Shown here: positions 1 to 37,425 of the stretch, piece after piece | Layout: every line of letters begins with the position of its first letter | Position numbering within the stretch: the first letter of the stretch is position 1 | Origin: a virus | Lineage: Duplodnaviria > Heunggongvirae > Uroviricota > Caudoviricetes | Virus record (IMG/VR): IMGVR_UViG_2565956616_000008 | Length of the DNA stretch: 37,425 nucleotides | Reading direction: 5' to 3' (one strand) | Position numbers and translations under genes: made by a program | The notes under the pieces: model-generated | The model's input: the letters and a program-made list of their open reading frames with translations, nothing else | Told to the model about the DNA's origin: nothing | Databases searched by the model: none

Positions 1-993
1 CTAATCGATGGACAGTTTATGGACACTTTCAGCCAGCGGATTAAAGTTGATCGCGTCCTGTAAGAAGTCCGGCGAAAAATGAGCGTACGTCATTGTTTGC
101 TGAATCGTTGCGTGCCCCAGGATTCGTTGCAACGTAACAATATTTCCGCCATTCATCATAAAGTGTGTGGCAAATGTATGACGCATGACATGCGTAGCCT
201 GCCCCTTCGGCAAATCCGGTTTCACCTCCTGAAGAATCTCCCGGAACTTCAGATAATCAACCTGATACAATAACCCCGTTCGACGGGTTTTAATCAGAGG
301 CACGACCGAATCCGCCACAGGAACCGAACGGGATTTTCCGTTTTTGGTGTTAAAGAACGTCACCCGGTTGCCAACGATATGCTCTCCACGTAGTTCCGAT
401 GCTTCACTCCATCGGGCACCAGTAGAAAGACACAGAATGGCAACACGACGCGCATCACCCTCCAGTCGCTCAAGAAGCCGTTCAATCTCATCATCAGAAA
501 GAAAGGCCATCTCTGTGTTCTGAACTTTCAGTTTTCGTATACCGCGTACAGGGTTCGCGTTGTGAAAGACCTCAGCTTCAATCAGCACCGTGAACATGGT
601 AGACAGTACGCATAAGTCACGATTAATACTGGACGGCATTAATCCGGCCTGTAATTTCTCTGACCGATATTCAAGCATAAATTTTCGCGTCATCTGACTG
701 GCGCGAGGATCTCCCATTTCACGAACAACCTTCCCTAGCCTAACCCTGTAGCTATCCCCGTAAGCCTGATTACGCCCATCAAGCATCCACCACGCATCAA
801 GCAGCTCTGATAATCGCCGCTGATCAGCTGGCTTAGCCTGCCATGGCTTGTCATGAAAGTTCTGTAACACATACTTCTCAAACTCCTGAGCCTTTGATTT
901 CAGGGCAAAGATTTTTCGAATCCGCTTTCCTTCCGCCCCCTGCGGTCTGACATCGACCTGATAACGTCCGTCTTTGAGTTGCTTAATCGACAT
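1..993 (-). CDS. int: P2-type tyrosine integrase
   Basis: ORF 1..1008 minus; N-terminus (MSIKQLKDGRYQVDVRP...) and C-terminal region (HxxRHTFATHF...LGH...Y) match P2 Int as recalled; ATG at 993 preceded by GGAGGGG; track start at 1008 is a TTG. Stop codon is the first three bases of the window. Confidence 0.9.
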   Translation of the reverse strand: MSIKQLKDGRYQVDVRPQGAEGKRIRKIFALKSKAQEFEKYVLQNFHDKPWQAKPADQRRLSELLDAWWMLDGRNQAYGDSYRVRLGKVVREMGDPRASQMTRKFMLEYRSEKLQAGLMPSSINRDLCVLSTMFTVLIEAEVFHNANPVRGIRKLKVQNTEMAFLSDDEIERLLERLEGDARRVAILCLSTGARWSEASELRGEHIVGNRVTFFNTKNGKSRSVPVADSVVPLIKTRRTGLLYQVDYLKFREILQEVKPDLPKGQATHVMRHTFATHFMMNGGNIVTLQRILGHATIQQTMTYAHFSPDFLQDAINFNPLAESVHKLSID

Positions 994-1062
994 GATTAGC
1001 CCCTCCAACGGATAAATTAACTAAACACTCCTTGCGATATGTAATTCGCTCAATGTGTAGAG

Positions 1063-1404
1063 TCAGCCAACATTGCGGCCTGATCGGGGTGATTTTTGGG
1101 TAATACCGATTGAAACCTGATCGCCCTCCGACTGAATAGAGCCATCAAGAGAGAGAGCCGGGGCAACCTGCCCGGCAGCGGGAAATGTTTTGTCGTGAAG
1201 TATCCACATAGTGTATTTTTCGAATCGCTCGACTTGGATTACTTTTTCTACAACCTCAATTCGCGCAGGTTTATATCCAGACTCATAATTCCCTATAGTC
1301 CCTACAGAAACCCCCGTTACTTGCGAAAACTGAGATTGTGTAAGTTTTTCTGCATTTCTGATCGCCTTTAGTTTTTTGGCGTAATCTCTTGACATGTTCA
1401 CCAT
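1063..1404 (-). CDS. C: P2 C-type immunity repressor (HTH)
   Basis: 113 aa; YESG, KYTMW and GQVAPAL motifs resemble P2 repressor C as recalled; position next to int, divergent from early operon; AGAGGA upstream of the ATG at 1404. Confidence 0.8.
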   Translation of the reverse strand: MVNMSRDYAKKLKAIRNAEKLTQSQFSQVTGVSVGTIGNYESGYKPARIEVVEKVIQVERFEKYTMWILHDKTFPAAGQVAPALSLDGSIQSEGDQVSIGITQKSPRSGRNVG

Positions 1405-1428
1405 ACGATGAGTATCCTCTTTTCATTC

Positions 1429-1444
1429 TTCACCACATGGTGAA
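1429..1444. promoter_or_regulatory. Candidate operator: inverted repeat TTCACCA-CA-TGGTGAA, with a further TTCACCA half-site at 1397..1403
   Basis: 7-bp inverted arms around a 2-bp centre, in the divergent region between the repressor and the early operon; the extra half-site overlaps the repressor start codon. Confidence 0.4.
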
Positions 1445-1507
1445 GAAAACAAACCAAAACAAACCATCACAAAGCGCAACAAGCGCACCAACGCAAGAGG
1501 ATAACAA

Positions 1508-2029
1508 ATGCGGGACTTCATTGCCGATAAAGAGTTATCTGACCACCAACCACTTCAGGAAAGTGACACACTCAGCGGATCCATTGATGCCGCCAACGAC
1601 GACGAACACGAAGAAAACAAGAAAAAGCGTTCCTACAAAAAAGGAGCGACTTTACGGCTGGATGGTCCGATCGCCGGGCTTTGCTCTCTGGAAAAAGGCG
1701 CGGCATATATTGGGCTAACAAAATCTGCACTGCGCGTAGCCATTCATCGCGGTCAAATGCCGGGACACAAGACGCGCACAAACCCGGAAGATGAAAACTC
1801 AGACGGAGTATGGTGGTTTAACGCCAAAGAGTGGGACAAGTTGGCTGATGAGCTACCAGAGCACGAGCCCCCAGAATGGCACAACTGGAAAAGTTACTGG
1901 ACGTATGACCGCCAGAAAAGGAAGTTCTCTCCAGCTAATAAAGAAGACTGCCAGACCATTAACGGTAAGCGAGTTTATACAGGCAGAAGCTCAAAACTGA
2001 ACCAACTCAGAAACAACAGAGGCAACTAA
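1508..2029 (+). CDS. Cox/excisionase-like DNA-binding protein with N- and C-terminal extensions
   Basis: 173 aa; central segment AAYIGLTKSALRVAIHRGQMPG...VWWFNAKEW resembles the P2 Cox / AlpA-type HTH; first gene of the early operon; AAGAGG 7 nt before ATG. Confidence 0.6.
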   Translation: MRDFIADKELSDHQPLQESDTLSGSIDAANDDEHEENKKKRSYKKGATLRLDGPIAGLCSLEKGAAYIGLTKSALRVAIHRGQMPGHKTRTNPEDENSDGVWWFNAKEWDKLADELPEHEPPEWHNWKSYWTYDRQKRKFSPANKEDCQTINGKRVYTGRSSKLNQLRNNRGN

Positions 2030-2033
2030 TCGT

Positions 2034-2456
2034 ATGAAAACAAACACGTCAGATTTCACAATAACTATTTCAAAAAATGACCAAGCATTAATTGATAACC
2101 TGAAATACCTTGCGGAAAAACATAATAACGGACGAATTGCAATTAATTTACGACACATCACAGGAGTAACAATTGTAACCAGTTACTGGCATCTATATCT
2201 AATCGCTAAATCAGTACTGGAAAACAAAGATTCTGTTGTCAATGGAAGAGATATAGATACTCTTCCTGCACAAATCAAACCGATAGCCTATCAATTGCGT
2301 AATCGTTTTAAAAATGAAGGTGGGATTATATTTGACTTTCCCGCAGCTGTAGCCGTGAGCTTCTCTCGGGAGGATATACTTCACTCATTTCGTTTTGCTC
2401 TATCAGGTGACGAGACATTATGGCAGCTAGAAGATGCCGGGAGCAGCCCGGCATAA
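2034..2456 (+). CDS. hypothetical protein (AT-rich cargo-like gene)
   Basis: 140-aa ORF in a locally AT-rich segment; no recognisable motif. Confidence 0.5.
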   Translation: MKTNTSDFTITISKNDQALIDNLKYLAEKHNNGRIAINLRHITGVTIVTSYWHLYLIAKSVLENKDSVVNGRDIDTLPAQIKPIAYQLRNRFKNEGGIIFDFPAAVAVSFSREDILHSFRFALSGDETLWQLEDAGSSPA

Positions 2457-2462
2457 ATCAAA

Positions 2463-2654
2463 TTAAAAATCAACCAGTTGTGTGACAGGTGGGTATTTAC
2501 GCTGAATTTTGTCAGTTACTAACGCCAGTAATATATGAATCTCTGCGTTTAATGCGTCTTTATCACCCGTCGTTTTTACCCTAGGAGGGTTAATGTTATC
2601 CAGAGCAGCACTAAGGTCACTCAACAAATTAACAACTTTTTTATCTTCTGACAT
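2463..2654 (-). CDS. hypothetical small protein, convergent with the preceding gene
   Basis: 63-aa ORF on the minus strand in the same AT-rich segment. Confidence 0.35.
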   Translation of the reverse strand: MSEDKKVVNLLSDLSAALDNINPPRVKTTGDKDALNAEIHILLALVTDKIQRKYPPVTQLVDF

Positions 2655-2789
2655 GAAAACCTCTAAACAATTTAATTAAACATAAGCCAGGACCTGAACC
2701 GGCCAGTCCAAGTCCTAGACACACAAAAAATACCACAAATCAATACAAGGTGACACGAGTACACCTTACCGAAGGTACAGAGTTTTAAT

Positions 2790-3140
2790 ATGAAACTACA
2801 GCGCAATTCTTCACAGCCGCGCTTCCGCAACGGTGCGGAACGCCACGCTAACCGTTTCGCTACCAGTGCATCACGTAGCAACTCTCGCTACAGCCTGAGC
2901 GAAACACACGCAACGCCGGATGGCTACCCAGTAAAACAAATCGGCGAGCATACCTGGCTGATTGAGAAAGCTGGAATTGTGGTCCACAAATGCCCACGCA
3001 ATCCGTTTACCGGAAACCGCATTTTTGCATTGAGCTGTGGCGACAATCAGTTTGGGCAGGATTTCACATTATACGAAGCACTTCGCACGGTTGATCGTCT
3101 GCTTCGCGGGCAAAGTTTTATTAAACAGGCTGATTTATAA
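2790..3140 (+). CDS. hypothetical early-region protein
   Basis: 116-aa ORF in the plus-strand early operon. Confidence 0.55.
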   Translation: MKLQRNSSQPRFRNGAERHANRFATSASRSNSRYSLSETHATPDGYPVKQIGEHTWLIEKAGIVVHKCPRNPFTGNRIFALSCGDNQFGQDFTLYEALRTVDRLLRGQSFIKQADL

Positions 3141-3150
3141 CGGGTGCTTT

Positions 3151-3438
3151 ATGACCAAAGACCATGCACAAGGTGTATTTATCCGTTTTATTGATTTTCG
3201 CGGTGAACTGTTATTACGTGCATCCGCTATTGACGGAGTGACTCCGGCGGGTAAAAACGGAGCCGACGAAGCCACTTACGTTTATCTGAACGGCACGCGA
3301 CTGCTTGTGGAACTTCCGTACCAGACCGTACGAGAAATCATTAGCGAAGCTGAAAAGGCACGCCAAGTTAATGGCGATGAACCCTATATCGAAATTATTT
3401 GTATGGATTCAGAAGCTGAAATACAGAAAGCAGATTAA
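3151..3438 (+). CDS. hypothetical early-region protein
   Basis: Track ORF 3037..3438 overlaps the previous gene; first ATG after its stop is at 3151, in the same frame. Confidence 0.5.
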   Translation: MTKDHAQGVFIRFIDFRGELLLRASAIDGVTPAGKNGADEATYVYLNGTRLLVELPYQTVREIISEAEKARQVNGDEPYIEIICMDSEAEIQKAD

Positions 3439-3449
3439 AGGGCGTTGTG

Positions 3450-3692
3450 ATGGGCAAAGAATATAAAACTCTCATTAACAAAGCACTTGAGCGTTTTTAT
3501 TTTCGCTTAAGTGCATCAGGCGCTCATGCTGAACGTGCAGCCCGTGACTCATTGACCAGGGCAATCCGGAGTTTGTATGACGTCGCTTTTTACGCTGATG
3601 ATCTGGATGCACTTAACGAACTTTCCGAGCTGATCTGTGCCGCAGAATGCGGGGAACATATTGAACCGTATAAGCTGGGGAATATCGCATGA
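3450..3692 (+). CDS. hypothetical early-region protein
   Basis: ORF 3447..3692 (GTG at 3447, ATG at 3450); AAGGG upstream. Confidence 0.5.
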   Translation: MGKEYKTLINKALERFYFRLSASGAHAERAARDSLTRAIRSLYDVAFYADDLDALNELSELICAAECGEHIEPYKLGNIA

Positions 3693-3802
3693 GTATATTT
3701 ATCTCATGGCTTGTTCTGATTATTTCGGTGGCCTGCGCCATTGGAATTATGCGAATTATTCATTCAGTAAAAAAGATTGAACGTTTTTTCACTGGTGAAT
3801 AA
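3689..3802 (+). CDS. possible small hydrophobic peptide (37 aa)
   Basis: ATGA overlap with the previous stop; translation MSIFISWLVLIISVACAIGIMRIIHSVKKIERFFTGE has one predicted transmembrane helix; below the ORF-track size cut-off. Confidence 0.3.
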   Translation: MSIFISWLVLIISVACAIGIMRIIHSVKKIERFFTGE

Positions 3803-3895
3803 CGATACAAATAAAACATCAAATTAAATAAGAAAACGTGAAAACCATCCGTATTAACGGAGGTATTCGCACACGCAAATAACGGAGATACAAAA

Positions 3896-4306
3896 ATGCA
3901 CGCAAAAGAAGAAGGTATCATCAGAGCACTGAAAGAAATTTCAAAGACAGAAAACGAAGTAGCGAAAAAAGCCATAGCAAATAATCATATGGACGTCGCA
4001 ACCCACACACTGATAGTCGCAAGAGTCACGGCAGAAGCAGCCGAAATTATCGCAAAACAGGATGCTGAACTGGCGGTTCTCAGAACACAACCAGTCACCG
4101 GACTGGATTTGTCTAACACCGGACGCCTTATTTACACAATTGGCTCGGAGCTACAGCGATACACCATTATCGCCGGGTTACAGGATAAATACCTGATCAC
4201 TCCTCACCCCATAAGGGAATCAGAAATTCTGACAAATCTCCGCCTGATAGAGCGCTCTCAAGTCGCATTCATTGATGACGCACAGTGCACCGTATTTAAC
4301 GCATAG
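3896..4306 (+). CDS. hypothetical early-region protein
   Basis: 136-aa ORF; GGAG 9 nt upstream of ATG. Confidence 0.55.
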   Translation: MHAKEEGIIRALKEISKTENEVAKKAIANNHMDVATHTLIVARVTAEAAEIIAKQDAELAVLRTQPVTGLDLSNTGRLIYTIGSELQRYTIIAGLQDKYLITPHPIRESEILTNLRLIERSQVAFIDDAQCTVFNA

Positions 4307-4329
4307 AGTTACTGGACAAAGGGGGCGCA

Positions 4330-4533
4330 ATGGCAATTAAGCATTTTCCCGTCGTTCGCTTTACCTCCAGAGGGCGCGAATACGAGGTCGACGAACGCCT
4401 GATTACCACTATCGACAAACATCGTTCGGAAAAGGATGCACACCACATCTACCTCACTGACGGCACTTACTTCTGCGCCACTAATGTGGCGCGGGTAAAC
4501 CTTATCCGACAGGTACAGGAGCCACGCAGATGA
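4330..4533 (+). CDS. hypothetical protein
   Basis: 67-aa ORF; AAAGGGGG upstream; stop overlaps next start. Confidence 0.5.
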   Translation: MAIKHFPVVRFTSRGREYEVDERLITTIDKHRSEKDAHHIYLTDGTYFCATNVARVNLIRQVQEPRR

Positions 4534-4796
4534 CCATTCTGGACTACATCGCTACTCATCCGGGGTGTAGCGGCGGAGAGATCGCCGCAGCACTGAATAC
4601 TCCAACCACAGCCATTAATGCTGAGTTACGCCAACTTTGGCGCGGCGGCTTAGTCATCAGAACAAACCGCAGCACAGGTGGTCGCGCTCGCAAAACTGGA
4701 GGCCAGGCTTCTTACCACGTAAACCCGATGCCGTTCGGGTGTAGCAATCCACTTACTCACATGTTTAACCAGCTACTGAAGGAAGCCAGAACATGA
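4530..4796 (+). CDS. hypothetical protein, possible winged-helix DNA-binding fold
   Basis: 88-aa ORF, translationally coupled (ATGA overlaps at both ends). Confidence 0.5.
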   Translation: MTILDYIATHPGCSGGEIAAALNTPTTAINAELRQLWRGGLVIRTNRSTGGRARKTGGQASYHVNPMPFGCSNPLTHMFNQLLKEART

Positions 4797-5092
4797 GCAC
4801 CATCAACCACCAGAAGCTACGCGAACTGGCATTTGCCCTGCAACGAATGGCAACACCTCAAAAATTACTGGCATTTCGCGCAATGCTCTCGCCGTCTGCT
4901 GTGCTGGCACTGCTGGATGAGCTGGAGCACGCCAGAACCATGGCTCCAGCCATTCGCCTGACGCTCCATCATGAAATCGCTGATTTCTGCGCACCACTGG
5001 GTTCGCCTGGTGAACCAGAAACGCCGGAAACAATGCAACGAGAGCTACTGCAACGCATCGACAAGGTTTTTGATTTTTTCCTTAACCAGTAA
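4793..5092 (+). CDS. hypothetical protein
   Basis: 99-aa ORF, coupled to the upstream gene. Confidence 0.5.
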   Translation: MSTINHQKLRELAFALQRMATPQKLLAFRAMLSPSAVLALLDELEHARTMAPAIRLTLHHEIADFCAPLGSPGEPETPETMQRELLQRIDKVFDFFLNQ

Positions 5093-5103
5093 AGGACCGC
5101 GAT

Positions 5104-5316
5104 ATGAACAAAAAGACCTGGTTTCGCGCATACATGTGGGCGCTGGTATGCGTCCTCGTTTCTCTCATTCTGTATGTGGGGCTACTTCCCAGAATGATTT
5201 CATCAGACAGCTCCTTCCTGGTATTGCTGGGCATTTTTGTCGCCTTGCTGTACCCGGCGGGCGTTGTTCGCTTTTTCAGTAACTACATCAAAGCAATTAT
5301 GGAAACCAAACAATGA
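5104..5316 (+). CDS. small inner-membrane protein (two predicted TM helices)
   Basis: 70 aa, two hydrophobic stretches; stop overlaps the start of the SPFH gene. Confidence 0.55.
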   Translation: MNKKTWFRAYMWALVCVLVSLILYVGLLPRMISSDSSFLVLLGIFVALLYPAGVVRFFSNYIKAIMETKQ

Positions 5317-6137
5317 AAAAACTATTACCACTCATCCCTCTCCTGATGACCACACTTCTGGTTGGCTGTGACCGCGTGGAGCCGGGCAATGTAGGCATCA
5401 AAGTCAACAAACTGGGCGACGATAAAGGCGTCGGTGAAGTAGTTGGCGTTGGCCGCTACTGGACAGGCTGGAATACAGAGGTTTACATCTTCCCGACTTT
5501 CAAACAAATGAAGACTTACGATGAGCCGTTCAACTTCCAGATGAGTGACGGCACAACCATCGGCTATCACATCGGCGTGGCCTACAAAGTTGATCCATCC
5601 AAAGTTACCACTGTGTTTCAGACCTACCGCAAAGGCGTGGATGACATTACCGACACTGACCTGCGCCAGAAGATCGCCGATGCACTCAACCGACTGGCCA
5701 GCAAAATGACCACCGATAAGTTTATCGACGGTGGCAAGTCTGAACTGCTGGATTCAGCACTTAAAGACATTCAGTCAGAAATGACACCTATCGGCATTCA
5801 GGTCATGAGCCTCTCTTATGTCGGTAAACCGGAATATCCGCCAACCGTTATCGACAGCATTAACGCCAAAGTCACGGCAAACCAGAAAACCCTGCAACGC
5901 GAACAGGAAGTCAAGCAACGCGAAGCAGAAGCCAACATGTTGCGCGCAGAAGCTGCCGGACAGGCTGATGCCATTCGCACAAAAGCCCAGGCTGAAGCCG
6001 ACGCCATTCGTTTACGCGGTGAAGCTCTGCGCCAGAATCCCGGCGTTATGGAGCTGGAAGCAATCAACAAATGGAACGGCACGCTGCCGCAATACATGAC
6101 CAGCAACACCGCTGTTCCGTTTGTTCCGGTGAAGTAA
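5313..6137 (+). CDS. SPFH/band-7 (HflK/C, stomatin-like) domain lipoprotein
   Basis: 274 aa; signal peptide with lipobox LLVGC; SPFH-like core followed by an Ala/Glu/Arg-rich coiled-coil tail, the usual SPFH architecture. Confidence 0.75.
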   Translation: MKKLLPLIPLLMTTLLVGCDRVEPGNVGIKVNKLGDDKGVGEVVGVGRYWTGWNTEVYIFPTFKQMKTYDEPFNFQMSDGTTIGYHIGVAYKVDPSKVTTVFQTYRKGVDDITDTDLRQKIADALNRLASKMTTDKFIDGGKSELLDSALKDIQSEMTPIGIQVMSLSYVGKPEYPPTVIDSINAKVTANQKTLQREQEVKQREAEANMLRAEAAGQADAIRTKAQAEADAIRLRGEALRQNPGVMELEAINKWNGTLPQYMTSNTAVPFVPVK

Positions 6138-6142
6138 TTAAA

Positions 6143-6190
6143 CCCGGCCAGTGAAAATCGCTGGCCGGAGCAGTATCAGGATTTTTTTTA
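6143..6190 (+). terminator. putative terminator after the SPFH gene
   Basis: Stem CCGGCCAG/CTGGCCGG followed after a spacer by a run of 8 T. Confidence 0.5.
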
Positions 6191-6306
6191 GTATGCCGTT
6201 CTCACAAAAAAACCGCTTGCCATGCCGCAATCAGTCAGGTTACATTTCCGCTGCACCTCATAAAACGGGTGCCGGGTTTCGCAGCCTGCTGACAACCAAA
6301 GCGCAC

Positions 6307-6327
6307 AACCGCGCCAGCGGTTTTTTT
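6307..6327 (+). terminator. rho-independent terminator-like hairpin
   Basis: AACCGC-gcca-GCGGTT stem-loop followed by a 7-T run. Confidence 0.55.
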
Positions 6328-6368
6328 GTGCGTACTGTATTGCCACGTCTTTTTCGCACACGAATTAT

Positions 6369-6444
6369 GGCGGGGCGTACGGGGCCGACTTCGGTCGGGC
6401 CGGGTTCTTTGGTTGCCGGTACTGCGAACCCCGTACGTCTCGCC
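6369..6444 (+). promoter_or_regulatory. Long-stem structured element in the leader of the gene at 6507
   Basis: 6369..6384 pairs with 6429..6444 as a 16-bp stem with two G-T (G-U in RNA) pairs; inside, GCCGAC-TTCG-GTCGG(G)C hairpin with a UUCG tetraloop; possible sigma70-like promoter TTGCCA-17-AATTAT at 6340..6368. Confidence 0.45.
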
Positions 6445-6506
6445 ACCCACAGTTTCGCAGCTCTGGATAGTGAGTTTTCAAAACTTACAACCAAAGAGGC
6501 CACACC

Positions 6507-6737
6507 ATGGCAAACCGCAAACAGCACCGCGCTATCGCGGAGCGTCGTCACATCCAGACTGAAATCAACCGCAGACTTTTCCGCGCATTCCGCGTCGCGC
6601 ATATCATGCACATCAATATGCTGCATGAACGCAGTCACGCACTATCGAACAGCTATTCCGCCTCTGTTTTCAGCTATCTGGCAGATGATCTGCGCGAGCT
6701 TCAAAAGCTCATCCAGCAGCAAAACAAACTCCATTAA
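6507..6737 (+). CDS. small arginine-rich protein
   Basis: 76 aa; AAAGAGG 7 nt upstream; N-terminus ANRKQHRAIAERRHIQTEINRR is arginine-rich. Confidence 0.55.
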   Translation: MANRKQHRAIAERRHIQTEINRRLFRAFRVAHIMHINMLHERSHALSNSYSASVFSYLADDLRELQKLIQQQNKLH

Positions 6738-6809
6738 TTCCTGTTCCGGGCCTTTCCTGCACCTTGCGGCGGGAGGCCTTCGCACATCTGTAACAAGAGG
6801 ATTGCCGCA

Positions 6810-7175
6810 ATGATTCTCGCCAACGACTTTCTTGAATATCTGCTCAACACAGAACGTGATCTTGCCGCTCGCGTGCGTGATCGTTATGACATGTACCTGA
6901 AATCCCTGCCTGTACCGCAGCTCGCTGACGGAAAGATTGTTATTGATGGTCGCTACATGATTGACAGCCACGAGGGAAATTACAGGCTTTACCGCATTGA
7001 AGGTGGCACCCCGTCCGTTATTGGCATTTACCAGCGCCCATCCTCTGCAATCGTCGATGTGATTGCCGACAGCATCCGCATCACACATCGCCATGCCGAC
7101 ACAGAAGACACCGTGCTGGAAATTCAGCGGCTGGCTGCCGTTTGCCGTGACACCCTCAACGGTATGACGAAGTAA
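6810..7175 (+). CDS. hypothetical protein upstream of replication gene A
   Basis: 121-aa ORF; AAGAGGA upstream. Confidence 0.6.
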   Translation: MILANDFLEYLLNTERDLAARVRDRYDMYLKSLPVPQLADGKIVIDGRYMIDSHEGNYRLYRIEGGTPSVIGIYQRPSSAIVDVIADSIRITHRHADTEDTVLEIQRLAAVCRDTLNGMTK

Positions 7176-7181
7176 ATCAGT

Positions 7182-10004
7182 ATGACGACAGAGTACATCA
7201 GGGACTGGCAACAACCGCGCCACGCAGTAGGGCGTGAAGGAACGGGGATCCCCGCTCCTGAATCCGTGCTTTCCTCCTGGCTGGATGCCTACCGGGCAGA
7301 GAACGAGCGCCGCCAGAAAATGGCTGATGCGGCGTTCTCCGCCACGCCGCTGGGCAACCTGATTAATAAAAGCCTGGACGCACAGGAAAAACAGGACAAA
7401 ACCATCGCACTGGCAGGAGACGCCAGAAAACAGGCACGCGGCGCGGTGGATGAAGCCATGGCCTCGCTGCGCCTGCTGCCGTCCTATCTGCGCGATCCGC
7501 TTATTCGCCACCTCTCCTTCCTGCGCAAAAAACAGGAAGCCGATCGCCGGAAAGGCAAAAAGAGCTGGCAGGCGGAACGCTATGCACGCGGAACCCTGCG
7601 CAAAATATTCGAACGTCTGGAGCGCACCGATCACCGCTGGCTGACACAGGGTTATCGCTCCCTTGCCGGACGCGAACGCCTGGACGATTTGCTTTACCTG
7701 CCGCAGCTCAACAAACACCAGATACAGACGCTGGCCACCATGACGGCGGCGATGTTCAGCAGCACCTTCGAAAAACTCTGCGATGGCTTTGGCGCGACCG
7801 ATGGCGAACTGACCATGGATGTAACGCTGAAGGCGTATCAGATGCTGGCCCGCATGGCGTTACACCTGCACATCATGCCTCCACATTATGACGCACTGAC
7901 AACAGATAAAGACCGGAGGAACGAACCGGACACGGAGCTGCTGCCGGGCGCAATCCTTCGCCTGACCTGTGCGGAATGGTGGAAACGCAAACTGTGGCTG
8001 TTACGTTGCGAGTGGAGAGAAGAACAACTCCGCGCCGCCTGTCTGGTTTCCAGAAAAACATCACCCTATCTGAGCCAGGACGCGTTAAGCGAGTTTCGCG
8101 CACAGAGCGAGAAAACACGCGATTTCCTGAAAAGTTTCATGCTGGAAAACGAAGACGGGTTCACGATTGATCTCGAGACAGTGTATTACGCGGGAGTAAG
8201 TAACCCGGTTCACCGTAAGGCAGAAATGATGGCCACCATGAAGGGGCTGGAACTTCTGGCCGAAGCCCGTGGCGACAAAGCGGTGTTTCTGACTGTCACC
8301 TGCCCGTCAAAATACCACGCCACAACAGAGAACGGTCATCCGAATCCCAAATGGAACGGGGCCACCATGCGCGACTCCAGCGATTACCTGGTTAACACGT
8401 TTTTTGCAGCGGTCCGCAAGAAACTGAACCGCGACGGCCTGCGCTGGTATGGCATCCGCACGGTGGAGCCTCACCATGACGGCACCGTGCACTGGCATAT
8501 GATGGTCTTTGCTCATCCGGAAGAAATCGACACCATTGTGTCCCACACCCGCGATATTGCCATTCAGGAAGATCGTCACGAGCTGGGTGATGATATTACC
8601 CCACGCTTTAAGGCGGAGTTCGTCGACGGCTCAAAAGGCACGCCAACCAGCTACATCGCCACCTACATCGGAAAGAACCTGGACAGCCGCGCCGTGGATG
8701 GCATCGACCCGAAAACGGGCAAGCCACGCGTTGACCACGAAACAGATAAATCAATGGCCGAGAGCGTGGAGCGCGCCATCGGCTGGGCGCGCCTTCACCG
8801 GGTCCGCCAGTTCCAGTTCTTTGGCATCCCCTCCCGTCAGGTGTGGCGTGAACTCCGCCGCCTTGCCAGCCAGATGGCACGCAACCCGGAAGGCCCGCAA
8901 CGGCTGAAGGATGACGCAATGGATGCGGTTCTTGCTGCCGCTGATGCCGGGTGTTTTGCCACCTACATTGAAAAACAGGGTGGCGTACTTGTTCCGCGCA
9001 AGGACTACCTGATTCGCACAGCCTACGACCTCGCAGATGAGCTTAACGATTACGGCGAACAGAGTGTACAGATTTACGGGATCTGGTCGCCATTCATCGG
9101 GGAATCCTCCCGTGTGTGCACGCATCCGGATAACTGGAAGCTGGTAAGACGTAAACCGGAAGCGGAGGACAGCACCCGCGAAAATGGTTTTGACCTTCAG
9201 GGCGGCCCTGCCGCCCCTTGGACTCGTGGCAATAACTGTCCCCGTGTACAGGAAACGGACAACAACGGGACAGAACAGCCGGAAGAACGGCCAGCACCGT
9301 GGCCGCAGCTCCCTGACGGCGTTGAAGTGAACGAATGGATGCGCTCACTGAAACGGCACGAACGCCGGGCGCTGATGCGTTCGCTTCGTGACAAACAGGC
9401 AAAAAACAGCAGTGATGAAATGCAGAGCTGGACACAGAGCCGCAAACAGCAGCGGCCTTTGCCTGATAACCACGAATTACTCGCTAAAGAATGGCGGGAG
9501 TCTGCTGAATCTCTCGGCCTGCATATTGGTGAACAGCAGATGCAGCACCTGTTACGGGGCGGCAGTCTGTACGTTGACGGCAGCATCATTGCACCGCAGG
9601 GATTTGAAATTGTACGCAAACCGGATACCCGTCCGGACAGCCGGATCACGCAGCTCTGGCAGCGCCTGAGCCGTAACCACGGCGTAAGCAGCACGGAGAT
9701 CCGCCATAACCCGGTCGCCAGCTATCTGGAACAGCTGGGGGCATCAGACCCCGAAGCCGCCGCACGCCTGGCATCCACACTTCAGCAGGACCAGAACACC
9801 ATGAAAACACCCGTTACCGTGCTTTCTGACATGCTGCGCGCCATCCGCGACGCAGAGCACGCACAGAGAATCAGTGAAACCACTGAACGCGCCCGCCGCA
9901 AAGCAGACCTGCTGCGGGGTGGCCTGACCAGTGGAAACAAAAAACAGACAGAAACGGGATTCACAAATCCCGTAAATGAGCAAAAAACGCGCCGCGATAT
10001 ATGA
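7182..10004 (+). CDS. A: Replication initiator (P2 gpA family rolling-circle endonuclease) with a C-terminal extension
   Basis: 940 aa; position after the early genes and overall similarity to the P2 A family as recalled (region around YIATYIGKNLD); longer than P2 A, which I recall as about 760 aa. Confidence 0.85.
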   Translation: MTTEYIRDWQQPRHAVGREGTGIPAPESVLSSWLDAYRAENERRQKMADAAFSATPLGNLINKSLDAQEKQDKTIALAGDARKQARGAVDEAMASLRLLPSYLRDPLIRHLSFLRKKQEADRRKGKKSWQAERYARGTLRKIFERLERTDHRWLTQGYRSLAGRERLDDLLYLPQLNKHQIQTLATMTAAMFSSTFEKLCDGFGATDGELTMDVTLKAYQMLARMALHLHIMPPHYDALTTDKDRRNEPDTELLPGAILRLTCAEWWKRKLWLLRCEWREEQLRAACLVSRKTSPYLSQDALSEFRAQSEKTRDFLKSFMLENEDGFTIDLETVYYAGVSNPVHRKAEMMATMKGLELLAEARGDKAVFLTVTCPSKYHATTENGHPNPKWNGATMRDSSDYLVNTFFAAVRKKLNRDGLRWYGIRTVEPHHDGTVHWHMMVFAHPEEIDTIVSHTRDIAIQEDRHELGDDITPRFKAEFVDGSKGTPTSYIATYIGKNLDSRAVDGIDPKTGKPRVDHETDKSMAESVERAIGWARLHRVRQFQFFGIPSRQVWRELRRLASQMARNPEGPQRLKDDAMDAVLAAADAGCFATYIEKQGGVLVPRKDYLIRTAYDLADELNDYGEQSVQIYGIWSPFIGESSRVCTHPDNWKLVRRKPEAEDSTRENGFDLQGGPAAPWTRGNNCPRVQETDNNGTEQPEERPAPWPQLPDGVEVNEWMRSLKRHERRALMRSLRDKQAKNSSDEMQSWTQSRKQQRPLPDNHELLAKEWRESAESLGLHIGEQQMQHLLRGGSLYVDGSIIAPQGFEIVRKPDTRPDSRITQLWQRLSRNHGVSSTEIRHNPVASYLEQLGASDPEAAARLASTLQQDQNTMKTPVTVLSDMLRAIRDAEHAQRISETTERARRKADLLRGGLTSGNKKQTETGFTNPVNEQKTRRDI

Positions 10005-10045
10005 AGCGCGCATAAAACAGGCAAAAACGGGATTTCAGAATCCCG
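9954..10045. repeat. Two copies of a 20-bp palindrome (ACGGGATT-N4-AATCCCGT) 72 bp apart
   Basis: 9954..9973 ACGGGATTcacaAATCCCGT and 10026..10045 ACGGGATTtcagAATCCCGT, each flanked by AAACGGG...CCCGTAAA; first copy lies inside the 3' end of gene A, second just upstream of the parM-like gene. Confidence 0.5.
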
Positions 10046-10080
10046 TAAACGATTAATTAATCAACATAAGGAAAAGCGAC

Positions 10081-10909
10081 ATGAAAATTTGTATCGATGA
10101 CGGCTCCACCAACATCAAGCTGGCATGGACTGAGAACGGCCCAGACGACCGACACGCAATACCAGTACAGCGATGTGAATGTCATTGCCATTCATCACGC
10201 GCTGGTCAAATCAGGCATCACGCCACAGGAGGTGGATGTGGTTGTCACCCTGCCACTGAGCGAGTATTTCGACACAAACGCACAGCCGGACATGACCAAC
10301 ATCAACCGCAAAAAAGCGAACGTTATGCGCCCGGTGGAGTACCAGAACGGCGAAGCATTCACTATCCGTAACGTACGGGTTATGCCTGAATCCATTCCGG
10401 CTGGCTTTAAGGCACTGGCTGACATGAGTCCGTTTGAATCCCTGCTGATTGTGGATTTGGGCGGAACCACGCTGGATGTGGCAAAGGTTCAGGGGCAACT
10501 GGCAGGTATCAGCTAGGTGTTTTGCGATCCACACGTAGGCGTTTCTCTGATGGCCGATGCCGTACTGTCGGTGATGGCCACTAACGGTATGCGCACCAGT
10601 CACCACATCGCCAATACCATTATCGAACATCGCCATGATGAAGCCTGGCTGCGCCAGCACATCCACAATGACGCGCATTACGCCAGCCTGATGGCGGTTA
10701 TTCGTGAAAAGGAAGAAACACTGAAACAACGCGTGATCCGCGCGCTGGCGGGTTTTTCGGGTTACGGGCGGGTGATGGTTGTCGGTGGAGGGGCGGAGAT
10801 TGTGGCACCCGCTATCCGCGAAGCCTGCGGAGTTAATGCGACTTTCATCGCGGACGGGGTGCCACAGTTTGCTCTGGTTAATGGGCTGTACGCAATGGAC
10901 AAGGAGTAA
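10081..10909 (+). pseudogene. ParM/StbA-like actin-type partition ATPase, disrupted by a frameshift and an in-frame TAG
   Basis: N-terminus MKICIDDGSTNIKL in frame 1 (10081..); body with LIVDLGGTTLDV in frame 2 (10097..10516); in-frame TAG at 10514..10516; C-terminus with VMVVGGGAEI continues in the same frame to 10909. Confidence 0.7.
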
Positions 10910-10913
10910 ACCA

Positions 10914-11225
10914 ATGACGACACCAACCAGACGGATAAGTTTCTATCTGAAGCCTGCGGCCGTCAAGAACGAAAGCGAAGCATGCGCCTGGCTGGACAGC
11001 CTTACACCAGAAGCCCGCAAAAGCGGCCAACGCGTGGCTTTTCTGGCCGGGCTGGCACTTCTGAAAATGAATCCGGCAGAGGCTTACCGACTGGCTGCAT
11101 GGGCTGACGATGAGGCGTTATCAGTGACACAAACCAGGACAGAATGCCCCGCGTCACAGCCAGTATCAACCGCACAGATAACCAGTCAGATGGCCGGAAA
11201 TATCCGGGCGTTATTTCCCGAATAA
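10914..11225 (+). CDS. ParR/StbB-like small partition protein (tentative)
   Basis: 103 aa; AAGGAG 7 nt before ATG; pattern RRISFYLKP...LDSL...AFLAGLALLK...LFPE resembles plasmid StbB as recalled; sits directly after the parM-like gene as in parMR loci. Confidence 0.5.
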   Translation: MTTPTRRISFYLKPAAVKNESEACAWLDSLTPEARKSGQRVAFLAGLALLKMNPAEAYRLAAWADDEALSVTQTRTECPASQPVSTAQITSQMAGNIRALFPE

Positions 11226-11288
11226 CACAACATCAGGGCGCATCCGCCCTGATGACTTTAATCCGGGAACATAAACAAGGGGGACACA

Positions 11289-11624
11289 ATGCAACACATT
11301 GACAGAGAAAAAGCGCAGCGACTGATTGAGCGAATGGAAGCGCTGGCGAAAGAAGAAAATGTCAACATCCAAAAAATAGCTGAATGTGGCCAGATAGTTC
11401 TTCGTCGTGAAAAAGACATCAAGCAACTGATGTCTGGCGGAATCAGCAAAACATGGACTTCAGGCAAGAAGACGATTTATTGCAGCTTCTGCAATAAATC
11501 CCAGCACGAAGTCATAAAGGTGATTGCCGGACCGTCTGTTTACATCTGCAATGAGTGCGTGGATTTGTGCAATGAAATTATCAGAAGAGAAGTGACAGAC
11601 CATGAAGAAAAAACGCATGAATGA
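11289..11624 (+). CDS. Small protein with a C-terminal ClpX-type zinc-binding domain (orphan ClpX N-domain)
   Basis: 111 aa; residues [38 protein letters not shown] closely match the ClpX N-terminal C4 zinc-finger dimerisation domain as recalled; no AAA+ module follows; AAGGGGG upstream. Confidence 0.75.
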
Positions 11625-11686
11625 CGAATTTGACGGCTTTTAATTTTATCGGGGCGCACTGTCTCCCCCCGCACGAGGAAAACACG

Positions 11687-12211
11687 ATGAAAAAATACGA
11701 ATACATGCTAATGAAAGAAGCACTGCGGGCTGGTCTGGCTCCCTGTCCTGTATCCGTAGAAGCTGTTGTTGGGAACACGATTTTCCGAACGCTGCGAAAT
11801 CGCGTATCCGTGAAGATGATTCACCAACCACCCAAATCTACCAGCATGATCTATCTGCCGCTGCCCGAGGCTATCAAACTTATGCGTTCGCTGAAATTTG
11901 CGATTTGGATGCAGACACAACTCAACAAAGCGGTGCAAAACACCTTCGTTAAGAAACTGATGCCGGAGCTTGCTGCCAGATGTGCAAAATGTACCAGACC
12001 CGCACTTCAATTTGATCTGTCATTGATTCAACAAGCTACGGAGGCAGAACTGTACCGCCTGTCACCTCTCCATGATGTTCACACGGAAGCCTCAGAAATG
12101 TTCCGGCTCATGTTTCAATTTAATTTTGCCGTTCGACGCACACGCGTTCAGGTCAATCGCATGATGCAGGCGCAGGAAGAGCTGACGCAACACAAAGGAG
12201 GCAACCAGTGA
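11687..12211 (+). CDS. hypothetical protein
   Basis: 174-aa ORF from ATG 11687 (GAGGA 8 nt upstream); track ORF starts earlier at 11621. Confidence 0.5.
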   Translation: MKKYEYMLMKEALRAGLAPCPVSVEAVVGNTIFRTLRNRVSVKMIHQPPKSTSMIYLPLPEAIKLMRSLKFAIWMQTQLNKAVQNTFVKKLMPELAARCAKCTRPALQFDLSLIQQATEAELYRLSPLHDVHTEASEMFRLMFQFNFAVRRTRVQVNRMMQAQEELTQHKGGNQ

Positions 12212-12732
12212 GCAAGATTGACTATCAGGCATTACGCGAACGCTATTCACCTGCGCCAGTACCGAAATGCCCTATTTGCGGCGAGGAAATGTCAATTCAG
12301 CGAATATCTGGAGCACAGGTTGTTTATGCCTGCTCCGGTTATGGTGATGATGGAGATTTCAAAATTGGTCGAACTCTTGCCGACGAACATTATGAAAAAT
12401 CGCGCGTAACAGTGTTGGATGTCGGGGATCCTGAAGTATTGGCGCTACTTGATTGGCTGGAAACTAAAGACAACCGAATCGCTGAACTGGAAAAAATCGC
12501 CACTGACTATGCACTTAAATTCCAGAAAGCACAGGACGCATTAAAGCATGCCGCTTTGCTGCATAGCCGGACGGCGCAACAAACAAATAATTTTGCAGTA
12601 TCGCTTCCGGACATAAGCGAATATTTCATTAATGACGTATTTCAGCCCTTGCGATACGAGCGGGATGTTGAAAGAGCCATCATAAAGGCTGGCGGAAAAG
12701 CATTGTGGCAGGAGAAACACGACGACAGATAA
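12208..12732 (+). CDS. hypothetical protein with N-terminal Cys pairs (possible zinc ribbon) and coiled coil
   Basis: 174 aa; GTG start overlapping the previous stop, AAAGGAGG upstream; CPICGEEM...YACSG at the N-terminus. Confidence 0.55.
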   Translation: MSKIDYQALRERYSPAPVPKCPICGEEMSIQRISGAQVVYACSGYGDDGDFKIGRTLADEHYEKSRVTVLDVGDPEVLALLDWLETKDNRIAELEKIATDYALKFQKAQDALKHAALLHSRTAQQTNNFAVSLPDISEYFINDVFQPLRYERDVERAIIKAGGKALWQEKHDDR

Positions 12733-12784
12733 AAATAACACCTGATCTCCCTCAAACCAGGGCGATAATCGCGCATCGCCCTGC

Positions 12785-12811
12785 TGCACAATAGTGCACA
12801 AATTTGCACAA
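12785..12811. repeat. Three direct TGCACAA repeats at 10-bp spacing
   Basis: TGCACAA at 12785, 12795 and 12805, followed by a T-run. Confidence 0.45.
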
Positions 12812-13185
12812 TTTTTTTGAACGACTTTTTGCCCTTCCGGCCCGCGTGGCGGCTGGATCCGTCAAGGATCCGTGCGTGCACAAAAAAACGCGCTTTTTCT
12901 GCGCGCAGGTGACGGGGGAACAGCCCGCGTTTCAGGGGGTAAATAGCGTTCCCTTAACGATGTCGCAGCGACACGACAGAATGGCCGTATTTCTCACGCT
13001 GAGCGTGAAAAATACGTGAGGGATTCTGATTTGATGGGGTGAAAGGTAAGGCCGTCAAAATCGCACTGAGGCGGCGAGAACATGCAGTCAACGCGGTGGG
13101 ATTGCGTAAGAGTCTGACCGTCGATGGTGGCGATAAACTGGAAGGCGTCGTGAAATTATCTGACTGATACAGGAGCTGGAGAGTC

Positions 13186-13208
13186 GGGGCATAAATTTTT
13201 TATGCCCC
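13186..13208. other. Perfect 23-bp palindrome GGGGCATAAATTTTTTATGCCCC just beyond the portal gene stop
   Basis: 10-bp arms with a 3-nt centre; no flanking T-run on either strand, so not a classical terminator. Confidence 0.4.
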
Positions 13209-13235
13209 GGCGAAGCAGCAGACAAGCGAAGCGCG

Positions 13236-14282
13236 TCAGGATGTGGGCTGGATGTCTAACAGTGCGTAAGGGTTAAAGCGGATCACCTCTTCGCCAAGCC
13301 AGTCATTGATGTGCTTCATGGCCTCCATGACGGGCATCAGCTCGTTAATTGCGTAAACCCGCGCGGCCTTCTCCACATCACCAAACGCACTTTTTTCACC
13401 CGGCATCGCCCCCATCAGTTGCGGCGGAACGCGGTGCGCAGCCAGCACATCATCACGGGATGCCGCCTTAACATTCATGAACTCATCCTTTGCGGTGATC
13501 TGCTGGAACGGCAAAATTTGCACCCCCTCTTTGCCCCCGTTGGGCGCATGAATGAGCACGTTTTTAAACGCACCACCACCACGCGCACCCTGTAGCGTTT
13601 CTTTCAGGGAGTCCATGCTTTCGCGGTTTACCTGCGCTGCACCGATGTAGATGATGCACCCGGCGTGGGATCCGTTGTCGTAATACAGTTTTCTGAACAT
13701 GTCCGCCGAATGAGACAGGCTGGCCGAGAGTAATGCGCCGAGATATTCCGGCATGCCGTAGATTTCCTGGTTAATGTCAGGATTCATCAGGTGACACACT
13801 TTGCCTGGGCGAAACTGAAACGCATCCTTGCCATCCTGCACATACCACCATGATTCAAGATCGCTTCCGCGTCGCATGTATTTCGCCAGGGCGTGCCGTA
13901 ATTTAAGCGGTTCGCCGAGCATATTGCTTCGAAGCTCAAGGAATGCGTTACCGAACACAAACCAGTCCAGCGCCAGCGCCGAGAAATCCTGCCGGGAAAG
14001 CAGCGGGTGCGGAATATAGCAGCCGAGCAATACATTGCGCTTAAAGTAAAGCGCAGACTGATGCCAGGACGTTTGCCGGGCAGCTCTTGCCAGACCGTAC
14101 CAGTCTACCGGGGTTTCATACCACCGCCCGTTATCAGCACAGTACATATTGTCCAGCAGGTCATGCCCGGTCAGGCGATAAGGACCATCAAATGTGAATG
14201 CACTGAGCGATGATTCTTTCCTGAGCGCATCAGCGAGATCAATGCGTGAACTCATGCGCACTTTTTTATTTTTTCTGCTCAT
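13236..14282 (-). CDS. Q: Portal (capsid vertex) protein
   Basis: 348 aa; similar to the P2 gpQ portal family as recalled; start overlaps the terminase stop. Confidence 0.9.
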   Translation of the reverse strand: MSRKNKKVRMSSRIDLADALRKESSLSAFTFDGPYRLTGHDLLDNMYCADNGRWYETPVDWYGLARAARQTSWHQSALYFKRNVLLGCYIPHPLLSRQDFSALALDWFVFGNAFLELRSNMLGEPLKLRHALAKYMRRGSDLESWWYVQDGKDAFQFRPGKVCHLMNPDINQEIYGMPEYLGALLSASLSHSADMFRKLYYDNGSHAGCIIYIGAAQVNRESMDSLKETLQGARGGGAFKNVLIHAPNGGKEGVQILPFQQITAKDEFMNVKAASRDDVLAAHRVPPQLMGAMPGEKSAFGDVEKAARVYAINELMPVMEAMKHINDWLGEEVIRFNPYALLDIQPTS

Positions 14283-16033
14283 CAGAACTCCATAACCGTG
14301 AAACGCTCGTTTTCTCCTTCGCCGCCAATTGGTTCGTTAATGACAGCAAGCATGGTTGCCCACGCAAGGTCGCCGTGGCTGATCCCCCTCGCGCGGTCCG
14401 TTTCGTAAGTGATAAAGCCGCCCGGTGTTTTCACCTTACGCACGGCGTTAAAGGCCGCGACCAGCTCGCGTTCGGCGCGATCGTATTCCCACCGTCCGGC
14501 ACGCATTATTTGCAGCATTTTCAGTACCAGCGACCGTTTGGATGACAGCGTGAAGGTGTACGGAATAGCAGCAGGGAAAAACCGCTTCACTATCTGATAA
14601 ACAGCCTCCCCGTTCCCGCCCGTCACATCAATGCCGATGTGTTCCACGTTGTAGCGACACGTGAACTCTTCAATGACTCTGGCCTGTTCTTCAAACTCCA
14701 GCCCCTGAACGCGTCGCGTCTCCACCGTTCGAAAACGGCCACCAGGAACAGCCGGAGGAACCACCACGGACACCGCGCCGCTGTCGCCGTTGCCACTGCT
14801 GCCGTTTGCGTCATACCCAATCCATACCGGACGATTCCCCATCGGGCGGGGAGCAAAAGGTTTCCAGTCTTTCCAGTCGTCGTATCCGTCAACACCGCAG
14901 CCAATCAGGATATTCAGGTTAAATGCCGATTCCCCTTCGCGAACAAACTCACACATATAGAGATTGAGGAACTCGTCTTCGGTGTTTTCATCACGGATTT
15001 CGTCAATATCGGTGTGTTTCCAGCCGTGATTAACCACATCTTCCAGCGTGACAATTTGCCGCCACGTCCGGTCAGGGCAGATAAGCCCGTTATGCAGCGT
15101 TTTCCAGTCCACAGAAAAACGCTGGCGTTTATGCGAGGCCTTTTTCTCGTTCCAGCGGTCGCCGTTCCAGTAGGCGTATGCCTCGTGCGTTTCGGTGGAT
15201 GGCGTGGAGAAGTAGGTGCGCCGCAGTCCGCTGAGGGTTGCCATAGCGCCAGCTACCTTGCGCAGTTCAGCAAAGCGACTGACCCAGAAAAATTCATCAA
15301 AATAAAAATTGCCCGTATAGGACTGTGCCGACGCAGCAGAAGTGCCGAGAAAATGCAGCTCTGCGCCGTTGGAGAGGATGATTTTATCGCCCCCTTTCAG
15401 CTCCACATCAACTTCAGCCGCGGCCTTCTGAATAATGCTTTTAAACTGGAACGCCTGACGACGCGACGCAGACAAAAAAATCTGGTTACGCTGGTAAGGT
15501 TGCGCCACATCGTCACGCAGCGCCATCAGCAGAGCTTCCTGTGCAAAATACCAGGTCGCCCCAATCTGTCGGGATTTCAGGATCATCCTGTTACGTATCC
15601 CGGCTTCCCTGCAAAGGGTCAGGGAGTCAAACCAGCCCCGCTGATGCCACTCCAGCCTGCTGATGATTTTTTCCCGCAGTGCGGCAATCTGTTCCGGCGT
15701 GAAATGATTTTTGAGTTTTTTCGCCCGGCCTTTCTTTCCTGTGGCCGTCGCATCCGGCTGGCCATCATGCAGTTTTTTAAGCTGCCGGGTCAGCAGGTCT
15801 ATTTCCTTGAAGTCACCACCTGTTTTATTCTGTTTTTCAGTGAGCTGGATGAGGCGCGCATCGATGGACTGCGTGACACGCTGCACGGGTGGCGTTTCAT
15901 CCCACTGGTCGCGTTTTTTCCACGCATAAATCGTGTTCGGGTTTATTCCCATCAGACGTGATATTTCTGCGGGCGGATAACCCTGCCAGTAAAGTTGCCG
16001 CGCACGCTGGCGCACAAAAGCGTCCTGAATCAT
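14282..16033 (-). CDS. P: Terminase large (ATPase) subunit
   Basis: 583 aa; P2 gpP-like; divergent from the O-N-M-L operon as in P2. Confidence 0.9.
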   Translation of the reverse strand: MIQDAFVRQRARQLYWQGYPPAEISRLMGINPNTIYAWKKRDQWDETPPVQRVTQSIDARLIQLTEKQNKTGGDFKEIDLLTRQLKKLHDGQPDATATGKKGRAKKLKNHFTPEQIAALREKIISRLEWHQRGWFDSLTLCREAGIRNRMILKSRQIGATWYFAQEALLMALRDDVAQPYQRNQIFLSASRRQAFQFKSIIQKAAAEVDVELKGGDKIILSNGAELHFLGTSAASAQSYTGNFYFDEFFWVSRFAELRKVAGAMATLSGLRRTYFSTPSTETHEAYAYWNGDRWNEKKASHKRQRFSVDWKTLHNGLICPDRTWRQIVTLEDVVNHGWKHTDIDEIRDENTEDEFLNLYMCEFVREGESAFNLNILIGCGVDGYDDWKDWKPFAPRPMGNRPVWIGYDANGSSGNGDSGAVSVVVPPAVPGGRFRTVETRRVQGLEFEEQARVIEEFTCRYNVEHIGIDVTGGNGEAVYQIVKRFFPAAIPYTFTLSSKRSLVLKMLQIMRAGRWEYDRAERELVAAFNAVRKVKTPGGFITYETDRARGISHGDLAWATMLAVINEPIGGEGENERFTVMEF

Positions 16034-16187
16034 TGCTCCCCCTGAGTAATTACAGGAAGATTACCCGCGCGCGAAACTGTTCTCCTTAACCCCCTGTTCT
16101 GGCCGTTTTCTTACAACAAAAGCCCTTTGTATCAGCCTGTTACGCTTTGCCATCATGACTGAAGAACCAGTCAGAGGGGCAAAAACT

Positions 16188-17024
16188 ATGGCTAATGAAA
16201 AAAAGACATCCCGCAAAAAGTTTCGCGTGGCTGTCTCCGGATCAACTGTTGATGGCCGCGAAATCAGCCCGGTACATCTGCGTGAAGCCGCCGAGAACTT
16301 CAACCCGGATGTTTACGCTGCCCGCGTGAACGTTGAGCACTATCTCTCGCCATGCCCGTCAAGCGAATTTTCCGCAATGGGCGATGTCACCGCACTGAGT
16401 ACGGAAGACATTACGGAAGGTCCGCTGGCCGGACGTACTGCGCTGTATGCAGAAATCGAACCGACCGAGCGCATGAAGCAGCTTGTCGCGGACGGCAAGA
16501 AAATCTATTCCAGTATCGAACTGCACCCGCAGTTCTCCGTTAACGGGCGCGCCTATCTGGTCGGGCTGGCGATGACCGACACCCCGGCAAGCCTGGGCAC
16601 TGAGCGCCTGAAATTCACGGCACAGCAACGTCAGGCGGTGATGACGTTCAACAGTGTTCAGGGTGAAGCACCGCTCATTTCCGAAGCCATCGAGTCTGAA
16701 ATCATCGAAATGGCAGAACAACGCCAGGAAGAAGGCACCCAGTGGTTTAACCGCGTAATGGGGATTATTGGTCGTGGCCGCAAAGCGGATGACGCCAGTT
16801 TCTCCCGTATTCAGGAAGCGGTGGAAGGCGTCGCAACGTCACAGGCCGACATTATCGACCGTTTTAATGTGCTGGAAACCCGCCATCAGCAGGACCGCCA
16901 GAAAATCACGTCACTGACCACAGAGCTGACAGCACTGAAGGAAAAACTGCGCACGCAGGACGGCGATCCGCAGAACCGCTTCACCGCAACGGGCGCAGCC
17001 TCCGACCAGCTGGCTGACTTCTGA
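16188..17024 (+). CDS. O: Capsid scaffolding protein
   Basis: FRVAVSGSTVDGREIS near the N-terminus resembles P2 gpO as recalled; ATG at 16188 preceded by GAGGGG (track ORF begins at 16155). Confidence 0.85.
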   Translation: MANEKKTSRKKFRVAVSGSTVDGREISPVHLREAAENFNPDVYAARVNVEHYLSPCPSSEFSAMGDVTALSTEDITEGPLAGRTALYAEIEPTERMKQLVADGKKIYSSIELHPQFSVNGRAYLVGLAMTDTPASLGTERLKFTAQQRQAVMTFNSVQGEAPLISEAIESEIIEMAEQRQEEGTQWFNRVMGIIGRGRKADDASFSRIQEAVEGVATSQADIIDRFNVLETRHQQDRQKITSLTTELTALKEKLRTQDGDPQNRFTATGAASDQLADF

Positions 17025-17046
17025 TAAGACAAAGGAGCAAATTTTT

Positions 17047-18099
17047 ATGAATCTGGTGATGTCAGATATTACCCGCAACAAGCTGGGTTGCTATATGGCG
17101 CAGCAGGCGTCGCTTAACAATATCCCGGTATCTGCACTGGTATCGCGATTTACCGTGGAACCCTCGGTGCAGCAGCGTTTTGAAAACGCAGTAAAGGAGA
17201 GCACTGAATTTACAAAAAAAATTAACGTGTTCGGTGTGACTGACCAGAAAGGCGAAAAAATCCTCCTGGACACCACCGGGCCGATTGCGCGCACGAATAC
17301 CAGTTATGACGGCACAAAACGCCGTAACCCGAATAACGTGGTTGATCTGAAAAACCGCAAATACCAGTGCGAACAGGTGAACTACGACACGTTTATTTCG
17401 TATCCGCAGCTTGATGCCTGGGCGGCACACCCTGATTTTCAGTCCCGCGTCAGCACACAGATTGCCCGGCAGGTGGCGCTTGACCGCATCATGATCGGTT
17501 TCAACGGCACGTCTCACGCAGATGAGTCCAACTTCAGCACTAACAAGCTGCTTCAGGACGTTAACGTGGGATGGCTGGAGCACATCAGAACCGACGCCAG
17601 CGAGCGCGTTATGAATGATGTAACGCTGACCTCCCGCAACATGGACAACACCGTGGCGCACGCGGGTAAATATGCGAACGCTGATGCACTGGTACAGGAC
17701 GCGCGCTCATCCCTGCTGGATGAATGGCACAAGGAAGCTGACGACCTCGTGGTGATTATGGGGCGCAACCTGTTTAACTCGCTGCGTCTGCCCGTGCTGA
17801 ACAGCATCAGCGGCCAGAATCCCAATGCGGAATTACTTGCCGGACAGCTCATCCTGTCATCGCGCGCCATTGGCGGGCTGGATGTATTCCTTGCGCCGTT
17901 CTTCCCGGATGCAACGATGCTGATCACCTCGTTCAACAACCTGTCAATTTACTGGCAGAAAGGAACAATGCGTCGCCTGATGAAAGACGAGCCGGAATAC
18001 AACCGCATCGCCACCTACCAGTCCATCAATGACGCTTATGTCGTTGAAGACTATGGCAAGTGCGCGATGGTCACTGGCCTGAAGTTCGCCGACAGCTAA
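17047..18099 (+). CDS. N: Major capsid protein
   Basis: 350 aa; FTVEPSV, GFNG, YVVEDY segments as in P2 gpN as recalled; AAGGAG upstream. Confidence 0.9.
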   Translation: MNLVMSDITRNKLGCYMAQQASLNNIPVSALVSRFTVEPSVQQRFENAVKESTEFTKKINVFGVTDQKGEKILLDTTGPIARTNTSYDGTKRRNPNNVVDLKNRKYQCEQVNYDTFISYPQLDAWAAHPDFQSRVSTQIARQVALDRIMIGFNGTSHADESNFSTNKLLQDVNVGWLEHIRTDASERVMNDVTLTSRNMDNTVAHAGKYANADALVQDARSSLLDEWHKEADDLVVIMGRNLFNSLRLPVLNSISGQNPNAELLAGQLILSSRAIGGLDVFLAPFFPDATMLITSFNNLSIYWQKGTMRRLMKDEPEYNRIATYQSINDAYVVEDYGKCAMVTGLKFADS

Positions 18100-18144
18100 T
18101 CACCTCACGGCGGGCATCATGCCCGCCTGTAACGGAGAGAAAAA

Positions 18145-18945
18145 ATGATTACTCCTGCACAGCAACACTGGCAGAACGTGATGGCACAGCGCGCAGGCCG
18201 GGCGAATGAAGGCGTGGACCACGCCGCGCGTACCGCGCATGAAGAGGTGCTGTATCGTCTGCGTCTGGCACAGGCCCGGCTTAAGGGCGTACAGGCCAGA
18301 AGCGCGAAAGCCGCCATCAAAAAAGAGTTATTGCCGGACTTTTCCGGCTGGATTGAGGGAACGCTGGAGGCTGACGGCGGGCAGCAGGATGAAGTGATTG
18401 CCACGCTGATGGTCTGGGCGATTGACTGCGGCGATCTTCCGCTGGCGCTGCGTATTGGTGCATATGTGGTCCGTCACAACCTCATCATGCCGGATAACTT
18501 TGGACGTACTGCTGCCACGGTACTGACCGAAGAAATCTGTAATCCGGTACTGACGCAGGCCGGGACGGATGCCGACGCGGATTTGTCCGCCTTTATCGAA
18601 CCACTGGACACCCTCCGGGAGATTGTCACCGACCAGGACATGCCGGACGAAGTGCGCGCCAAATTATGCAAAGCGTGCGCCTTTGCCCGCCGTGGCCTGA
18701 GTGATGCGGACAGCATGGCCCTGTCACTGAAGCTGCTGCGCGAAGCAATGCACCTGAACCCGAACGCAGGTGTGAAACGCGAGATTGCAACCCTTTCCCG
18801 CGCCCTGAAAAAAGCCGATTCCGCAGCCGCACCAGAAGACGCCAGCGCACAGCAGACGCAGGACGAAAGCAGCAAAAGTAAAAAGACAACGCGGAAGCCT
18901 GCAACACGAAAAACCACCGCGACGCAGAAGGCGAAGCGCGGTTAA
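18145..18945 (+). CDS. M: Terminase small (endonuclease) subunit
   Basis: 266 aa; MPDEVRAKL segment as in P2 gpM as recalled; basic C-terminal tail. Confidence 0.85.
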   Translation: MITPAQQHWQNVMAQRAGRANEGVDHAARTAHEEVLYRLRLAQARLKGVQARSAKAAIKKELLPDFSGWIEGTLEADGGQQDEVIATLMVWAIDCGDLPLALRIGAYVVRHNLIMPDNFGRTAATVLTEEICNPVLTQAGTDADADLSAFIEPLDTLREIVTDQDMPDEVRAKLCKACAFARRGLSDADSMALSLKLLREAMHLNPNAGVKREIATLSRALKKADSAAAPEDASAQQTQDESSKSKKTTRKPATRKTTATQKAKRG

Positions 18946-19047
18946 CGACTGACCCCGTCAGCGGGCGGCGTGCGCGGTGTTCCGGTTTGACTCCGTGACC
19001 GTTTACACCGCGCACCCACCGCCCGATTTTTTTCAGGAGTGAACCCC

Positions 19048-19542
19048 ATGAGTATGGTTGCCAGAACTGAACCCGGACCCGCAGAGGACGACATCACCGA
19101 TACCGATGATGGCGATACCCGCATTTCAGCGGGTGCATTCTGGCCGGATATTGTGCTGCGCGAGCTGCGTCTGGCGGTACGACTGCCGGGCCGCGTGACC
19201 ACCTCCCGCCTGCTGCATACTGCCACCGGGGCTGTGGCACACGTTACCCGCGAGCTGGAAGCATGGCAGCAGGAACAGCAGGCAGCTGGCCATCAGACGC
19301 TGGCCGATGTTCCGGCACCCGTAATTAACGGAGAAAGCGTCAATCTCTGGCACTGGCGCAATGCTGTTTATACCGCCACGCGCGCCCTGATTCTGGAGCG
19401 TTACCGCGATGCGGACACAACGGACAAGGGCGACCGCCGGGCGGACGCACTGGATATACAGACATCGGATTTGTGGCGCGATGTGAGCTGGGCCATCTCT
19501 GACATTCTGTGCCGCCCGCGAATCTTTGCGGAATTGTGCTGA
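19048..19542 (+). CDS. L: Head completion/stabilisation protein
   Basis: Position and similarity to P2 gpL; ATG at 19048 preceded by AGGAG (track ORF starts at a GTG at 19039 inside that site). Confidence 0.85.
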   Translation: MSMVARTEPGPAEDDITDTDDGDTRISAGAFWPDIVLRELRLAVRLPGRVTTSRLLHTATGAVAHVTRELEAWQQEQQAAGHQTLADVPAPVINGESVNLWHWRNAVYTATRALILERYRDADTTDKGDRRADALDIQTSDLWRDVSWAISDILCRPRIFAELC

Positions 19543-19742
19543 TGAAAGTGAAGGCACTGGAAGGCGACACCGTGGATTCGCTCTGTTTCCGGTACTACGG
19601 CACGACGCAGGGCGTCACCGAAAAGGTGCTGGATGCCAACCCCGGACTCTGTCAGCAGGTATTTCTGGACGCCGGGCAGGAAGTGGAGATGCCGGAGCCG
19701 GAGAAGAAGAAACGAGAAATGATTCAGTTGTGGGGGGAGTAG
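19542..19742 (+). CDS. X: Tail protein X
   Basis: 66 aa, MKVKALEGDTVDSLCFRYYG...ANPGL resembles P2 gpX as recalled; start overlaps the L stop. Confidence 0.8.
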   Translation: MKVKALEGDTVDSLCFRYYGTTQGVTEKVLDANPGLCQQVFLDAGQEVEMPEPEKKKREMIQLWGE

Positions 19743-19744
19743 CA

Positions 19745-20068
19745 GTGAGCACCATTCAAACAGGGATCACAGAGCAGGTTATTGCGTGGCTCTTTGACCA
19801 CCTGCCAACGGTGTATGCAGTAGGCGCGGCGGTCAGCATTTCCGCGCTGATGAGTCTTTATGACGGACGAACACTGGTTCAGACCGTAACGGGATCGCTG
19901 GCGTGCGGCGTTCTTGCCATGGCCGTGGCCGGGTCGTTGCGCTTCTTCGGGTTTCCTGAAGATGCCGTGACGTTTATCGGCGCATCAATCGGTTTTATGG
20001 GGGCAGAGAAAGCACGCGACAAGGTTATTGCGGCCTTTAATCGCAGGGTGAAGGAGAAGGACGAATGA
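19745..20068 (+). CDS. Putative holin (membrane protein)
   Basis: 107 aa from GTG 19745 after GGGGGGAG; hydrophobic helices; placed immediately before the endolysin; start uncertain. Confidence 0.55.
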   Translation: MSTIQTGITEQVIAWLFDHLPTVYAVGAAVSISALMSLYDGRTLVQTVTGSLACGVLAMAVAGSLRFFGFPEDAVTFIGASIGFMGAEKARDKVIAAFNRRVKEKDE

Positions 20069-20457
20069 GCAACACATTTAAATTCAGCAGCCGGAGCGAA
20101 AAGAATTTGCAGGGCGTAAATCCTGATCTGGTGAAAGTGACCCGACGGGCACTGGAAATCTCGGAAGTGGATTTTGGTATCACCGAAGGGTTGCGCAGCC
20201 GTTACCGCCAGAAGCAACTGGTGGCCACGGGTAAGAGCCAGACCATGAACAGCCGCCACCTTACGGGACATGCCGTGGATGTTGTGGCTTATATCGGCAG
20301 CCAGGTGTCATGGGAATGGCCGCTGTACGAAAAAATCGCAGCAGCATTCAGACAGGCCAGCCGGGAACTGAATATTCCGGTGGAATGGGGAGGCGACTGG
20401 AAGACTCTGAAAGACGGACCGCATTTTCAGTTACCACACGGAGCCTATCCGGCATGA
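20065..20457 (+). CDS. Endolysin, peptidase M15-like (zinc D,D- or L,D-peptidase fold)
   Basis: 130 aa; SRHLTGHAVDV and a later His (HFQL) fit the M15 zinc-peptidase motif; AAGGAG upstream; lysis-cassette position. Confidence 0.75.
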   Translation: MSNTFKFSSRSEKNLQGVNPDLVKVTRRALEISEVDFGITEGLRSRYRQKQLVATGKSQTMNSRHLTGHAVDVVAYIGSQVSWEWPLYEKIAAAFRQASRELNIPVEWGGDWKTLKDGPHFQLPHGAYPA

Positions 20458-20861
20458 AGCTCTGGCCCACGCTTGGCGTCGCTTTCCTTCTGATTGCCGG
20501 ATGGGGAACATCCATGCGTCTGTCGTGGTCGCTGGGCCGGGAGAACGCCAGAAACGAAGCGCAGGCCAGCACCCTGAAAAGTACCGCCGACACCCTGAAT
20601 ATCATCAGCGCCGGGGTACAGGATATGCAGCAGGTGCTGGCGCAACTCCGCGTGGAAAATCAGCAACGCAATCAGGACGGAGAGGTAAGACGTGAACAGC
20701 TACGCAACGATATTGCAAAAGATGAATGCGCCCACGCTTTGCCTGACGCTCGTTTTACTGACAGGCTGCGCAGGCACGCAGAACGCGCCACTGCCAGCGC
20801 CGTCAGTCCGGCTTATACCGCAGACGCTGACCATACCGGTAACGCCTCCCCCCTTCCCTGA
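20454..20861 (+). CDS. Rz-like i-spanin (LysB-like)
   Basis: ATG at 20454 overlaps the endolysin stop; N-terminal TM anchor (LGVAFLLIAGW) and a coiled-coil periplasmic part. Confidence 0.6.
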   Translation: MKLWPTLGVAFLLIAGWGTSMRLSWSLGRENARNEAQASTLKSTADTLNIISAGVQDMQQVLAQLRVENQQRNQDGEVRREQLRNDIAKDECAHALPDARFTDRLRRHAERATASAVSPAYTADADHTGNASPLP

Positions 20862-21012
20862 TACTCCCACATGGGGAAATCTCGGTATATGGGGCGACCG
20901 CCTTCTGGATGCACTGGAAACCTGTAACGCGGATAAACGGGCCATTGAATTACTGGAACAGCGCAGGCTGCAACGACTGAACAACGAGGATAACAACCAT
21001 GCTGAAAACTGA
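20722..21012 (+). CDS. Rz1-like o-spanin lipoprotein (LysC-like), overlapping the i-spanin gene in another frame
   Basis: MNAPTLCLTLVLLTGC lipobox signal; proline-rich mature part; overlapping arrangement typical of spanin pairs. Confidence 0.6.
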   Translation: MNAPTLCLTLVLLTGCAGTQNAPLPAPSVRLIPQTLTIPVTPPPFPDTPTWGNLGIWGDRLLDALETCNADKRAIELLEQRRLQRLNNEDNNHAEN

Positions 21013-21466
21013 TTCCCTGCGTGAAGCCATGACCCGTTCATGCCGATGGTGTCAGGCCAACCCGGAAAAATTCACCATTTTCGTGGAGAGCGGCAACATT
21101 GAAACGACCGGAGAAACGCCCTCGTTTGTTTACCGCTATCAGATGGTGATGTTTGTCATGGATTACGCCGGGGAGCTGGACGACCTCACGCTGCCGCTAC
21201 TGGCGTGGTTATCCGAAAATCAGCCACAGTTGTTGCTCAATCCGGAGCGTAATCAGGACATCAAATTCTCCGCCGTTATCAATGACGATGACAGCGCCGA
21301 TCTCCTGTTTACGCTCCCCCTGCGGGAACGCGTTCGCATCACGCGCAGCAGTCAGGGCACACCGCAGGCAGAACACCTGCCTGAGCCAAAACCCCGCCTG
21401 CCATCTTCCGAAGGCGACTGGTCGCATGTATTCCAGGATGTGACGTGGGGTGAAAGCGATGGATAA
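20999..21466 (+). CDS. R: Tail completion protein R
   Basis: 155 aa; similar to P2 gpR as recalled (LAWL.ENQP segment). Confidence 0.75.
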   Translation: MLKTDSLREAMTRSCRWCQANPEKFTIFVESGNIETTGETPSFVYRYQMVMFVMDYAGELDDLTLPLLAWLSENQPQLLLNPERNQDIKFSAVINDDDSADLLFTLPLRERVRITRSSQGTPQAEHLPEPKPRLPSSEGDWSHVFQDVTWGESDG

Positions 21467-22094
21467 GGCATTCACCCGCGTGGATGAAACCTTTGAGGCC
21501 ATCCGCGACAGCCTGAATCAGCAGGCCATCAATAACATCGCCAGAAAGCTGGCACAGGATTTACGCCGCGCCCAGCAGGCGCGTATCCGGTCACAGAAAG
21601 CGCCGGACGGGACCGCGTGGACACCACGCAGACGCCGCGTAACCCGGATACAGGAACGCATTCGCTTTATCTGGAATAACGAAGCACGCACGCTGAAAAA
21701 CTGGCATCACGACACGGGGAAATACGGGCGAACCATTACCGGGTGGGATGAGGATAAAAACAATATCCGCACGTTTTACCGGGATGACATCGACCGTTTT
21801 CTGGAAATACGCACCCGGCGCATCAACCAGGACAGCACAAAGCGCGTCCCCATGTTCGTAAAACTGCGCACCGCCCGCTACCTGAAAGCCCGTGCAGATG
21901 CTTCCGGTGTGACGGTGGGTTACAGCGGCGTGGCCGCACGTATTGCACGCGTTCATCAGTTCGGTGAGCGCGATCAGGTTGCGCCGGGCATTTTCACCGA
22001 TTACCCGGTACGTGAGCTGCTGGGTATCAGCCAGGCAGATGAGCGCCTGATTTATAACACGGTGCTGGGCCGGATTGCGGAGGCTGTACGGTGA
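21459..22094 (+). CDS. S: Tail completion protein S
   Basis: Synteny and size; start at ATG 21459 (a GTG at 21450 is also possible). Confidence 0.75.
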   Translation: MDKAFTRVDETFEAIRDSLNQQAINNIARKLAQDLRRAQQARIRSQKAPDGTAWTPRRRRVTRIQERIRFIWNNEARTLKNWHHDTGKYGRTITGWDEDKNNIRTFYRDDIDRFLEIRTRRINQDSTKRVPMFVKLRTARYLKARADASGVTVGYSGVAARIARVHQFGERDQVAPGIFTDYPVRELLGISQADERLIYNTVLGRIAEAVR

Positions 22095-22672
22095 GCGCAG
22101 AACTCATGCGACTGCTGAGCAACATCATCCGTACCGGGATCATCTCTGAAGTTGATGAGGAATCCTGGTGCGTGCGCGTTCGCAGCGGCGAACTGGAAAC
22201 AGGCTGGCTGCGCTGGAACACCACGCGCGCGGGAGCCTTCAATGTGTGGCTGCCGCCATCACCCGGCGAACAGGTGGTAATTGCCTGCATTGGCGGCAAC
22301 CCGGAAACCGCCATGATAATTGGCAGCCTGTGGAGTGATGCCATTCCGGCCCCCGGCAAAAGCCTGAAAGAAATCGTGGTCAGCGCGCCGGATGGCGCGG
22401 TGTTCCGCTACGACGCGGACGCAGGCGCACTGAGCGCCAGCGGCATGAAAACAGCCACCCTGCAGGCATCCGTCAGCGTGACACTGGATACGCCCGTCGT
22501 GGAATGCACAGACCTTCTGAGAACGGCGACGCTTGACGTCACAAAAGGGGGAAAGATGAGCGGCAATATCACGCACAGCGGCGGCAATTTCACCTCAAAC
22601 GGCATCACAGTGCATACGCATAAACACGGTGGCGTTAAAGGTGGCAGCGATTCGACAGGAGGCCCGCAGTGA
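22091..22672 (+). CDS. V: Baseplate assembly protein V (spike)
   Basis: 193 aa, GTG start overlapping the S stop; P2 gpV-like by position. Confidence 0.8.
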   Translation: MSAELMRLLSNIIRTGIISEVDEESWCVRVRSGELETGWLRWNTTRAGAFNVWLPPSPGEQVVIACIGGNPETAMIIGSLWSDAIPAPGKSLKEIVVSAPDGAVFRYDADAGALSASGMKTATLQASVSVTLDTPVVECTDLLRTATLDVTKGGKMSGNITHSGGNFTSNGITVHTHKHGGVKGGSDSTGGPQ

Positions 22673-23019
22673 CAACCCGCTACACAGGAATGAACCCGGA
22701 CGGAACGGGAAACCTGAACGATATGGAGCACCTGAAACAGTCAGTCAGGGACATCCTGACCACCCCGCTGGCAAGCCGGGTTATGCGACGGGAATATGGC
22801 AGCCTTGTGCCTGATTTGATTGACGAACCCATGAATAACACCACGCGTCTGCAATGCATGAGTGCTGCCGTGATTGCGCTGACACGATGGGAACCCCGCA
22901 TTGCCCTGGACGCTATCGACGTTGTCTGGAAGGCAGGAGGCCGCGCCGGGGTGACGCTGTCGGGCACTGTCATGCAGACCATGCAGAATGTTGAATTAAC
23001 CATCACGCTGAGGGAGTAA
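22669..23019 (+). CDS. W: Baseplate protein W
   Basis: 116 aa (P2 gpW is about this size); AGGAGG upstream; GTG start. Confidence 0.8.
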   Translation: MTTRYTGMNPDGTGNLNDMEHLKQSVRDILTTPLASRVMRREYGSLVPDLIDEPMNNTTRLQCMSAAVIALTRWEPRIALDAIDVVWKAGGRAGVTLSGTVMQTMQNVELTITLRE

Positions 23020-23022
23020 ATC

Positions 23023-23919
23023 ATGCCTGCCGTTGACCTTTCACAGTTACCGGACCCCGCCATCATCGCGGAGCCTGACTTTGAGGCAATTCTGGCTGAC
23101 ACAAAGGCCATGATGATTGCGTCCTATCCCGCCGAACAGCGTGAAGCCGTTTCCGCCGCGCTGGAGCTGGAATCGGAACCCCTTAACGTTATCGCTCAAA
23201 CCATGTCGTTTCGTGAAATGCTGTTACGCCAGCGGGTCAATGAGGGTGCACGCGCCTGCATGCTAAGCCACAGCGCCGGGACAGACCTGGACAACCTCGC
23301 GGGCAATATGAACACAAAGCGCCTGGTTATCACTCCGGCAACGGATACCACCGACGCAGTGATGGAAAGTGACACCTCGCTGAGACTACGGGCGCAACGG
23401 GCATATGACGGTCTGAGTGTTGCTGGCCCGTCAGGTGCATACGAGTATTTTGCACGCAGCGCCAGCGGTCTGGTACGCGATGCGCGGGCCATCAGCCCGT
23501 CTCCGGCCAACGTGACGGTTTCCATCCTGTCCACTGAGGGCGACGGCACAGCAACGGAGGCGTTGCTTAATACCGTTCGCGCCGTTCTGAATGCAGAGGA
23601 TACCCGCCCGGTGGCCGACCGCCTGACCGTACAGAGTGCCAGAATCGTGACATGGCGGCTGAATGCAAAACTGTACTTTTACCCCGGCCCGGAATCCGAA
23701 CCTATTCTGGCCGCGGCGGAATCGTCGTTCAGGAAGTGGCTGTCTGAGCAGGGGCTTATCGGTCAGGATGTGGCGTTGTCAGCCATTGCTGCCGCACTGC
23801 ATGTGCAAGGTGTGCAACGCGTGGAGATAATCGAACCCACACAAAATATGGCCATCAGCGACATACAGGCGGCGCGCTGTGAGTCATTCACCATCAGCGA
23901 AGGTGGGCGTAATGAGTAA
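23023..23919 (+). CDS. J: Baseplate protein J
   Basis: 298 aa; P2 gpJ-like by position and size. Confidence 0.85.
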   Translation: MPAVDLSQLPDPAIIAEPDFEAILADTKAMMIASYPAEQREAVSAALELESEPLNVIAQTMSFREMLLRQRVNEGARACMLSHSAGTDLDNLAGNMNTKRLVITPATDTTDAVMESDTSLRLRAQRAYDGLSVAGPSGAYEYFARSASGLVRDARAISPSPANVTVSILSTEGDGTATEALLNTVRAVLNAEDTRPVADRLTVQSARIVTWRLNAKLYFYPGPESEPILAAAESSFRKWLSEQGLIGQDVALSAIAAALHVQGVQRVEIIEPTQNMAISDIQAARCESFTISEGGRNE

Positions 23920-24442
23920 TTCACTGTTACCGCCATCAGCCAGCAATTTCATGCGTTGTGCCGAAGCTGTCGGAACGCGCATTACAGACATTCCGGTAGA
24001 CCTCAACACGCTGTGGTCGCCGGACACCTGCCCGGTGCATCTGCTGCCTTATCTCGCCTGGGCATTTTCCGTTGACCGCTGGGATCGCAACTGGCCGGAA
24101 GAGACAAAGCGACAGGTGATTCGTGATGCATGGCTGATACACCGACACAAAGGGACCATCAGCGCACTGCGCCGGGCCATTGAGCCGCTGGGATACCTCA
24201 TTCGTGTGTCTGAGTGGTGGGAGTTCGGCGGAGAACCGGGAACATTTACCGTTGAAGTCGGCACGCTGGACAGTGGCGTGACGGAGGAAATGTATCTGGA
24301 AATGGAGCGGTTGATTGCTGATGCCCGCCCGGTCAGCCGCCACATGACAGGGCTGAATATCATTCAGGAGATCCCGGGGGATATTTTCGCGGCGGCAGCA
24401 ACTTACGACGGTGAAGTCATTACCATTTATCCGGACGATTAA
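23912..24442 (+). CDS. I: Baseplate/tail protein I
   Basis: ATG at 23912 overlapping the J stop gives 176 aa, the size I recall for P2 gpI. Confidence 0.8.
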   Translation: MSNSLLPPSASNFMRCAEAVGTRITDIPVDLNTLWSPDTCPVHLLPYLAWAFSVDRWDRNWPEETKRQVIRDAWLIHRHKGTISALRRAIEPLGYLIRVSEWWEFGGEPGTFTVEVGTLDSGVTEEMYLEMERLIADARPVSRHMTGLNIIQEIPGDIFAAAATYDGEVITIYPDD

Positions 24443-24444
24443 GC

Positions 24445-26772
24445 ATGAGTACCACAACACGAAAATTTAAAACCATTATCACTGATACTGGTGCCAAAAA
24501 ATTAGCTCAGGCAGCCGCGCCAGATGGTAATCCTGTCCGCCTGACTCACATGGCCGTGGGCGACGGTGGCGGCACGTTGCCCACACCAGACAGTAAGCAG
24601 ACCCGTCTGGTGCATGAGGTGTGGCGACATACTGTTAATCGCGTCATCCTGGACGCAACACATCAGAACCGCATTATTGCGGAGCTGGTTATTCCTCCTG
24701 AAACGGGCGGATTCTGGATCCGGGAAATTGGTGTATTTGATGAGCACGGCGATTTGATCGCGGTGGGCAATACTGCCGAAAGTTACAAGCCAGCCGTTGC
24801 CGAAGGATCCGGACGTGCACAAACATTTCGCACCATTCTGACCGTATCCAGCACTGCCACCGTGGCGCTTACCGTGGATAACACCATGGTTATGGCCACA
24901 GTGGATTACGTGAATGACAAACTGAAAGAACATGAACAGTCACGACGTCACCCGGACGCCTCGCTGACCGCAAAAGGCTTTGTTCAACTCAGTAGCGCCA
25001 CCAACAGCACGTCTGAAGCACTGGCCGCAACGCCGAAAGCGGTCAAGGCAGCCTATGACCTTGCTAACGGGAAATATACCGCACAGGACGCCACCACAGC
25101 GCGAAAAGGTCTTGTCCAGCTCAGTAGCGCCACAAACAGCGATTCTGAAACGCTTGCGGCAACGCCAAAGGCGGTAAAGGCAGCATATGACCTCGCTAAC
25201 GGGAAATATACCGCACAGGATGCCACCACAGCGCGAAAAGGTCTTGTCCAGCTCAGTAGCGCCACCAACAGTGATTCTGAAACGCTTGCGGCAACGCCAA
25301 AGGCGGTAAAGGCCGCGTATGACCTTGCTAACGGGAAATACACTGCACAGGATGCCACTACAGCGCGAAAAGGTCTTGTCCAGCTCAGTAGCGCCACCAA
25401 CAGTGATTCTGAAACGCTGGCCGCAACATCAAAAGCGGTGAAGTCTGCCTATGACAATGCTGAAAAACGTCTTAAGAAAGATCAGAACGGTGCGGATATT
25501 CCGGGAAAGGATACCTTCACGAAAAATATCGGTGCCTGTCGTGCTTATAGCGGCGCTTTGAGCACTGAAGCCGGAAACTGGACAACCGCTCAGTTTATTG
25601 AATGGCTGGATTCCCGTGGTGCATTTAATCATCCGTACTGGATGTGCAAAGGCTCATGGTCATATGCAAATAACAAAATCATTACGGATACCGGATGTGG
25701 TGATATCCACCTGGCTGGTTGTGTCGTCGAGGTCATGGGAACTAAATCTGCAATCACTATCCGAGTGACCACGCCGACAACATCAAGTGGTGGCGGTACA
25801 ACCAGCGCGCAATTCACTTACATTAATCATGGGGGCGGCCACTCCCCCGGCTGGCGTCGTGACTGGAATCGTCAGGGCGACTCAATGACCGGAACGATTA
25901 ATCAGGATGGCGGAAGCCAGAATGCCTATATGTCTACGGCCTTATGTTCAGGCACCAGAGGCGGCAAAAAATATCTCAGAAAGTTTCGTGGTGGAGAAGG
26001 AGACACTATCTGGCATGAAACAGTACAGGGCGGGGTAATTCGCTGGGCGACAGGAAACTATGACGCTCAGGAAGAATTATCACTCAGCTCCGCTTATGGT
26101 CTCCGTTCAAGAGGTGAGATTACATCACTCAGTGCTAATGGTCTGCGCATTGCTTATGGCAATTATGGATTCTTTATCAGGAATGATGGCGGCAGCACAT
26201 ATTTAATGCTGACGGCCTCTGGCGATAAATTTGGGACATGGAACGGCTTAAGACCGCTGACTATCAATAACGCCAATGGCGGAGTGTCAATGGGGCATGG
26301 CCTGAGTGTTACAGGTGATATTGTCTCAAGTACCAAAGTACGTGCCGGTAGCGGGAAAAAGTTCACGGTCAGCAGCGGCAATACATCCACGAAGGAAGCC
26401 GCATTCAATTTGTGGGGAAACGCAAGTCGTCCGGTGGTGGCTGAATTAGGTGATGATGCAGGCTGGCATTTTTACAGTCAGAGAAATACAGATAACAGCA
26501 TCACTTTTGCTGTTAACGGGCAGGTATCACCATCTAACTATGGCAACTTTGATTCACGCTATGTCCGGGATATTAGACTTGGTGGTGCGTCATCCTATAA
26601 ACCAGCAAATAACGGTACAACATGGACGCATCAGGCTCCATCTGGTTGCGCATATACCGGGATTATCGTTCAGGATACAGGCTCAAACTCTGCCGATAAT
26701 ATTGGTGGTGTTTATTACAGACCAATTCAAAAAAATATTAATGGTACATGGTATAACGTATCGAGTGTTTGA
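24445..26772 (+). CDS. H: Tail fibre protein
   Basis: 775 aa; conserved P2 gpH-type N-terminus (MSTTTRKFKTIITDTGAKKLAQAA...); repeat-containing middle and variable C-terminus. Confidence 0.9.
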   Translation: MSTTTRKFKTIITDTGAKKLAQAAAPDGNPVRLTHMAVGDGGGTLPTPDSKQTRLVHEVWRHTVNRVILDATHQNRIIAELVIPPETGGFWIREIGVFDEHGDLIAVGNTAESYKPAVAEGSGRAQTFRTILTVSSTATVALTVDNTMVMATVDYVNDKLKEHEQSRRHPDASLTAKGFVQLSSATNSTSEALAATPKAVKAAYDLANGKYTAQDATTARKGLVQLSSATNSDSETLAATPKAVKAAYDLANGKYTAQDATTARKGLVQLSSATNSDSETLAATPKAVKAAYDLANGKYTAQDATTARKGLVQLSSATNSDSETLAATSKAVKSAYDNAEKRLKKDQNGADIPGKDTFTKNIGACRAYSGALSTEAGNWTTAQFIEWLDSRGAFNHPYWMCKGSWSYANNKIITDTGCGDIHLAGCVVEVMGTKSAITIRVTTPTTSSGGGTTSAQFTYINHGGGHSPGWRRDWNRQGDSMTGTINQDGGSQNAYMSTALCSGTRGGKKYLRKFRGGEGDTIWHETVQGGVIRWATGNYDAQEELSLSSAYGLRSRGEITSLSANGLRIAYGNYGFFIRNDGGSTYLMLTASGDKFGTWNGLRPLTINNANGGVSMGHGLSVTGDIVSSTKVRAGSGKKFTVSSGNTSTKEAAFNLWGNASRPVVAELGDDAGWHFYSQRNTDNSITFAVNGQVSPSNYGNFDSRYVRDIRLGGASSYKPANNGTTWTHQAPSGCAYTGIIVQDTGSNSADNIGGVYYRPIQKNINGTWYNVSSV
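24973..25500 (+). repeat. Four in-frame tandem repeats of 132 bp (44 aa) inside the tail fibre gene
   Basis: Copies start at 24973, 25105, 25237 and 25369 (aa unit GLVQLSSATNSDSETLAATPKAVKAAYDLANGKYTAQDATTARK); near-identical DNA, last copy diverging. Confidence 0.85.
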
Positions 26773-26774
26773 TT

Positions 26775-27308
26775 ATGATGCATTTAAAAAATATAAAACC
26801 GGGCAATCCAAAAACAAAAGAACAGTACCTGTTAACTAAAAACTCCGGCGTTGTCTGGTTATTCGCTGAAGATGGTAAAAACTGGTATGAGGAACAAAAG
26901 AACTTTCAGCCAGACACCATAAAGATTGCATATGATGAAAATAATGTCATATGCGACGTGCAAACGGATGTAACTGCAATTTGCCCGGAAGGAAAAAGTG
27001 TTGTCGAGTTGCCTAATATTACAGCAAACCGACGCGCTGATATTTCAGGTAACTGGATGTTTAAAGATGGCTCAGTCATTAAACGTGTGTATACCGAAGA
27101 AGAGCAACGCTTGCAGGCTGAAAACCAGAAACAAAGGTTATTACAGCAGGCCAGAGAAAAAACGCAGTTCTGGCAGACCCAGCTTGCATTAGGGATTATC
27201 AGTGATTCAGATAAGCAACAACTGATGCGCTGGATGCGGTACGTGCAACAAGTTGAGACCACTGATACCACTGAATTACCCGTTACGTTCCCTGATCAAC
27301 CAGAATAA
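26775..27308 (+). CDS. G: Tail fibre assembly chaperone
   Basis: ORF 26769..27308 immediately after H; first ATG at 26775. Confidence 0.75.
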   Translation: MMHLKNIKPGNPKTKEQYLLTKNSGVVWLFAEDGKNWYEEQKNFQPDTIKIAYDENNVICDVQTDVTAICPEGKSVVELPNITANRRADISGNWMFKDGSVIKRVYTEEEQRLQAENQKQRLLQQAREKTQFWQTQLALGIISDSDKQQLMRWMRYVQQVETTDTTELPVTFPDQPE

Positions 27309-27312
27309 ACGA

Positions 27313-27345
27313 AAGGCCCGAATATCGGGCCTTATCGTTATTTCT
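27313..27345. terminator. Bidirectional terminator between convergent G and U
   Basis: GGCCCGA...TCGGGCC hairpin flanked by A-rich sequence on one side and T-rich on the other. Confidence 0.6.
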
Positions 27346-27376
27346 GTTTATCTAACTATTTGTGATTTGCGTTAAA

Positions 27377-27871
27377 TCAGAACAGTCCCTTAACAGAACT
27401 GACCGCACTGTTAAGGGATGACGCCACCTTATCTTTGAAGCCGGACAGCATATCGCTGAACGATGAGGATTGCAGGCGCTCCCGCAAATCCTCATCACAG
27501 CGTTCAAGGGTCAGTGAAAATTCTATCTTTTTCGCCTTACCGTAGCGATCAAACTCGGAACGGATCGTATTCGTTCCGGTCAGGACATACATGCCGTAAA
27601 TCTGCCCGACGCCATCAATCAGAGGCCAGGGCCGTCCTGTATACGCCTGCGTGGTCAGCAGCGACAGCGACATTTCGCCACCTGTAATTTCAGGATAAAG
27701 CACACCAGAAAGAACGATGCGATCATCACCTGCACCGATATACTGCCAGCTTGCTGAACGGTTAACGCGTTCATTTTTCACATGCCGCCAGCTTTTGTTT
27801 TGCTGTAACTGCTGATGCGGCAGCGTGCGCAGCTCAAAAACAAACATGCCGTAGATCATCATCATGGCCAT
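27377..27871 (-). CDS. U: Tail protein U
   Basis: 164 aa; P2 gpU-like (MAMMMIYGMFVFELRTLPHQ...). Confidence 0.8.
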   Translation of the reverse strand: MAMMMIYGMFVFELRTLPHQQLQQNKSWRHVKNERVNRSASWQYIGAGDDRIVLSGVLYPEITGGEMSLSLLTTQAYTGRPWPLIDGVGQIYGMYVLTGTNTIRSEFDRYGKAKKIEFSLTLERCDEDLRERLQSSSFSDMLSGFKDKVASSLNSAVSSVKGLF

Positions 27872-27877
27872 GTCTCC

Positions 27878-30685
27878 TCAATCTTTATCGTAAAAACTGC
27901 CACGCCCGGCACGGGCGCGCCGTTCCATTTCTGCCCTGACCATTTCACCGACCAGTTTCGCCAGTTCGCGGGGATTCTGTGTAACAACGTTATGCAGATG
28001 AACATGAATTTCACCGCCAAATCCGGAGGCAACAGGCTCCCGGTTACGGGAAGTTGCAGGAACTGATGCCACTGGCGATCGTATGGCCTCCGCCACCGGG
28101 CGGGAGCTGGCCGCAACAACAGGGACCAGCGCCGGAGGCAGCGGAGCCGGAACCACGGGTGTGATATTAATTGCGGGGTCAGGCTTACTGACCTGCGCAA
28201 TCTTCCGCTCCTGCCACTCCCCACGAACAGCAAGTGCGTGGGGCAGGTTCTTAAAGACAATATCGCCGGGGCCAATGCGTTTTTTCGTCTCATCAACCAG
28301 CTTACCTGTGTTATCAGCAATTTTGCTGAGTCTGCGTAGCGTACCGGTATTGCTGTCTGTGAGCGGTTTGTTGTCTTTGGGCTTATCACCTCCGGTGCCA
28401 TTGCCATTTTCCACAGGCTTCGGCGGATTGATTTTCGCCAGGTCCCCCTGAAGCAAGGCAACCTTGTCCTGAAGAATGGCCGCACGCTGTGCGTCTTCGA
28501 TTTTCTTGCGCGCCCTTTCCGCTTCATCCGGAAGCACACCGAGCTTTTCAAGTATCCACGCCAGCGTATCCAGCAACATTTTTGCAGGTGTCAGAACAAG
28601 TTGTAACGCACCGCCAAGAACGTTACCGAATATCTCGCCAGCACTGGTACATTTATCCAGCGTTTCCTTGCTGGACTCCATCGGTGACAGCAGCGATTTA
28701 AACCAGTTAAACACCTGGCTGATCCCGCTTCCGATTGCGTCAAAAACAGGACCAAACCGTTCAAAGGTTTCGCGCAACGGGGTCAGCCTTTCCATAATCC
28801 CGCTGAACACTCCGGCAAAAAATGCCCTGATGGGATCCCAGTATTTCCAGATAAGAACGGCAGCTCCGGCAAGCGCAGCCACAATAAGACCAACCGGACT
28901 GAACAACGCCCCGATAGCGCCTCCCAGTAAAGAAACAGAACCCGTCACCATTCCCCACAGCGCAGGCAACACCCTGACGACATTCATTGACCGGGTCAGG
29001 ATGTCAAAACCAAGACGCAGGGTGGCCAGCTTCCCGTAAAGCACCCCAATAACCAGCGACAACGAGCCAATCGTTGCAGTCATTGCCAGCAACGCACCGC
29101 CTGCTATCAGTAGCTGGCGCGTCAGTACCGGATGGGCCTGCGCCAGCGAGGTGATTTTTTCAAGCACCCGTGTGAACCACTGCGTGACAAAACGCAGCGG
29201 ACCGTCAACCAGATCACTGATGCGAATACGAAGACCTTCCCATGCGCTGTCGAGATTTTTCAGGTCCCCATCAAGATTATCGGCCATTACTTTTGCAACG
29301 CGATCGGCCTCTCCCCTTGCCCCCTGCAATTCTCTGGTCAGTTTTTGCAGCTCTCCTGAACCAGCCGCCGCAACAAGCGTCTGCAAACCAACGAACGCCT
29401 CTTCTCCGGCGATGTCCTTGAAGAAGGAGACCTGGTCCACCTGTCCGTATTTTTGTGTCGCCTTATAGAGATCAAGCAGCACATCCTCCATCGGGCGCAT
29501 TTTGCCTCTGGCGTCAGCAACTGACACCCCAAGCTCTTTCAGCGCATCAGCCGCAGCTTTTGGCGGTGATGCAAGGCGGGACAGACTTGCGCGCATGGCC
29601 GTACCAGCATCGCTTCCACGAAGACCATTATTGGCAAGCATCCCGGCCATGGCTGCCGCTTCTTCAAGACTGATACCAAGTTTTGCGGCAACCGGACCGG
29701 TATACTTCATGGTTTCGCCCAGCGCGCGTAAATCAGTATTGGTCCGGGTGAATGCCGCTGTCAGCGTATCGCCAACCCGGTCCATTTGATCGGCTGTCAG
29801 GTTGAACTGTGTGAGGATATTGGAGCCTATATCAGCCGTCTCGCCGAGTTCGACGCCACCTGCCAGCGCCATATTAAGAACACCGGGCAATGCGGCCTGA
29901 ATGGCCTGCGGAGTAAAACCAGCCATTGCCAGAAAGCTCTGCCCACTGGCGGCATCACTCGCAGTAAACTGTGTTTCAGAGCCAAGTTTTAACGCCTGCT
30001 CACGCAGCGCCTTAAACTGCGGGCTGTTTTTGTCGATTCGCGTCAGTGCCTGAACGCGGGACATCTCTTTGCCGAACCCGATCGCAGGCTGCAAAAAACG
30101 CCCGGCAGCATAGCCGCCCGCCGCTGCCGCACCAATTGCCAGCGCACCACCTGTTTTCAGTTTTCCCGCTGTTTCCTGCGCGCGCGAATACCGCTCACGC
30201 GCCCGTGTTACACGCGCAAGCGCCTGCCGTTCGCGTTCAAGCTGGTTGTTGTACTGTTCGGTGCGTCTGATGGCCTGCTGGATGGTGTTATCGCTGCCTG
30301 TCAGGGAAATGCCGTGGCGTTTCAGCTCTCCGCCAAGCTCCCGCATTTTCTGAATTTCCCGTGTGCGCGATTCATTCAGGCGTTCAAGCCGGGTGCTTAA
30401 CTGCTGCATCAGCTTTTGTTGTTTTTCGCTGAGCACTGTACCCGTGCGTTGTAACTGATTAAGGGCGTTAAGCTGGCGTCGTGCTTTCACGATGCCCGCA
30501 TCCGCTTTACTGACAGCGTCACGGGCGCGCTCAAATGATCGCGCCTGACGCTCGAGATTTTTGATCGCCCCCTGCGTTCGCTGGATGGAGTCACCAAACT
30601 GCCCCATCAGGCGGCGGGCGTTTTCGGCAGGCCGGGTCAGCCTGTCAACGGCGCTGAAAGCGACCCGGATATCAAGAGTCTTCAT
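27878..30685 (-). CDS. T: Tail tape measure protein
   Basis: Long (about 935 aa) Ala-rich ORF with coiled-coil N-terminal half and hydrophobic middle; exact start uncertain (ATG 30685 or 30694; track gives a GTG at 30721). Confidence 0.85.
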   Translation of the reverse strand: MKTLDIRVAFSAVDRLTRPAENARRLMGQFGDSIQRTQGAIKNLERQARSFERARDAVSKADAGIVKARRQLNALNQLQRTGTVLSEKQQKLMQQLSTRLERLNESRTREIQKMRELGGELKRHGISLTGSDNTIQQAIRRTEQYNNQLERERQALARVTRARERYSRAQETAGKLKTGGALAIGAAAAGGYAAGRFLQPAIGFGKEMSRVQALTRIDKNSPQFKALREQALKLGSETQFTASDAASGQSFLAMAGFTPQAIQAALPGVLNMALAGGVELGETADIGSNILTQFNLTADQMDRVGDTLTAAFTRTNTDLRALGETMKYTGPVAAKLGISLEEAAAMAGMLANNGLRGSDAGTAMRASLSRLASPPKAAADALKELGVSVADARGKMRPMEDVLLDLYKATQKYGQVDQVSFFKDIAGEEAFVGLQTLVAAAGSGELQKLTRELQGARGEADRVAKVMADNLDGDLKNLDSAWEGLRIRISDLVDGPLRFVTQWFTRVLEKITSLAQAHPVLTRQLLIAGGALLAMTATIGSLSLVIGVLYGKLATLRLGFDILTRSMNVVRVLPALWGMVTGSVSLLGGAIGALFSPVGLIVAALAGAAVLIWKYWDPIRAFFAGVFSGIMERLTPLRETFERFGPVFDAIGSGISQVFNWFKSLLSPMESSKETLDKCTSAGEIFGNVLGGALQLVLTPAKMLLDTLAWILEKLGVLPDEAERARKKIEDAQRAAILQDKVALLQGDLAKINPPKPVENGNGTGGDKPKDNKPLTDSNTGTLRRLSKIADNTGKLVDETKKRIGPGDIVFKNLPHALAVRGEWQERKIAQVSKPDPAINITPVVPAPLPPALVPVVAASSRPVAEAIRSPVASVPATSRNREPVASGFGGEIHVHLHNVVTQNPRELAKLVGEMVRAEMERRARAGRGSFYDKD

Positions 30686-30908
30686 TGTCTGCATTCCCGC
30701 TACGAAGTGCCGCCCGCTCACGCCAGCTAACCACTTCGCCGGGCGTCATCATGAAGATTTCGGCGGGCGACCAGTTAAAAATGGCGGCAATATCCGCCAC
30801 CAGATCTTCGATGTGCTCAAAGCACACCAGGGTGATTACGCTGCCGTCTCCTGCACGCTCTTCGCGCCAGAGTCTGGCTCGCTCATAAAATTTACAGCCA
30901 CAGCGCAC
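30672..30908 (-). CDS. E' extension frame of the tail assembly chaperone (E+E' product by -1 frameshift)
   Basis: ORF in the -1 frame overlapping the 3' end of E (30836..30908), as for P2 E/E'; candidate slippery heptamer A_AAT_TTT in the overlap. Confidence 0.55.
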   Translation of the reverse strand: MRCGCKFYERARLWREERAGDGSVITLVCFEHIEDLVADIAAIFNWSPAEIFMMTPGEVVSWRERAALRSGNADNEDS

Positions 30909-31210
30909 AACTGAATAAAATCGCGTGACGACATTTTTTTAATCATCACTTCATCCAGTCGTGGCGAGGTCACGCGAGGCAACAGCGTGAACATGGTATC
31001 CGCTTTCAGATTCAGCACATCAGACAGCGACAGACCACGCAGGGATCCAGCCTGCTCAATAGCCCCGGTGATCTCCACATACGTGATTTTTTCGCCACCA
31101 CGCTCAATTGGTCGGGTCAGTTTTACGCCACGTTCGACAGCCATATCCTCAACTGCCGTCACATTATCCGCCACGGTGTTATTCCGGGTTTCAGTATCGA
31201 TGTCTTTCAT
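30836..31210 (-). CDS. E: Tail assembly chaperone E
   Basis: 124 aa; position between tube and tape measure genes; AAGGAG upstream. Confidence 0.8.
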   Translation of the reverse strand: MKDIDTETRNNTVADNVTAVEDMAVERGVKLTRPIERGGEKITYVEITGAIEQAGSLRGLSLSDVLNLKADTMFTLLPRVTSPRLDEVMIKKMSSRDFIQLCAVAVNFMSEPDSGAKSVQETAA

Positions 31211-31265
31211 CTGTTGTCTCCTTTTCAGTCAGAGGCGACGCACTGCGCCGCCAGCATATTACTTA

Positions 31266-31778
31266 TCAGCCAAGCCCAAGCGCGGAACGGATGCGATCGG
31301 GCACAATGTCCTTGCCGTCCTTCCGGTAAATGAAGTTCAGCAGGTCAATCTCCCACAACGGGCGATCGTTAACACTCAGCTTGTAGTAGGTGTTTTTAAT
31401 GGCGTAAGTGTGTGATGTGGCTTCGCCCTGTTTGGCTTCCCCCATATCAATTTCCGTCACACGTCCGCGCATTTCGACTTCATACAGGTCGCTTTCTGCA
31501 TCGGTGTAGTATTCACCCGCAAAACGCAGCAGCGTGCCGTCAATCGTGCCGCCATACTTAAGGAACAGCTCACGAACTGCGCCCCCCATGACAAAGCTCG
31601 CATCAAGCGCGGAGTCGTCCAGACCGAGATCAATACTTACCGCACCCATCATGCCACCACCCCGGTAGCTGTCGGTTTTGCGCGTCAGCTTAGGCAGAGT
31701 GACGGACGTCACCTTACCCACTTCGTTTTCACCATCCACAAACAGCGTAAAAAAGCGAAGATGTTTTGGCACAGCCAT
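31266..31778 (-). CDS. FII: Tail tube protein
   Basis: 170 aa; follows the sheath gene with overlapping stop/start. Confidence 0.85.
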   Translation of the reverse strand: MAVPKHLRFFTLFVDGENEVGKVTSVTLPKLTRKTDSYRGGGMMGAVSIDLGLDDSALDASFVMGGAVRELFLKYGGTIDGTLLRFAGEYYTDAESDLYEVEMRGRVTEIDMGEAKQGEATSHTYAIKNTYYKLSVNDRPLWEIDLLNFIYRKDGKDIVPDRIRSALGLG

Positions 31779-32962
31779 CAGGCACCTCCCAGCACCGCAA
31801 ATGCGGGTTCAAAGTATTCATCAGTAAACGTCTGGTAAAGCTCCATGTCTTCCAGTGGCGGAACGGGCGTATATTTGTAGCGAATACGCACACGTCCCTG
31901 ACGTAAATCCGTGGTGCTGTTATCCACCACGTCATACCAGCACTCCGCGCCAATCAGTTTCCCGGCAGTCACCAGTGAATCCAGTTTTGCCCTGATGGCA
32001 CTGATAACATCCTTCACATTCGCAGGCGTCAGTGGACTGTCGATGGTTTCAAACTGCGCTTCCGCAATTGAATCAGCCAGCACCTGTGCGGTTCGGGTAT
32101 ACACCTCAAAGATGTAGGCGTTCGTTTCCGGTGTGCGGTTACCCCAGAAGCGGAACCCGTTGCGACGAATAATGGTCGTGATTTCTTTGTTGTTGAGGCT
32201 GTTGGCATCGCTGTCTTCGGCCTGCAACGACCAGAACACATGCCTGGACATTCCCAGCACATTTTTAACCGGAACGTTGGACAGCGATTTGTGCCAGCCC
32301 TGCTCATGGTCAATGTACGCACGAAGGCCGCACGCATAAGCAGGCGCGGGGAACGTTTCGTTTTTGCCACTTTTCGGGTTGTAGGCGATGAAGTCAGGCC
32401 ATAAGAGCATCACCTCACGTTCGTTGAATTTCTGGCGGTAGGTAATCGCCTCAGCCATCGTGTTACAACCATGACATGTGGCATACACAAACGCGCGCAG
32501 TTTACCTGCAATCACGCACAGGGATTTTGTTACCGCCTCCGTGTCCAGCTCCGGCGCGGCCAGAATACGCGGACGGTATCCGATGCTTTCATCCTGCTCT
32601 GCAACAAGCAGCGCATACATCCCCGTATAGCTGCCGTCATCCTCAGAACCACCGATAACCAGTTGATCCTGCGTCTTTCCGTCTTCTTCTTTGTGTTCAG
32701 CCACGCGAACGACGATCACCTTTGTGCTCACCTGGTCTGCGATGGCCTTAAGCGCACGATAAAGCGTCCCCGTTGTTCCGCATTTTCCCAGCACGTCATT
32801 GACGCGGGTCAGCAGTGTGGGCTTGTTCAGCGGGAACAGCTCCGCGTCCGCATCATCCGCCGTTGCCACGATACCGATAACGCTGGAATCAACATCGTTA
32901 ATCGCTGTTACCAGGTCGGTATTTTCCGTAACACGGGCACCATGAAAACGAGTTTCACTCAT
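31778..32962 (-). CDS. FI: Tail sheath protein
   Basis: 394 aa; segments FPLNKP, RAF, WPDF, GWHK.LSN, RR.GFRFWGNRT match P2 gpFI as recalled; AAGGGG upstream. Confidence 0.9.
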   Translation of the reverse strand: MSETRFHGARVTENTDLVTAINDVDSSVIGIVATADDADAELFPLNKPTLLTRVNDVLGKCGTTGTLYRALKAIADQVSTKVIVVRVAEHKEEDGKTQDQLVIGGSEDDGSYTGMYALLVAEQDESIGYRPRILAAPELDTEAVTKSLCVIAGKLRAFVYATCHGCNTMAEAITYRQKFNEREVMLLWPDFIAYNPKSGKNETFPAPAYACGLRAYIDHEQGWHKSLSNVPVKNVLGMSRHVFWSLQAEDSDANSLNNKEITTIIRRNGFRFWGNRTPETNAYIFEVYTRTAQVLADSIAEAQFETIDSPLTPANVKDVISAIRAKLDSLVTAGKLIGAECWYDVVDNSTTDLRQGRVRIRYKYTPVPPLEDMELYQTFTDEYFEPAFAVLGGA

Positions 32963-33119
32963 AGCTTCAGCCCCTTGTATCCGTTAAATGATTCGGCAAC
33001 AATCATCACCCACCACGCGCGTAATCTCACCCCTGCGCCGTTCTCCCGACCCGGCGACAACAAAAAGCAGTAACCCCCTCCGCACACACATGCGACCATG
33101 CCGCACAGGGAGGGAGCAG

Positions 33120-34229
33120 ATGACCGACACCACCATGCAATTGCTCAGCCAGGGCACAGACCCCGTAAAAATGCCGGATTTTGATATTCTCGCGGAGGGT
33201 AAAACGCTGTCCGGCGTGGCAGAGCGCCTGATGAGCCTGTCGCTGACCGACAACCGGGGATTTGAGGCAGACCAGCTCACCATCACGCTGGATGATGCGG
33301 ATGGTCAGTTGCAGCTACCGCCACGGGGCGCGCGCCTGACGGTTCTCATTGGCTGGAAAGGCGAACCGCTGACAGAAAAAGGGTCTTACATTGTTGATGA
33401 AATCGCTCACGAAGGACCGCCGGACAGGCTGACTGTTTCAGCCAGAAGCGCAGATTTTCGGGATGAATTTAACGTTAAACGTGAGGTGTCCTGGCATGAT
33501 GTGACCGTTGAGCGCGTGGTATCCGCCATCGCTCATCGGTACGGTCTGAAACCGCAAATCAGCGAAATGCTGATGGATATCGAAATCGACCACGCCGACC
33601 AGACCGAAGAAAGCGACATGTCCTTTCTTACGCGCATGGCGGAAATGCTGGGCGCAATCACCACGGTAAAAAGCGGTAATCTGTTATTCATTATGCCAGG
33701 CGGTGGCGTGAACGCACAGGGCCAGCCGTTGCCCTCGTTCGCCATTACACGCAGCAGCGGCGATCGCCATCAGTTCCGTATTGCTGACCGCGAGGCGTAT
33801 ACGGGGGTACGCGCCTACTGGCTTGATCTTAATTACGGGAAAAAGAAAAAAGTCAGCGTGAAACGCCGTAAACCGCCAAAACCCAAAAAGGAGAAAAGCA
33901 GCAGCCGTGAAGGTGATTATATGGAAGGCGCGGAAGGCAATGTGTTTGTGTTACGCAAGACTTATCAGAACGAGCAGGCAGCAAGACGCGCAGCGGCGGC
34001 AAAGTGGCAGCAGCTACAACGCGGAGCCGCATCATTCTCCATCACGCTGGCGCGTGGACGTGCAGAACTCTACCCTGAAATGCATGGCACGGTGACAGGC
34101 TTTAAAAGTGACATCGACAATCAGGACTGGATTATTGCAAAAGCCGAGCACACCATTGATAACAGCGGCTTTACCACGCAGCTTGAGCTTGAAGCAAAAA
34201 TCCCAGAATGGATAGCAGAAACAGAGTAA
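33120..34229 (+). CDS. D: Late control / tail protein D
   Basis: P2 gpD family features (MQLLSQ...LSLTDNRG.EADQL.I.LDD.DG); ATG at 33120 preceded by GGGAGGGAG (track ORF starts further upstream). Confidence 0.85.
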   Translation: MTDTTMQLLSQGTDPVKMPDFDILAEGKTLSGVAERLMSLSLTDNRGFEADQLTITLDDADGQLQLPPRGARLTVLIGWKGEPLTEKGSYIVDEIAHEGPPDRLTVSARSADFRDEFNVKREVSWHDVTVERVVSAIAHRYGLKPQISEMLMDIEIDHADQTEESDMSFLTRMAEMLGAITTVKSGNLLFIMPGGGVNAQGQPLPSFAITRSSGDRHQFRIADREAYTGVRAYWLDLNYGKKKKVSVKRRKPPKPKKEKSSSREGDYMEGAEGNVFVLRKTYQNEQAARRAAAAKWQQLQRGAASFSITLARGRAELYPEMHGTVTGFKSDIDNQDWIIAKAEHTIDNSGFTTQLELEAKIPEWIAETE

Positions 34230-34423
34230 ACAACTTAGATGCATTAGCCCTGACATTTGCTAACGCGCCTACAGCAAGAATCATAATCAATCTGACAGCC
34301 TACCCGGTGTCAAAATCAGAAGTACCTTACATTAGAATATGTTAATTTGTAGCAAACAAATTTACACACAAATAATTACTGCTGAAATAGCGCCCCATAA
34401 ATGCCATGTCAGAGGACCATGTT

Positions 34424-35089
34424 ATGAATATGCAAATTTTTATTGGACCAACAGCCACAGTTGCCGCGGTCTGCCTTGCTGCATATTTTGCTTTACGAAA
34501 TGAGCGTAAAAAGAAAGCGCTTGAGATTAGAACAACTCAACTAGATCGAATATCTGAGCTAGTAAGCAGAGCATCTACCAATTTGATGCAATATACAGGT
34601 ACTCTTGCCTCTATACTGGAAGCGCACACCAAAGAAAATTATCTACCAGACCACAAATTTAACATTAATGAAATTAGCAAATGGAAAAATGATCTCGATA
34701 AGAGAGAAGATTGGGCTATTGATATACAGCAACTAAGAACATGCCAGCACAACCTGGAGTTTCATCGTGAAAAAGAATGGGCTGAATGGGAAAAAATAAT
34801 TCCACCATTACTTGATAAAATTAACCAATTTTTTCTCATATCCAAGCCGGGGCAACCTGTTACGCTTATAAATGGTCAAAATAAAACAGTCGATGAACTG
34901 ATTGCTTTCTCAATATACTTACAACAACAAACAGAAGAAATTAAAGCGGTACGTAAGCTGCTACTTTCTCAAATGAGAGAAGAATTCATCGAGTTAACTA
35001 GCTTTGAACCTGTCACAATATTTAGCTTATTAAAATCAATAAAGAAAAGTGTCCTGCAATTTTTCTGTATCAGTGCTCTTAAAAATTGA
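34424..35089 (+). CDS. AT-rich cargo gene: membrane-anchored hypothetical protein
   Basis: 221 aa from ATG 34424 (AGAGGA 7 nt upstream); N-terminal TM helix (IFIGPTATVAAVCLAAYFAL) then a charged helical domain; AT-rich relative to flanking phage DNA; own terminator downstream. Confidence 0.55.
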   Translation: MNMQIFIGPTATVAAVCLAAYFALRNERKKKALEIRTTQLDRISELVSRASTNLMQYTGTLASILEAHTKENYLPDHKFNINEISKWKNDLDKREDWAIDIQQLRTCQHNLEFHREKEWAEWEKIIPPLLDKINQFFLISKPGQPVTLINGQNKTVDELIAFSIYLQQQTEEIKAVRKLLLSQMREEFIELTSFEPVTIFSLLKSIKKSVLQFFCISALKN

Positions 35090-35106
35090 CGCTCTGTTAC
35101 AAGCAA

Positions 35107-35134
35107 CCCCAGTGTTAAACTGGGGTTATTCTTG
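35107..35134 (+). terminator. rho-independent terminator after the cargo gene
   Basis: CCCCAGT-gttaa-ACTGGGG hairpin followed by TTATTCTT. Confidence 0.6.
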
Positions 35135-35238
35135 CTAAGAGACCTTTATACGGCATAAGTAAACAAAGAGAACTATCAGTTGGAGTCTGAGCAAGTTCAG
35201 CCTAAACTAGCGACAGTACCACGTTAAGGGAGGTCGCT

Positions 35239-35499
35239 ATGTTCCGTTGTCCGCTTTGTGGCGCATCTGCCCGTATCCGCACCAGTCGTCCGGAAAATGA
35301 TTCAAACACCGTGCGGCAAAAGTATTACCAGTGCAACAACCTGGAATGCGGCGTATGCTTCTCAACACTGGAAGCTTTCCATAAATTCACATCGAAACAC
35401 GCCTCCGGCATCCACTCTTCAGAAGGTATCCCGTGGCATGAGCTGCCAGCTTCACACAGGGGAAACAATCAGATGAGCTTGCCTTTACCTCAGAATTAA
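35239..35499 (+). CDS. ogr: Ogr/Delta-type zinc-finger late-gene activator
   Basis: 86 aa; CPLCGASARIRTSR...YYQCNNLECGVCF four-Cys pattern as in the P2 Ogr family; GGGAGG upstream. Confidence 0.85.
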   Translation: MFRCPLCGASARIRTSRPENDSNTVRQKYYQCNNLECGVCFSTLEAFHKFTSKHASGIHSSEGIPWHELPASHRGNNQMSLPLPQN

Positions 35500-35559
35500 C
35501 AGGCAGAATTGCCGGAGTAACAAAAAAGCGATAGATTACGCGCGGGTGCCTTTCGGCTG

Positions 35560-35772
35560 ATGGTCGGAGGGAATACCCGAAGGCCGGATGTGGAAAGGCC
35601 CCGGAAAACATTTTTGTTTAACCGAGGCCCTGACCATACAACCTTCGCAAGTCGTAGGTTAGCGCCTCTCCAACAAAGGAGCAAGCGCTATGTCGCAAAA
35701 ATCGCTTATGGCCATCACGTTCTGCGTGACGGTAATCCTCATCATCTGGATGCTGCACGGTTCGCTGTGTGA
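35560..35772 (+). CDS. mok-like overlapping reading frame of the hok-type locus
   Basis: 70-codon ORF in a different frame overlapping the leader and 5' part of the hok-like gene, the arrangement known for mok/hok. Confidence 0.35.
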   Translation: MVGGNTRRPDVERPRKTFLFNRGPDHTTFASRRLAPLQQRSKRYVAKIAYGHHVLRDGNPHHLDAARFAV

Positions 35773-35830
35773 AATACGGATGAGCTTCTGGGGAGCGGAG
35801 TTTGCGGCGTTCTTACAGTGTAAGCAGTAA
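35690..35830 (+). CDS. hok: Hok/Gef-family type I toxin (46 aa)
   Basis: Translation MSQKSLMAITFCVTVILIIWMLHGSLCEIRMSFWGAEFAAFLQCKQ: TM helix then conserved SLCEIR...E(F/V)AAF as in Hok/Gef as recalled; AAGGAG 8 nt upstream; below the ORF-track size cut-off. Confidence 0.8.
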   Translation: MSQKSLMAITFCVTVILIIWMLHGSLCEIRMSFWGAEFAAFLQCKQ

Positions 35831-35921
35831 GGAAACCGCGACGGGGGAGCAATCCCCCGTCAATCGGTTGCCAGGGTAAAGGTCGAAAAGGCACCCTATT
35901 TCCAGTTGACGTGAACAACAA

Positions 35922-35954
35922 GCCCGCAGCGTAAAAACTGCGGGTTTTCTTTTT
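35922..35954 (+). terminator. rho-independent terminator
   Basis: CCCGCAG-N8-CTGCGGG hairpin followed by TTTTCTTTTT. Confidence 0.65.
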
Positions 35955-35986
35955 GGTTCCCTCACTCATGAGGAAACCAAAAACAA

Positions 35987-36017
35987 AGCCCACAGCATAG
36001 AAGCTGTGGGCTTTTTG
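35987..36017 (+). terminator. rho-independent terminator
   Basis: AGCCCACAGC...GCTGTGGGCT hairpin followed by TTTTT. Confidence 0.6.
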
Positions 36018-36089
36018 CATTCAAAGATGGACGTTATATGGACACTTAAAAATAAAATCCATTTATTTTCAAATGATTAAACCTCTACT

Positions 36090-36113
36090 TAAAGCGCCCG
36101 CAGGCGCTTTTTA
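36090..36113. terminator. Bidirectional terminator downstream of serS
   Basis: AGCGCC-cgca-GGCGCT hairpin flanked by AAA on one side and TTTTT on the other. Confidence 0.6.
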
Positions 36114-36132
36114 GATTCAGAAAAATTGGGTA

Positions 36133-37425
<1,293 letters not shown>

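Follow-up and report, generated by a model that had tools for sequence, protein, structure and literature searches.

What phages gain from carrying genes for SPFH proteins was described in a 2026 paper as a matter that 'remains unclear', and our literature search found no functional study of any phage SPFH protein. We approached the question through a cassette in a 37,425-nucleotide stretch of viral DNA (hereafter the window), in which the gene for a 70-residue membrane protein, here called the partner, overlaps the gene for a 274-residue SPFH lipoprotein. With moderate confidence, we read this cassette as an accessory membrane module of the early lytic operon, in which a periplasm-facing SPFH cage would be fenced by the partner. 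It is now established that SPFH proteins form closed cages covering patches of membrane. The cassette, optional and some 1 kb in length, offers a compact, genetically tractable case in E. coli, being present in UTI89 and P88 and equipped with a defined partner and a predicted lipid anchor. The coordinates of its features are given in Table 1.

Table 1. Features of the cassette and its expression signals, numbered from the first nucleotide of the window.
Feature	Position	Strand	Description and basis
Sigma-70-like site	1389..1418	+	Best match, 10/12 consensus positions; placed like early promoter Pe, between repressor gene and cox
Partner gene	5104..5316	+	70-aa predicted inner-membrane protein; helices ~9-27 and ~38-58; basic N- and C-termini
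Interhelix loop LPRMISSDSS	5185..5214	+	Short, predicted periplasmic; carries motif P-x-[ML]-[IV]-S-[SA]-x-[DS]
SPFH/Band-7 prelipoprotein gene	5313..6137	+	274 aa; Pfam PF01145, PHROG 200, AF2 model, Foldseek
ATGA overlap	5313..5316	+	Partner stop shares four bases with SPFH start (read from sequence)
Lipoprotein signal peptide	5313..5372	+	Lipobox L16-V17-G18-C19, Cys codon 5367-5369; Asp +2 at 5370-5372 (read from sequence)
SPFH (Band_7) domain	5373..5933	+	Residues 21-207, Pfam envelope; AF2 strands and helices here have pLDDT 81-95
Long single helix	5841..6035	+	Residues 177-241 (65 residues), AF2 secondary structure; aligns with helical regions of HflC, HflK and QmcA
C-terminal motif K-W-N-G-x-L-P	6069..6089	+	Family-specific; followed by PF[VI]x[VI]K tail
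Stem-loop	6144..6168	+	Strong; lies just 3' of the SPFH stop and closes the cassette

The window is a P88-like (Xuanwuvirus) prophage, with 99.2% DNA identity to E. coli UTI89 over the cassette and 92.9% to phage P88. Its phage genes include those for an integrase, HTH repressor, Cox and gpA, and the host gene serS lies at its right end; in UTI89, dmsA flanks the integrase end of the prophage. P88 has both genes at the corresponding place in its early operon, where gp11 is annotated as a membrane protein and gp12 as a lipoprotein and 'putative SPFH domain protein'. Compared with these P88 products, identity reaches 99% for the mature SPFH protein and 87% for the partner, with no difference of substance. 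UTI89_RS04580/RS04575, PHROG 1130 and PHROG 200 are annotation entries for the same genes or families; the family is thus catalogued by annotation in P88, UTI89 and PHROG.

The cassette is accessory and lies outside the core P2 gene set. It sits in a variable site 3' of an ead/Ea22-like gene, and was present in ~145 of the ~1041 E. coli genomes having the flanking early genes, while seven other P88-like phage records hold the flanks only. Elsewhere the slot is filled by other genes, including regulators (Ash-like, D5-like HTH), and none of the cargo found there was a defence gene. The cassette is patchy in its distribution and has been exchanged horizontally; its mature SPFH part is 96-99% identical among P2-like, P1-like and Stx/phiP27-like phages. 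Among its carriers are the uropathogenic strain UTI89 and Stx phages. A preliminary description, made from the sequence alone, had taken the locus for a prophage-borne addition to the P2 gene set, and had read from it an SPFH core, a lipoprotein signal, a coiled-coil tail and a translationally coupled two-helix partner. These elements were all recovered in our analysis, the tail as a long C-terminal helix, as detailed below.

The longer product is an SPFH protein. It matched the Pfam Band_7/SPFH model PF01145 over residues 21-207 (E = 5.8e-31; 108.3 bits against a cutoff of 23.6) and the PHROG 200 'lipoprotein' profile (E = 3.8e-111). In the AF2 monomer model, which had a mean pLDDT of 79.5 and rested on a shallow alignment (two protein-database searches gave mainly enterobacterial sequences, with identity of at least 64%), an alpha/beta domain spanning residues 18-175 is followed by one helix spanning residues 177-241. 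As modelled, this 65-residue helix would correspond to the wall-forming helix of SPFH cages. Foldseek searches with the model retrieved HflC, erlin, prohibitin, HflK, stomatin and flotillin at E values of 1e-13 to 1e-8, with a probability of 1.00 for HflC, erlin, prohibitin, stomatin and flotillin. When an SPFH profile was compared with PDB sequences, prohibitins 1 and 2 matched best (E = 1e-10, near full length), followed by HflC (1.5e-8) and then HflK, QmcA and erlin. HflC, HflK, QmcA, erlin and prohibitin are all cage formers. Within the C-terminal motif, K253, W254, G256 and P259 are invariant in an alignment of ten phage SPFH proteins. Around this motif, pLDDT in the monomer model is low, which would fit a region that becomes ordered only in the oligomer.

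In the N-terminus of the protein, MKKLLPLIPLLMTTLLVGC followed by D, a basic n-region and then a hydrophobic core precede the lipobox L-V-G-C. Searching SPFH homologues of at least 240 residues with the pattern [LVI][ASTVI][GAS]C, we found a lipobox in 122 and none in 15; the lipobox Cys is also invariant in ten diverse phage homologues. The +2 residue of the 122 lipobox-bearing proteins is Asp in 103, Tyr in 11 and Trp in 2, and the dipeptide D-R directly follows the Cys in 100 of them. Asp at +2 is the inner-membrane retention signal of E. coli lipoproteins. More distant homologues have Glu (4MG), Ser (TL and Piffle) or Asn (phiEa104) at this position, so inner-membrane retention may not be universal in the SPFH family. 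A Cys-less subgroup (G-Y/W/F-D) occurs in SSU5-like phage-plasmids, where the partner is still present; these proteins would keep an uncleaved N-terminal anchor. Both the lipobox with Asp at +2 and the Cys-less subgroup fit an inner-membrane, periplasm-facing placement, against which counts a Pasteurella prophage SPFH protein reported in outer-membrane vesicles (PMC9872710).

The partner has two hydrophobic segments, with three K/R residues at the N-terminus and three at the C-terminus; an N-in/C-in topology is predicted, consistent with the basic termini at both ends. It is a real gene and not a chance ORF, because it combines these two segments with a match to PHROG 1130 'membrane protein' (E = 2e-21), purifying selection (dN/dS ~0.27 among 20 distinct P88-type alleles) and recognisable homologues directly 5' of the SPFH gene in very different phages. 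There was no Pfam match to the partner, and no match of its profile to PDB sequences at E up to 10. PHROG places it in the category 'moron, auxiliary metabolic gene and host takeover'. The motif in the interhelix loop is invariant among close homologues and is kept in the partners of P88, SSU5, 4MG, S6, RCS47, phiP27 and phi1026b despite 21-47% overall identity. Our searches reached only a small family: 15 proteins came from a word-indexed search and 15 from representatives of clusters at 50% identity. The probable reason is that ORFs as tiny as these are seldom called.

The pairing of the two genes is conserved far beyond P88-like phages. In 80 of 80 IMG/VR viral loci, a co-directional ORF of the partner family runs up to the SPFH start, and the pairing was seen in P2-like, P1-like, SSU5-like, Stx/phiP27-like and virulent N4-like phages. 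The partner is found in phiP27, SSU5, RCS47, S6, 4MG, phi1026b and Piffle as well, and two related loci that have no SPFH gene have no partner either. The ATGA overlap in the window is of a kind that would couple translation of the partner and SPFH genes; in other phages the gap between the two ranges from -16 to +9 nt. Non-homologous small membrane ORFs hold the partner position in TL, phiCbK, Kayvirus and PhiSH19, and the small ORF 5' of the SPFH gene in phiEa104 is not a membrane protein; a membrane partner is thus not strictly universal. In PhiSH19, an annotated 'superinfection exclusion protein' was considered as the partner and rejected: it lacks a transmembrane segment and does not directly adjoin the SPFH gene, beside which an unannotated two-helix ORF fills the gap.

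Both temperate and virulent phages carry the pair, which we found in at least 626 phage records from many families. Its strictly virulent carriers include N4-like phages, Vequintavirinae, Ounavirinae, Kuttervirus, Kayvirus and phiCbK, and virulent environmental phages, among them those of Erwinia, Caulobacter and Stenotrophomonas, commonly carry the module. Replication and nucleotide-metabolism genes surround the pair in virulent phages. Its neighbours in SSU5, 4MG, phiEa104, S6 and TL are replication, recombination or nucleotide-metabolism genes and not lysis genes, and in phiP27 it belongs to a gene block running into xis and int.

In the window, the pair probably belongs to the early lytic transcript, because no promoter-like site lies 5' of it and the upstream genes are contiguous, with the genes from 4330 to 6137 overlapping or abutting in the ORF map. 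A crude consensus scan, in which sites were no more numerous than in shuffled sequence, gave no sigma-70-like site on the + strand between 3503 and 6217; the best match of the scan (Table 1) is the candidate promoter that would drive the operon containing the pair. A weak internal promoter, and hence expression in the lysogen, is possible. The stem-loop that follows the cassette lies in a 65-nt stretch (6136-6200) with a predicted RNA folding energy of -24.4 kcal/mol (z = -4.1 against shuffles). Its U-run is 13 nt downstream, so that a terminator scan missed it, and it may act as a partial terminator or RNA stabiliser.

These observations suggest how the module might work. The partner would form an N-in/C-in helical hairpin in the inner membrane, its short conserved loop facing the periplasm, and the SPFH protein would be exported, lipid-modified at Cys19 and kept on the periplasmic face of the same membrane. 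Most likely, the SPFH protein would then oligomerise through its SPFH domain and 65-residue helix and cover a patch of the inner membrane with a closed ring or cage, by analogy with prohibitin, HflK/C and erlin, relatives at only 13-18% identity to a protein that AF2 modelled as a monomer. Because the SPFH protein has a lipid anchor and not a transmembrane helix, the two helices of the partner would plausibly supply the in-membrane fence of the SPFH microdomain. The module would be made soon after infection or induction, and not in the resting lysogen, and its purpose would be to confine or protect some component of the inner membrane while the phage grows lytically.

Which component this might be can be narrowed only tentatively. 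On grounds of homology and topology, FtsH is the leading, though weak, candidate client, which would be sequestered or modulated in the way of prohibitin and HflK/C. About as likely, and as tentative, is that the module blocks the entry of, or damage from, superinfecting phages. Equally speculative is a broader proposal, that the pair forms a pan-phage two-component 'periplasmic cage', made early, which would insulate a patch of inner membrane and exclude the DNA-entry machinery of competing phages or neutralise membrane-targeting abortive-infection effectors, rather than regulate proteolysis. Such a cage, if real, would add a mechanistically new class to the envelope devices of phages. The identity of the client would explain a recurrent phage accessory function, and also how a lipid-anchored SPFH cage closes in the membrane. 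Were it FtsH, the module would represent a second phage strategy for controlling this protease, beside lambda CIII; an exclusion or counter-defence role would mean a new envelope-level mechanism.

Two solved cages come closest to the proposed one. The HflK/HflC cage around FtsH (PDB 7VHP, 7VHQ, 7WI3, 9CZ2) shares with the phage protein the SPFH fold, the long wall helix and the periplasmic-side position of the SPFH domain; HflC was matched at E = 1e-13 by Foldseek and 1.5e-8 by profile, with 17% identity to HflK/C. Prohibitin PHB1/PHB2 (PDB 8RRH, 9O9Z, 9UNL, 9URZ) gave the best profile match, over nearly the whole length, and its cage stands on the extracytoplasmic-equivalent side of an energy-transducing membrane, as predicted for the phage protein. 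However, prohibitin, a hetero-oligomer of eukaryotes, is anchored by transmembrane segments, lacks a small partner and is ~13-16% identical to the phage protein.

The same likenesses allow a more specific explanation, namely an HflK/C mimic that tunes the lysis-lysogeny decision by replacing or competing with host HflK/C at FtsH, thereby altering the stability of a CII-like regulator of its own or of a superinfecting phage. The nearest solved same-side families, prohibitin and HflK/C, both regulate FtsH-type proteases, and PDB titles name the FtsH-HflKC complex. The FtsH inhibitor CIII of lambda is among the phage-encoded lysogeny functions (PMC1838920), the pair lies in an early operon (in phiP27, in the block leading into xis and int), and others have already made the same suggestion for Pseudomonas phages. 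Nevertheless, we consider this explanation unlikely. As a conserved role, lysis-lysogeny control via FtsH is weakened because the same module is widespread in strictly virulent phages, which make no lysogeny decision. The protein scored 26.4 bits against the HflC equivalog model TIGR01932 (cutoff 134.4) and 22.6 bits against the HflK model TIGR01933 (cutoff 159.4), missing both cutoffs by more than 100 bits, and HflK/HflC orthology was rejected. The preliminary description had called it a phage-borne HflK/C paralogue, a designation that these scores and the single SPFH gene do not sustain. HflK and HflC form a K/C hetero-pair with N-terminal transmembrane anchors, whereas the phage has one SPFH gene, a predicted lipid anchor and a two-helix partner, and this conserved partner is left unexplained by a mimic. 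Pfam and PHROG profiles revealed no CII- or CIII-like gene in the early operon.

It seems improbable that the cassette is a lysogenic-conversion moron, which the resting prophage would express to guard the lysogen at the envelope by superinfection exclusion or anti-phage defence. Such a moron would suit a cassette that is accessory, patchy and horizontally exchanged, that is followed by a stem-loop and encodes predicted envelope proteins, one of them in the moron category of PHROG. Exclusion from the lysogen is nonetheless disfavoured because no promoter-like site precedes the pair, which is contiguous with the upstream early genes. Neither protein matched the defence models of PADLOC-DB v2 at E up to 0.1, the other cargo of the slot consists of regulators and not defence genes, and the virulent phages that carry the module have no lysogen to protect. 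T4 Imm and Sp and T5 Llp are small envelope exclusion proteins expressed early. The module may resemble them, and the early-expressed lambda CIII, in timing and location only, with no sequence or fold relationship.

It is likewise doubtful that the pair regulates lysis or envelope secretion, with the SPFH microdomain setting the time of lysis by organising or delaying the activity of a holin, spanin or secreted lysin. This idea draws on MbpV/MbpS of Kayvirus (Staphylococcus phages K, G1 and P4W), in which a small membrane gene abuts an SPFH gene as it does here. Kayvirus, a virulent phage of Gram-positive hosts, carries the mbpV-mbpS genes in its lysis module, between lysK and tgl; MbpV has been described as holin-like, and it has been proposed that MbpS may aid Sec-dependent export of Tgl (PMC7150955). 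However, MbpS is 24-26% identical to the phage SPFH protein and has a transmembrane anchor, and MbpV has one transmembrane helix and no detectable homology to the partner. The pair in the window is ~14 kb from the late morphogenesis and lysis gene region expected for a P2-like phage, whose place we assume from the P2 layout. The replication, recombination and nucleotide-metabolism neighbours in SSU5, 4MG, phiEa104, S6 and TL also speak against a lysis role.

A virulence or host-interaction factor, by which the lipoprotein would be released in vesicles and act on the animal host with the phage as its vehicle, is very unlikely. The module is common in virulent environmental phages, and a secreted effector would fit poorly with a sorting signal for the inner membrane and with expression predicted to be early and lytic. 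Any triacylated lipoprotein activates TLR2, so that TLR2 activation is an unspecific property. The precedent for such a factor is PM0222 of Pasteurella multocida, a prophage SPFH protein described as HflK/C-like and reported to be secreted in outer-membrane vesicles, to signal through TLR1/2 and to add to virulence in mice (PMC9872710). Carriage of the cassette by UTI89 and Stx phages would agree with it.

The resemblance to bacterial NfeD-SPFH operons, pointed out earlier for this locus, extends to the gene layout, a small membrane gene adjoining an SPFH gene on the same strand, but not to the partner itself. QmcA faces the cytoplasm, an orientation opposite to that of a phage SPFH protein with an export signal. 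The QmcA-YbbJ complex (PDB 8Z5G) has the same two-gene layout, and QmcA is among both the fold (E = 3e-8) and the sequence matches of the phage protein; the YbbJ side contains an NfeD OB-fold domain, which the partner does not. A canonical NfeD-SPFH operon taken from bacteria, with the partner as a short NfeD protein binding the C-terminal end of the SPFH protein as in the QmcA-YbbJ complex, can be dismissed as extremely unlikely: PF01957 was matched neither by this partner (E up to 0.1) nor by nine other phage partners (E up to 0.05), the partner profile found nothing among PDB sequences, and there is no room for an OB-fold, because 70 residues with two helices leave at most ~15 soluble ones.

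Two further observations concern individual homologues. A 347-residue ORF fusing the partner and SPFH proteins (P0001) is real in two assemblies. We considered it as Rosetta-stone evidence and downgraded it, its sequence being as expected from a frameshift in an RCS47-type overlap, and the fusion may be neutral or defective. Finally, the SPFH homologues of phiP27, Stx phages and phi1026b are labelled 'serine protease', an annotation that we reject. Only Band_7 was detected in them, and we read the name as a carry-over from 'membrane protease subunit' labels.

The SPFH lipoprotein gene and the small membrane-protein gene before it are a strictly conserved unit across unrelated phages. A partner HMM built from seven sequences detected a same-strand ORF ending at the SPFH start in 80 of the 80 IMG/VR loci collected by searching with the SPFH protein. 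The HMM also matched at the SPFH loci of phiP27 (in an unannotated ORF), SSU5, the P1-like RCS47 and the N4-like Erwinia phage S6, with further matches in Burkholderia phi1026b, Stenotrophomonas phage Piffle and 4MG (one ORF intervening), and gave no match in two related loci without an SPFH gene. Partners are just 21-47% identical between phage types, and their inter-helix loop keeps the motif P-x-[ML]-[IV]-S-[SA]-x-[DS]. More distant phages carry a small, non-homologous ORF at the same position (see the table); in PhiSH19 a two-helix ORF fills the 205-nt 'intergenic' gap directly 5' of the SPFH lipoprotein gene. Its neighbour annotated 'superinfection exclusion protein' was set aside, having no transmembrane segment. 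We likewise reject the annotation 'serine protease' on the phiP27 and Stx2 phage copies, Band_7 being the sole domain detectable in the family; the partner ORFs of these copies carry no annotation. Two independent assemblies encode P0001, a 347-aa in-frame partner-SPFH prelipoprotein fusion with the sequence expected if an RCS47-type pair were frameshifted within its short overlap. About 700 bp downstream of one fusion gene (L015) lies a gene with a Tad2-like (anti-Thoeris) domain.

Features of the prophage and of the comparison loci (positions refer to the window unless a locus is named)
Feature	Location	Strand	Remarks
Integrase ORF	1-1008		matched to P88 and UTI89 annotations
HTH repressor	1063-1404
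Best sigma-70-like site of the region	1389-1418		10/12 matches
Cox	1508-2029
Low-GC stretch	1900-2800
ORF in low-GC stretch	2034-2456		140 aa
Long hairpin in low-GC stretch	2718-2687	-
Partner	5104-5316	+	70 aa; ORF call
SPFH protein	5313-6137	+	274 aa; ORF call
Sigma-70-like site 5' of isrK	6217-6246
isrK RNA	6253-6327	+	65.9 bits, Rfam-significant
Sigma-70-like site 5' of C4	6340-6368
C4 antisense RNA	6363-6450	+	87.1 bits, Rfam-significant
'Derepression protein' ORF	6507-6737	+	76 aa; PF25738, 25.4 bits
gpA	7182-10004
ParM-like gene	~10081-11040	+
phiP27 partner ORF	L003 2193-2438
Salmonella phage PhiSH19 (Kuttervirus) ORF	L098 1933-2137	-	unannotated; two hydrophobic segments
SSU5-like pair lacking lipobox Cys	L099 2297-3331
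P0001 fusion	L015 4001-5044
P0001 fusion	L016 64-1107
Pseudomonas TL small ORF			one transmembrane helix
phiCbK small ORF			several transmembrane helices
Kayvirus MbpV			one transmembrane helix
phiEa104 small ORF			no transmembrane helix

At the gene level, the coordinates, sizes and overlap of the two ORFs agree with the preliminary description: both share the ATGA at 5313-5316, so that the partner stop codon overlaps the SPFH start codon. The partner has two hydrophobic segments and basic residues at both termini, and matches PHROG 1130 'membrane protein' in a profile search; searches of Pfam and of solved structures returned no domain and no relative. Its dN/dS of ~0.27 across 20 distinct P88-type alleles indicates a genuine coding gene. 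A strong hairpin with a displaced U-run lies 3' of the SPFH stop codon.

The large protein belongs to the SPFH superfamily and has the lipoprotein signal claimed for it. Residues 21-207 match Pfam Band_7/SPFH (E 5.8e-31), the protein matches PHROG 200 'lipoprotein' (E 4e-111), and its N-terminus, MKKLLPLIPLLMTTLLVGC-D, reads as the typical signal peptide of a lipoprotein (lipobox L-V-G-C). An AlphaFold2 model from an alignment of 28 homologues (mean pLDDT 79.5) has an alpha/beta domain (18-175) and a single unbroken helix (177-241), with the C-terminus poorly ordered. Foldseek against the PDB retrieved HflC, erlin-1/2, prohibitin-1/2, HflK, stomatin, flotillin and QmcA (E 1e-13 to 3e-8), and a profile of ten phage homologues placed prohibitin first (E 1e-10, almost whole length), followed by HflC, HflK, QmcA and erlin. 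Two further proposals did not hold: the protein fails the HflK and HflC equivalog models and is neither HflK nor HflC, and the NfeD domain that defines an NfeD-SPFH operon is missing from the partner, so the pair is not one. Neither protein matched a known defence system. The pair would instead be a phage-specialised SPFH scaffold with a predicted lipid anchor and, as its dedicated membrane partner, a protein that is not NfeD.

The families themselves are already catalogued (PHROG 200, PHROG 1130 and RefSeq 'SPFH domain-containing protein'). Our literature search found no functional study of a phage SPFH protein; a 2026 phage paper states that the reason for an SPFH gene in a phage 'remains unclear', and the function of the Kayvirus MbpV/MbpS pair has only been speculated upon (PMC7150955). 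A Pasteurella prophage SPFH protein has been reported as a virulence factor (PMC9872710). What our analysis adds is the strict conservation of the pair, the loop motif, evidence for an inner-membrane, periplasm-facing location and probable early-lytic expression.

Among lipobox-bearing homologues, the residue at +2 after the lipobox Cys is Asp in 103 of 122, Tyr in 11 and Trp in 2; in E. coli, Asp at +2 is a Lol-avoidance (inner-membrane retention) signal. In more distant homologues this residue is Glu, Ser or Asn, and lipoprotein sorting rules outside enterobacteria differ. By the positive-inside rule, both ends of the partner would be cytoplasmic. We infer a periplasmic position for the SPFH domain, at the inner membrane, with the conserved partner loop facing it. 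In an abundant SSU5-like phage-plasmid subgroup, Tyr, Trp or Phe replaces the lipobox Cys (G-Y-D-R-V-E-P), so these homologues are not lipoproteins; they keep a 66-aa partner immediately upstream and would remain held by an uncleaved N-terminal helix, in agreement with an inner-membrane location.

Judging from PDB entry titles, such as 'membrane microdomain organization by SPFH family proteins' and 'FtsH-HflKC AAA protease complex', every one of the closest solved relatives assembles into a closed ring or cage that covers a patch of membrane. The 65-residue helix of the phage protein corresponds to their wall helix, and the protein would therefore be expected to build a homo-oligomeric cage on the inner membrane, facing the periplasm. 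In canonical members, each subunit contributes an N-terminal transmembrane helix to an in-membrane fence, whereas the phage protein has a predicted lipid anchor; the translationally coupled, separately encoded two-helix partner may supply the fence. We regard this structural core as about evenly balanced between right and wrong, and any specific client of the cage as doubtful at best. FtsH is the leading single candidate, tentatively, since prohibitin and HflK/C, the nearest families and of the same membrane sidedness, both hold FtsH-type proteases, and FtsH occurs in nearly all bacterial hosts concerned. Exclusion or membrane protection (envelope insulation) during lytic growth is a similarly speculative role, equally fitted by the inferred early expression, envelope location, patchy distribution and frequent horizontal exchange. 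Control of lysis-lysogeny, suggested by the preliminary description, is unlikely as the general function because many carriers are obligately virulent, a point also raised for Pseudomonas phages (PMC8540360).

Neighbouring genes overlap or adjoin throughout 4330-6137, and a crude consensus scan of the + strand found no sigma-70-like site within 3503-6217; the pair is thus most likely expressed as part of the early lytic transcript; in the lysogen, the prophage repressor would keep this transcript off. The best site in this crude scan falls where the presumed early promoter Pe would be. In virulent phages the pair sits among recombination, replication and nucleotide-metabolism genes, and in phiP27 within a block running into xis and int; Kayvirus is the one case with the pair in the lysis module. 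Immediately 3' of the cassette are the isrK and C4 antisense RNA genes, followed by a 'derepression protein' ORF scoring slightly below the cutoff of 27 bits. The stretch 6217-6737 looks like a P1 immI-type C4/antirepressor control module in a P2-like early region, just 5' of orf121 and gpA.

The window is a P88-type prophage (P2 family, genus Xuanwuvirus), with tail genes and, at its right end, host serS. Identity over the cassette region is 92.9% to phage P88 (gp11 and gp12, annotated 'membrane protein' and 'lipoprotein / putative SPFH domain protein'), 100% to E. coli 89-3156 and 99.2% to UTI89, whose prophage adjoins dmsA; with the cassette already annotated in close relatives, its presence is unsurprising. 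As the preliminary description held, it lies outside the core P2 set. Seven other P88-like phage records match its flanks only, and 705R2 and Citrobacter phage Shae_phiSM carry in the same slot an Ash-like regulator (205 aa) and a D5-like HTH protein (183 aa). Flanking early genes (4330-5092, at least 80% coverage) occur in 1041 of 5426 complete E. coli genomes; 145 genomes have the full pair, and 393 have some close SPFH homologue. P88-like sequences diverge exactly past the ead/Ea22-like stop codon (5090-5104), a position that sequence comparison identifies as a cargo-exchange point.

A second boundary lies within the cassette. P88-like, P1-like and phiP27/Stx-like phages share 96-99% identity in the mature SPFH part and 39-56% in the signal peptide, with 87%, 47% and 25%, respectively, in the partner; DNA homology to the Stx-phage copies begins at ~5359-5374, the lipobox. 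This mosaic may stem from recombination or from the partner co-evolving with the anchor.

Elsewhere in the prophage, the ParM-like plasmid-segregation gene after gpA has lost 131 bp internally compared with UTI89 and is frameshifted and split into several short ORFs. Directly after cox, GC content falls to 35-41%, against ~50-58% in the surroundings; this stretch, with a long hairpin and a 140-aa ORF without Pfam or PADLOC match, may be a separate moron.

What the first reader, a model, noticed from the sequence alone, without database searches (positions are those of the whole stretch)
6330..6506. Long-stem structured element with G-U-compensated pairing in the early operon
6369..6384 and 6429..6444 form a 16-bp stem in which the only two non-Watson-Crick positions are G opposite T, which are G-U pairs in RNA; this favours selection for RNA structure over a DNA palindrome. 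The stem encloses a GCCGAC-UUCG-GUCGG hairpin with a canonical UUCG tetraloop and further CCGG and GGTTC/GAACC pairings. It lies just upstream of the RBS of the gene at 6507, after two terminator-like hairpins and a possible TTGCCA-17-AATTAT promoter. It could be an RNase III processing site, a riboregulator or antitermination target, or a DNA-level element such as an origin or protein-binding site.
Basis: seen in the sequence. Interest (0 to 1): 0.6.

Follow-up and report, generated by a model that had tools for sequence, protein, structure and literature searches.

The report
Phage C4 antisense immunity RNA
The long stem is the scaffold of a C4/CI-type antisense RNA, a well-known phage regulator, which sits here in a P2-like E. 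coli prophage and is set up to mask the ribosome-binding site of the next gene; it is an ordinary, already catalogued element.

Summary
The stem, the G-U pairs and the UUCG hairpin are all present. They form the scaffold of a C4 antisense RNA (Rfam RF01695, 87 bits, threshold 45, full-length match at 6363-6450). An isrK RNA (RF01394, 6253-6327) lies directly upstream. The window is a P88-like (Xuanwuvirus) P2-type prophage.

C4 displays two single-stranded boxes: b' in the loop of hairpin 2, and a' in the junction after it. Each has exact complements inside isrK (a1, b1) and in the leader downstream (a2, b2). Box b2 covers the Shine-Dalgarno sequence of the 76-aa epsilon-like "derepression" gene at 6507. 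The site layout matches that annotated for phage P1, and the gene order resembles phage P4 (CI RNA, epsilon, replicase).

Across 11 divergent modules and 84 P88-like loci the boxes and their targets change together, with 16 specificity types. The scaffold stays conserved and carries compensatory changes.

Most likely mechanism, by analogy with P1 and P4: C4 is processed from read-through of the isrK transcript, blocks translation of the epsilon-like gene, and probably lowers expression of the replicase gene A. isrK would act as a decoy.

The RNase III, DNA-origin and promoter readings are not supported. Novelty: already known. Interest: low.

The parts
6217..6246 (+). Promoter-like site TTGCCA-18-TACATT. 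It is the probable isrK promoter, with transcription starting near 6253.
   Evidence: Conserved in 82 of 83 P88-like loci.
6253..6327 (+). isrK RNA, the equivalent of the P4 seqA leader RNA. It has two hairpins, a single-stranded linker and an intrinsic terminator (6307-6322 plus a U run).
   Evidence: Rfam RF01394, 65.9 bits against a threshold of 50, full model. Terminator scan.
6277..6285 (+). Box a1 (UUUCGCAGC) in the loop of isrK hairpin 2. The 7 nt at 6278-6284 are an exact complement of a'.
6292..6301 (+). Box b1 (ACAACCAAAG) in the isrK linker. The 9 nt at 6293-6301 are an exact complement of the b' loop.
6363..6368 (+). Invariant AAUUAU leader immediately 5' of C4 (Rfam model positions 1-6). 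By homology with the P1 annotation, the mature 5' end is created just after it.
6369..6447 (+). Predicted mature C4 antisense RNA, about 79 nt. The Rfam match spans 6363-6450.
   Evidence: RF01695, 87.1 bits against a threshold of 45. The ends are inferred from the annotated P1 C4 RNA. Fold z = -5.1.
6368..6384 (+). 5' strand of the closing stem, which pairs with 6429-6445.
   Evidence: Nine of its 17 pairs show double changes among homologues.
6385..6398 (+). Hairpin 1, CCGAC-UUCG-GUCGG. It is a structural element.
   Evidence: Four of its 5 pairs are compensatory.
6399..6420 (+). Hairpin 2, with stems GCCGG/CCGGU. Its 12-nt loop at 6404-6415 (GUUCUUUGGUUG) is recognition box b'.
   Evidence: The stems are invariant, while 83% of loop columns are polymorphic.
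6421..6428 (+). Single-stranded junction ACUGCGAA, which is recognition box a'. The 7-nt core is 6422-6428.
6429..6445 (+). 3' strand of the closing stem. It is followed by a tRNA-like single-stranded CC(C)A tail.
6453..6461 (+). Box a2 (UUUCGCAGC) in the leader. The 7 nt at 6454-6460 are an exact complement of a'.
6487..6501 (+). Box b2. The 10 nt at 6488-6497 (CAACCAAAGA) are an exact complement of the b' loop. By my reading of the sequence, two G-U pairs and two G-C pairs could extend the match to 6501. It covers the Shine-Dalgarno sequence AAGAGG (6494-6499).
   Evidence: (the longest complement to C4 anywhere in the 37-kb window).
6507..6737 (+). The direct target gene: a 76-aa epsilon-like 'derepression protein'.
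   Evidence: Pfam PF25738, E = 1.2e-5, 25.4 bits, just below the 27-bit cut-off. BLASTP against P4 epsilon: 27% identity over 66 aa, E = 1e-6. RefSeq name. Third-codon-position bias among polymorphic sites.
6810..10004 (+). Distal genes that are probably co-transcribed: orf121 (6810-7175) and the replication endonuclease gpA (7182-10004).
   Evidence: Pfam Phage_GPA, E = 1.9e-130. No promoter-like or terminator-like sites in 6700-7300.

Best explanation
The element is a C4/CI-type antisense RNA gene. Together with the isrK RNA just upstream, it forms an 'IsrK-C4' RNA immunity module inside the early/replication operon of a P88-like P2-type prophage.

Proposed mechanism:
1. Transcription starts at the isrK promoter near 6253. 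Some transcripts may also arrive from the early promoter upstream.
2. Most transcripts stop at the isrK terminator and yield the short isrK RNA.
3. Read-through transcripts carry C4. The 17-bp stem, the two hairpins and the single-stranded CCA-like tail make a tRNA-like substrate. By analogy with P1 C4 and P4 CI, RNase P cuts it to a stable RNA of about 79 nt (6369-6447).
4. C4 displays box b' (loop of hairpin 2) and box a' (the junction). These pair with a2 (6454-6460) and b2 (6488-6497 and beyond) in the leader of the same operon.
5. Box b2 covers the Shine-Dalgarno sequence of the epsilon-like gene, so its translation is blocked.
6. As in P1 (icd-ant) and P4, an untranslated leader should then expose the transcript to Rho-dependent termination. 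That would also lower expression of orf121 and of the replicase gpA.
7. isrK carries duplicate sites a1 and b1. It can therefore pair with C4 in cis or in trans and titrate it, which would relieve repression, as IsrK does in Gifsy-1.

What is shown here: family membership, the structure, the four complementary sites, and their co-variation with the boxes. What is inferred: processing, translational repression, polarity on gpA, and the decoy role of isrK.
For: Family and layout:
- Full-length Rfam matches to C4 (87.1 bits, threshold 45) and isrK (65.9 bits, threshold 50).
- The same two models hit the P4 CI RNA and the P4 seqA leader. The C4 model also hits P1 c4.
- The P1 record annotates a1, b1, C4, a2, b2 and icd in the same order and with similar spacing.

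Structure:
- 99.3% of cells pair and 14 of 27 pairs are compensatory, against 35-47% pairing when the partners are slid.

Targets:
- The 10-nt b2 match is the longest complement to C4 in the whole window.
- In 12 of 12 diverse modules, a' has a 7-nt exact complement both in its own isrK (in P1, its a1b1 leader) and in its own leader. b' has a 6-10-nt exact complement in its own leader that abuts or overlaps a GAGG or GGAG Shine-Dalgarno sequence.
- The cognate leader is the best duplex partner in 11 of 11 rows: -32.5 against -20.1 +/- 3.9 kcal/mol.
- The window and P88 differ at only about 30 of 321 positions. Most of these lie in the six boxes or the columns next to them, and one is a compensatory stem pair.
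- The 84 P88-like loci carry 16 box types. Exact complements are kept in 81 of them, and the 3 exceptions still pair with G-U pairs plus, in some b2 sites, a mismatch.
- The boxes are 50-83% polymorphic. The hairpin-2 stems and AAUUAU are 0% polymorphic.

Context:
- No promoter-like or terminator-like sites lie between the epsilon-like gene and gpA.

Literature:
- IsrK in trans activates translation downstream of the C4-like STnc1160 in Gifsy-1 (PMC4825925).
- The 'IsrK-C4 immunity system' has been named for P4, P1, P7, N15 and lambdoid prophages (PMC3632133).
Against: - There are no expression or processing data for this prophage.
- RNAcofold gives no net gain for C4 plus leader. That algorithm cannot model loop-to-strand (kissing-type) pairing with the scaffold kept intact, so the result is uninformative rather than negative.
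- The MFE of the whole read-through RNA pairs isrK a1/b1 with C4 a'/b' in cis and does not form the C4 stem. A purely cis-acting switch is therefore conceivable.
- Unlike in P1, P4 and the lambdoid phages, the first gene downstream is not icd-like. Polarity onto gpA is therefore an extrapolation.
- The epsilon-like assignment rests on weak similarity (27% identity; the Pfam score is below its cut-off).
Confidence: 0.85

Rival explanations
1. The element acts only in cis, as a leader switch, and no trans-acting RNA is released. In the read-through mRNA, the isrK a1/b1 sites pair with the C4 a'/b' segment (the 'structure A' of the Gifsy-1 study). Short isrK RNA in trans then remodels the leader to open the ribosome-binding site, and the C4 fold as such is incidental.
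For: The MFE of 6253-6520 forms exactly this long-range helix. The Gifsy-1 genetics were interpreted this way (PMC4825925).
Against: The C4 three-helix fold is itself maintained by 14 compensatory pairs. The a2 and b2 sites co-vary with a' and b' just as a1 and b1 do, which a model involving only isrK does not need. Homologous RNAs in P1 and P4 are stable, processed, trans-acting repressors (from my knowledge of the literature; P1 annotation). A processed STnc1160 species is seen in Salmonella.
Confidence: 0.08
2. The long stem is an RNase III processing site within the early operon mRNA.
For: A near-perfect 17-bp stem, stacked on a 5-bp hairpin, lies in an mRNA leader.
Against: The element is a full-length member of a family whose maturation is attributed to RNase P (references in PMC2190699). 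The conserved AAUUAU 5' flank and the CCA-like 3' tail fit a tRNA-like substrate. The stem is shorter than the roughly two helical turns typical of RNase III substrates (from my knowledge of the literature). Selection clearly acts on the single-stranded boxes.
Confidence: 0.03
3. The element works at the DNA level, as an origin, a cruciform or a protein-binding palindrome.
For: It is an inverted repeat located near the replication gene A.
Against: Folding is strand-asymmetric (z = -5.1 against -1.8). G-U pairs are kept at the same stem positions in most homologues (G-U in 7 and 8 of 11 sequences), and these would be G-T and A-C mismatches in DNA. The same RNA occurs in phages with unrelated replication systems, namely lambdoid O/P, P1 and P4 alpha.
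Confidence: 0.01
4. The region encodes a protein, the 'Ash family protein' or orf45-like peptide that annotation pipelines call here.
For: Pfam Phage_ASH hits the translation of 6151-6506 (27.7 bits against a cut-off of 26). RefSeq calls an 'ash family protein' pseudogene. That frame is free of stop codons in 9 of 12 modules. orf45 was reported as translated in Gifsy-1.
Against: Polymorphic sites show no codon-position bias in that frame ([31, 34, 37]), whereas the epsilon-like CDS does show it ([12, 10, 27]). By my reading of the sequence, there is no Shine-Dalgarno sequence before AUG 6367. The frame has 2-3 stops in F039, Kpn74 and P1. Substitutions follow RNA pairing.
Confidence: 0.03

Closest known systems
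C4 antisense RNA of phages P1 and P7 (immI region: a1 b1 - c4 - a2 b2 - icd - ant)
   Same: It matches the same Rfam family (P1 c4 scores 68.8 bits) and has the same three-helix scaffold. The two boxes a' and b' are each duplicated upstream and downstream in the same order and with similar spacing, and b2 sits at the Shine-Dalgarno sequence of the next gene. The gene it controls encodes a factor that counteracts a repressor.
   Different: In P1 the first controlled gene is icd, which is translationally coupled to ant. Here it is an epsilon-like gene, followed by the replicase. In P1 the upstream a1/b1 region matches RF03163 rather than isrK. The host phage here is a P2-type myovirus with C/Cox primary immunity.
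CI RNA immunity of satellite phage P4 (seqA - CI/seqB - seqC)
   Same: The C4 model hits P4 CI (74.9 bits) and the isrK model hits the seqA leader. The gene order is similar: RNA module, then epsilon, then further ORFs, then the replication gene. The 76-aa protein is a distant homologue of P4 epsilon.
   Different: P4 has an icd/eta-like ORF between CI and epsilon, and a primase-helicase (alpha) instead of gpA. P4 is a satellite whose only immunity factor is CI. This phage also has a C repressor and Cox, so the RNA is at most a second layer of control.
Gifsy-1 isrK - orf45/STnc1160 - anrP locus of Salmonella
   Same: It combines an isrK RNA that has its own promoter and a leaky terminator, a C4-like RNA processed from the read-through transcript, and a downstream antirepressor-like gene. 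IsrK acts as an activator in trans (PMC4825925).
   Different: The phage there is lambdoid, and the output is the antirepressor-like AnrP and then the antiterminator AntQ. The published model stresses cis structures and translation of orf45 rather than a trans-acting C4.
isrK-C4 modules of lambdoid and Stx phages (mEp460, cdtI, Stx2a_WGPS2, F039)
   Same: The modules share 69-72% DNA identity with the window. They show the same box logic and lie upstream of replication genes. F039 is already annotated with both RNAs.
   Different: Their downstream gene is an icd-like/antirepressor (Rha/Bro) ORF. Their box sequences also differ from the window's.

Membership tests
C4 antisense RNA (Rfam RF01695; P1/P7 c4, P4 CI) | Match to the family covariance model above the curated threshold, over its full length. 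| tested here: met
   87.1 bits against a threshold of 45, model positions 1-87 of 87, E = 4.8e-16.
C4 antisense RNA (Rfam RF01695; P1/P7 c4, P4 CI) | A long closing stem that encloses two hairpins and is supported by covariation. | tested here: met
   The MFE equals the Rfam structure. 99.3% of cells pair and 14 of 27 pairs carry double changes.
C4 antisense RNA (Rfam RF01695; P1/P7 c4, P4 CI) | Single-stranded boxes a' and b' complementary to a2 and b2 in the downstream leader, with b2 at the ribosome-binding site. | tested here: met
   The a' complement is 7 nt and the b' complement is 10 nt. Box b2 covers AAGAGG, which ends 7 nt before the ATG.
C4 antisense RNA (Rfam RF01695; P1/P7 c4, P4 CI) | A duplicate pair of target sites, a1 and b1, upstream of the RNA. 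| tested here: met
   a1 lies at 6278-6284 and b1 at 6293-6301, both inside isrK.
C4 antisense RNA (Rfam RF01695; P1/P7 c4, P4 CI) | Boxes and targets co-vary between heteroimmune relatives. | tested here: met
   Eleven diverse modules. Sixteen types in 84 P88-like loci, with 81 of 84 keeping exact complements.
C4 antisense RNA (Rfam RF01695; P1/P7 c4, P4 CI) | Matured from a longer transcript (by RNase P) to a stable RNA of about 77-79 nt. | not testable with these tools
   Only indirect support: the invariant AAUUAU flank, the CCA-like tail, and the fact that a start from the promoter-like site would truncate the stem.
C4 antisense RNA (Rfam RF01695; P1/P7 c4, P4 CI) | Represses translation of the downstream gene and, through polarity, transcription of distal genes. 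| not testable with these tools
   Inferred from the site geometry and from the absence of promoter-like or terminator-like signals before gpA.
isrK RNA (Rfam RF01394; P4 seqA leader) | Covariance-model match, its own promoter, and an intrinsic terminator upstream of C4. | tested here: met
   65.9 bits against a threshold of 50. TTGCCA-18-TACATT, and a terminator at 6307-6322 plus a T run.
isrK RNA (Rfam RF01394; P4 seqA leader) | Binds Hfq and activates downstream translation in trans. | not testable with these tools
   Known only for Gifsy-1 (PMC4825925).
P4-type satellite immunity system | The element is a satellite that lacks structural genes, with the RNA as its sole immunity factor. | tested here: not met
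   The window carries int, C, cox, gpA and, by homology to the complete phage P88, portal and terminase genes. It therefore works like P4 immunity but is not a P4-type element.
RNase III substrate | A double-stranded RNA helix of about two turns that is cleaved by RNase III. | not testable with these tools
   The stem is 17 bp. Nothing supports RNase III cleavage, and the family is attributed to RNase P.
Ash protein family (Pfam PF10554) | A translated protein-coding gene. | tested here: not met
   The HMM score passes (27.7 against 26), but there is no codon-position bias ([31, 34, 37]), whereas the neighbouring CDS shows it ([12, 10, 27]). The frame is interrupted in 3 of 12 modules.

The most novel reading that the evidence does not exclude
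In P88-like (Xuanwuvirus) P2-type prophages, the isrK-C4 module may be a second, hypervariable RNA immunity layer. The module matches about a quarter of complete E. coli genomes. It would gate both an epsilon-type antirepressor and the gpA replicase. Its many interchangeable a/b specificities (at least 16 seen here) may be driven by conflict with co-resident P2-like phages or with P4-like satellites that use the same RNA logic. For example, a satellite or rival phage carrying matching a1/b1 sites could sponge the helper's C4 and derepress it.
Probability: 0.2. Interest if true: 0.45.

Novelty: already known. Interest (0 to 1): 0.15.

Why it matters
The finding mainly matters for annotation. 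This conserved RNA pair is routinely mis-called as an 'Ash family protein' pseudogene, or is fused onto the 5' end of 'antirepressor/Rha' CDSs. In a phage lineage that matches about 26% of complete E. coli genomes, the replicase gene lies downstream of an RNA switch. The specificity boxes of that switch diversify far faster than anything around them. If the inferred mechanism holds, P2-type phages of this lineage have an RNA-based, P4/P1-like control over an antirepressor and over replication, in addition to the classical C/Cox switch. That would bear on superinfection immunity and on helper-satellite cross-talk. None of this changes the basic verdict: the element itself is a textbook C4/CI RNA.

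Tried and rejected
- tRNA/tmRNA scan: nothing found.
- RNAcofold of C4 with the leader or with isrK: no informative gain, because kissing-type pairing is outside the model.
- A shared C-repressor operator near the isrK promoter, like Oc4 in P1: only a 9-mer (CAAAGCGCA) is shared with the Pe leader, and I judge it a chance match. A prophage with the same C4 type has an unrelated C-cox region.
- A LexA box around 6333-6352: by eye, CTGT-N8 is not followed by ACAG.
- Similarity of orf121 to P4 orf151: none.
- My first automatic hairpin-finding script mis-assigned the boxes. I replaced it with anchored patterns.
- Literature on C4 in P88 or Xuanwuvirus: none found in the held library. The primary P1 and P4 papers (PMC176756, PMC41593) are not held, so mechanistic details for P1 and P4 rest on my knowledge of the literature and on the P1 GenBank annotation.
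- Genome-contig scan with the epsilon-like protein: only 3 loci, because the short query finds close relatives only.

Full report
OBSERVATION

Positions 6369-6384 pair with 6429-6444 over 16 bp, and the only non-Watson-Crick pairs are G6373-U6440 and G6375-U6438. The stem encloses CCGAC-UUCG-GUCGG (6385-6398) and a second hairpin, GCCGG-12 nt-CCGGU (6399-6420).

The 79-nt core folds at -49.3 kcal/mol with z = -5.1 on the + strand. The complement gives only -34.5 kcal/mol with z = -1.8. The whole 177-nt span gives z = -3.2 against -1.1.

IDENTITY

An Rfam scan of the window gives two matches above the curated thresholds:
- C4 antisense RNA (RF01695) at 6363-6450 on the + strand. It scores 87.1 bits against a threshold of 45, over the full model, with E = 4.8e-16.
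- isrK (RF01394) at 6253-6327 on the + strand. It scores 65.9 bits against a threshold of 50.

No tRNA or tmRNA is present.

CONTEXT

The region is 94% identical to phage P88 (Peduoviridae, Xuanwuvirus). It matches 1,399 of 5,426 complete E. coli genomes. The gene order is as follows:
- integrase, then a C-type HTH repressor, then Cox
- early genes
- an SPFH lipoprotein (5313-6137)
- isrK, then C4
- a 76-aa 'derepression protein' (6507-6737)
- orf121 (6810-7175)
- the replication endonuclease gpA (7182-10004)

The 76-aa protein is a distant homologue of P4 epsilon. BLASTP gives 27% identity over 66 aa with E = 1e-6. Pfam PF25738 scores 25.4 bits, just under its 27-bit cut-off.

The promoter-like sites on the + strand nearby are TTGCCA-18-TACATT (6217-6246), placed correctly for isrK, and TTGCCA-17-AATTAT (6340-6368). 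No promoter-like or terminator-like sites lie between the epsilon-like gene and gpA.

ANATOMY OF THE REGULATOR

C4 leaves two segments unpaired: the 12-nt loop of hairpin 2 (b', GUUCUUUGGUUG, 6404-6415) and the junction after it (a', ACUGCGAA, 6421-6428).

- The reverse complement of b' occurs at 6293-6301 (9 nt, inside isrK) and at 6488-6497 (10 nt). The second site is the longest complement to any part of C4 in the entire 37-kb window. By my reading of the sequence, two G-U pairs and two G-C pairs could extend it to 6501. It covers the AAGAGG Shine-Dalgarno sequence of the gene that starts at 6507.
- The reverse complement of a' (UUCGCAG) occurs at 6278-6284, in the loop of isrK hairpin 2, and at 6454-6460, just after C4.

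The GenBank record of phage P1 annotates the same arrangement: a1, b1, C4 RNA, a2, b2, then icd. There too, b2 lies next to the icd start, and the record notes 'repression of icd ant translation'.

COMPARATIVE TESTS

I collected modules from P88, six lambdoid or Stx phages, a Klebsiella phage, P4 and P1. Rfam finds C4 in all of them. It finds isrK upstream in all but P1, where the related a1b1 model RF03163 hits instead. The C4 model hits the P4 CI RNA, and the isrK model hits the P4 seqA leader.

1. Structure. On 11 distinct C4 sequences, 99.3% of cells in the Rfam structure are standard pairs, and 14 of 27 pairs carry changes on both sides. When the 3' partners are slid by 1-3 columns, only 35-47% of cells pair.
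2. Targets. In 12 of 12 modules, a' has an exact 7-nt complement both in its own isrK (in P1, its a1b1 leader) and in its own leader. b' has a 6-10-nt exact complement in its own leader that abuts or overlaps a GAGG or GGAG Shine-Dalgarno sequence. The box sequences themselves differ between modules.
3. Cognate preference. The cognate leader is the best duplex partner of each C4 in 11 of 11 cases, with a mean of -32.5 kcal/mol. Non-cognate pairs average -20.1 +/- 3.9 kcal/mol.
4. Window against P88. The two differ at only about 30 of 321 aligned positions. Most of the differences lie in a1, b1, b', a', a2 and b2 or the columns next to them, and one is a compensatory C-G to U-A change in the stem.
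5. P88-like loci. Using the epsilon-like protein as a probe, I retrieved 83 further P88-like loci.
   - Together with the window and P88, 84 of the 85 loci matched my C4 search pattern. The one miss (L094) also carries the module.
   - The 84 loci fall into 16 (b', a') types, and a and b boxes occur in different combinations.
   - Exact complements (b1 and b2 of at least 7 nt, a1 and a2 of at least 6 nt) are kept in 81 of 84 loci. In the 3 exceptions the b sites still pair, with G-U pairs plus, in some b2 sites, a mismatch.
6. Column variability over 54 unique P88-like sequences.
   - The boxes are the most polymorphic parts: b1 0.80, b' 0.83, b2 0.82, a' 0.62.
   - The hairpin-2 stems and the AAUUAU flank are invariant.
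   - The isrK terminator scores 0.07, and the epsilon-like CDS scores 0.21.

MECHANISM

The data fit the P1/P7 and P4 paradigm. The following description of that paradigm comes from my knowledge of the literature (Citron and Schuster 1990; Biere et al. 1992; Sabbattini et al. 1995; Forti et al. 1995 and 2002; Hartmann et al. 1995), and only part of it could be checked in the held library.

- The RNA is cut out of a longer transcript by RNase P.
- It pairs through its exposed boxes with the leader of its own operon and occludes the ribosome-binding site of the first gene.
- The untranslated transcript is then terminated by Rho, so distal genes are silenced.

Applied to this window, the first gene is the epsilon-like putative antirepressor, and the distal genes are orf121 and gpA.

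isrK carries the duplicate sites a1 and b1. In Gifsy-1, short IsrK supplied in trans activates translation downstream of the C4-like STnc1160 (PMC4825925). A decoy (anti-antisense) role for isrK is therefore the most economical reading. The MFE of the full read-through RNA does pair isrK a1/b1 with C4 a'/b' in cis.

Shown here: family membership, fold, sites and co-variation. Inferred: processing, translational repression, polarity on gpA, and the decoy role. By homology with the annotated P1 RNA, the mature RNA is predicted to span 6369-6447.

- RNase III. Nothing supports it, and the family is attributed to RNase P.
- DNA element. This is contradicted by the strand asymmetry, by the G-U pairs kept across most homologues, and by the presence of the RNA in phages with unrelated replication systems.
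- Promoter TTGCCA-17-AATTAT. AAUUAU is the invariant 5' flank of the C4 model (83 of 83 loci), whereas the -35 hexamer is TTGCCA in only 55 of 83. By my reading, the hexamer 17 nt upstream of AAUUAU in the lambdoid phages and P1 does not resemble a -35 element. A start about 7 nt downstream would also truncate the stem. The site is more likely a processing leader than a promoter.
- GGTTC/GAACC pairing. It is not part of the conserved structure.

PROTEIN-CODING RIVAL

The translation of 6151-6506 hits Pfam Phage_ASH, and RefSeq calls an 'ash family protein' pseudogene here. That frame is free of stop codons in 9 of 12 modules. However, polymorphic sites show no codon-position bias in it ([31, 34, 37]), while the adjacent epsilon-like CDS shows the expected third-position excess ([12, 10, 27]). 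The 'Ash' calls, and the long 5' extensions of lambdoid 'antirepressor/Rha' CDSs, are best read as translated RNA genes.

COMPARISON AND NOVELTY

This is the 'IsrK-C4 immunity system' already described for P4, P1, P7, N15 and lambdoid prophages (PMC3632133). It is already annotated as such in at least one phage record (F039).

Two points are specific to this lineage:
- The module sits in a P2-type phage that also has C/Cox immunity.
- Its direct target is an epsilon-like gene rather than an icd-like one, with gpA downstream.

I found no paper on this in the held library. It is a contextual nuance and not a new kind of element.

VERDICT

The element is already known, and interest is low (0.15).

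The most novel reading still open is a hypervariable second immunity layer that gates the antirepressor and the replicase, possibly shaped by helper-satellite conflict. I put its probability at about 0.2 and its interest, if true, at about 0.45.

Noticed in passing
window 6151-6813 (+); L004 1141-2292; L011 8168-8584 (-): A frame free of stop codons runs through isrK and C4. It is annotated as 'Ash family protein', as 'cI gene product', or as the 5' part of long 'antirepressor/Rha' CDSs. Pfam PF10554 hits it, but it shows no codon-position bias. Pfam PF10554 (Phage_ASH) and these CDS calls therefore appear to be built on translated RNA genes.
   Followed up: yes
L013-L095, 254 nt upstream of the epsilon-like gene; window 6277-6501: Eighty-four P88-like prophages carry at least 16 different (b', a') box combinations. 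Their epsilon-like proteins are all at least 88% identical. The matching a1/b1/a2/b2 sites change with the boxes, and the a and b boxes reassort independently.
   Followed up: yes
window 6437-6445 against 6465-6474; L011, L010, L003-L009 leaders: There is a third complementarity that co-varies in some lineages. The last 7-9 nt of the C4 3' strand match a box 15-18 nt into the leader (GGUGGUGAG in the lambdoid phages, GGCGAUAGC in P4, GGUGGUAGC in Kpn74). In the unprocessed precursor this pairing would place a2 in a hairpin loop and would compete with the C4 stem. It is weak in this window and in P1 (5 bp). Its function is unknown.
   Followed up: partly
L002 3290-3410 against window 1400-1515 and L001 1440-1590: E. 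coli fS58a has the same C4 box type as the window but an unrelated C-cox intergenic (operator) region. P88 differs from the window in both. The primary protein immunity and the RNA module therefore reassort as separate cassettes.
   Followed up: partly
window 10081-10909: The ParM/StbA-like partition gene downstream of gpA looks split in this window. A 139-aa ORF (10097-10516) carries the StbA_N domain and the start of ParM_N. The gene is 320 aa in fS58a and P88, so this copy may be frameshifted or a pseudogene.
   Followed up: no
L094 (NZ_JBQPOM010000071.1, 'Vagococcus sp. WN89Y'): A contig labelled as a Firmicute carries an E. coli-type P88-like isrK-C4-epsilon module at about 88% protein identity. 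This is probably assembly contamination or mislabelling.
   Followed up: no
window 1470-1478 and 6297-6305: The 9-mer CAAAGCGCA is shared by the leader of the early promoter Pe and the flank of b1 in isrK. I estimate about 0.2 such matches by chance, and it is not conserved in relatives. I judge it coincidental.
   Followed up: partly
window 5313-6137: An SPFH/Band-7 lipoprotein gene (Pfam E = 5.8e-31) lies immediately upstream of the RNA module. It looks like a cargo or moron gene at the end of the early gene block and is followed by a hairpin (about 6143-6168) with no adjacent T run.
   Followed up: no
window 6253-6520: The minimum-free-energy fold of the whole read-through RNA pairs isrK a1/b1 with C4 a'/b' in cis and does not form the C4 stem. 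This matches 'structure A' of the Gifsy-1 study. Folding kinetics and processing therefore probably decide between cis and trans modes.
   Followed up: partly

Follow-up and report, generated by a model that had tools for sequence, protein, structure and literature searches.

Is the pair of partition genes at positions 10081..11225 of IMG/VR virus record IMGVR_UViG_2565956616_000008 a working segregation system, and what would such a system do in a phage that integrates? The record is a single stretch of 37,425 nucleotides, all of which was analysed and which is called the window here. A preliminary description, made from the letters alone, had proposed a decayed plasmid-type ParM/ParR (StbA/StbB-like) module inside a prophage. 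We hold with high confidence that the locus is the type II actin-like segregation cassette of P88-like phages, and that its parM has recently become a pseudogene in the prophage of Escherichia coli 113303. The proposed decay is thus that of parM and not of the whole module, since parR and the upstream repeats are unchanged.

The window is a P88-like prophage (Xuanwuvirus, Peduoviridae) of the P2 family and is collinear with phage P88. Its genes run in the order integrase, C repressor, cox, early genes, gene A, parM, parR, a ClpX zinc-finger gene and cargo, after which come the portal, terminase, head, lysis and tail genes. Approximately 28.7 kb aligns to P88 at 92-98% nucleotide identity, and gene A is 97% identical to P88 gp16 across 940 aa. 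The structural proteins are full length and 94-100% identical to those of P88, with the exception of the mosaic tail-fibre region and one tail protein (71%). Apart from ParM and that same tail-fibre region, the P88 proteins that have a counterpart in the window give single full-length matches, so the prophage as a whole is not decaying. The integrase lies at 1-1008 and the host serS gene (seryl-tRNA synthetase) at 36133-37425, and the element is therefore integrated. The only replication gene identified beside the cassette is the P2-type gene A (Phage_GPA), rather than a plasmid-type replication initiator.

Elsewhere in the element, the early region encodes an SPFH/Band 7 protein (5313-6137; Pfam E value 5.8e-31); its counterpart in P88, gp12, is 96% identical and carries the annotation lipoprotein / serine protease. 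A hok/gef-type toxin gene (35690-35827), 98% identical to P88 gp52, lies just before the host serS, and a 227-aa ORF near the right end of the prophage (34406-35089) is absent from P88 and had no Pfam or PADLOC match. The distal tail-fibre region and its assembly gene (25443-27366) differ from those of P88, and the DNA invertase and alternative fibre cassette of P88 are absent from the window. Directly after parR is a gene (11289-11624) for a 111-aa protein made up almost entirely of a ClpX C4 zinc-finger domain (Pfam E value 1.5e-17); it is conserved in P88 as gp19 and could mimic or titrate the ClpX N-domain. Between this gene and the portal gene is a variable cargo slot (11621-12732), which in the window holds a 196-aa protein without a family match and a 174-aa Ead/Ea22-like protein, neither with a PADLOC match. 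Other P88-like prophages have a 135-aa hypothetical protein, HicAB or a KAP NTPase in the interval from parR to the portal gene. A defence-system reading of the cassette was rejected, as no PADLOC model matched ParM, ParR or five neighbouring and accessory proteins at E <= 0.01.

The features of the locus, with the evidence for each, are as follows.

7182..10004, plus strand: P2-type replication endonuclease gene A, 940 aa (Phage_GPA, E 1.9e-130)
9938..9979, no strand: 42-nt direct repeat copy 1, with palindrome ACGGGATT-CACA-AATCCCGT at 9954-9973, candidate ParR-binding site/parC (repeat search)
10011..10052, no strand: 42-nt direct repeat copy 2, with palindrome ACGGGATT-TCAG-AATCCCGT at 10027-10046 (repeat search)
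10081..10140, plus strand: parM remnant, codons 1-20, MKICIDDGSTNIKLAWTENG, phosphate-1 motif (Pfam StbA_N, PF06406, positions 1-20, E 2.3e-7; alignment with an intact copy)
10140..10141, plus strand: junction of the parM deletion (alignment with the intact E. coli 10153 copy)
10142..10513, plus strand: parM codons 65-188 in a shifted frame, phosphate-2 motif LIVDLGGTT (StbA_N 63-157, E 3.6e-49; ParM C-terminal domain, PF21523, positions 1-30, E 8.4e-11)
10514..10516, plus strand: amber TAG in place of CAG (Gln189), from C to T at the inner cytosine of a Dcm site, CCAGG
10517..10909, plus strand: parM codons 190-319 and TAA, adenosine motif VMVVGGGAEI (ParM C-terminal domain 33-159, E 7.6e-50)
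10914..11225, plus strand: parR, 103 aa, StbB/ParR adaptor family, intact (Plasmid_stab_B, PF10784, E 1.7e-24, profile positions 1-71 of 72)
11231..11254, no strand: GC-rich hairpin with a 10-bp stem, a possible end of the transcription unit (terminator-like scan); its T run is on the minus strand only, which leaves a terminator function uncertain

The ORF map and the raw sequence place the whole ParM remnant at 10081..10909. The reading frame opens at the ATG at 10081 with MKICIDDGSTNIKLAWTENG, the actin-fold opening of ParM as had been proposed, and changes thereafter. The second frame reads TDTQYQYSDVNV...LIVDLGGTTLDVAKVQGQLAGIS up to the TAG, and past the TAG the same frame continues through VFCDPHVGV...VMVVGGGAEI...YAMDKE to the TAA at 10907-10909, which agrees with the C-terminal motif reported earlier. 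The Pfam matches are split across three frame segments and all score above the gathering cut-offs, and they place the genes in the ParM/StbA and ParR/StbB families rather than in a different one.

Both lesions were defined against the intact parM of E. coli 10153 (319 aa, WP_000686519.1). Pairwise alignment shows that 131 bp are absent between 10140 and 10141, corresponding to parM nt 61-191 (residues E21-V64), and because 131 is not a multiple of three the frame shifts. No microhomology was found in the sequence context of the junction. The preliminary description had placed a frame change at about 10130..10160 with about 45 residues missing; the position was right, and the exact count is 44 codons (21-64). 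The second lesion is a single C to T change at 10514, which turns codon 189 from CAG (Gln) into TAG. Here the in-frame stop had been seen correctly and its origin had not: a change from AAG had been supposed because R1 ParM has Lys at that position, where this lineage has Gln. All three nucleotide-binding motifs (phosphate-1, phosphate-2 and adenosine) remain readable, but with a frameshifting deletion and an internal TAG there is no continuous ORF for the whole ParM, and the window holds a pseudogene of the ParM/StbA family and no working member of it.

Besides these lesions the window parM differs from the consensus by three substitutions, one of them private and two each common to one other locus. 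The small number of extra substitutions, together with a parR that is the consensus and commonest allele, indicates that parM was inactivated recently. One further allele, P0122 (188 aa), has both A116T and the amber in common with the window parM; it was considered as the direct ancestor and rejected, as it differs at 27-28 other sites.

The parR gene begins 4 nt past the parM stop and is preceded by a ribosome binding site, AAGGAG, at 10901-10906, so the earlier report of a StbB-like gene with a good RBS stands. The exact ParR of the window is indexed in 9,178 blocks of an assembly collection, and among the matches listed a 319-aa ParM adjoins it in nine of ten loci. ParR alleles have a conserved N-terminus and a conserved C-terminal NIRALFPE tail. 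A comparison of ParR with solved structures gave no sequence match.

Intact versions of the cassette are common at the same position in related prophages, as had been expected. The region 9900-11300 matched 1,308 of 5,426 complete E. coli genomes by megablast, the best matches being 99.1% identical, and all 30 matches listed fell into two pieces spanning 1,531-1,533 bp, versus 1,401 bp in the window. The E. coli 10153 annotation names a replication endonuclease, a 'plasmid segregation protein ParM' and a 'plasmid partitioning/stability family protein' here, and among the matches listed the annotation is likewise ParM followed by a partition protein. In P88 and other Xuanwuvirus records the intact parM and parR directly follow the replication endonuclease gene. 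An intact parM-parR pair, annotated as such in RefSeq, is standard in P88-like phages.

More distant relatives of ParM, 54-63% identical, occur in Hafnia, Plesiomonas, Serratia and Enterobacter, and in all of these the carrier is a P2-like prophage in which ParM and ParR come after a P2-type gene A and ahead of the portal gene. Since relatives at this distance occupy the same position, the cassette is an old conserved feature of an integrating P2-like clade and not a recent acquisition from a plasmid. The best plasmid-borne ParM match is 53% identical, leaving out six plasmid records with P88-type copies (>=99%). The comparison with phage-plasmids made in the preliminary description finds no support in this lineage: the element has an integrase and a serS flank, complete E. 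coli genomes have 1,454 of their 1,456 matching places on the chromosome, and the closest ParM proteins are found in integrated prophages. A ParM scan of species representatives found only three, in E. albertii, in Salmonella and on a 226-kb contig attributed to 'Vagococcus sp. WN89Y' (NZ_JBQPOM010000071.1). This last contig encodes a P88-type ParM at 98% identity, and is probably a product of Enterobacterales contamination of the assembly.

Variation among the intact copies indicates that parM is maintained. Across 15 distinct alleles we counted 61 synonymous and 22 non-synonymous variants, and the resulting pN/pS of 0.11 shows that intact parM is under purifying selection in P88-like phages. 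The corresponding value for parR, 0.39, comes from a sample picked for identical ParR and was given no weight.

The sequence upstream of parM contains what could be the centromere of the system. The two 42-nt direct repeats are 81% identical and 73 bp apart, the first being overlapped by the 3' end of gene A, and each contains a palindrome of the pattern ACGGGATT-N4-AATCCCGT with 8-bp arms. This pattern occurs twice in the 37-kb window, versus 0.17 occurrences expected, and the downstream palindrome sits 35 bp upstream of the parM start. In three P88-like relatives the arms are invariant while the spacer varies, and the Salmonella copy has one base change in one arm of each palindrome. A comparable two-repeat layout, of different sequence and with 72-bp spacing, lies upstream of parM in a Plesiomonas phage, and plasmid and D6 relatives have other short repeat families there. 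Judged from their position and conservation, the two palindromes are probably bound by ParR and could be a candidate centromere that is unchanged in the window. The candidate parC consists of only two palindromic sites; plasmid parC regions are arrays of short iterons. A simple consensus scan of 9700-11400, which includes the gap between gene A and parM, yielded no sigma-70-like promoter, and the cassette may therefore be read through from gene A.

The copy in E. albertii (NBRC 107761) has a ParM 100% identical to the E. coli reference and the same palindromes, with a ParR that keeps the N-terminal DNA-binding part and diverges strongly after residue ~15-30. This pattern suggests recombination within the cassette; as the DNA-binding part of ParR is conserved, it does not discriminate on co-variation of ParR with the palindromes. 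The repeats also produce a likeness between peptides: within 9938-10056 the C-terminus of gene A (…ETGFTNPVNEQ…) resembles the product of a 26-codon ORF at 9976-10056 (…KTGFQNPVND), which is likely a by-product of the DNA repeat and not a gene.

What the intact cassette does in a phage is a question on which a search of the literature on P88-like and Peduoviridae phages and of phage-plasmid reviews found no study. By analogy, the system of the intact relatives most likely works like R1 ParMRC on extrachromosomal circular phage DNA. ParR would bind the two palindromes and ParM filaments would push copies of the circular phage genome apart, during an extrachromosomal phase that may fall before integration, after excision or during replication. 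A different possibility, which we think unlikely, is that the cassette has been co-opted and has no segregation role. Instead, ParR might regulate the early operon, or the pair might position replicating phage DNA for packaging or keep out plasmids or other phages, in which case it would be this other function that is knocked out in the window. The carrier phages are integrative, and the cassette keeps its place between gene A and the portal gene as far out as the Hafnia, Plesiomonas, Serratia and Enterobacter copies, both of which would suit such a role. So would the upstream region, in which two palindromes without a predicted promoter do not resemble a plasmid parC, and the adjoining variable cargo region, which in P2 holds the old and tin genes. 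On the other hand, no defence-system model matches, every nucleotide-binding motif of ParM is conserved and the protein can be aligned to R1 ParM across its whole length, and ParR retains both the family N-terminal domain and the conserved C-terminal tail. In addition, one complete P88-like genome with intact parM and parR (NZ_CP148288.1, 34,461 bp), from a cat E. coli isolate, was deposited as a circular 'plasmid'. This circle may represent either a genuine episome or a replicative form after excision, and is compatible with an episomal stage.

The cassette may also serve a purpose particular to phages. Tentatively, and with somewhat less than even confidence, we suggest that ParM and ParR, held by purifying selection between gene A and the portal gene and with a two-palindrome site of their own, have been kept for a phage-specific use of a cytomotive filament by a P2-like clade whose hosts are Escherichia, Salmonella, Citrobacter, Hafnia, Plesiomonas, Serratia and Enterobacter. 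In that event the filament could segregate or position the circular genomes of the phage, be it ahead of integration, once excised, or in the course of rolling-circle replication and packaging, as opposed to serving long-term plasmid maintenance. The window and the amber alleles at Dcm hotspots would then be ready-made natural knockouts.

How parM came to be lost can be considered from the lesions themselves. Only two Dcm methylation sites (CCWGG) exist in the intact gene, one at nt 564 and the other at nt 695. At the first, CCAGG to CTAGG gives the Q189 amber (parM nt 565, window 10514), and at the second, the opposite-strand change CCTGG to CCTAG gives an amber at W233 (parM nt 698; position 2734 of locus L011). 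There are 19 positions in parM at which a C to T or G to A change creates a stop; the two Dcm ambers are among them, and both exist as natural alleles. The Q189 amber is found on three haplotypes that lie 12-28 nt apart (the window, TUM9812 and the P0122 group), and as these differ it must have arisen repeatedly. The W233 amber is carried by L011, P0137 and P0146, and further null alleles of parM consist of a frameshift (P0010) and an in-frame internal deletion (P0008). In the lacI work of Coulondre and Miller, deamination of 5-methylcytosine at CCAGG reportedly gave amber hotspots. The context is the same at the two parM sites, CCAGG to CTAGG in the window and CCTGG to CCTAG in the other natural amber, whereas the lacI hotspots came from a laboratory mutation screen and the parM ambers are natural prophage polymorphisms, with methylation presumed from the sequence of the sites. 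On that presumption the parM ambers are a natural-population example of 5-methylcytosine deamination hotspots.

A second explanation is that loss of parM was selected, for example because it removes interference or incompatibility with the ParMRC of a resident plasmid, or a costly filament protein, and the recurrent ambers would then represent convergent selection. The occurrence of the Q189 amber on three or more haplotypes, and of the W233 amber on several, could be read in this way, as could the presence of two independent lesions in parM when every other gene in common with P88 is full length. Ambers that recur precisely where the gene has its only two Dcm sites are, however, what a mutational hotspot would be expected to produce. 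The ambers are also rare, the exact 61-mer with the Q189 TAG occurring in one of 1,243 complete genomes and that with the W233 amber in two of 1,197, and the pN/pS of the intact alleles is the opposite of what widespread selection for loss would give. We regard selected loss as very improbable. The loss of parM is ordinary strain-specific gene loss in a well-annotated prophage family. It consists of the 131-bp deletion, which removed residues 21-64 and shifted the frame, and of the amber acquired at Gln189 by a C to T change at the Dcm site; no ParM filament would be made and the cassette would be inactive as a segregation machine. The loss would be tolerated because the integrated prophage, next to serS, is inherited with the chromosome.

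That the frameshift and stop are errors of sequencing or assembly, and parM really intact in the strain, is an explanation to which we give almost no credence and which is already largely refuted: the source, GCA_000485655.1, is a draft assembly of the 2013 era and the exact junction is missing from a species-representative genome collection (the source strain is not among the species representatives), but a clean 131-bp deletion is atypical of read errors, the same amber is present in finished genomes such as that of TUM9812, and the assembly of a separate sequencing run, ERR8651861, reproduces both lesions. An exact-protein look-up recorded the 139-aa ParM fragment in only two assemblies, GCA_000485655.1 (contig KI521995.1) and the Logan assembly of ERR8651861, and both are 100% identical to the window across 6,420 bp covering both lesions. 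The run is independent whether it comes from E. coli 113303 or from another strain, and it did not restore the ORF, which answers the earlier suggestion of resequencing. Short junction queries against complete E. coli genomes carry no information on this point, as deleted and intact copies both match as two pieces and are indistinguishable.

The module was already known, and even the fragment in the window is annotated in public records (GenBank ESA60594.1, 'plasmid segregation protein ParM domain protein [Escherichia coli 113303]'). The present analysis indicates that the cassette is dispensable for carriage of the integrated prophage and that the parM ambers offer a clean natural example of Dcm-site hotspots. 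It raises the question of why integrating P2-like phages of several genera keep a segregation cassette beside gene A.

The closest known system is that of P88 itself, whose gp17 and gp18 (ParM and a partition protein) stand in the same order of gene A, parM, parR, ClpX zinc-finger gene, cargo and portal. Against the P88 proteins, identity is 98% for what the deletion has left of the window ParM and 95% for ParR. The 319-aa ParM reads through without interruption in P88 and in ~1,300 E. coli prophages, whereas the window has the 131-bp loss and an amber in place of codon 189. The window also departs from P88 in its cargo genes and in the immunity/integrase region. Among plasmid systems, the ParMRC (parA/stb, type II) of R1/NR1 likewise has a small ParR/StbB gene after parM and repeats upstream. 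An intact orthologue of the window ParM aligns over residues 2-316 to the R1 ParM structure 1mwk (E 9e-93), and the DDGSTNIK, DLGGTT and GGGAE motifs are conserved between the two. Identity to R1 ParM is nevertheless only ~50%, and R1 is a low-copy plasmid whereas in the window the cassette belongs to a phage that integrates and encodes a rolling-circle gene A protein. The parC of R1 consists of ten 11-bp iterons flanking a promoter, which lies inside parC; the window differs in having two 20-bp palindromes 73 bp apart, with no promoter predicted there. The P1-like phage-plasmid D6 has a ParM homologue that is 47.8% identical, with a small partition protein next to it. D6 is a 91-kb extrachromosomal phage-plasmid, whereas the element in the window is integrated, and its upstream repeats are different (TCTCAAAT...TCTCA, in three copies). 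The D6 record itself cites similarity to the StbA of P88.

Follow-up and report, generated by a model that had tools for sequence, protein, structure and literature searches.

A gene in a P2-family prophage of E. coli encodes a ClpX-type zinc-binding domain (ZBD) that stands free of the ClpX motor. For a ClpX-like ZBD that is under selection, keeps its pocket intact and has lost the motor, the most economical reading, to which we assign a probability of roughly 0.45, is that the protein acts in trans as a mimic of the ClpX N-domain, diverting adaptors or substrates. ClpXP sets the stability of σS, SOS components, phage and plasmid replication initiators, cell-division proteins and several antitoxins, and much of its selectivity goes via the N-domain of ClpX. 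The window, i.e., the whole stretch of 37,425 nucleotides that was analysed, is a P88-like prophage (Xuanwuvirus, Peduoviridae) of E. coli. Judged from its sequence, the 111-aa product of the gene is a genuine, selected protein of two modules, in which a helical hairpin is joined by a flexible linker to a ClpX-type C4 ZBD. The existence of the protein is not new, as the family has already been catalogued (PHROG 6797, a PGAP name, phage P88), and this family is conserved, two-domain and widespread rather than the product of a one-off fusion. Full-text literature searches turned up no paper on the function of the family, nor one on any other orphan ZBD protein.

A ClpX-type zinc-binding domain without the AAA+ module

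The gene occupies positions 11289-11624 on the + strand and starts with an ATG, exactly as described in the sequence-only reading of this DNA, and its product is matched by Pfam, PHROG and RefSeq entries. A purine-rich, Shine-Dalgarno-like element, AAGGGGGA, can be read in the sequence 4 nt 5' of the start codon. The ZBD comprises residues 63-101 (11475-11591, + strand) and is supported by Pfam, by matches to solved structures, by alignment and by Foldseek. The Pfam profile for the ClpX zinc-binding domain, zf-C4_ClpX (PF06689), matches residues 64-99 over model positions 2-38 of 39 with 63.7 bits (E=1.5e-17), against a gathering cut-off of 27 bits, and the top matches among solved structures are those of the E. 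coli ClpX ZBD (1OVX and 2DS5-2DS8; E ~1e-20). In comparison with K-12 ClpX, 33 of the 45 residues between positions 60 and 104 are identical (73%), and hand counting over residues 64-101, the 38-residue string that the sequence-only reading had called near-identical to the ClpX N-domain, gives 32/38 identities to ClpX residues 14-51 (84%), which makes that description fair if slightly generous. The same reading had placed the domain at the C-terminus; it does lie toward the C-terminal end, but 10 charged residues follow the string, and the protein terminates 10 residues past the ZBD. The four putative zinc ligands, C65, C68, C87 and C90, are all retained on alignment with the spacing CxxC-x18-CxxC and are invariant in all family members examined.

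The fold of the domain is predicted to be that of the solved ClpX ZBD, i.e., zinc-bound β-hairpins followed by an α-helix. Foldseek places the predicted ZBD on 2DS5, 2DS6 and 2DS8 with an rmsd of 0.8 Å, a target TM-score of 0.86-0.90 and 78-82% identity. In the AlphaFold2 model the C-terminal helix of the domain extends to residue 110; in ClpX this helix reportedly provides much of the dimer interface, according to the paper describing 1OVX. The AAA+ module, which in ClpX bears the pore loops and IGF loops, is absent, as had been claimed: the ClpX equivalog models (TIGR00382/NF003745) score 50 bits against cut-offs of ~360-370 (370.75 for the NCBIfam equivalog), with the match confined to model positions 6-53 of 414. 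The protein is thus a clear member of the PF06689 domain family and not a ClpX unfoldase.

A family-specific helical hairpin and a flexible linker

The region preceding the ZBD had been described as an unrelated N-terminus of 55 residues. It is indeed not derived from ClpX, but neither is it random sequence, as it consists of a conserved, predicted helical hairpin (residues 6-48) and a linker of ~12 residues. In the AlphaFold2 model, which was built from eight family members and has a mean pLDDT of 78, the hairpin (11304-11432, + strand) is formed by helices 6-22 and 27-48 with a pLDDT of ~80-89, and residues 51-59 are predicted to be disordered (pLDDT <50). The linker spans approximately residues 51-62 (11439-11474, + strand) and, as indicated by pLDDT, by allele differences and by an edge of DNA homology in a related prophage (see below), is also a point of recombination between N-terminal alleles and the ZBD module. 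Residues E17, E23 and L38 of the hairpin are invariant in the eight-member family alignment.

Searches with the hairpin alone lead back to the same family. An index-free HMMER scan with residues 1-58 of 1.84 billion representative proteins gave 11 hits, and the six that were fetched proved to be members of this ZBD family, either whole or as truncated or frameshifted fragments. One further hit, a protein of 1,212 aa with 33% identity (P0125), was rejected as a homologue, being weak and probably a chance coiled-coil match. Pfam returned only noise for the hairpin (NAF, E=0.12), and Foldseek matches in the PDB and BFVD were confined to the ZBD half of the protein, with none for the hairpin. The ZBD is present in every intact hairpin-bearing member examined. 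Because the hairpin hits with a fetched sequence belong to the family and the intact members examined all have the ZBD, the two-module family can be considered fixed, and the hairpin appears to be a module specific to it. The original description of an orphan ClpX ZBD fused to a non-ClpX N-terminus is supported.

Conservation and selection on the docking surface

Members of the family alignment are 43-95% identical and come from E. coli, E. albertii, Salmonella, phage D6 and the phage-plasmid PhiR41_1. Besides the cysteines, the residues invariant across the family are F67, A80, G81, V84, I86, E89, V91, D92, N95 and I98, and the hydrophobic nature of I63, Y85, L93 and I97 is retained. When numbered with Met1, the ClpX equivalents of I63, F67, A80, Y85, L93 and I97 are L13, F17, A30, Y35, L43 and I47, respectively, and all of these except L93 contribute to the pocket of the ZBD. 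In ClpX, F16 and I46 (numbered without Met1) belong to a 'hydrophobic side pocket' that binds λO, trigger factor, SspB and RssB (PMC7804408), and this pair is retained as F67 and I97. Moreover, the helix corresponding to V41-I48 of ClpX (with Met1) is nearly as in enterobacterial ClpX, D46E being the sole change.

Systematic departures from ClpX, established against 43 distinct ClpX N-termini, concern positions 12, 23, 24 and 27 (with Met1). Position 12 is L, V, I or M in 37 of the 43 ClpX proteins, and in the ZBD family it is without exception T, A, P or N; position 23 is H in 42/43 ClpX proteins and H or Y (often Y) in the family; and E24 and K27, both invariant in the ClpX set, are variable in the family. 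The allele of the window has T62, I63 and H73. In ClpX itself, the MqsA degron is bound less well when L12S, L13A/D or H23A is introduced, and a part in binding the SspB tail has been ascribed to H23 (PMC8808172). The core of the docking pocket is kept while its rim is altered relative to ClpX and, with L12 replaced and H23 often changed to Y, the ligand specificity may differ from that of ClpX.

The DNA has diverged much further than the protein. Compared codon by codon with K-12 clpX, the ZBD region is identical at 87 of 135 nucleotides (64%) and at only 17 of 45 third positions, of the 33 conserved residues just 12 share their codon, and no exact run exceeds 10 nt. Recent duplication of the host clpX gene is ruled out by these values. 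Synonymous sites that are near saturation while the protein has been held point to an old capture from clpX followed by purifying selection on the ClpX-like surface. In the two folded modules, closely related E. coli alleles show few non-synonymous changes (dN/dS ~0.1-0.3; small counts, indicative only), and most non-synonymous differences, again in small counts, fall in the 12-residue linker. The recurrent allele differences within the ZBD, H73/Y73 and I76/T76, both lie on the putative ligand face.

Genomic context and likely expression

The left end of the window carries an integrase gene (1-1008) and a gene for an HTH repressor (1063-1404), both on the - strand, followed by a rightward early operon that runs from a gene for a Cox-like protein (1508-2029, +) to an Ead/Ea22-like gene (12208-12732, +). 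This operon includes an SPFH protein gene (5313-6137, +), an ORF that is Ash-like by Pfam (6151-6813), gpA (7182-10004, +), a dead parM (about 10081-10909, +), parR (10914-11225, +), the ZBD gene and a gene for a 174-aa ORFan (11687-12211, +) contained within a 196-aa ORF (11621-12211). The leftward portal (13236-14282, -) and terminase genes come next. The SPFH protein, which the sequence-only reading had singled out as well, is real (Band_7, E=5.8e-31), and the A-to-portal variable region invoked there is equally borne out, as the ZBD gene sits in the gpA-to-portal slot and the cargo of this slot differs between relatives. No sigma-70-like promoter was found in the interval 9900-13300, from which we infer that the ZBD gene depends on read-through from the early operon for its expression; the order of the genes suggests an early product, formed soon after induction or infection.

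Between the parR stop codon and the ZBD ribosome-binding site lies a perfect 10-bp stem-loop (11231-11254, +), which lies at the 5' edge of the cassette described below and is also present in P88. The stem-loop region folds at -25.8 kcal/mol (z = -4.5) and leaves the ZBD ribosome-binding site unpaired. As a terminator, the structure is without a U-tract on the + strand, and Rfam has no match at the ZBD locus. The possibility that the protein is a component of a known defence system was rejected, since PADLOC-DB 2.0 gave no defence match for the ZBD protein, the 196-aa ORF, the Ead/Ea22-like gene or parR, nor any match for the SPFH protein, the 6151-6813 ORF or the pieces of parM. The 174-aa protein has no match in Pfam, PHROG, NCBIfam or PADLOC; only 8 database clusters exist for it, and its AlphaFold2 model (pLDDT 48) is unusable.

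Distribution of the gene and cassette structure

The ZBD gene is found in 112 of 5,426 complete E. coli genomes (~2%), including UTI89, and also in phage P88. At a coverage of at least 80%, 660 genomes contain the P88-type parR, so that roughly one in six P88-like prophages carries the cassette. A clade at ~50% identity includes, among the matches listed, ~94 non-mobilisable plasmids of roughly 75-115 kb from Escherichia, Salmonella and Shigella, which on account of their size and lack of mobility functions are read as phage-plasmids. PHROG 6797, of unknown function, matches residues 1-105 over profile positions 5-106 of 107 (E=1.8e-56). The name that RefSeq/PGAP gives to 99.9% identical copies is 'ClpX C4-type zinc finger protein', and older records carry the misnomer 'carboxylate-amine ligase'.

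Comparison with P88-like prophages that do not have the gene delimits the whole cassette, i.e., stem-loop, ribosome-binding site and gene, to 11227-11620 (+). In strain RM11911 the 174-aa gene comes immediately after parR, which identifies the segment 11227-11620 as a precise indel, with junctions at the stop contexts GAATAA (parR) and GAATGA (ZBD gene). DNA homology between P88 and the window runs exactly to the ZBD stop codon, and other cargo lies beyond it in P88. A further prophage (P0015, locus L017) shares DNA homology with the window from 11460 onward, a point within the linker; the ZBD half and the 174-aa gene are common to both and the N-terminal half is a D6-type allele, which indicates recombination at the domain boundary.

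The surroundings of the gene vary. In P88 and UTI89 the downstream cargo is an Ea22-like protein of 104-112 aa, followed in UTI89 by an XF1762-family gene whose product matches the 'Mom-like DNA modification protein' PHROG. In strain C7 a Phd/Doc toxin-antitoxin pair adjoins the ZBD gene (a single case), in Salmonella Ogr/Delta lies downstream of the homolog, and in D6 and PhiR41_1 the homolog is found within arrays of Ead/Ea22- and EaA-like early genes. The 174-aa gene recurs beside the ZBD gene, yet it also occurs without it. Across eight contexts (including the window, P88, UTI89, C7, D6, PhiR41_1 and Salmonella) there is no obligatory neighbour, and a fixed partner or toxin-antitoxin module was rejected. 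A tie to the parMR partition genes was likewise rejected, since none of the D6, PhiR41_1, Salmonella and P0015 contexts contains them. The ZBD gene is therefore a self-contained cassette without a conserved partner, and the combination of a precise indel, variable cargo and contexts and no conserved neighbour favours a target in the host over a partner encoded by the phage.

A proposed mimic of the ClpX N-domain

The N-domain of ClpX is a docking platform for SspB, RssB and several substrates, and its deletion abolishes the RssB-mediated turnover of σS without abolishing degradation of ssrA-tagged proteins (PMC7226468). It recognises the degron of MqsA and is also used by UmuD', λO, MuA, FtsZ and metal-free MqsA (PMC8808172). 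In vitro, isolated ZBD at 5-20 µM inhibits RssB-mediated σS degradation by 0.6 µM ClpXP (PMC7226468). Since the free domain is a weak competitor, active only in micromolar excess, high expression or avidity would be required for it to be effective in the cell. Isolated ZBD was reportedly also used as a competitor by Wojtyra (2003) and Thibault (2006), and it is reported to inhibit the degradation of λO and MuA as well.

According to the model that we favour, the ZBD protein would be produced early after induction or infection, would dimerise via its ZBD in the manner of isolated ClpX ZBD and would offer the docking groove free of the motor. It would thereby titrate ligands that need docking to the ClpX N-domain, candidates being the SspB tail, RssB, UmuD/UmuD', replication initiators of the λO type and others, MuA-type proteins and cryptic antitoxin degrons, e.g., that of MqsA. 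Mixed dimers of the ZBD protein with ClpX N-domains could also form. The expected outcome would be a selective inhibition of N-domain-dependent ClpXP proteolysis in which substrates recognised by the pore (ssrA tags) are spared, and the benefit could be that a labile protein of the phage or of a plasmid is spared or that ClpXP-dependent host responses, including toxin-antitoxin activation, are blunted. In this model the hairpin would most likely add oligomerisation, and with it avidity, or target specificity. That the gene shares its strand with the Cox-to-gpA early operon and also occurs in the early 'ea' arrays of phage-plasmids is consistent with such a function. A role in lysogenic conversion (e.g., raising RpoS in lysogens) seems less likely for what is apparently an early lytic gene. 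Against the mimic, the changes at positions 12, 23, 24 and 27 may mean that the groove binds other ligands, or binds those of ClpX weakly, and the strict conservation of the hairpin would have no explanation if a bare ZBD sufficed.

Alternative functions

The changed groove positions can also be taken as a sign that the function has nothing to do with ClpXP and that one more mosaic early protein of the 'Ea-type' has reused the ZBD as a generic module for zinc-stabilised dimerisation or for binding other proteins; such a protein might, e.g., regulate the lysis-lysogeny decision or, alternatively, some other host factor. The position of the gene beside or inside Ead/Ea22- and EaA-like modular arrays in D6, PhiR41_1, P88 and the window fits this alternative, and so does the shuffling of modules at the linker and N-terminus. 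A parallel exists in the anti-sigma factor CsfB, the zinc-binding domain of which resembles the ClpX ZBD. CsfB, too, relies on zinc binding (PMC5890618). However, an identity of 84% to the ClpX core in spite of saturated synonymous sites goes far beyond the need of a generic zinc-ribbon dimeriser, and the hydrophobic docking pocket is intact, for which reasons we consider a role unrelated to ClpXP a serious alternative but an unlikely one.

Another possibility is that the protein is a phage-specified adaptor or 'poison subunit', which through a mixed dimer of its ZBD with a ClpX N-domain would plant the hairpin on the ClpX hexamer and there either recruit a host or phage protein for degradation or block the pore sterically. 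A strictly conserved, family-specific hairpin on a flexible linker is built like a tethering adaptor, the C-terminal helix hardly differs from that of enterobacterial ClpX (and is diverged in the orphan ZBD of a Pseudomonas phage), and the recombination of two N-terminal alleles onto one ZBD module is what would be expected if the N-terminal module set the specificity. ClpX ZBD dimers are, however, constitutive and at high local concentration on the hexamer, so that exchange with the free protein may be inefficient; moreover, there is no candidate target, and the short orphan ZBDs of other phages manage without a second module. An adaptor of this kind therefore seems improbable to us.

Finally, the idea of a decaying clpX-derived fragment without function, suggested by the dead parM two genes upstream and by the truncated or frameshifted state of some relatives (P0010, P0018, P0122 and P0124), has almost no probability left and is effectively refuted by the conservation data, given the intact reading frame with its good ribosome-binding site, the full-length family that persists at 43-95% identity in E. 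coli, E. albertii, Salmonella and phage-plasmids, the low dN/dS in both modules, the conservation of residues in the face of third positions saturated relative to clpX, and the presence of the gene in the viable phages P88 and D6.

Implications and comparison with known systems

If the protein does mimic the ClpX N-domain, it would represent a new route by which mobile elements edit host proteolysis, in which the receptor is copied and no foreign inhibitor has to be evolved. Such a decoy would possibly protect a phage protein or stop toxin-antitoxin or abortive-infection responses triggered by ClpXP, and it would provide a ready genetic tool to switch off the adaptor-dependent branch of ClpXP alone. 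The gene is common and small and its product is easy to assay with existing ClpXP reagents, which makes the idea directly testable. A broader proposal, which we put forward tentatively, is that temperate enterobacterial phages and phage-plasmids have taken over the ClpX receptor domain and made of it a dedicated early protein, which during infection would selectively shut off, or re-target, N-domain-dependent ClpXP proteolysis; no 'receptor-domain decoy' of a bacterial AAA+ protease would have been found in nature before, and with it would go the independent orphan ZBDs of Pseudomonas, Caulobacter and Klebsiella phages as convergent cases. Should ClpXP prove untouched by the protein, the gene would still be a clear case of host-domain capture and module shuffling among phage accessory genes, of modest interest.

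The closest known relative of the ZBD is the N-domain of E. coli ClpX, with which it shares the C4 sequence, the predicted fold, the pocket (L13, F17, A30, Y35 and I47 in ClpX) and the C-terminal helix. The phage protein differs in having no AAA+ unfoldase, in carrying the domain C-terminally behind a helical hairpin, in the replacement of L12 by T, A, P or N, the frequent H23Y change and the variation at E24 and K27, and in a DNA sequence that is 64% identical. Like the recombinant ClpX ZBD used as a competitor, it is a free ZBD without a motor, but whereas that competitor is a laboratory construct, the phage protein would be a natural one with an extra conserved module. Free-standing ClpX-type ZBDs are also encoded by unrelated phages (PHROGs 12435, 5259 and 20296), among them the 65-aa proteins of Pseudomonas phages PSA04 and PP9W2, the former encoded among nin-region genes (ninB, ninG), a 73-aa ORF of Klebsiella ST846-OXA48phi9.2 that carries no annotation and lies between cII and the genes for replication, and a short orphan ZBD of Caulobacter phage Cr30. 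In contrast to the protein described here, these have no hairpin, belong to separate families and have a helix much more diverged from that of host ClpX. Those of Pseudomonas and Klebsiella phages sit in early gene regions, and the recurrence of orphan ZBDs in unrelated phages suggests a use for the free domain on its own.

By functional analogy only, the protein may also be compared with the anti-adaptors IraP, IraM and IraD and with T4 PinA and T7 Gp4.5, which act against Lon, SPO1 Gp53, which acts on ClpCP, and the ClpS homologs of jumbo phages (PMC7824862); the logic proposed for it is theirs, in that a small accessory protein encoded on a mobile element would redirect or block a single branch of regulated proteolysis. 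It has no sequence or fold relationship with any of these proteins. A further difference lies in the strategy: the Ira proteins and the phage modulators bind the adaptor or the protease as foreign ligands, whereas the ZBD protein would copy the receptor domain of the protease itself.

Module boundaries around the ZBD gene

Shuffling of modules, at domain as well as gene boundaries, is plain to see in the cassette that carries the ZBD gene, which encodes a helical hairpin, a linker and an orphan ClpX-type zinc-binding domain (ZBD). The edges of this cassette (11227 and 11620) coincide exactly with stop-codon contexts, GAATAA after parR and GAATGA after the ZBD gene, and a second recombination point (11460) falls in the linker codons of the gene (~codon 58), where one ZBD module is joined to two differing N-terminal alleles.

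Downstream of the ZBD gene, a gene at 11687-12211 (+) encodes a 174-aa protein that is an ORFan. Pfam, PHROG, NCBIfam and PADLOC all give no match for it, in a database of 5.8 billion it is confined to 8 clusters, and its AF2 model is unusable (pLDDT 48). In one further prophage, L017, the 174-aa gene accompanies the ZBD half, but in RM11911 it is present without the ZBD gene.

Orphan ZBD genes in other elements

Members of the ZBD-gene family widely bear the wrong label 'carboxylate-amine ligase', as in P88 (KP063541, 10195-10527), D6 (NC_050154, 78777-79097) and many nr entries; the sequence offers no support for that label. In Klebsiella phage ST846-OXA48phi9.2, an unannotated 73-aa ORF between cII and the replication genes (2501-2722, +) encodes an orphan ClpX-type ZBD, and the deposited record annotates an opposite-strand 51-aa ORF instead.

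In E. coli C7, a toxin-antitoxin pair of the Phd/YefM-Doc type (3503-4254) comes next after the ZBD gene. The Phd antitoxin of P1 is a ClpXP substrate. This adjacency is possibly coincidental, because it is seen in a single case. On the phage-plasmid PhiR41_1, a UmuD-like gene (8820-9209) lies ~3.5 kb away from the ZBD homolog, a proximity that may likewise be coincidental.

Other features of the prophage

The parM gene (10081-10909), which lies upstream of the cassette, has become a pseudogene in this prophage. Comparison with the intact copies in ETEC4090 and P88 shows a frameshifting 131-bp deletion at ~10140 and a nonsense codon at 10514-10516 (CAG to TAG). The broken gene appears as three ORFs, each holding a part of the StbA_N/ParM_N domains. 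The parR gene 3' of it looks intact. Two near-identical inverted repeats (9954-9973 and 10027-10046; ACGGGATT-n4-AATCCCGT) flank the gpA stop codon, both upstream of parM, and might function as terminator hairpins or, alternatively, as a parC-like centromere or operator.

The SPFH protein that the sequence-only reading had placed at 5313-6137 (+) is borne out by a Band_7 match (E=5.8e-31). It matches phrog_200 and weakly resembles HflC and HflK, which modulate FtsH. The same gene lies upstream of gpA in the related prophage L017. As a candidate FtsH modulator, the protein may also influence CII-type lysis-lysogeny control, and it is independent of the ZBD gene.

The ORF at 6151-6813 is Ash-like by Pfam and a partial 'ash family' pseudogene in RefSeq. 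Within or beside it fall Rfam matches to the Hfq-binding sRNA isrK (6253-6327, +; 65.9 bits) and to C4 antisense RNA (6363-6450, +; 87.1 bits), which suggest that the early region contains a P1/P4-like element exerting immunity or anti-repressor control through antisense RNA.

What the first reader, a model, noticed from the sequence alone, without database searches (positions are those of the whole stretch)
11687..12732. Two coupled hypothetical genes in the A-to-portal variable region
Two overlapping-stop genes with no recognisable catalytic motifs occupy the position where P2 carries tin and old; here they are on the opposite strand from those genes as I recall them. The second has N-terminal Cys pairs (CPICGEEM...YACSG) suggesting a zinc ribbon, followed by a coiled coil. 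With the upstream ClpX-domain gene they could form a three-gene cassette. Unannotatable cargo at a known defence hotspot is a candidate for a new defence or anti-defence function.
Basis: inference. Interest (0 to 1): 0.5.

Follow-up and report, generated by a model that had tools for sequence, protein, structure and literature searches.

The report
Orphan gene plus Ea22-like early gene
The two genes are real, but they are separate swappable accessory genes at the end of a P2-like prophage's early operon: one belongs to the known phage Ead/Ea22 family and the other is a rare orphan, and nothing shows that they form a defence system.

Summary
The window is a P88-like (Xuanwuvirus, P2 family) E. 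coli prophage. Both genes exist as described. orfX is 11687-12211 and its TGA overlaps the GTG of the second gene (12208-12732) by 4 nt. The second gene is annotatable: it matches Ead/Ea22 (PF13935, E=1e-32). It has an N-terminal Cys3-His zinc module, a predicted coiled coil and a small mobile C-terminal module. In lambda and Stx phages Ea22 is an early, tetrameric, pro-lysogenic protein whose mechanism is unknown.

orfX is a genuine gene (dN/dS 0.2-0.4), basic and helical. It matches no family or fold and was found only in P2-like prophages. About 70 N-terminal residues resemble the partner protein of YafO-family toxins (hhalign 90%).

The coupling is not specific. Among 34 orfX loci, 22 have an intact Ea22-like gene downstream, 7 have truncated or remnant copies and 5 have other genes. 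Phage P884B11 carries the Ea22-like gene without orfX. The ClpX-zinc-finger gene is present in only 16 of 34 loci.

There are no PADLOC hits and no sigma-70-like promoter. Both genes lie on the same strand as gene A, unlike P2 tin and old. They are most likely independent early-operon accessory genes. A 25-nt leader upstream of orfX is invariant and unexplained. Rousset et al. 2022 already catalogued the arrangement but did not test it.

The parts
11618..11654 (+). Invariant non-coding leader block TGAATGACGAATTTGACGGCTTTTAATTTTATCGGGG. The 25-mer TTGACGGCTTTTAATTTTATCGGGG lies at 11630-11654. It marks the left boundary of the orfX cassette.
   Evidence: The 25-mer has exact matches in 32 of the 47 session loci (some are repeat fetches of one place), all upstream of an orfX copy. 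It also has exact matches in 26 IMG/VR stretches. This holds even where orfX is only 45-55% identical (dS 1.2-2.3). In the four contigs where no orfX had been found, it sits upstream of an orfX remnant. It is not coding, gives no sigma-70 match, shows no significant RNA fold and has no Rfam hit.
11651..11680 (+). Imperfect GC hairpin (GGGGCG-CACTGT-CTCCCC), a poly-C tract at 11665-11670, then the Shine-Dalgarno sequence GAGGAA at 11675-11680.
   Evidence: Sequence. Across loci the stem varies on one side only, and the C tract is 6, 7 or 9 C long.
11687..12211 (+). orfX: a 174-aa basic (pI 10.0) helical orphan protein, identical to RefSeq WP_022631071.1.
   Evidence: No hit in Pfam, PHROGs, PADLOC, NCBIfam or PDB. 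The family is tiny: 8 clusters at 90% identity and 3 representatives among 1.84 billion proteins. dN/dS is 0.19-0.44. The AF2 model has pLDDT 72.5 and pTM 0.74, and fold searches gave only generic coiled-coil matches. Residues 2-75 align with the N-terminus of the YafO-partner family (hhalign 89.7%, E 1.9e-6; controls 0.1-0.4%).
12193..12240 (+). Conserved junction: the AAGGAGG ribosome-binding site, the GTG start and the first 11 codons (MSKIDYQALRE) of the Ea22-like gene. It behaves as a module linker.
   Evidence: This 48-nt stretch is 93.8% identical in lambdoid phages such as ST104 and the P13374 group, which are otherwise unrelated to the query; most of the 180 matching records are Stx-converting phages. 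Other upstream genes end in the same junction, for example ...KEGNQ* in L018.
12208..12732 (+). Ead/Ea22-like protein, 174 aa, acidic (pI 5.3), identical to WP_022631072.1. It has an N-terminal Cys3-His zinc module (residues ~9-80, nt 12232-12447), a coiled coil (residues 75-123, nt 12430-12576) and a C-terminal module FAVSLPD..YFINDVFQPLRYERDVERAIIKAGG (residues ~124-174, nt 12577-12729).
   Evidence: PF13935 at E=1e-32 and phrog_368. A homologue alignment shows a mosaic of independently swapped N-terminal, coil and C-terminal modules. AF2 gives the secondary structure. C21, C24, C42 and H61 are invariant. The C-terminal module also occurs as the end of a 96-aa protein in the nin region of P22-like phages and on another Ea22. 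No structural match was found.
12794..12819 (+). Terminator-like hairpin GTGCACAAATTTGCAC followed by AATTTTTTTG. It is the probable end of the early-operon transcript.
   Evidence: Scan. It is conserved in P88.
11289..11624 (+). Neighbouring ClpX zinc-finger-only protein (111 aa). It is an independent cassette and not part of the pair.
   Evidence: PF06689 at E=1.5e-17 and phrog_6797. It lies upstream of orfX in 16 of 34 loci, is absent in L002-type loci, and is present without orfX in phage P88.

Best explanation
The two genes are independent, horizontally shuffled accessory cassettes at the distal end of the early (cox to A) operon of a P88-like P2-family prophage. They are probably transcribed from the early promoter after infection or induction, not from the lysogen (inferred).

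Gene 2 is an Ead/Ea22-family protein: a coiled-coil stalk carrying an N-terminal Cys3-His zinc module and a small exchangeable C-terminal module. By homology with lambda and Phi24B Ea22 it most likely forms an oligomer (a tetramer in lambda) that binds an unidentified host or phage ligand through its head modules. That would slow lytic development and favour host survival and lysogeny (inferred from family phenotypes; not shown for this subtype).

Gene 1 (orfX) is a rare, basic, all-helical orphan. Its N-terminal ~70 residues form a helix-strand-loop-strand-helix unit shared with the upstream partner of YafO-family toxins found at the same hotspot. It most likely acts on its own, as a small binding or regulatory protein, possibly on nucleic acid and possibly on its own invariant leader (weak inference).

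The 4-nt overlap reflects a conserved junction at the 5' end of Ea22-type genes that serves as a recombination linker. It is not evidence for a dedicated two-protein machine.
For: - Ea22 membership: PF13935 at 114 bits. The N-terminal signature MSxI(D/N)YQALRE is shared with lambda Ea22, and there is a long predicted helix. The modules are mosaic, matching the published description of Ea22 as N-region plus coiled coil plus variable C-terminal domain, tetrameric and pro-lysogenic (PMC10834534; PMC7093339).
- Independence of the genes. Of 34 orfX loci, 22 have an intact Ea22-like gene, 7 have truncated, split or remnant copies and 5 have a different gene overlapping the orfX stop. The same Ea22 subtype directly follows stbB in phage P884B11.
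- The junction is shared with lambdoid phages.
- Early-operon context. Every ORF from cox (1508) to 12732 is on the + strand. No sigma-70-like site lies in 9900-13300, against 3.1 expected by chance. A terminator-like hairpin follows gene 2. P2 tin and old, which are expressed in the lysogen, are on the opposite strand with their own promoter.
- orfX is a real gene. It is basic and an orphan.
- The N-domain link to the YafO partner family: with negative controls. That family always sits upstream of a YafO toxin gene.
Against: - No expression data exist, and the promoter scan covers only sigma-70 consensus sites.
- This Ea22 subtype shares only the first ~11 residues and the family profile with lambda Ea22. 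Its C-terminal domain is unrelated to the solved lambda domain, so carrying the pro-lysogenic phenotype over to it is uncertain.
- An intact Ea22-like gene follows orfX in about two thirds of loci, and one product is basic while the other is acidic. A facultative interaction is therefore not excluded.
- Many of the 34 loci are near-identical, so the counts are not independent events.
- The invariant leader is not explained by this model.
Confidence: 0.55

Rival explanations
1. Counter-defence. One or both proteins are early-expressed inhibitors of host or prophage immunity. The Ea22 scaffold would display exchangeable inhibitor heads. orfX, which carries the N-domain of the YafO partner (a presumed antitoxin), would act as an antitoxin-like decoy that neutralises YafO-type toxins or another abortive-infection effector.
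For: - The genes are small, fast-shuffling and in an early-operon position in a hypervariable region.
- A 2026 preprint reports that the anti-OLD protein Oad2 (related to P22 EaE) is fused to Ead/Ea22 proteins in some phages and lies in the same kind of accessory locus.
- In ES18 an eaE-like gene lies two genes upstream of the eaD/Ea22 homologue that carries the same zinc module.
- orfX shows N-domain homology to the YafO partner family.
Against: - There is no similarity to any characterised anti-defence protein.
- The C-terminal module here is not EaE/Oad2-like as far as tested; its only matches are to uncharacterised proteins.
- orfX co-resides with an intact partner-plus-YafO cassette in L012, L017 and L027, which does not suggest antagonism.
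- The published Ea22 phenotypes are developmental, not anti-defence.
Confidence: 0.2
2. orfX is an autoregulatory DNA- or RNA-binding protein. Its target would be the invariant 25-37-nt leader immediately upstream, and it would control expression of whatever cassette lies downstream of it.
For: - The leader is 100% conserved and has been found only with orfX, including orfX remnants, while the coding sequence diverges to dS above 1.
- orfX has pI 10.0 and a strongly basic C-terminal helix, FAVRRTRVQVNRMMQ.
- Its N-domain is shared with a presumed antitoxin family, and antitoxins typically autoregulate.
Against: - No recognisable DNA-binding fold was found.
- The 25-mer contains no repeat or dyad.
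- No promoter was detected there for it to regulate.
- The conservation could equally reflect a recombination boundary.
Confidence: 0.12
3. This is the first reader's proposal: a new two- or three-gene anti-phage defence system, expressed from the prophage, at the P2 tin/old hotspot.
For: - The location is a validated defence hotspot (PMC9122126).
- A later survey reports that some genes of unknown function at these hotspots are antiviral: 15-32% of the P2 unknowns were predicted to be so (PMC13586616).
- GC content (47-50%) is slightly below that of the core genes.
Against: - No PADLOC hit for any of the three proteins.
- No own promoter detected, and the genes are co-directional with A.
- There are no enzymatic or effector domains.
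- The components are not co-inherited.
- Gene 2 belongs to a family of early lytic-cycle genes of lambdoid phages.
- The same paper notes that this hotspot also carries non-defence cargo such as partition systems.
Confidence: 0.08
4. A toxin-antitoxin-like addiction pair (basic orfX plus acidic Ea22-like protein) that stabilises the prophage or plasmid form alongside the ParM/StbB partition system.
For: - The architecture looks like a toxin-antitoxin pair: two small overlapping genes with opposite charge.
- It lies next to a partition locus.
- orfX shares its N-domain with the partner of a bona fide toxin family.
Against: - Each gene occurs intact without the other.
- Ea22 genes are widespread in lambdoid phages, and deleting ea22 in lambda and Phi24B gave viable phages with altered development.
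- parM is a pseudogene in this window while both genes remain intact.
Confidence: 0.05

Closest known systems
Lambda Ea22 and Stx-phage (Phi24B, 933W) Ea22; P22 and ES18 EaD (Pfam PF13935 Ead_Ea22)
   Same: It matches the family HMM and has the N-terminal signature MSxI(D/N)YQALRE. It has the three-part layout of short N region, long coiled coil and variable C-terminal domain, with mosaic module swapping. It is an accessory gene in an early operon. The zinc module is 74% identical to that of the ES18 eaD homologue.
   Different: It sits in a P2-family phage downstream of gene A and the partition genes, not in the exo-xis region of a lambdoid phage. Its C-terminal module is unrelated to the solved lambda domain. 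Oligomeric state and phenotype are untested.
P2 tin and old (and other validated systems of the P2 A-to-Q defence hotspot, Rousset et al. 2022)
   Same: The genomic position between A and Q next to cos is the same, as is the hypervariable cargo. The exact protein pair WP_022631071 + WP_022631072 is listed in that paper's Table S5A.
   Different: The strand is opposite and no own promoter was detected. There are no ATPase, nuclease or other effector domains and no PADLOC match. The paper did not report testing it.
The 197-aa partner of YafO-family toxins at P2-like and HP1-like prophage edges (Rousset Table S5B, system 123, 'YafO_toxin')
   Same: The N-terminal ~70 residues of orfX align with it at the invariant positions KK..M..AL...LAP.P and YLP(L/I).EA..M..L (hhalign 89.7%). 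It occupies the same hotspot and sometimes the same locus.
   Different: The remaining ~100 residues are unrelated. orfX has no YafO toxin gene after it. The partner family is itself uncharacterised.
Module boundary or linker sequences of mosaic temperate phages
   Same: There are short, highly conserved stretches at cassette borders: the 48-nt Ea22 5' junction shared with lambdoid phages, and the invariant orfX leader. Different genes are exchanged on either side of them.
   Different: The orfX leader stays exact over much greater coding divergence than a passive linker would be expected to show, so it may have an additional cis-acting role.

Membership tests
Ead/Ea22 (PF13935) | Profile HMM match above the curated threshold | tested here: met
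   114 bits against a cut-off of 27, E=1e-32, covering residues 2-140. Also phrog_368 at E=7.6e-31.
Ead/Ea22 (PF13935) | Conserved N-terminal signature and central coiled coil, with variable N- and C-terminal modules | tested here: met
   MSKIDYQALRE compared with lambda (V/M)SEINSQALRE. AF2 predicts a helix at 75-123. The alignment is mosaic.
Ead/Ea22 (PF13935) | Lambda-type C-terminal domain fold (solved by NMR) | tested here: not met
   There is no sequence match to any PDB chain (best E=0.88, to an unrelated enzyme), no BLASTP similarity beyond residue ~11, and no Foldseek hit at E<=0.001. Published work shows that C-terminal domains differ among family members, so this does not exclude membership.
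Ead/Ea22 (PF13935) | Tetrameric assembly; pro-lysogenic phenotype (longer latent period, smaller burst, more lysogens) | not testable with these tools
   Known only from experiments on lambda and Phi24B (PMC7093339, PMC10834534).
Ead/Ea22 (PF13935) | Location in the pL-driven exo-xis or ea region of lambdoid and P22-like phages | tested here: not met
   Here it is the last gene after A-parM-stbB in a Peduoviridae prophage. This is context rather than a defining feature.
Classical zinc ribbon (two CxxC knuckles) | Four Cys in two CxxC/CxxH knuckles | tested here: not met
   There are only C21-x2-C24, C42 and H61. All four are invariant out to a Gordonia phage homologue. This is a probable Cys3-His site; metal binding is untested.
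Known anti-phage defence systems (PADLOC-DB 2.0) | HMM match of any component | tested here: not met
   No family matched at E<=1 for ClpX-zf, orfX (both candidate starts) or the Ea22-like protein.
Prophage-expressed lysogenic-conversion or defence cassette (tin/old type) | Own promoter, with transcription independent of the early lytic operon | tested here: inconclusive
   There are no sigma-70-like sites in 9900-13300 (3.1 expected) and the genes are on the same strand as A. P2 old-tin has mapped transcript starts on the opposite strand. A consensus scan cannot exclude a weak or non-canonical promoter.
Obligate two-gene system (toxin-antitoxin or sensor-effector pair) | Components co-inherited; neither found intact without the other | tested here: not met
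   orfX is intact next to Ea22 remnants (L006, L012, L017, L027) or next to DUF7446 plus a Zn-ribbon gene (L029-31). The Ea22 subtype occurs without orfX in phage P884B11.
Three-gene cassette with the ClpX-zf gene | ClpX-zf always adjacent | tested here: not met
   Adjacent in 16 of 34 loci. In 16 loci stbB directly precedes orfX, in one an SSB gene does, and in one another ORF does. P88 has ClpX-zf followed by a different gene.
YafO-partner (presumed antitoxin) family | Full-length homology and an adjacent YafO-family toxin gene | tested here: not met
   Only the N-terminal 60 columns align. The gene after orfX is Ea22-like, not YafO. orfX shares a domain with this family but is not a member.

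The most novel reading that the evidence does not exclude
orfX is the founding member of an uncharacterised family of small phage proteins built on the N-terminal domain of the YafO-toxin partner. Together with its invariant 25-nt leader it would form a self-contained regulatory or counter-defence cassette. For example, it could be an antitoxin-mimic that disarms YafO-type abortive-infection modules carried by rival P2-like prophages. It might act together with the Ea22-like scaffold that follows it in about two thirds of loci.
Probability: 0.12. Interest if true: 0.6.

Novelty: new member of a known kind. Interest (0 to 1): 0.3.

Why it matters
The result mainly clears up an annotation. The 'unannotatable' cargo is half known: one gene is an Ea22-family gene, which shows that this lambdoid early-gene family, and the junction sequence at its 5' end, also circulate in P2-family phages. 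It is also a caution that not everything in the P2 A-to-Q hotspot is a defence system.

Three items remain of modest interest. orfX is a very narrowly distributed orphan. Its 25-nt leader is exactly conserved. It shares a domain with the partner of a YafO toxin. If orfX proved to be a regulator or an antitoxin mimic, it would add a small piece to the biology of phage-phage conflict.

Tried and rejected
- Family searches for orfX in Pfam, PHROGs, NCBIfam and PADLOC found nothing.
- PDB sequence searches found nothing for either protein.
- An exhaustive HMMER search of 1.84 billion representatives found only 3 orfX relatives, so no deeper profile could be built.
- tblastn of orfX against 50,697 phage records found no match. 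A scan of GTDB species-representative genomes found none.
- The 196-aa reading from the ATG at 11621 was rejected because the frame is not conserved.
- An RNA element in the leader was rejected as unsupported: fold z-score +1.36 and no Rfam hit.
- A sigma-70 promoter in the leader was rejected: TTGACG has no -10 element at 16-18 nt, and the scan found none.
- orfX-Ea22 homology was rejected (hhalign 0.1%).
- I looked for the pair among the tested systems of Rousset 2022. The proteins are listed in Table S5A only. No supplements are held for the 2026 NAR paper.
Full report
**Context**

The window is a P2-family prophage of the P88 type (Xuanwuvirus, Peduoviridae). It is integrated next to serS, which lies at 36133-37425 on the - strand.

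The region 10000-13235 is about 97% identical to parts of phage P88 and its relatives. The stretch 11289-12732 is 99.7-99.9% identical to six complete E. coli chromosomes, for example ETEC4090.

The + strand genes run in this order:
- cox (1508-2029), followed by several small ORFs
- an SPFH-domain protein and an Ash-like protein
- gene A (7182-10004, PF05840)
- parM/stbA and stbB (10914-11225)
- a ClpX zinc-finger-only protein (11289-11624)
- orfX (11687-12211)
- an Ead/Ea22-like gene (12208-12732)

After that come a terminator-like hairpin (12794-12819) and, on the - strand, portal gene Q and terminase gene P.

This is the A-to-Q variable region that Rousset et al. 2022 described as a defence hotspot. 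About a quarter of P2-like phages carry a partition system there (PMC9122126).

**Checking the observation**

Both ORFs are present at the stated coordinates. The orfX TGA (12209-12211) overlaps the GTG start (12208-12210) of the next gene, and AAGGAGG lies 7 nt upstream.

P2 tin and old are on the strand opposite to A and have their own mapped transcript starts.

The start of orfX is the ATG at 11687, preceded by GAGGAA. The longer 196-aa reading from 11621 is not conserved: the spacing between the two ATGs is 63-69 nt in different loci and falls in all three frames.

orfX is under purifying selection, with pairwise dN/dS of 0.19-0.44 for homologues down to 45% identity. It is a real gene.

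**Gene 2**

It matches Pfam PF13935 (Ead_Ea22) at 114 bits (cut-off 27), and phrog_368. RefSeq names it accordingly. An alignment of 26 homologues shows a mosaic in which three parts are exchanged independently:
- an N-terminal module, of at least three alternative types
- a central segment, RIAELEKIATDYALKFQKAQDALK
- a C-terminal module

AF2 (pLDDT 67) predicts short strands in residues 19-41, a helix at 51-65, a long helix at 75-123 and a small alpha/beta unit at 130-167.

The protein has only three cysteines (C21, C24, C42). These three and H61 are invariant across homologues in ES18 and E. coli prophages and in a standalone 86-aa Gordonia phage protein (phage D6 and ST64B also carry the module). 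The N module is therefore an autonomous domain with a probable Cys3-His zinc site, not a four-Cys ribbon.

The C-terminal motif YFI..VFQPLRYERD.ERAI..AG recurs in two other places. It forms the C-terminus of a 96-aa protein in the nin region of P22-like phages (SE1 gp32), and it sits on an otherwise different 'Ea22' of phage PhiR46_1. It has no Pfam family.

Neither the sequence nor the model matches any solved structure, including the lambda Ea22 C-terminal domain.

Published work on lambda and Phi24B describes Ea22 as follows (PMC7093339; PMC10834534):
- it is transcribed very early from pL
- it is tetrameric, with a dimeric C-terminal domain
- its C-terminal domain varies among phages
- deleting it shortens the latent period, raises the burst size and lowers host survival and lysogenisation
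- its mechanism is unknown, and two-hybrid surveys found no partners

**Gene 1 (orfX)**

orfX has 174 residues and pI 10.0. It has no hit in Pfam, PHROGs, NCBIfam, PADLOC or PDB.

The family is tiny:
- 8 clusters at 90% identity
- 3 representatives at 50% identity among 1.84 billion proteins
- 30 of 5426 complete E. coli genomes, all chromosomal
- 24 IMG/VR loci
- none in 50,697 phage records and none in GTDB species representatives

AF2 (pLDDT 72.5, pTM 0.74) gives helix 2-14, strand 17-21, a low-confidence segment at 26-51, strand 54-58, and then long helices at 59-85, 105-128 and 133-171. Part of the low-confidence segment (about 15 residues) is deleted in some homologues. The two strands carry the invariant LAPCP and YLPLP motifs. 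Fold searches returned only generic helical hairpins.

One lead emerged. Residues 2-75 align with the N-terminus of a 197-aa family at the positions that are invariant in orfX (hhalign probability 89.7%, E=1.9e-6). Control comparisons gave 0.1-0.4%. That family lies immediately upstream of a YafO-family toxin gene in the E. coli, Buttiauxella and Serratia loci and the P2-like contig checked; one Logan copy of the Serratia locus (L041) has no gene called in that interval. It is listed as system 123 in Rousset's Table S5B.

**Are the genes a system?**

I classified 34 orfX-bearing loci: the window, 9 genome or metagenome loci and 24 IMG/VR loci.

| Gene downstream of orfX | Loci |
|---|---|
| Intact Ea22-like gene starting at the orfX stop | 22 |
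| Ea22-like gene truncated, split or a 5' remnant | 7 |
| A different gene overlapping the orfX stop | 5 |

In three of the seven remnant loci (L012, L017, L027) a YafO cassette follows the remnant. The five 'different gene' loci are DUF7446 plus a small Zn-ribbon protein in L029-31 and L036, and an unrelated 161-aa ORF placed before an intact Ea22-like gene in L018.

| Gene upstream of orfX | Loci |
|---|---|
| ClpX-zf | 16 |
| stbB directly | 16 |
| SSB gene | 1 |
| Another ORF | 1 |

In the other direction, phage P884B11 carries the same Ea22 subtype directly after stbB, with neither ClpX-zf nor orfX. P88 carries ClpX-zf followed by a different gene.

The partner Ea22 proteins also differ in their N modules.

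The junction AAGGAGGCAACCAGTGAGC..., which encodes ...KGGNQ* and then VS/MS.I.YQALRE, is 94% identical over 48 nt in lambdoid phages, most of them Stx-converting. It also terminates the unrelated ORF in L018 (...KEGNQ*). The overlap is therefore a property of the Ea22 cassette border. Many of these loci are close relatives, so the counts are descriptive only.

**Defence or not**

The evidence against the defence reading:
- No PADLOC model matches any of the three proteins.
- No sigma-70-like promoter is found anywhere between the end of A and Q.
- GC content is only slightly lowered (47-50%).
- The genes continue the early operon.
- Gene 2 belongs to a family of early lytic-cycle genes.

These points favour accessory early genes over lysogen-expressed exclusion genes.

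An anti-defence role cannot be excluded. A 2026 preprint notes that the anti-OLD protein Oad2 (EaE-like) is fused to Ead/Ea22 proteins in some phages. In ES18 an eaE-like gene lies two genes upstream of the eaD homologue that carries the same zinc module.

A toxin-antitoxin reading is contradicted by each gene occurring intact without the other.

**Unexplained**

The 37-nt block at 11618-11654, and in particular the 25-mer TTGACGGCTTTTAATTTTATCGGGG, is identical upstream of every orfX copy or remnant examined. It gave exact matches in 32 session loci and 26 IMG/VR stretches. This holds even where synonymous divergence in orfX exceeds 1.

It is not coding, not a sigma-70 promoter, not a significant RNA fold and not in Rfam. 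It could be a cis-acting site, perhaps for orfX itself, or the recombination boundary of the cassette.

**Verdict**

Gene 2 is a new member, in a P2-family setting, of the known Ead/Ea22 kind. Gene 1 is a narrowly distributed orphan with one weak domain-level lead.

The arrangement, including the exact protein accessions, already appears in Rousset et al.'s Table S5A, though that paper did not report testing it. Interest is modest (0.3).

Noticed in passing
window 10081-10909: The parM/stbA partition ATPase is a pseudogene here. Compared with the intact 960-bp gene of ETEC4090, it has a 131-bp deletion at about 10141 that shifts the frame, and a CAG-to-TAG nonsense change at 10514. stbB (10914-11225) is intact.
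   Followed up: yes
window 11618-11654 (25-mer at 11630-11654); poly-C tract at 11665-11670: A leader block is exactly conserved upstream of every orfX homologue or remnant, despite coding divergence down to 45% identity. The adjacent C tract is 6, 7 or 9 C long in otherwise near-identical loci. Its function is unknown.
   Followed up: partly
window 9954-9973 and 10027-10046: Two copies of the inverted repeat ACGGGATT-N4-AATCCCGT flank the end of gene A, just upstream of parM. They could be a centromere (parC) or operator for the StbB/ParM system, or bidirectional hairpins.
   Followed up: no
window 11289-11624: A standalone 111-aa protein consists of a helical N-terminus plus a ClpX-type C4 zinc finger (PF06689, phrog_6797). 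It is also present in phage P88. It could mimic the ClpX N-domain and compete for adaptors or substrates. It is an independent cassette.
   Followed up: partly
L012 3198-4181; L017 4698-5681; L040, L042, L043 at 4001-4991: A 197-aa protein is conserved immediately upstream of a YafO-family toxin gene at the edges of P2-like and HP1-like prophages in E. coli, Serratia and Buttiauxella. It is a presumed non-canonical antitoxin. Its N-terminal ~70 residues are homologous to orfX.
   Followed up: partly
window 12193-12240: A 48-nt stretch covering the ribosome-binding site and the first 11 codons of the Ea22-like gene is 93.8% identical in lambdoid phages such as ST104 and the P13374 group. Most of the 180 matching phage records are Stx-converting. 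This shared module junction crosses phage families.
   Followed up: partly
window 12577-12732; L038 2303-2593: The C-terminal motif YFI..VFQPLRYERD.ERAI..AG of the Ea22-like protein also ends a 96-aa nin-region protein of P22-like phages (SE1 gp32). It has no Pfam family. The copy in this window stops 22 codons earlier than the commoner 196-aa form.
   Followed up: partly
window 34406-35089: A low-GC (36%) 227-aa ORF with a hydrophobic N-terminal segment lies between tail gene D (32988-34229) and the host serS gene. It has no Pfam or PADLOC hit. It looks like a more typical moron or lysogenic-conversion candidate than the finding itself.
   Followed up: partly
L036 2567-4357: In one IMG/VR prophage, orfX is split by an insertion carrying two transposase-like ORFs.
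   Followed up: no

Follow-up and report, generated by a model that had tools for sequence, protein, structure and literature searches.

The stretch of DNA analysed here (hereafter the window, 37,425 nucleotides) very probably comes from a P88-like temperate phage of the genus Xuanwuvirus, family Peduoviridae, in which a block of about 5.7 kb running from the tail sheath gene FI to gene U was inverted long ago and became fixed, and now probably borders a pair of divergent late promoters. According to this explanation a single ancient inversion relative to the gene order of P2 and 186 would have included the sheath promoter, would have reached fixation throughout a large clade of prophages of the Enterobacterales and would have brought the Ogr-dependent sheath promoter back to back with gene D. 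One dyad-symmetric site at 33040-33061 would then serve two divergent late promoters in the manner of P2 pP/pO, the leftward one transcribing FI-FII-E/E'-T-U and the rightward one transcribing D. A two-way hairpin at 27301-27346 would terminate transcription both from the sheath promoter, coming leftward, and from the V-to-G operon, coming rightward.

The gene content of the region was established from the open reading frames and their Pfam matches. On the plus strand gene G (26769..27308), encoding a tail fibre assembly protein (Caudo_TAP, E 2.5e-33), closes the V-to-G tail operon, which reads rightward, and is convergent with gene U. The block itself lies on the minus strand between 27377 and 32962. 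It contains the genes for the tail protein U (27377..27871; Phage_P2_GpU, E 1.6e-37), which shares 43-46% identity with U of P2 and 186, the tape measure protein T (27878..30685; PhageMin_Tail, E 1.6e-56), the tail assembly chaperone E (30836..31210), with a weak Phage_TAC_7 match under the Pfam cut-off, together with its overlapping chaperone frame E' (30672..30908), the tail tube protein FII (31266..31778; Phage_tube, E 7.5e-47) and the tail sheath protein FI (31778..32962; Phage_sheath_1, Gp18_domIII_N and Phage_sheath_1C). The longest open reading frame of T extends to 30721, and the ATG at 30685 agrees with the annotation of P88, where the gene has equal length; pieces corresponding to E and E' are likewise annotated at equivalent positions in P88. 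Gene D (33120..34229; Phage_GPD), encoding the baseplate hub or late control D protein, returns to the plus strand. Homologues of the sheath, tube, chaperone, tape measure, U and D genes are thus all present and in the P2-like internal order, and the strands assigned to them by the first-pass annotation were confirmed.

Downstream of D on the plus strand, the gene at 35239..35499 encodes a zinc-finger late activator of the Ogr/Delta type with 86 amino acids (Ogr_Delta, E 5.1e-14; transcriptional regulator in PHROG), and this protein presumably binds the site in the spacer between FI and D. The gap between D and ogr differs in length among relatives; in the window it contains an uncharacterised cargo gene of about 1 kb, lacking in P88_4B11, whose open reading frame (34406-35089) had no match in Pfam, PHROG or PADLOC.

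The length of the spacer depends on where D begins. The start of D is the ATG at 33120 and not the in-frame ATG upstream at 32988, because P88 annotates the equivalent start and because close relatives differ in length by 1 nt and 4 nt within 32963-33119, which would break the upstream reading frame. The 157-bp spacer between FI and D (32963..33119), across which the two genes had been said to diverge, is therefore correct, and the same 157 bp separates them in P88-like phages.

At the other end of the block, the two-way intrinsic terminator that the first-pass annotation had placed between the convergent genes G and U was supported by a terminator scan and by RNA folding. It consists of a GC-rich core hairpin at 27313-27333, within an extended stem at 27301..27346, with T-rich tails on both strands, although the tails, ATCGTTATTT on the plus strand and TCGTTTATTC on the minus strand, are only moderately T-rich. 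The predicted folding energies were -26.4 kcal/mol (plus strand, z = -7.6) and -26.5 kcal/mol (minus strand, z = -6.5), and none of 200 shuffled sequences matched them. Judging from these folds the terminator is a real one. At the equivalent convergent junction of P88 the two-way hairpin is a different one.

The window showed 96.7% identity to P88 over 82% of positions 1-25000 and 93.8% identity over 81% of positions 26000-34500. Virus taxonomy rules set the genus threshold at approximately 70% nucleotide identity across the genome length, and these values place the window within Xuanwuvirus. The members of this genus (P88, P88_4B11, 500465-2, 520873 and Citrobacter phage PhiSM) presented 94-96% identity over the block and D, and in the record of PhiSM both are matched contiguously at 94% identity. 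The annotated records of P88 and P88_4B11 have the order found in the window, with H and G on the plus strand, U, T, E', E, FII and FI on the minus strand and D on the plus strand. The convergent order is also found in the record of SEN4, so that the arrangement is not unusual, nor is it new, since it is already visible in these three reference records. The first-pass annotation had named the occurrence of this order in P2-like reference genomes as an observation that would count against its reading, and the three records provide it. Moreover P88 has been induced as a phage (PMC5285337), and therefore the inverted arrangement works.

The order is widely distributed. An intact FI-D junction was found in 1358 of 5426 complete E. 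coli genomes (approximately 25%), and the junction was in one piece in 1360 of 1382 E. coli records; the exact G-U junction was intact in 28 genomes. In IMG/VR the block was inverted in 80 of 80 loci, as it was in all 29 close loci. Orientation followed the divergence of the D protein: every species-representative locus with a D protein of at least 61% identity was inverted, as were 134 of 134 loci at or above this value, distributed among more than 20 genera of Enterobacterales, and all classifiable species-representative loci in which D did not exceed 54% identity were canonical. The records of P2, 186, Fels-2, phiCTX and a Klebsiella Kapieceevirus all have the canonical co-directional order; those of P2 and 186 confirmed that FI-FII-E-T-U-D read in the same direction as V-W-J-I-H-G. 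Trees of D and of FI were built by neighbour joining, without bootstrap and rooted with a single outgroup, and in them the 134 inverted loci formed one clade containing none of the 33 canonical loci. As the inverted loci form one clade in both trees, the simplest account would be that the inversion arose once, long ago. The proposal that the FI-to-U block is inverted with respect to P2 and 186, D keeping its orientation, is supported.

Other explanations for the arrangement were weighed against a single fixed inversion. The first-pass annotation had left open whether the order was specific to a lineage or an artefact in which the 5.7-kb block was placed in the wrong orientation during assembly. 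The latter has nothing in its favour other than the departure from the order of P2 and 186. It was refuted by independent assemblies, as the right junction is intact in the 1358 complete E. coli genomes and the exact left junction in 28, and as the same order occurs in the records of P88, P88_4B11 and SEN4 and throughout the 134 loci of the clade; its probability is practically nil. The order is thus specific to a lineage, and that lineage is large and old. The block could also be an active segment that flips by site-specific recombination, for example by an invertase of the Gin/Cin/Hin type, so that the window shows one of two states. A DNA invertase gene does lie directly to the left of U in P88 and P88_4B11, and a preprint describes an Entero_P88 prophage in which DNA inverts reversibly, but that inversion takes place between copies of a tail fibre gene. 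In P88 the invertase belongs with an alternative tail fibre segment; P88 and P88_4B11 carry both between G and U, whereas the window has neither. In addition, a search of the block for inverted repeats recovered the terminator hairpin only and no repeats pairing the junctions, the close relatives have one orientation only (the 29 IMG/VR loci and 1360 of the 1382 E. coli records), and flipping would part D from the conserved promoter region beside it. With no flanking inverted repeats, no invertase and no mixed orientations the switch model was rejected, and we consider it extremely improbable.

Replacement of the module, in which a sheath-to-U cassette from another phage was inserted in reverse, is unlikely, although it is compatible with the mosaic tail regions of P2-like phages and with the left junction being a region of variable tail fibre cassettes, where the exact G-U junction is kept in far fewer genomes than the FI-D junction (28 against 1358). 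However, identity to P2 is alike in the block (46% for FI, 42% for FII and 46% for U) and in its flanks (49% for D and 54% for J), and the trees of FI and D both recover the same inverted clade. As the distances of block and flanks are alike and the two trees agree, a shared history fits better than a foreign origin. Finally, the inverted order might be ancestral and the co-directional order of P2 and 186 derived. The direction of change hangs on the rooting, which is given by one distant outgroup record (phiCTX), yet the order is canonical in every lineage examined outside the clade (P2, 186, Fels-2, Kapieceevirus, phiCTX and the canonical species-representative loci) and the inverted loci are a single nested clade. 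In Burkholderia phage KS5, moreover, D and U are listed as neighbours on one strand (gene table in PMC3091744), which also counts against this possibility; it appears very improbable.

The suggestion that the promoter region of the sheath operon had been moved next to D gained support, since a search for late-promoter elements within 32963..33119 found a predicted Ogr/B-type activator site at 33040-33061, matching the pattern GTTCT-N12-ACAAC exactly. The site is conserved across the inverted clade, where the FI-D spacer keeps the consensus GTTGT-N12-ACAAC, containing TGT-N12-ACA. The left half-site differs by one base from the canonical TGT, being TCT both in the window and in its close relatives. 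This explains why a strict search of the window for TGT-N12-ACA missed the site; that search returned three matches, fewer than expected by chance and none of them in a late spacer. When the whole window was scanned with a matrix trained on distant relatives only, the FI-D site ranked first (26.0 bits) and a site between the divergent genes P (terminase) and O (scaffold), at 16096..16117, ranked second (23.3 bits), against a maximum of 17.2 in shuffled sequences. A scan of the FI-D spacer for the sigma-70 consensus found nothing. The activator-dependent late promoters of P2 have no -35 element, and this result was therefore expected.

On the FI side, AT..TC columns at 33-38 nt from the edge of the site are conserved among 46 non-redundant relatives, and in the window they correspond to GATGAT (33002..33007, minus strand), the putative -10 hexamer of pF, the promoter that would read leftward into the sheath gene. 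On the D side the mirror position, again 33-38 nt from the edge, is occupied by the hexamer at 33094-33099, part of a predicted extended -10 (TGcGACCAT, 33091..33099) whose g..A..at columns are partly conserved, so that conservation here is only moderate. These hexamers put the predicted transcription starts at approximately 32995 on the minus strand and 33106 on the plus strand, some 55-56 nt from the centre of the site. The P-O site has the same geometry, with the hexamers TAATCT (minus strand, 16063-16058) and CATCAT (plus strand, 16151-16156). The start of O was moved to 16188 following an IMG/VR scan seeded with the O protein, which returned close relatives only (at least 81% identity) and settled the start codon.

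We infer from these features that the FI-D spacer is a second two-way late promoter, directing FI to the left and D to the right, that its site is bound by the Ogr-like protein of the phage and that D has a promoter of its own; this is a model drawn from the geometry and conservation of the sequence. It is also rather probable, if less firmly so than the inversion itself, that the inversion created this second Ogr promoter of the pP/pO style detached D from the sheath operon and left D, the cargo slot and ogr as a separate rightward late unit, and that it distinguishes a large subclade of Peduoviridae, not remarked on before, comprising Xuanwuvirus, Senquatrovirus and relatives in more than 20 genera of Enterobacterales. 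No mention of the inversion or of gene orientation was found in the open-access papers on P88, PhiSM and SEN4, the corresponding terms in a paper on Burkholderia P2-like phages refer to unrelated features only, and no paper describing the inverted arrangement was found in the open-access literature.

These results have consequences for annotation. When a P88-like prophage departs from the textbook order of P2 and 186, neither a misassembly nor a recent rearrangement should be suspected. As a clean shared derived character, the inversion splits a subclade extending across the Enterobacterales from the rest of the P2 family, and it can aid both classification and the annotation of prophages. Moreover the dyad symmetry of the activator site may be what lets a phage survive the inversion of an operon, as a displaced D could be expressed again from the other face of the site.

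The tail operon of P2 and 186 (promoters pF and pJ) has the same seven gene families as the window, arranged internally in the same way, and is likewise accompanied by a zinc-finger activator of the Ogr/B type, and the distance from the activator site to the ATG of FI is similar (72 nt in P2 and 78 nt in the window), whereas the tail proteins share only 33-50% identity. In P2 and 186 the FI-to-D operon is co-directional with V-to-G, while in the window FI-to-U is inverted and D stands apart; co-direction characterises the type phages and not the whole family, given that P88 and SEN4 are Peduoviridae with the inverted order. The closest parallel to the proposed promoter pair is pP/pO of P2 (p12/pV of 186), where one dyad site lies between divergent late genes, as it does between FI and D. 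The P2 record places the starts of pP and pO at 3016 and 3127, with the site between them at 3057-3087, and the starts predicted at both FI/D and P/O of the window are likewise approximately 110 nt apart, some 55 nt on each side of the site. P2 and 186 have this architecture at the head gene cluster only, whereas the window is predicted to carry a second copy at the tail genes. Reversed DNA in the tail region is also known from the G segment of Mu, the C segments of P1 and P7 and the tail fibre segments of P88 and Fels-2, and in P88 a related invertase lies beside the block. However, these segments have short inverted crossover sites and flip reversibly, swapping the ends of tail fibres, while the block in the window has no flanking repeats, has no invertase gene beside it between G and U and keeps one fixed orientation in all relatives.

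The tail genes U, T, E, E', FII and FI lie on the minus strand between G and D, and the gene calls of the first-pass annotation were borne out by Pfam scans and by the ORFs in all six frames of the window. The plus strand carries the tail fibre gene H (24445-26772), G (26769-27308), D (from 33120) and, after D, an Ogr/Delta zinc-finger gene (35239-35499). The minus strand carries U (27377-27871), T (27878-30685), E (30836-31210) with the overlapping E' frame (30672-30908), FII (31266-31778) and FI (31778-32962). For T, whose longest ORF begins with a GTG at 30721, the ATG at 30685 is the most likely start, since T then has the same length as in the P88 annotation. D starts at the ATG at 33120, the equivalent of which is annotated in P88. 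An in-frame ATG upstream, at 32988, was discarded, since length differences of 1 and 4 nt separate close relatives within 32963-33119 and would disrupt a coding region. With this annotation and these indels behind the D start, the 157-bp FI-D spacer first proposed stands. For the scaffold gene O, whose longest ORF begins at 16155, the most likely start is the ATG at 16188: this ATG aligns with Met1 of P2 gpO, and 1-nt indels of relatives in the A-run 16178-16182 break the upstream frame.

The annotated records of P2 (NC_001895) and 186 (NC_001317) place FI, FII, E, E', T, U and D after V, W, J, I, H and G, all on one strand, so the block is truly flipped relative to these phages. The canonical order is also that of Fels-2, Klebsiella phage ST11-OXA48phi15.3 (Kapieceevirus) and Pseudomonas phiCTX. 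The window itself belongs to the P88-like phages: 82% of its first 25 kb aligns with P88 at 96.7% identity, and the block with D matches P88, P88_4B11, 500465-2, 520873 and Citrobacter PhiSM at 94-96%. P88 and P88_4B11 (both Xuanwuvirus) have the strands of the window, with H and G on plus, U, T, E', E, FII and FI on minus and D on plus, and Salmonella phage SEN4 (Senquatrovirus) has the same inverted order with a D protein only 63% identical. P88 was induced as a phage (PMC5285337) and PhiSM, whose record matches the block and D contiguously, is described as a functional temperate phage (PMC6456863). Of 5426 complete E. coli genomes, 1358 have an intact match to a 901-bp probe spanning the FI-D junction, in most cases at 95-99% identity. 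The first-pass annotation had left the choice between a real lineage-specific arrangement and an assembly artefact; the reference records and the E. coli genomes decide for the former, and the suspicion that the order is unusual falls with the convergent order of P88, P88_4B11 and SEN4. The inverted order is genus-typical for P88-like phages and already present in public reference records, although no remark on it was found in the open-access literature. What is added here is small, namely the clade-wide distribution of the inversion and a putative second two-way promoter. In two P88-like records, NC_049344.1 (520873) and NC_049341.1 (503458), an IS100-family element (transposase and IstB helper) divides the match to the block and D in two.

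Searches were seeded with an alignment of the D proteins of the window, P2 and 186, and the recovered loci were classed by local tblastn with the proteins of the window. All 80 IMG/VR loci were inverted, with D identity from 100% down to 64%. Among species-representative genomes, all loci whose D is at least 61% identical were inverted and all classifiable loci at 54% or less were canonical. The genomes with inverted loci include those of Salmonella, Citrobacter, Enterobacter, Klebsiella, Kosakonia, Trabulsiella, Pantoea, Erwinia, Pectobacterium, Brenneria, Symbiopectobacterium, Serratia, Edwardsiella, Hafnia, Rouxiella, Yersinia aleksiciae, Xenorhabdus, Photorhabdus, Providencia and Morganella. 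A P88-like prophage with D 98% identical to that of the window was also found in NZ_JBQPOM010000071.1, labelled Vagococcus sp. WN89Y; this Gram-positive label probably reflects contamination or a mislabelled assembly. In the D and FI trees the 134 inverted loci formed one clade that included none of the 33 canonical loci. The simplest reading is that the block was inverted once, in the common ancestor of the clade, from an ancestral P2 order; this is well supported but not proven because these neighbour-joining trees are without bootstrap and rooted on one outgroup (phiCTX).

Between the convergent G and U there is a hairpin (core 27313-27333, extended stem 27301-27346) with folding energies of -26.4 (plus strand) and -26.5 kcal/mol (minus strand) and T-rich tails on both strands; none of 200 shuffles folded equally well. 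The corresponding two-way hairpin of P88 is a different one, and the exact G-U junction of the window is found in only 28 complete E. coli genomes, this junction being variable because of the adjoining alternative tail fibre segment. P88, P88_4B11 and Fels-2 carry an alternative tail fibre/assembly gene pair and a DNA invertase after G. Neither is present at 27309-27376 of the window, the counterpart of 3828-5976 in P88, and the tail fibre of this phage thus has only one, fixed end. An invertase adjoins U in P88, and a preprint describes reversible inversion in an Entero_P88 prophage, which might suggest that the block itself is an invertible switch. However, that inversion is at the tail fibre gene, and the P88 invertase goes with the neighbouring alternative fibre segment. 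No evidence for a switch was found: no inverted repeats pair the two block junctions, the G-U junction of the window is without an invertase gene, and close relatives show one orientation only, both in the IMG/VR loci and at the E. coli FI-D junctions. None of the defining features of the invertase-driven class was found in the block, which is better regarded as a fixed arrangement.

On the other side of D, the distance to ogr varies from ~1.1 to 5.2 kb among relatives, which suggests that this gap is an insertion hotspot. In the window the gap (34230-35238) holds a plus-strand cargo ORF (34406-35089) of 227 aa, with GC of ~0.40 and a hydrophobic N-terminus; the ORF is closely preceded by promoter-like matches (34092-34135) and followed by a terminator-like hairpin (35105-35127). 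Annotated 'hypothetical protein', it had no Pfam, PHROG or PADLOC match, and it is present in 58 of the 5426 E. coli genomes, including EPEC E2348/69.

The first-pass annotation had singled out 32963-33119 for late-promoter elements, and a conserved activator-type site is indeed found there. A strict search for TGT-N12-ACA gave no match in this spacer. Aligned FI-D spacers of diverged relatives conserve GTTGT-N12-ACAAC(AAA), which contains that motif, and the window and its close relatives have GTTCT-N12-ACAAC (33040-33061). In our own reading of the P2 and 186 records, the annotated activator and B-protein sites are TGT-N12-CCA. The GTTCT-N12-ACAAC variant of the FI-D spacer is also present in the window between the divergent genes P and O (16096-16117). 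When a position matrix was built on 34 non-redundant sites, all from distant relatives (D below 90% identity), the FI-D site (26.0 bits) and the P-O site (23.3 bits) ranked first and second in the whole window, against a mean of 11.6 and a maximum of 17.2 bits in shuffles. Two other matches, an exact GTTCT-N12-ACAAC on the minus strand inside the tape measure gene (28600-28621, 12.9 bits) and one on the plus strand inside an early-region ORF (6273-6298, 17.9 bits), are probably due to chance, as they score no more than slightly above the shuffles. A near-copy of the FI-D site, spacer included, is read on the minus strand at 20525-20546, inside the Rz-like spanin gene (20310-20861): GTTCTCCCGGCCCAGCGACCAC versus GTTCTCCCGACCCGGCGACAAC, with 16.1 bits, within the shuffle range. 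About 30 nt downstream, the plus strand has a -10-like element, TGAAAAGT. The overlap of S and V in this phage leaves no room for a P2-style pV promoter, and the candidate site might drive transcription of the tail genes R, S and V-to-G.

In 46 non-redundant FI/D spacers anchored on the activator site, -10-like hexamers lie 33-38 nt from both of its edges; in the window these are GATGAT leftward (33007 to 33002, minus strand) and TGcGACCAT rightward (33091-33099, plus strand). The P/O spacer has the same spacing, with TAATCT leftward (16063 to 16058, minus strand) and CATCAT rightward (16151-16156, plus strand), a fit that depends on moving the O start from 16155 to 16188. From this spacing, starts are predicted ~55 nt to each side of either site centre. 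The inversion would have brought pF and its activator site beside D, and this site may act in both directions, on pF leftward (start near 32995) and on a D promoter rightward (start near 33106). The site, its conservation and its spacing are observed; activator binding, the two starts and their activator dependence are predictions from sequence. In the P2 record, the pP/pO starts (3016 and 3127) flank a site at 3057-3087, which is the layout predicted in the window, and the FI/D promoter would be a second occurrence of the known pP/pO type.

What the first reader, a model, noticed from the sequence alone, without database searches (positions are those of the whole stretch)
34230..35238. AT-rich cargo gene inserted between late gene D and ogr
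About 1 kb of markedly AT-rich DNA with its own AT-rich upstream region, strong RBS and intrinsic terminator encodes a 221-aa protein with one N-terminal transmembrane helix and a charged helical domain. P2 has no gene between D and ogr as far as I recall, and the composition suggests horizontal acquisition. Membrane-anchored single-gene cargo at prophage ends often mediates superinfection exclusion or abortive infection.
Basis: partly seen in the sequence, partly recalled or inferred. Interest (0 to 1): 0.55.

Follow-up and report, generated by a model that had tools for sequence, protein, structure and literature searches.

The report
Membrane-anchored cargo gene in P2-like prophage
A P2-like prophage of E. 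coli carries, between its tail gene D and its late-gene regulator ogr, a swappable 1-kb foreign cassette that encodes an uncharacterised membrane-anchored protein, most likely an anti-phage exclusion or defence factor, at a site where related prophages carry known defence genes or nothing.

Summary
Window 34230-35238 is the lowest-GC kilobase of the window (0.377 vs 0.525). It holds one real gene (34424-35089, 221 aa), a GAGGA ribosome-binding site and a strong terminator hairpin.

Against an empty-site relative, the insertion is 34240-35207. About 60% of related E. coli prophages sampled have only 42 bp here. Others carry unrelated AT-rich cargo: bSEFIR/TIR, DUF2971 (PADLOC PDC-S31), DUF3800, a HEPN-like protein, ParA-like, ComF, YecA. 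D/ogr is therefore a framed cargo hotspot.

The protein matches no Pfam, NCBIfam, PHROGs, PADLOC or PDB entry. Its family is tiny (23 clusters among 1.84 billion representatives) and confined to mobile elements of Enterobacterales: P2-like and lambdoid prophages, plasmids, an ICE, and defence islands next to CBASS, TIR and KAP NTPase genes. It never has a conserved partner gene.

The AlphaFold model (pLDDT 86) shows an N-terminal transmembrane helix that continues into a four-helix bundle, predicted to face the cytoplasm. The transmembrane and juxtamembrane helix is the most conserved part; the bundle varies.

Best reading: a stand-alone membrane-anchored phage exclusion or defence protein. 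This function is inferred, not shown. It is a new member of a known kind, of moderate interest.

The parts
33120..34229 (+). Late tail gene D (baseplate hub), left conserved flank of the hotspot. The exact start is uncertain (the ORF is open from 32988).
   Evidence: Pfam Phage_GPD 2.6e-17. ORF list. RefSeq annotation of the identical locus.
34230..34239 (+). Left copy of the short direct repeat ACAACTTAGA that brackets the cassette. These are the last bases shared with the empty site.
   Evidence: BLAST breakpoints against the empty-site locus L009. Junction alignments of nine cassette types.
34240..35207 (+). The inserted cassette (968 bp) relative to an empty D/ogr junction. It is AT-rich.
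34240..34423 (+). 5' non-coding region that travels with the gene. It contains a left frame motif shared by all cassette types (TGCATTAGCCC...) and a 35-bp block (34327-34361) nearly identical in the Kluyvera lambdoid copy. This block is a candidate promoter or operator.
   Evidence: No strong sigma-70 match.
34412..34416 (+). Ribosome-binding site GAGGA, 7 nt before the ATG.
   Evidence: Read from the sequence.
34424..35089 (+). Cargo gene, 221 aa (RefSeq WP_001057124.1, 'hypothetical protein'). The protein is a membrane-anchored four-helix bundle.
34436..34531 (+). Codons for residues 5-36: the transmembrane helix (5-24) plus the basic juxtamembrane stretch (RNERKKKALEIR). This is the most conserved part of the family.
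35105..35137 (+). Intrinsic terminator of the cargo gene (9-bp G+C-rich stem, 5-nt loop, U-rich tail). It also separates D/cargo transcription from ogr.
35180..35208 (+). Putative ogr promoter carried at the right end of the cassette: TTGGAG (35180-35185), 17 nt, TAAACT (35203-35208). It is positionally homologous to TTGGAA-17-TAGAAT in the other cassettes. The right copy of the bracketing repeat (CAGCCTAAA, 35198-35206) overlaps it.
   Evidence: Inference from conservation. The promoter scan did not call it in this window (7/12 match).
35239..35499 (+). ogr (Ogr/Delta zinc-finger late activator), right conserved flank of the hotspot.

Best explanation
This is a single-gene 'moron' cassette sitting in a variable cargo hotspot at the D/ogr junction of a P2-like (Xuanwuvirus-like) prophage.

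Shown:
- The cassette (34240-35207) is a horizontally exchanged unit, bracketed by a short direct repeat.
- It sits in a conserved frame that all cargo types at this site share. The frame includes a rebuilt ogr promoter at its right end.
- The gene is real and under purifying selection.
- Its product belongs to a small, unannotated family found only on mobile elements and in defence islands of Enterobacterales.
- The gene always stands alone, with no conserved partner.

Predicted:
- The protein is anchored in the inner membrane by one N-terminal helix (N-terminus out, bulk in the cytoplasm).
- That helix continues without a break into a cytoplasmic four-helix bundle.

Inferred mechanism:
- The protein protects the lysogen, and so the prophage, against other phages by acting at the inner membrane.
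- The conserved transmembrane/juxtamembrane helix face is the constant 'business end'. It either self-associates or engages a conserved membrane component.
- The fast-evolving cytoplasmic bundle recognises an invader-derived cue.
- My preferred version is sensor-effector, abortive-infection-like: recognition drives oligomerisation of the membrane helices and loss of membrane integrity or energisation.
- A direct block of DNA entry is the main alternative.
- The gene can be expressed from its own upstream region in the lysogen, and by read-through from the D late promoter during lytic growth.
For: Cargo status:
- The flanks occur in 1202 of 5426 complete E. coli genomes. This cassette is in 57-58 of them.
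- In an evenly spaced sample of 60 matches, 34 sites were empty (42-bp spacer). At least 8 other unrelated cargo types occupy the same slot, all with GC 0.33-0.42.
- ogr differs at 1 of 261 nt between two prophages whose cargo alleles differ at 58 of 666 nt. This points to mosaic exchange.

Defence association:
- Slot-mates include bSEFIR (PADLOC 1.2e-43) and DUF2971/PDC-S31 (5.6e-27), and a weak HEPN-like protein.
- Homologues lie next to SMODS+S_4TM CBASS, CAP12-TIR, KAP NTPase, RES and nSTAND genes, in a tmRNA island, on plasmids and in an ICE.
- Homologues also occupy the classic lambdoid moron site between Q/tR' and the holin.
- No neighbour is conserved.

Protein:
- AF2 pLDDT 86, pTM 0.72. 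Helix 4-69 runs from the membrane segment into a four-helix bundle.
- The positive-inside rule holds in all 16 family members: N-flank net charge between -1 and +1 (-1 or 0 in 15 of 16), and 4-6 Lys/Arg after the helix.
- P9, T12, V16, A20 and L24 lie on one helix face and, with R25-N26-E27-x2-K30-K31-x-L33-E34, form the most conserved region (mean top-residue frequency 0.68-0.77, against 0.33-0.46 elsewhere).
- dN/dS is 0.33, and substitutions cluster in the bundle.

Autonomy:
- 78% nucleotide homology to the Kluyvera copy covers about 135-185 bp upstream of the ATG but not the terminator.
- In Kluyvera the gene lies antisense to the phage operon, so it needs its own promoter there.
Against: - There are no functional data anywhere. 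No paper mentions the protein.
- There is no homology to any known defence or exclusion protein. PADLOC, Pfam, PHROGs and NCBIfam are negative for all 16 members. hhalign probability is below 1% against lambda SieB and RexB, P22 SieA and SieB, and HK97 gp15.
- The hotspot also carries cargo not obviously defensive (ParA-like, YecA, ComF), so sharing the slot is weak evidence.
- A single, only moderately hydrophobic helix (Kyte-Doolittle 1.3-2.2) is a modest basis for a pore.
- No clear sigma-70 promoter was found.
- On two plasmids the homologue sits directly beside rep/par genes. This would also fit a maintenance role.
Confidence: 0.5

Rival explanations
1. Classical superinfection exclusion. 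The inner-membrane protein blocks genome entry of incoming phages by interfering from the membrane or cytoplasmic face with the injection conduit, or with a host inner-membrane factor the phages need. The cell is not killed.
For: The architecture is an inner-membrane anchor with no enzymatic domain. The conserved membrane helix face suggests a specific contact with a conserved membrane partner. [quoted passage not shown] Homologues on an ICE and on plasmids would fit a general 'keep foreign DNA out' role.
Against: The same family is carried by P2-like myoviruses and lambdoid phages, whose injection machineries differ, and by chromosomal defence islands and plasmids. Known Sie proteins usually target relatives of their carrier. 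There is no homology to SieA or HK97 gp15. SieA has three membrane helices. The bulk of this protein faces the cytoplasm, away from the incoming conduit.
Confidence: 0.2
2. A non-defence accessory function for mobile elements or the host, for example a membrane-associated maintenance or partition helper, conjugative entry exclusion, or a host-fitness factor.
For: On two plasmids the homologue lies directly downstream of rep/par genes, and in an ICE it lies inside the transfer gene cluster. The D/ogr slot also hosts ParA-like, YecA and ComF cargo. No defence HMM matches.
Against: There is no conserved partner or context across the family. Several homologues sit in bona fide defence islands rather than next to maintenance genes. 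A prophage integrated in the chromosome does not need a plasmid-type maintenance factor at this site.
Confidence: 0.15
3. A late-expressed phage membrane function that helps the carrier phage's own lytic cycle, such as control of lysis timing or an antiholin-like role.
For: The gene is co-oriented with late transcription in two phage types. In this prophage no terminator lies between D and the gene. In four lambdoid contigs it is the first gene after the tR'-like hairpin and sits directly upstream of holin-endolysin-Rz.
Against: The gene is absent from about 95% of closely related P2-like prophages. In this window it is far from the lysis genes. In the Kluyvera prophage it is antisense to phage transcription. 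It is present on plasmids, an ICE and chromosomal islands that have no lysis cassette.
Confidence: 0.07
4. A decaying or spurious ORF in junk AT-rich DNA.
For: Some copies are disrupted: IS1 insertions in two genomes (H16/H17) and a frameshifted copy in phage record 520873.
Against: dN/dS is 0.33 with dS 0.20. Full-length homologues at 20-40% identity share invariant residues. The AF2 model is confident. A ribosome-binding site and terminator are present.
Confidence: 0.02

Closest known systems
Lysogenic-conversion and defence cargo of P2-like phages (old/tin in the gpA-gpQ hotspot, Z/fun in the tail-gene hotspot; Rousset et al. 2022, PMC9122126; iLund4u preprint 10.1101/2024.10.15.618418; PMC13586616)
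   Same: AT-rich accessory genes sit between conserved core genes. Different prophages carry different cargo at the same site, much of it anti-phage. [quoted passage not shown] Either could include this site.
   Different: The site here is specifically the D/ogr junction. 'ogr' does not occur in any of the hotspot papers I checked (term counts); 'gpD' is absent from the two I searched for it. Unlike the main hotspot, this site is usually empty. Its cassettes share a fixed frame with a rebuilt ogr promoter. The cargo protein matches none of the described systems.
P22 SieA (inner-membrane superinfection exclusion protein; PMC10883804)
   Same: A small prophage-encoded inner-membrane protein with no enzymatic domain, acting alone. 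It is a plausible functional analogue.
   Different: SieA has three predicted membrane helices and a conserved FxRYPxEAxxFNK motif. This protein has one helix plus a 190-residue cytoplasmic bundle. hhalign probability is 0.7%.
Lambda/P22 SieB and lambda RexAB (prophage abortive-infection systems acting at the membrane)
   Same: Prophage-encoded, membrane-linked, and they protect the lysogen against heterologous phages. This is the preferred functional analogy: it works like them.
   Different: No sequence relationship (hhalign probability 0.2-0.7%). RexB is polytopic and needs RexA. This protein stands alone.
HK97 gp15 moron
   Same: A promoter-gene-terminator 'moron' inserted among tail genes, encoding a small membrane protein (annotated 'moron product' with its own terminator).
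   Different: gp15 is 62 aa against 221 aa here, with no similarity.
Four-helix-bundle sensor domains of chemoreceptors and histidine kinases (Tar/Tsr, NarX, MCP2201, Adeh_2942)
   Different: Sequence identity is 5-10%, and there is no Pfam 4HB_MCP hit. Those domains are periplasmic and are followed by a second membrane helix and signalling domains. This bundle is predicted to be cytoplasmic and has neither. Generic helical bundles, including de novo designs, score equally well.

Membership tests
Prophage moron / hotspot cargo cassette | Presence/absence polymorphism between conserved core genes in otherwise collinear relatives | tested here: met
   Empty site with a 42-bp spacer in most relatives. 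The insertion is 34240-35207.
Prophage moron / hotspot cargo cassette | Unrelated alternative cargo at the same junction | tested here: met
   bSEFIR/TIR, DUF2971, DUF3800, HEPN-like, ParA-like, ComF+hypothetical and YecA.
Prophage moron / hotspot cargo cassette | Atypical base composition | tested here: met
   GC 0.377 against 0.525; the lowest-GC kilobase of the window.
Prophage moron / hotspot cargo cassette | Own promoter and terminator | tested here: inconclusive
   The terminator is clear. No good sigma-70 match was found. A promoter is inferred from the conserved upstream block and the antisense placement in Kluyvera.
Known anti-phage defence systems (PADLOC-DB v2.0.0) | Significant match to a defence protein HMM | tested here: not met
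   The best hit is E = 0.027 to an REase_II model over 33 residues. No model is shared across the 16 family members beyond that marginal REase_II hit, which appears in 2 of them.
Known anti-phage defence systems | Experimentally shown protection against phage | not testable with these tools
   Needs plaque and liquid-infection assays.
Superinfection exclusion proteins SieA / SieB / RexB / HK97 gp15 | Sequence homology to a characterised member | tested here: not met
   hhalign probabilities 0.2-0.7%.
Superinfection exclusion proteins | Inner-membrane location | tested here: inconclusive
   Predicted only: one hydrophobic helix, the positive-inside rule and the AF2 model.
Superinfection exclusion proteins | Block of DNA entry or of phage development | not testable with these tools
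   Needs experiments.
4HB_MCP-type sensor domains | Pfam 4HB_MCP profile match; periplasmic location between two membrane helices | tested here: not met
   No Pfam hit. There is a single membrane helix and the predicted orientation is cytoplasmic. The similarity is a generic fold only.
Holin / antiholin | Small membrane protein encoded in the lysis cassette | tested here: not met
   In this window the gene lies between D and ogr, not with the lysis genes. It is next to a holin only in four lambdoid contigs. There is no PHROGs hit.

The most novel reading that the evidence does not exclude
The gene is the founding member of a new single-protein anti-phage defence family of Enterobacterales mobile elements. 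In this reading a conserved transmembrane/juxtamembrane helix (P-x2-T-x3-V-x3-A-x3-LRNE-x2-KK-x-LE) acts as a membrane-disrupting or membrane-target-binding effector, and a rapidly diversifying cytoplasmic four-helix bundle acts as the phage sensor. It would also follow that the D/ogr junction is a distinct, framed cassette hotspot, with flanking repeats and a built-in ogr promoter, that can be mined for further unknown systems (DUF3800, the HEPN-like 340-aa protein, YecA).
Probability: 0.3. Interest if true: 0.6.

Novelty: new member of a known kind. Interest (0 to 1): 0.45.

Why it matters
Prophage hotspots are now a main source of new bacterial immune systems. This work adds three things.

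- A cheap, well-defined candidate: one 666-bp gene with native flanks. It is present in the reference EPEC strain E2348/69 and in porcine ETEC strains, and it matches nothing in current defence catalogues.
- A family signature that points to a membrane-level mechanism.
- A precise description of a less-studied P2-like hotspot, whose cassettes share a fixed frame and whose other occupants include validated defence genes.

If the protein does defend, it would extend the short list of single-protein membrane-anchored defences. It would also help explain differences in phage susceptibility among pathogenic E. coli. If it does not, the D/ogr site is still a useful marker of prophage mosaicism.

Tried and rejected
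- Family searches. Pfam, NCBIfam, PHROGs and PADLOC on the protein, and Pfam, PADLOC and PHROGs on all 16 family members, found nothing consistent.
- PDB sequence profile search. No hit below E = 0.03.
- First AF2 run with 4 close sequences. pLDDT 46, unusable. It was rescued by adding distant homologues.
- hhalign against lambda SieB and RexB, P22 SieA and SieB, and HK97 gp15. All negative.
- Genome-contig scan with the family alignment.
- Literature. No mention of the protein accessions, no supplements held for the 2026 NAR paper, and nothing specific to E2348/69.
- Conserved-neighbour search. Only two related islands share a CBASS, so no partner gene emerged.
- Metal site. A C107/H109/H114 site was considered and rejected, because only H114 is invariant.
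- Signal peptide. Considered and rejected, because the positive charges follow rather than precede the hydrophobic segment.
- My D-gene dN/dS figure is invalid (indels put the comparison out of register) and is not used.

Full report
**What the window is.** The window is 100% identical to the chromosome of E. coli strain 1190. It covers a P2-like prophage integrated next to serS. The closest phage record belongs to Peduoviridae, genus Xuanwuvirus. The integrase lies at 1-1008. The gene order at the right end is D (+), cargo (+), ogr (+), hok/sok (+), then serS (-). Unlike in P2, the FI-FII-E-T-U block lies on the minus strand, so D is transcribed divergently from it.

**Check of the observation.**
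- D ends at 34229 and ogr starts at 35239.
- The 1009 bp between them have GC 0.377, against 0.525 for the whole window. This is essentially the lowest-GC kilobase of the window.
- One ORF fills the gap. The start at 34424 is supported by a GAGGA 7 nt upstream and by the RefSeq annotation. The product is 221 aa.
- A 9-bp G+C-rich hairpin with a U-rich tail follows at 35105-35137. The extended hairpin folds at -23.3 kcal/mol, z = -4.75.
- P2 itself has an 81-bp D-ogr spacer that holds only the ogr promoter.
The one weak point is the promoter. No sigma-70 consensus match was found in 34230-34423, and a relaxed scan gave only 8/12 matches.

**It is swappable cargo in a hotspot.**
- A search with D-3' + cargo + ogr found the flanks in 1202 of 5426 complete E. 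coli genomes. The full cassette is in only 57 of them. The cassette alone is in 58, always on the chromosome.
- In the evenly spaced sample of 60 matches: 34 sites were empty, 3 had this cargo, 9 had other small cassettes, 10 matched D only, and 4 matched ogr only. The three D-only sites I inspected held larger cassettes.
- The alternative cargoes inspected are:
  - DUF2971 (PADLOC candidate PDC-S31, 5.6e-27);
  - a TIR protein (PADLOC bSEFIR, 1.2e-43);
  - DUF3800, with or without IS5;
  - a 340-aa protein with a sub-threshold HEPN match;
  - a ParA-like ATPase;
  - ComF plus a hypothetical protein;
  - YecA.
- All these cassettes have GC 0.33-0.42, against 0.52 for the empty spacer.
- Compared with the empty site, the insertion here is 34240-35207.
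- The same cassette occurs in prophages integrated at different sites: serS here and ihfA in E2348/69.
- ogr differs at 1 of 261 nt between these two prophages, while the cargo ORF differs at 58 of 666 nt. This is the mosaic pattern expected of a recombination hotspot.

**The cassettes share a frame.**
- All cargo types begin with ...CAACTTAGA|TG(C/T)ATTAG(C/T)(C/T)CA... and a (T/C)(T/C)ACAG about 40 nt in.
- All but the IS5-interrupted DUF3800 cassette (L038), whose upstream part is replaced by IS5 sequence, end with ...CAGTTGGA(A/G)T-17 nt-TAGAAT AGCGGCAGCACCACGTTAAGGGAGGTCGCT ATG(ogr).
- The right-end element has the form of a sigma-70 promoter (TTGGAA-17-TAGAAT). In the window it reads TTGGAG 35180-35185 and TAAACT 35203-35208.
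- In the empty site the same TAGAAT spans the junction. Each cassette therefore re-supplies a -35 element for ogr. This is inference from conservation.
- The sequence CAACTTAGA is repeated at both cassette ends. Deletion between the two copies would regenerate the empty junction exactly.
- In a P2-like Salmonella prophage, ogr is transcribed in all conditions tested (PMC7067206). The site therefore sits beside an active promoter.

**The protein family.**
- No Pfam, NCBIfam, PHROGs or PADLOC family matches the protein. The same is true of its 16 diverse relatives in Pfam, PADLOC and PHROGs.
- A word-indexed search of 5.8 billion clusters found 7 relatives.
- Exhaustive HMMER against 1.84 billion representatives found 23.
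- A profile search named hosts only in Enterobacterales: E. coli, Kluyvera, Klebsiella, Pseudescherichia, Citrobacter, Salmonella and Leclercia.
- Homologues also occur on Pantoea, Erwinia, Winslowiella and Klebsiella plasmids.
- The only deposited phage record with the gene is the prophage-derived 'phage 520873', where it is frameshifted.

**Genomic contexts of homologues.**
- Four lambdoid viral contigs carry a 34-35% identical homologue. In three it lies between the antiterminator Q and its tR'-like hairpin upstream and holin-endolysin-Rz downstream; in the fourth (L021) other moron genes also lie between these. This is the classic lambdoid moron position.
- The 72% identical Kluyvera copy lies in a lambdoid prophage. 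It is antisense to the nin/Q genes and sits beside a colicin-domain gene.
- Other homologues lie:
  - beside Rep3 or ParA on plasmids;
  - between traC and traU in a Salmonella ICE;
  - in an integrase-bearing island at smpB/tmRNA;
  - in chromosomal islands next to SMODS+S_4TM (CBASS), CAP12-TIR, KAP NTPase, RES and nSTAND genes.
- An all-against-all comparison of neighbours found no conserved partner. The gene works alone.
- Nucleotide homology between the window and the Kluyvera copy (78%) runs from about 135-185 bp upstream of the ATG to 7 bp past the stop. It includes a nearly identical 35-bp block (34327-34361) but not the terminator.
- Because the Kluyvera copy is antisense to phage transcription, this upstream region presumably carries the gene's own promoter (inference).
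- More distant homologues carry a different conserved upstream motif, AACAGCATTTAC...TATAGT.

**Structure and conservation.**
- With 16 sequences AlphaFold2 gave pLDDT 86 and pTM 0.72. One helix runs from residue 4 to 69. Further helices (81-93, 101-136, 156-192) form a four-helix bundle. A less confident C-terminal amphipathic helix spans 199-220.
- Residues 5-24 are the only segment of transmembrane-level hydrophobicity.
- In all 16 members the short N-tail has net charge between -1 and +1 (-1 or 0 in 15 of 16), and the helix is followed by 4-6 Lys/Arg. By the positive-inside rule the bundle should therefore face the cytoplasm.
- The most conserved part of the family is this helix and its basic continuation: P9, T12, V16, A20, L24, R25, N26, E27, K30, K31, L33, E34. 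The membrane residues line one helix face.
- In the bundle only F113, H114 and W122 are near-invariant.
- dN/dS between the two E. coli alleles is 0.33, and changes are concentrated in the bundle.

**Interpretation.**
- Firmly supported: this is a horizontally exchanged, single-gene accessory cassette in a cargo hotspot, and it encodes a real membrane-anchored protein of an unannotated, mobile-element-restricted family.
- Inferred: the function. The company the gene keeps points to inter-element conflict. Validated and candidate defence genes share its slot. CBASS, TIR and KAP NTPase islands surround its relatives. It occupies moron sites in two unrelated phage types.
- The combination of a conserved membrane helix face and a variable cytoplasmic bundle fits a constant effector joined to a diversifying recognition module.
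- I favour an abortive-infection-like sensor-effector acting at the inner membrane over a homotypic injection block. The reason is that the family is shared by phages with different injection machineries and by non-phage elements. This preference is weak.
- No terminator separates D from the gene. It should therefore also be co-transcribed late, from the D promoter, and terminated before ogr (inference).

**Comparison with the literature.**
- P2-like hotspots at gpA-gpQ (old/tin) and in the tail genes (Z/fun) are well described (PMC9122126; preprint 10.1101/2024.10.15.618418).
[quoted passage not shown] PMC13586616 reports defence loci downstream of GpL and near the att site. The D/ogr junction probably falls inside these broad intervals.
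- 'ogr' occurs in none of these three papers (term counts); 'gpD' is absent from the two I searched for it, and the protein accessions are in no paper.
- Verdict: an ordinary kind of thing, prophage hotspot cargo, carrying an uncharacterised and easily testable candidate. It is a new member of a known kind, and the interest is moderate.

Noticed in passing
window 35544-35830: A hok/gef-family toxin gene (46 aa, 35690-35830) follows ogr. A sok-like antisense RNA match lies at 35544-35700 (Rfam RF01794, 41.4 bits, below the gathering score of 59, E = 5.7e-7). It is conserved next to ogr in every related prophage inspected.
   Followed up: partly
window 34230-34260 and 35170-35238; loci L004-L008, L037-L039: All cargo types at the D/ogr site share the same left frame (about 45 bp), and all but the IS5-interrupted L038 share the full right frame (about 60 bp). 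They are bracketed by a CAACTTAGA direct repeat. The right frame looks like a rebuilt ogr promoter (TTGGAA-17-TAGAAT). Deletion between the repeats would give the empty junction exactly. How cassettes are exchanged within this frame is unexplained.
   Followed up: partly
window 34327-34361; L025 4900-4935: A 35-bp block upstream of the cargo gene (TTACATTAGAATATGTTAATTTGTAGCAAACAAAT) is nearly identical in the Kluyvera lambdoid copy, although the surrounding identity is 78%. It has no clean sigma-70 match. It is a possible operator or unusual promoter.
   Followed up: partly
L029, L034, L035, L036, about 60-130 bp upstream of the homologue: Distant homologues in defence islands, a tmRNA island and an ICE share a different conserved upstream motif, AACAGCATTTAC(N24-26)TATAGT, and a CAGGAAAT ribosome-binding region. 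The motif looks like a promoter that travels with the gene.
   Followed up: no
L021-L024 (lambdoid viral contigs), around 5850-6750: Homologues at 34-35% identity lie in the moron region between antiterminator Q with its tR'-like hairpin and the holin. In L022 the homologue is the first gene of the late transcript.
   Followed up: partly
window 27377-32962 versus 33120-34229: The tail genes FI, FII, E, T and U lie on the minus strand and D on the plus strand. D is therefore divergent from the sheath gene, unlike the co-directional F-E-T-U-D-ogr operon of P2.
   Followed up: partly
window 10097-12732: The classical gpA-gpQ hotspot of this prophage carries a ParM-like gene split into two ORFs (10097-10516 and 10517-10909), a StbB/Plasmid_stab_B gene (10779-11225), an unannotated 196-aa ORF and an Ead/Ea22-like ORF. 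None matches PADLOC.
   Followed up: partly
window 1508-6137: The second and fourth lowest-GC stretches of the window (around 1807-4014, GC 0.40-0.43) hold ORFs 2034-2456, 3037-3438 and 3896-4306, which match no family. An SPFH/Band 7 gene lies at 5313-6137. This may be further cargo in the early region.
   Followed up: no
L025 3077-4652 (Kluyvera prophage): A 408-aa protein with a colicin pore-forming domain and a convergent 100-aa ORF lie 350 bp upstream of the homologue inside a lambdoid prophage.
   Followed up: no
hits H16, H17; L003 6171-6569: Some copies of the cargo gene are inactivated. IS1 is inserted in strains AR_0128 and AR_0118, and the copy in the 'phage 520873' record is frameshifted. 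That record also has IS100 in its tail sheath gene.
   Followed up: no
L001 5147-6000 (= window about 33376-34229): RefSeq annotates D as a truncated 267-aa 'VgrG/Pvc8 family' protein plus an overlapping pseudo-fragment. The ORF is in fact open from at least 33120 and matches Phage_GPD across positions 48-304 of the 305-position profile. This appears to be an annotation artefact.
   Followed up: partly
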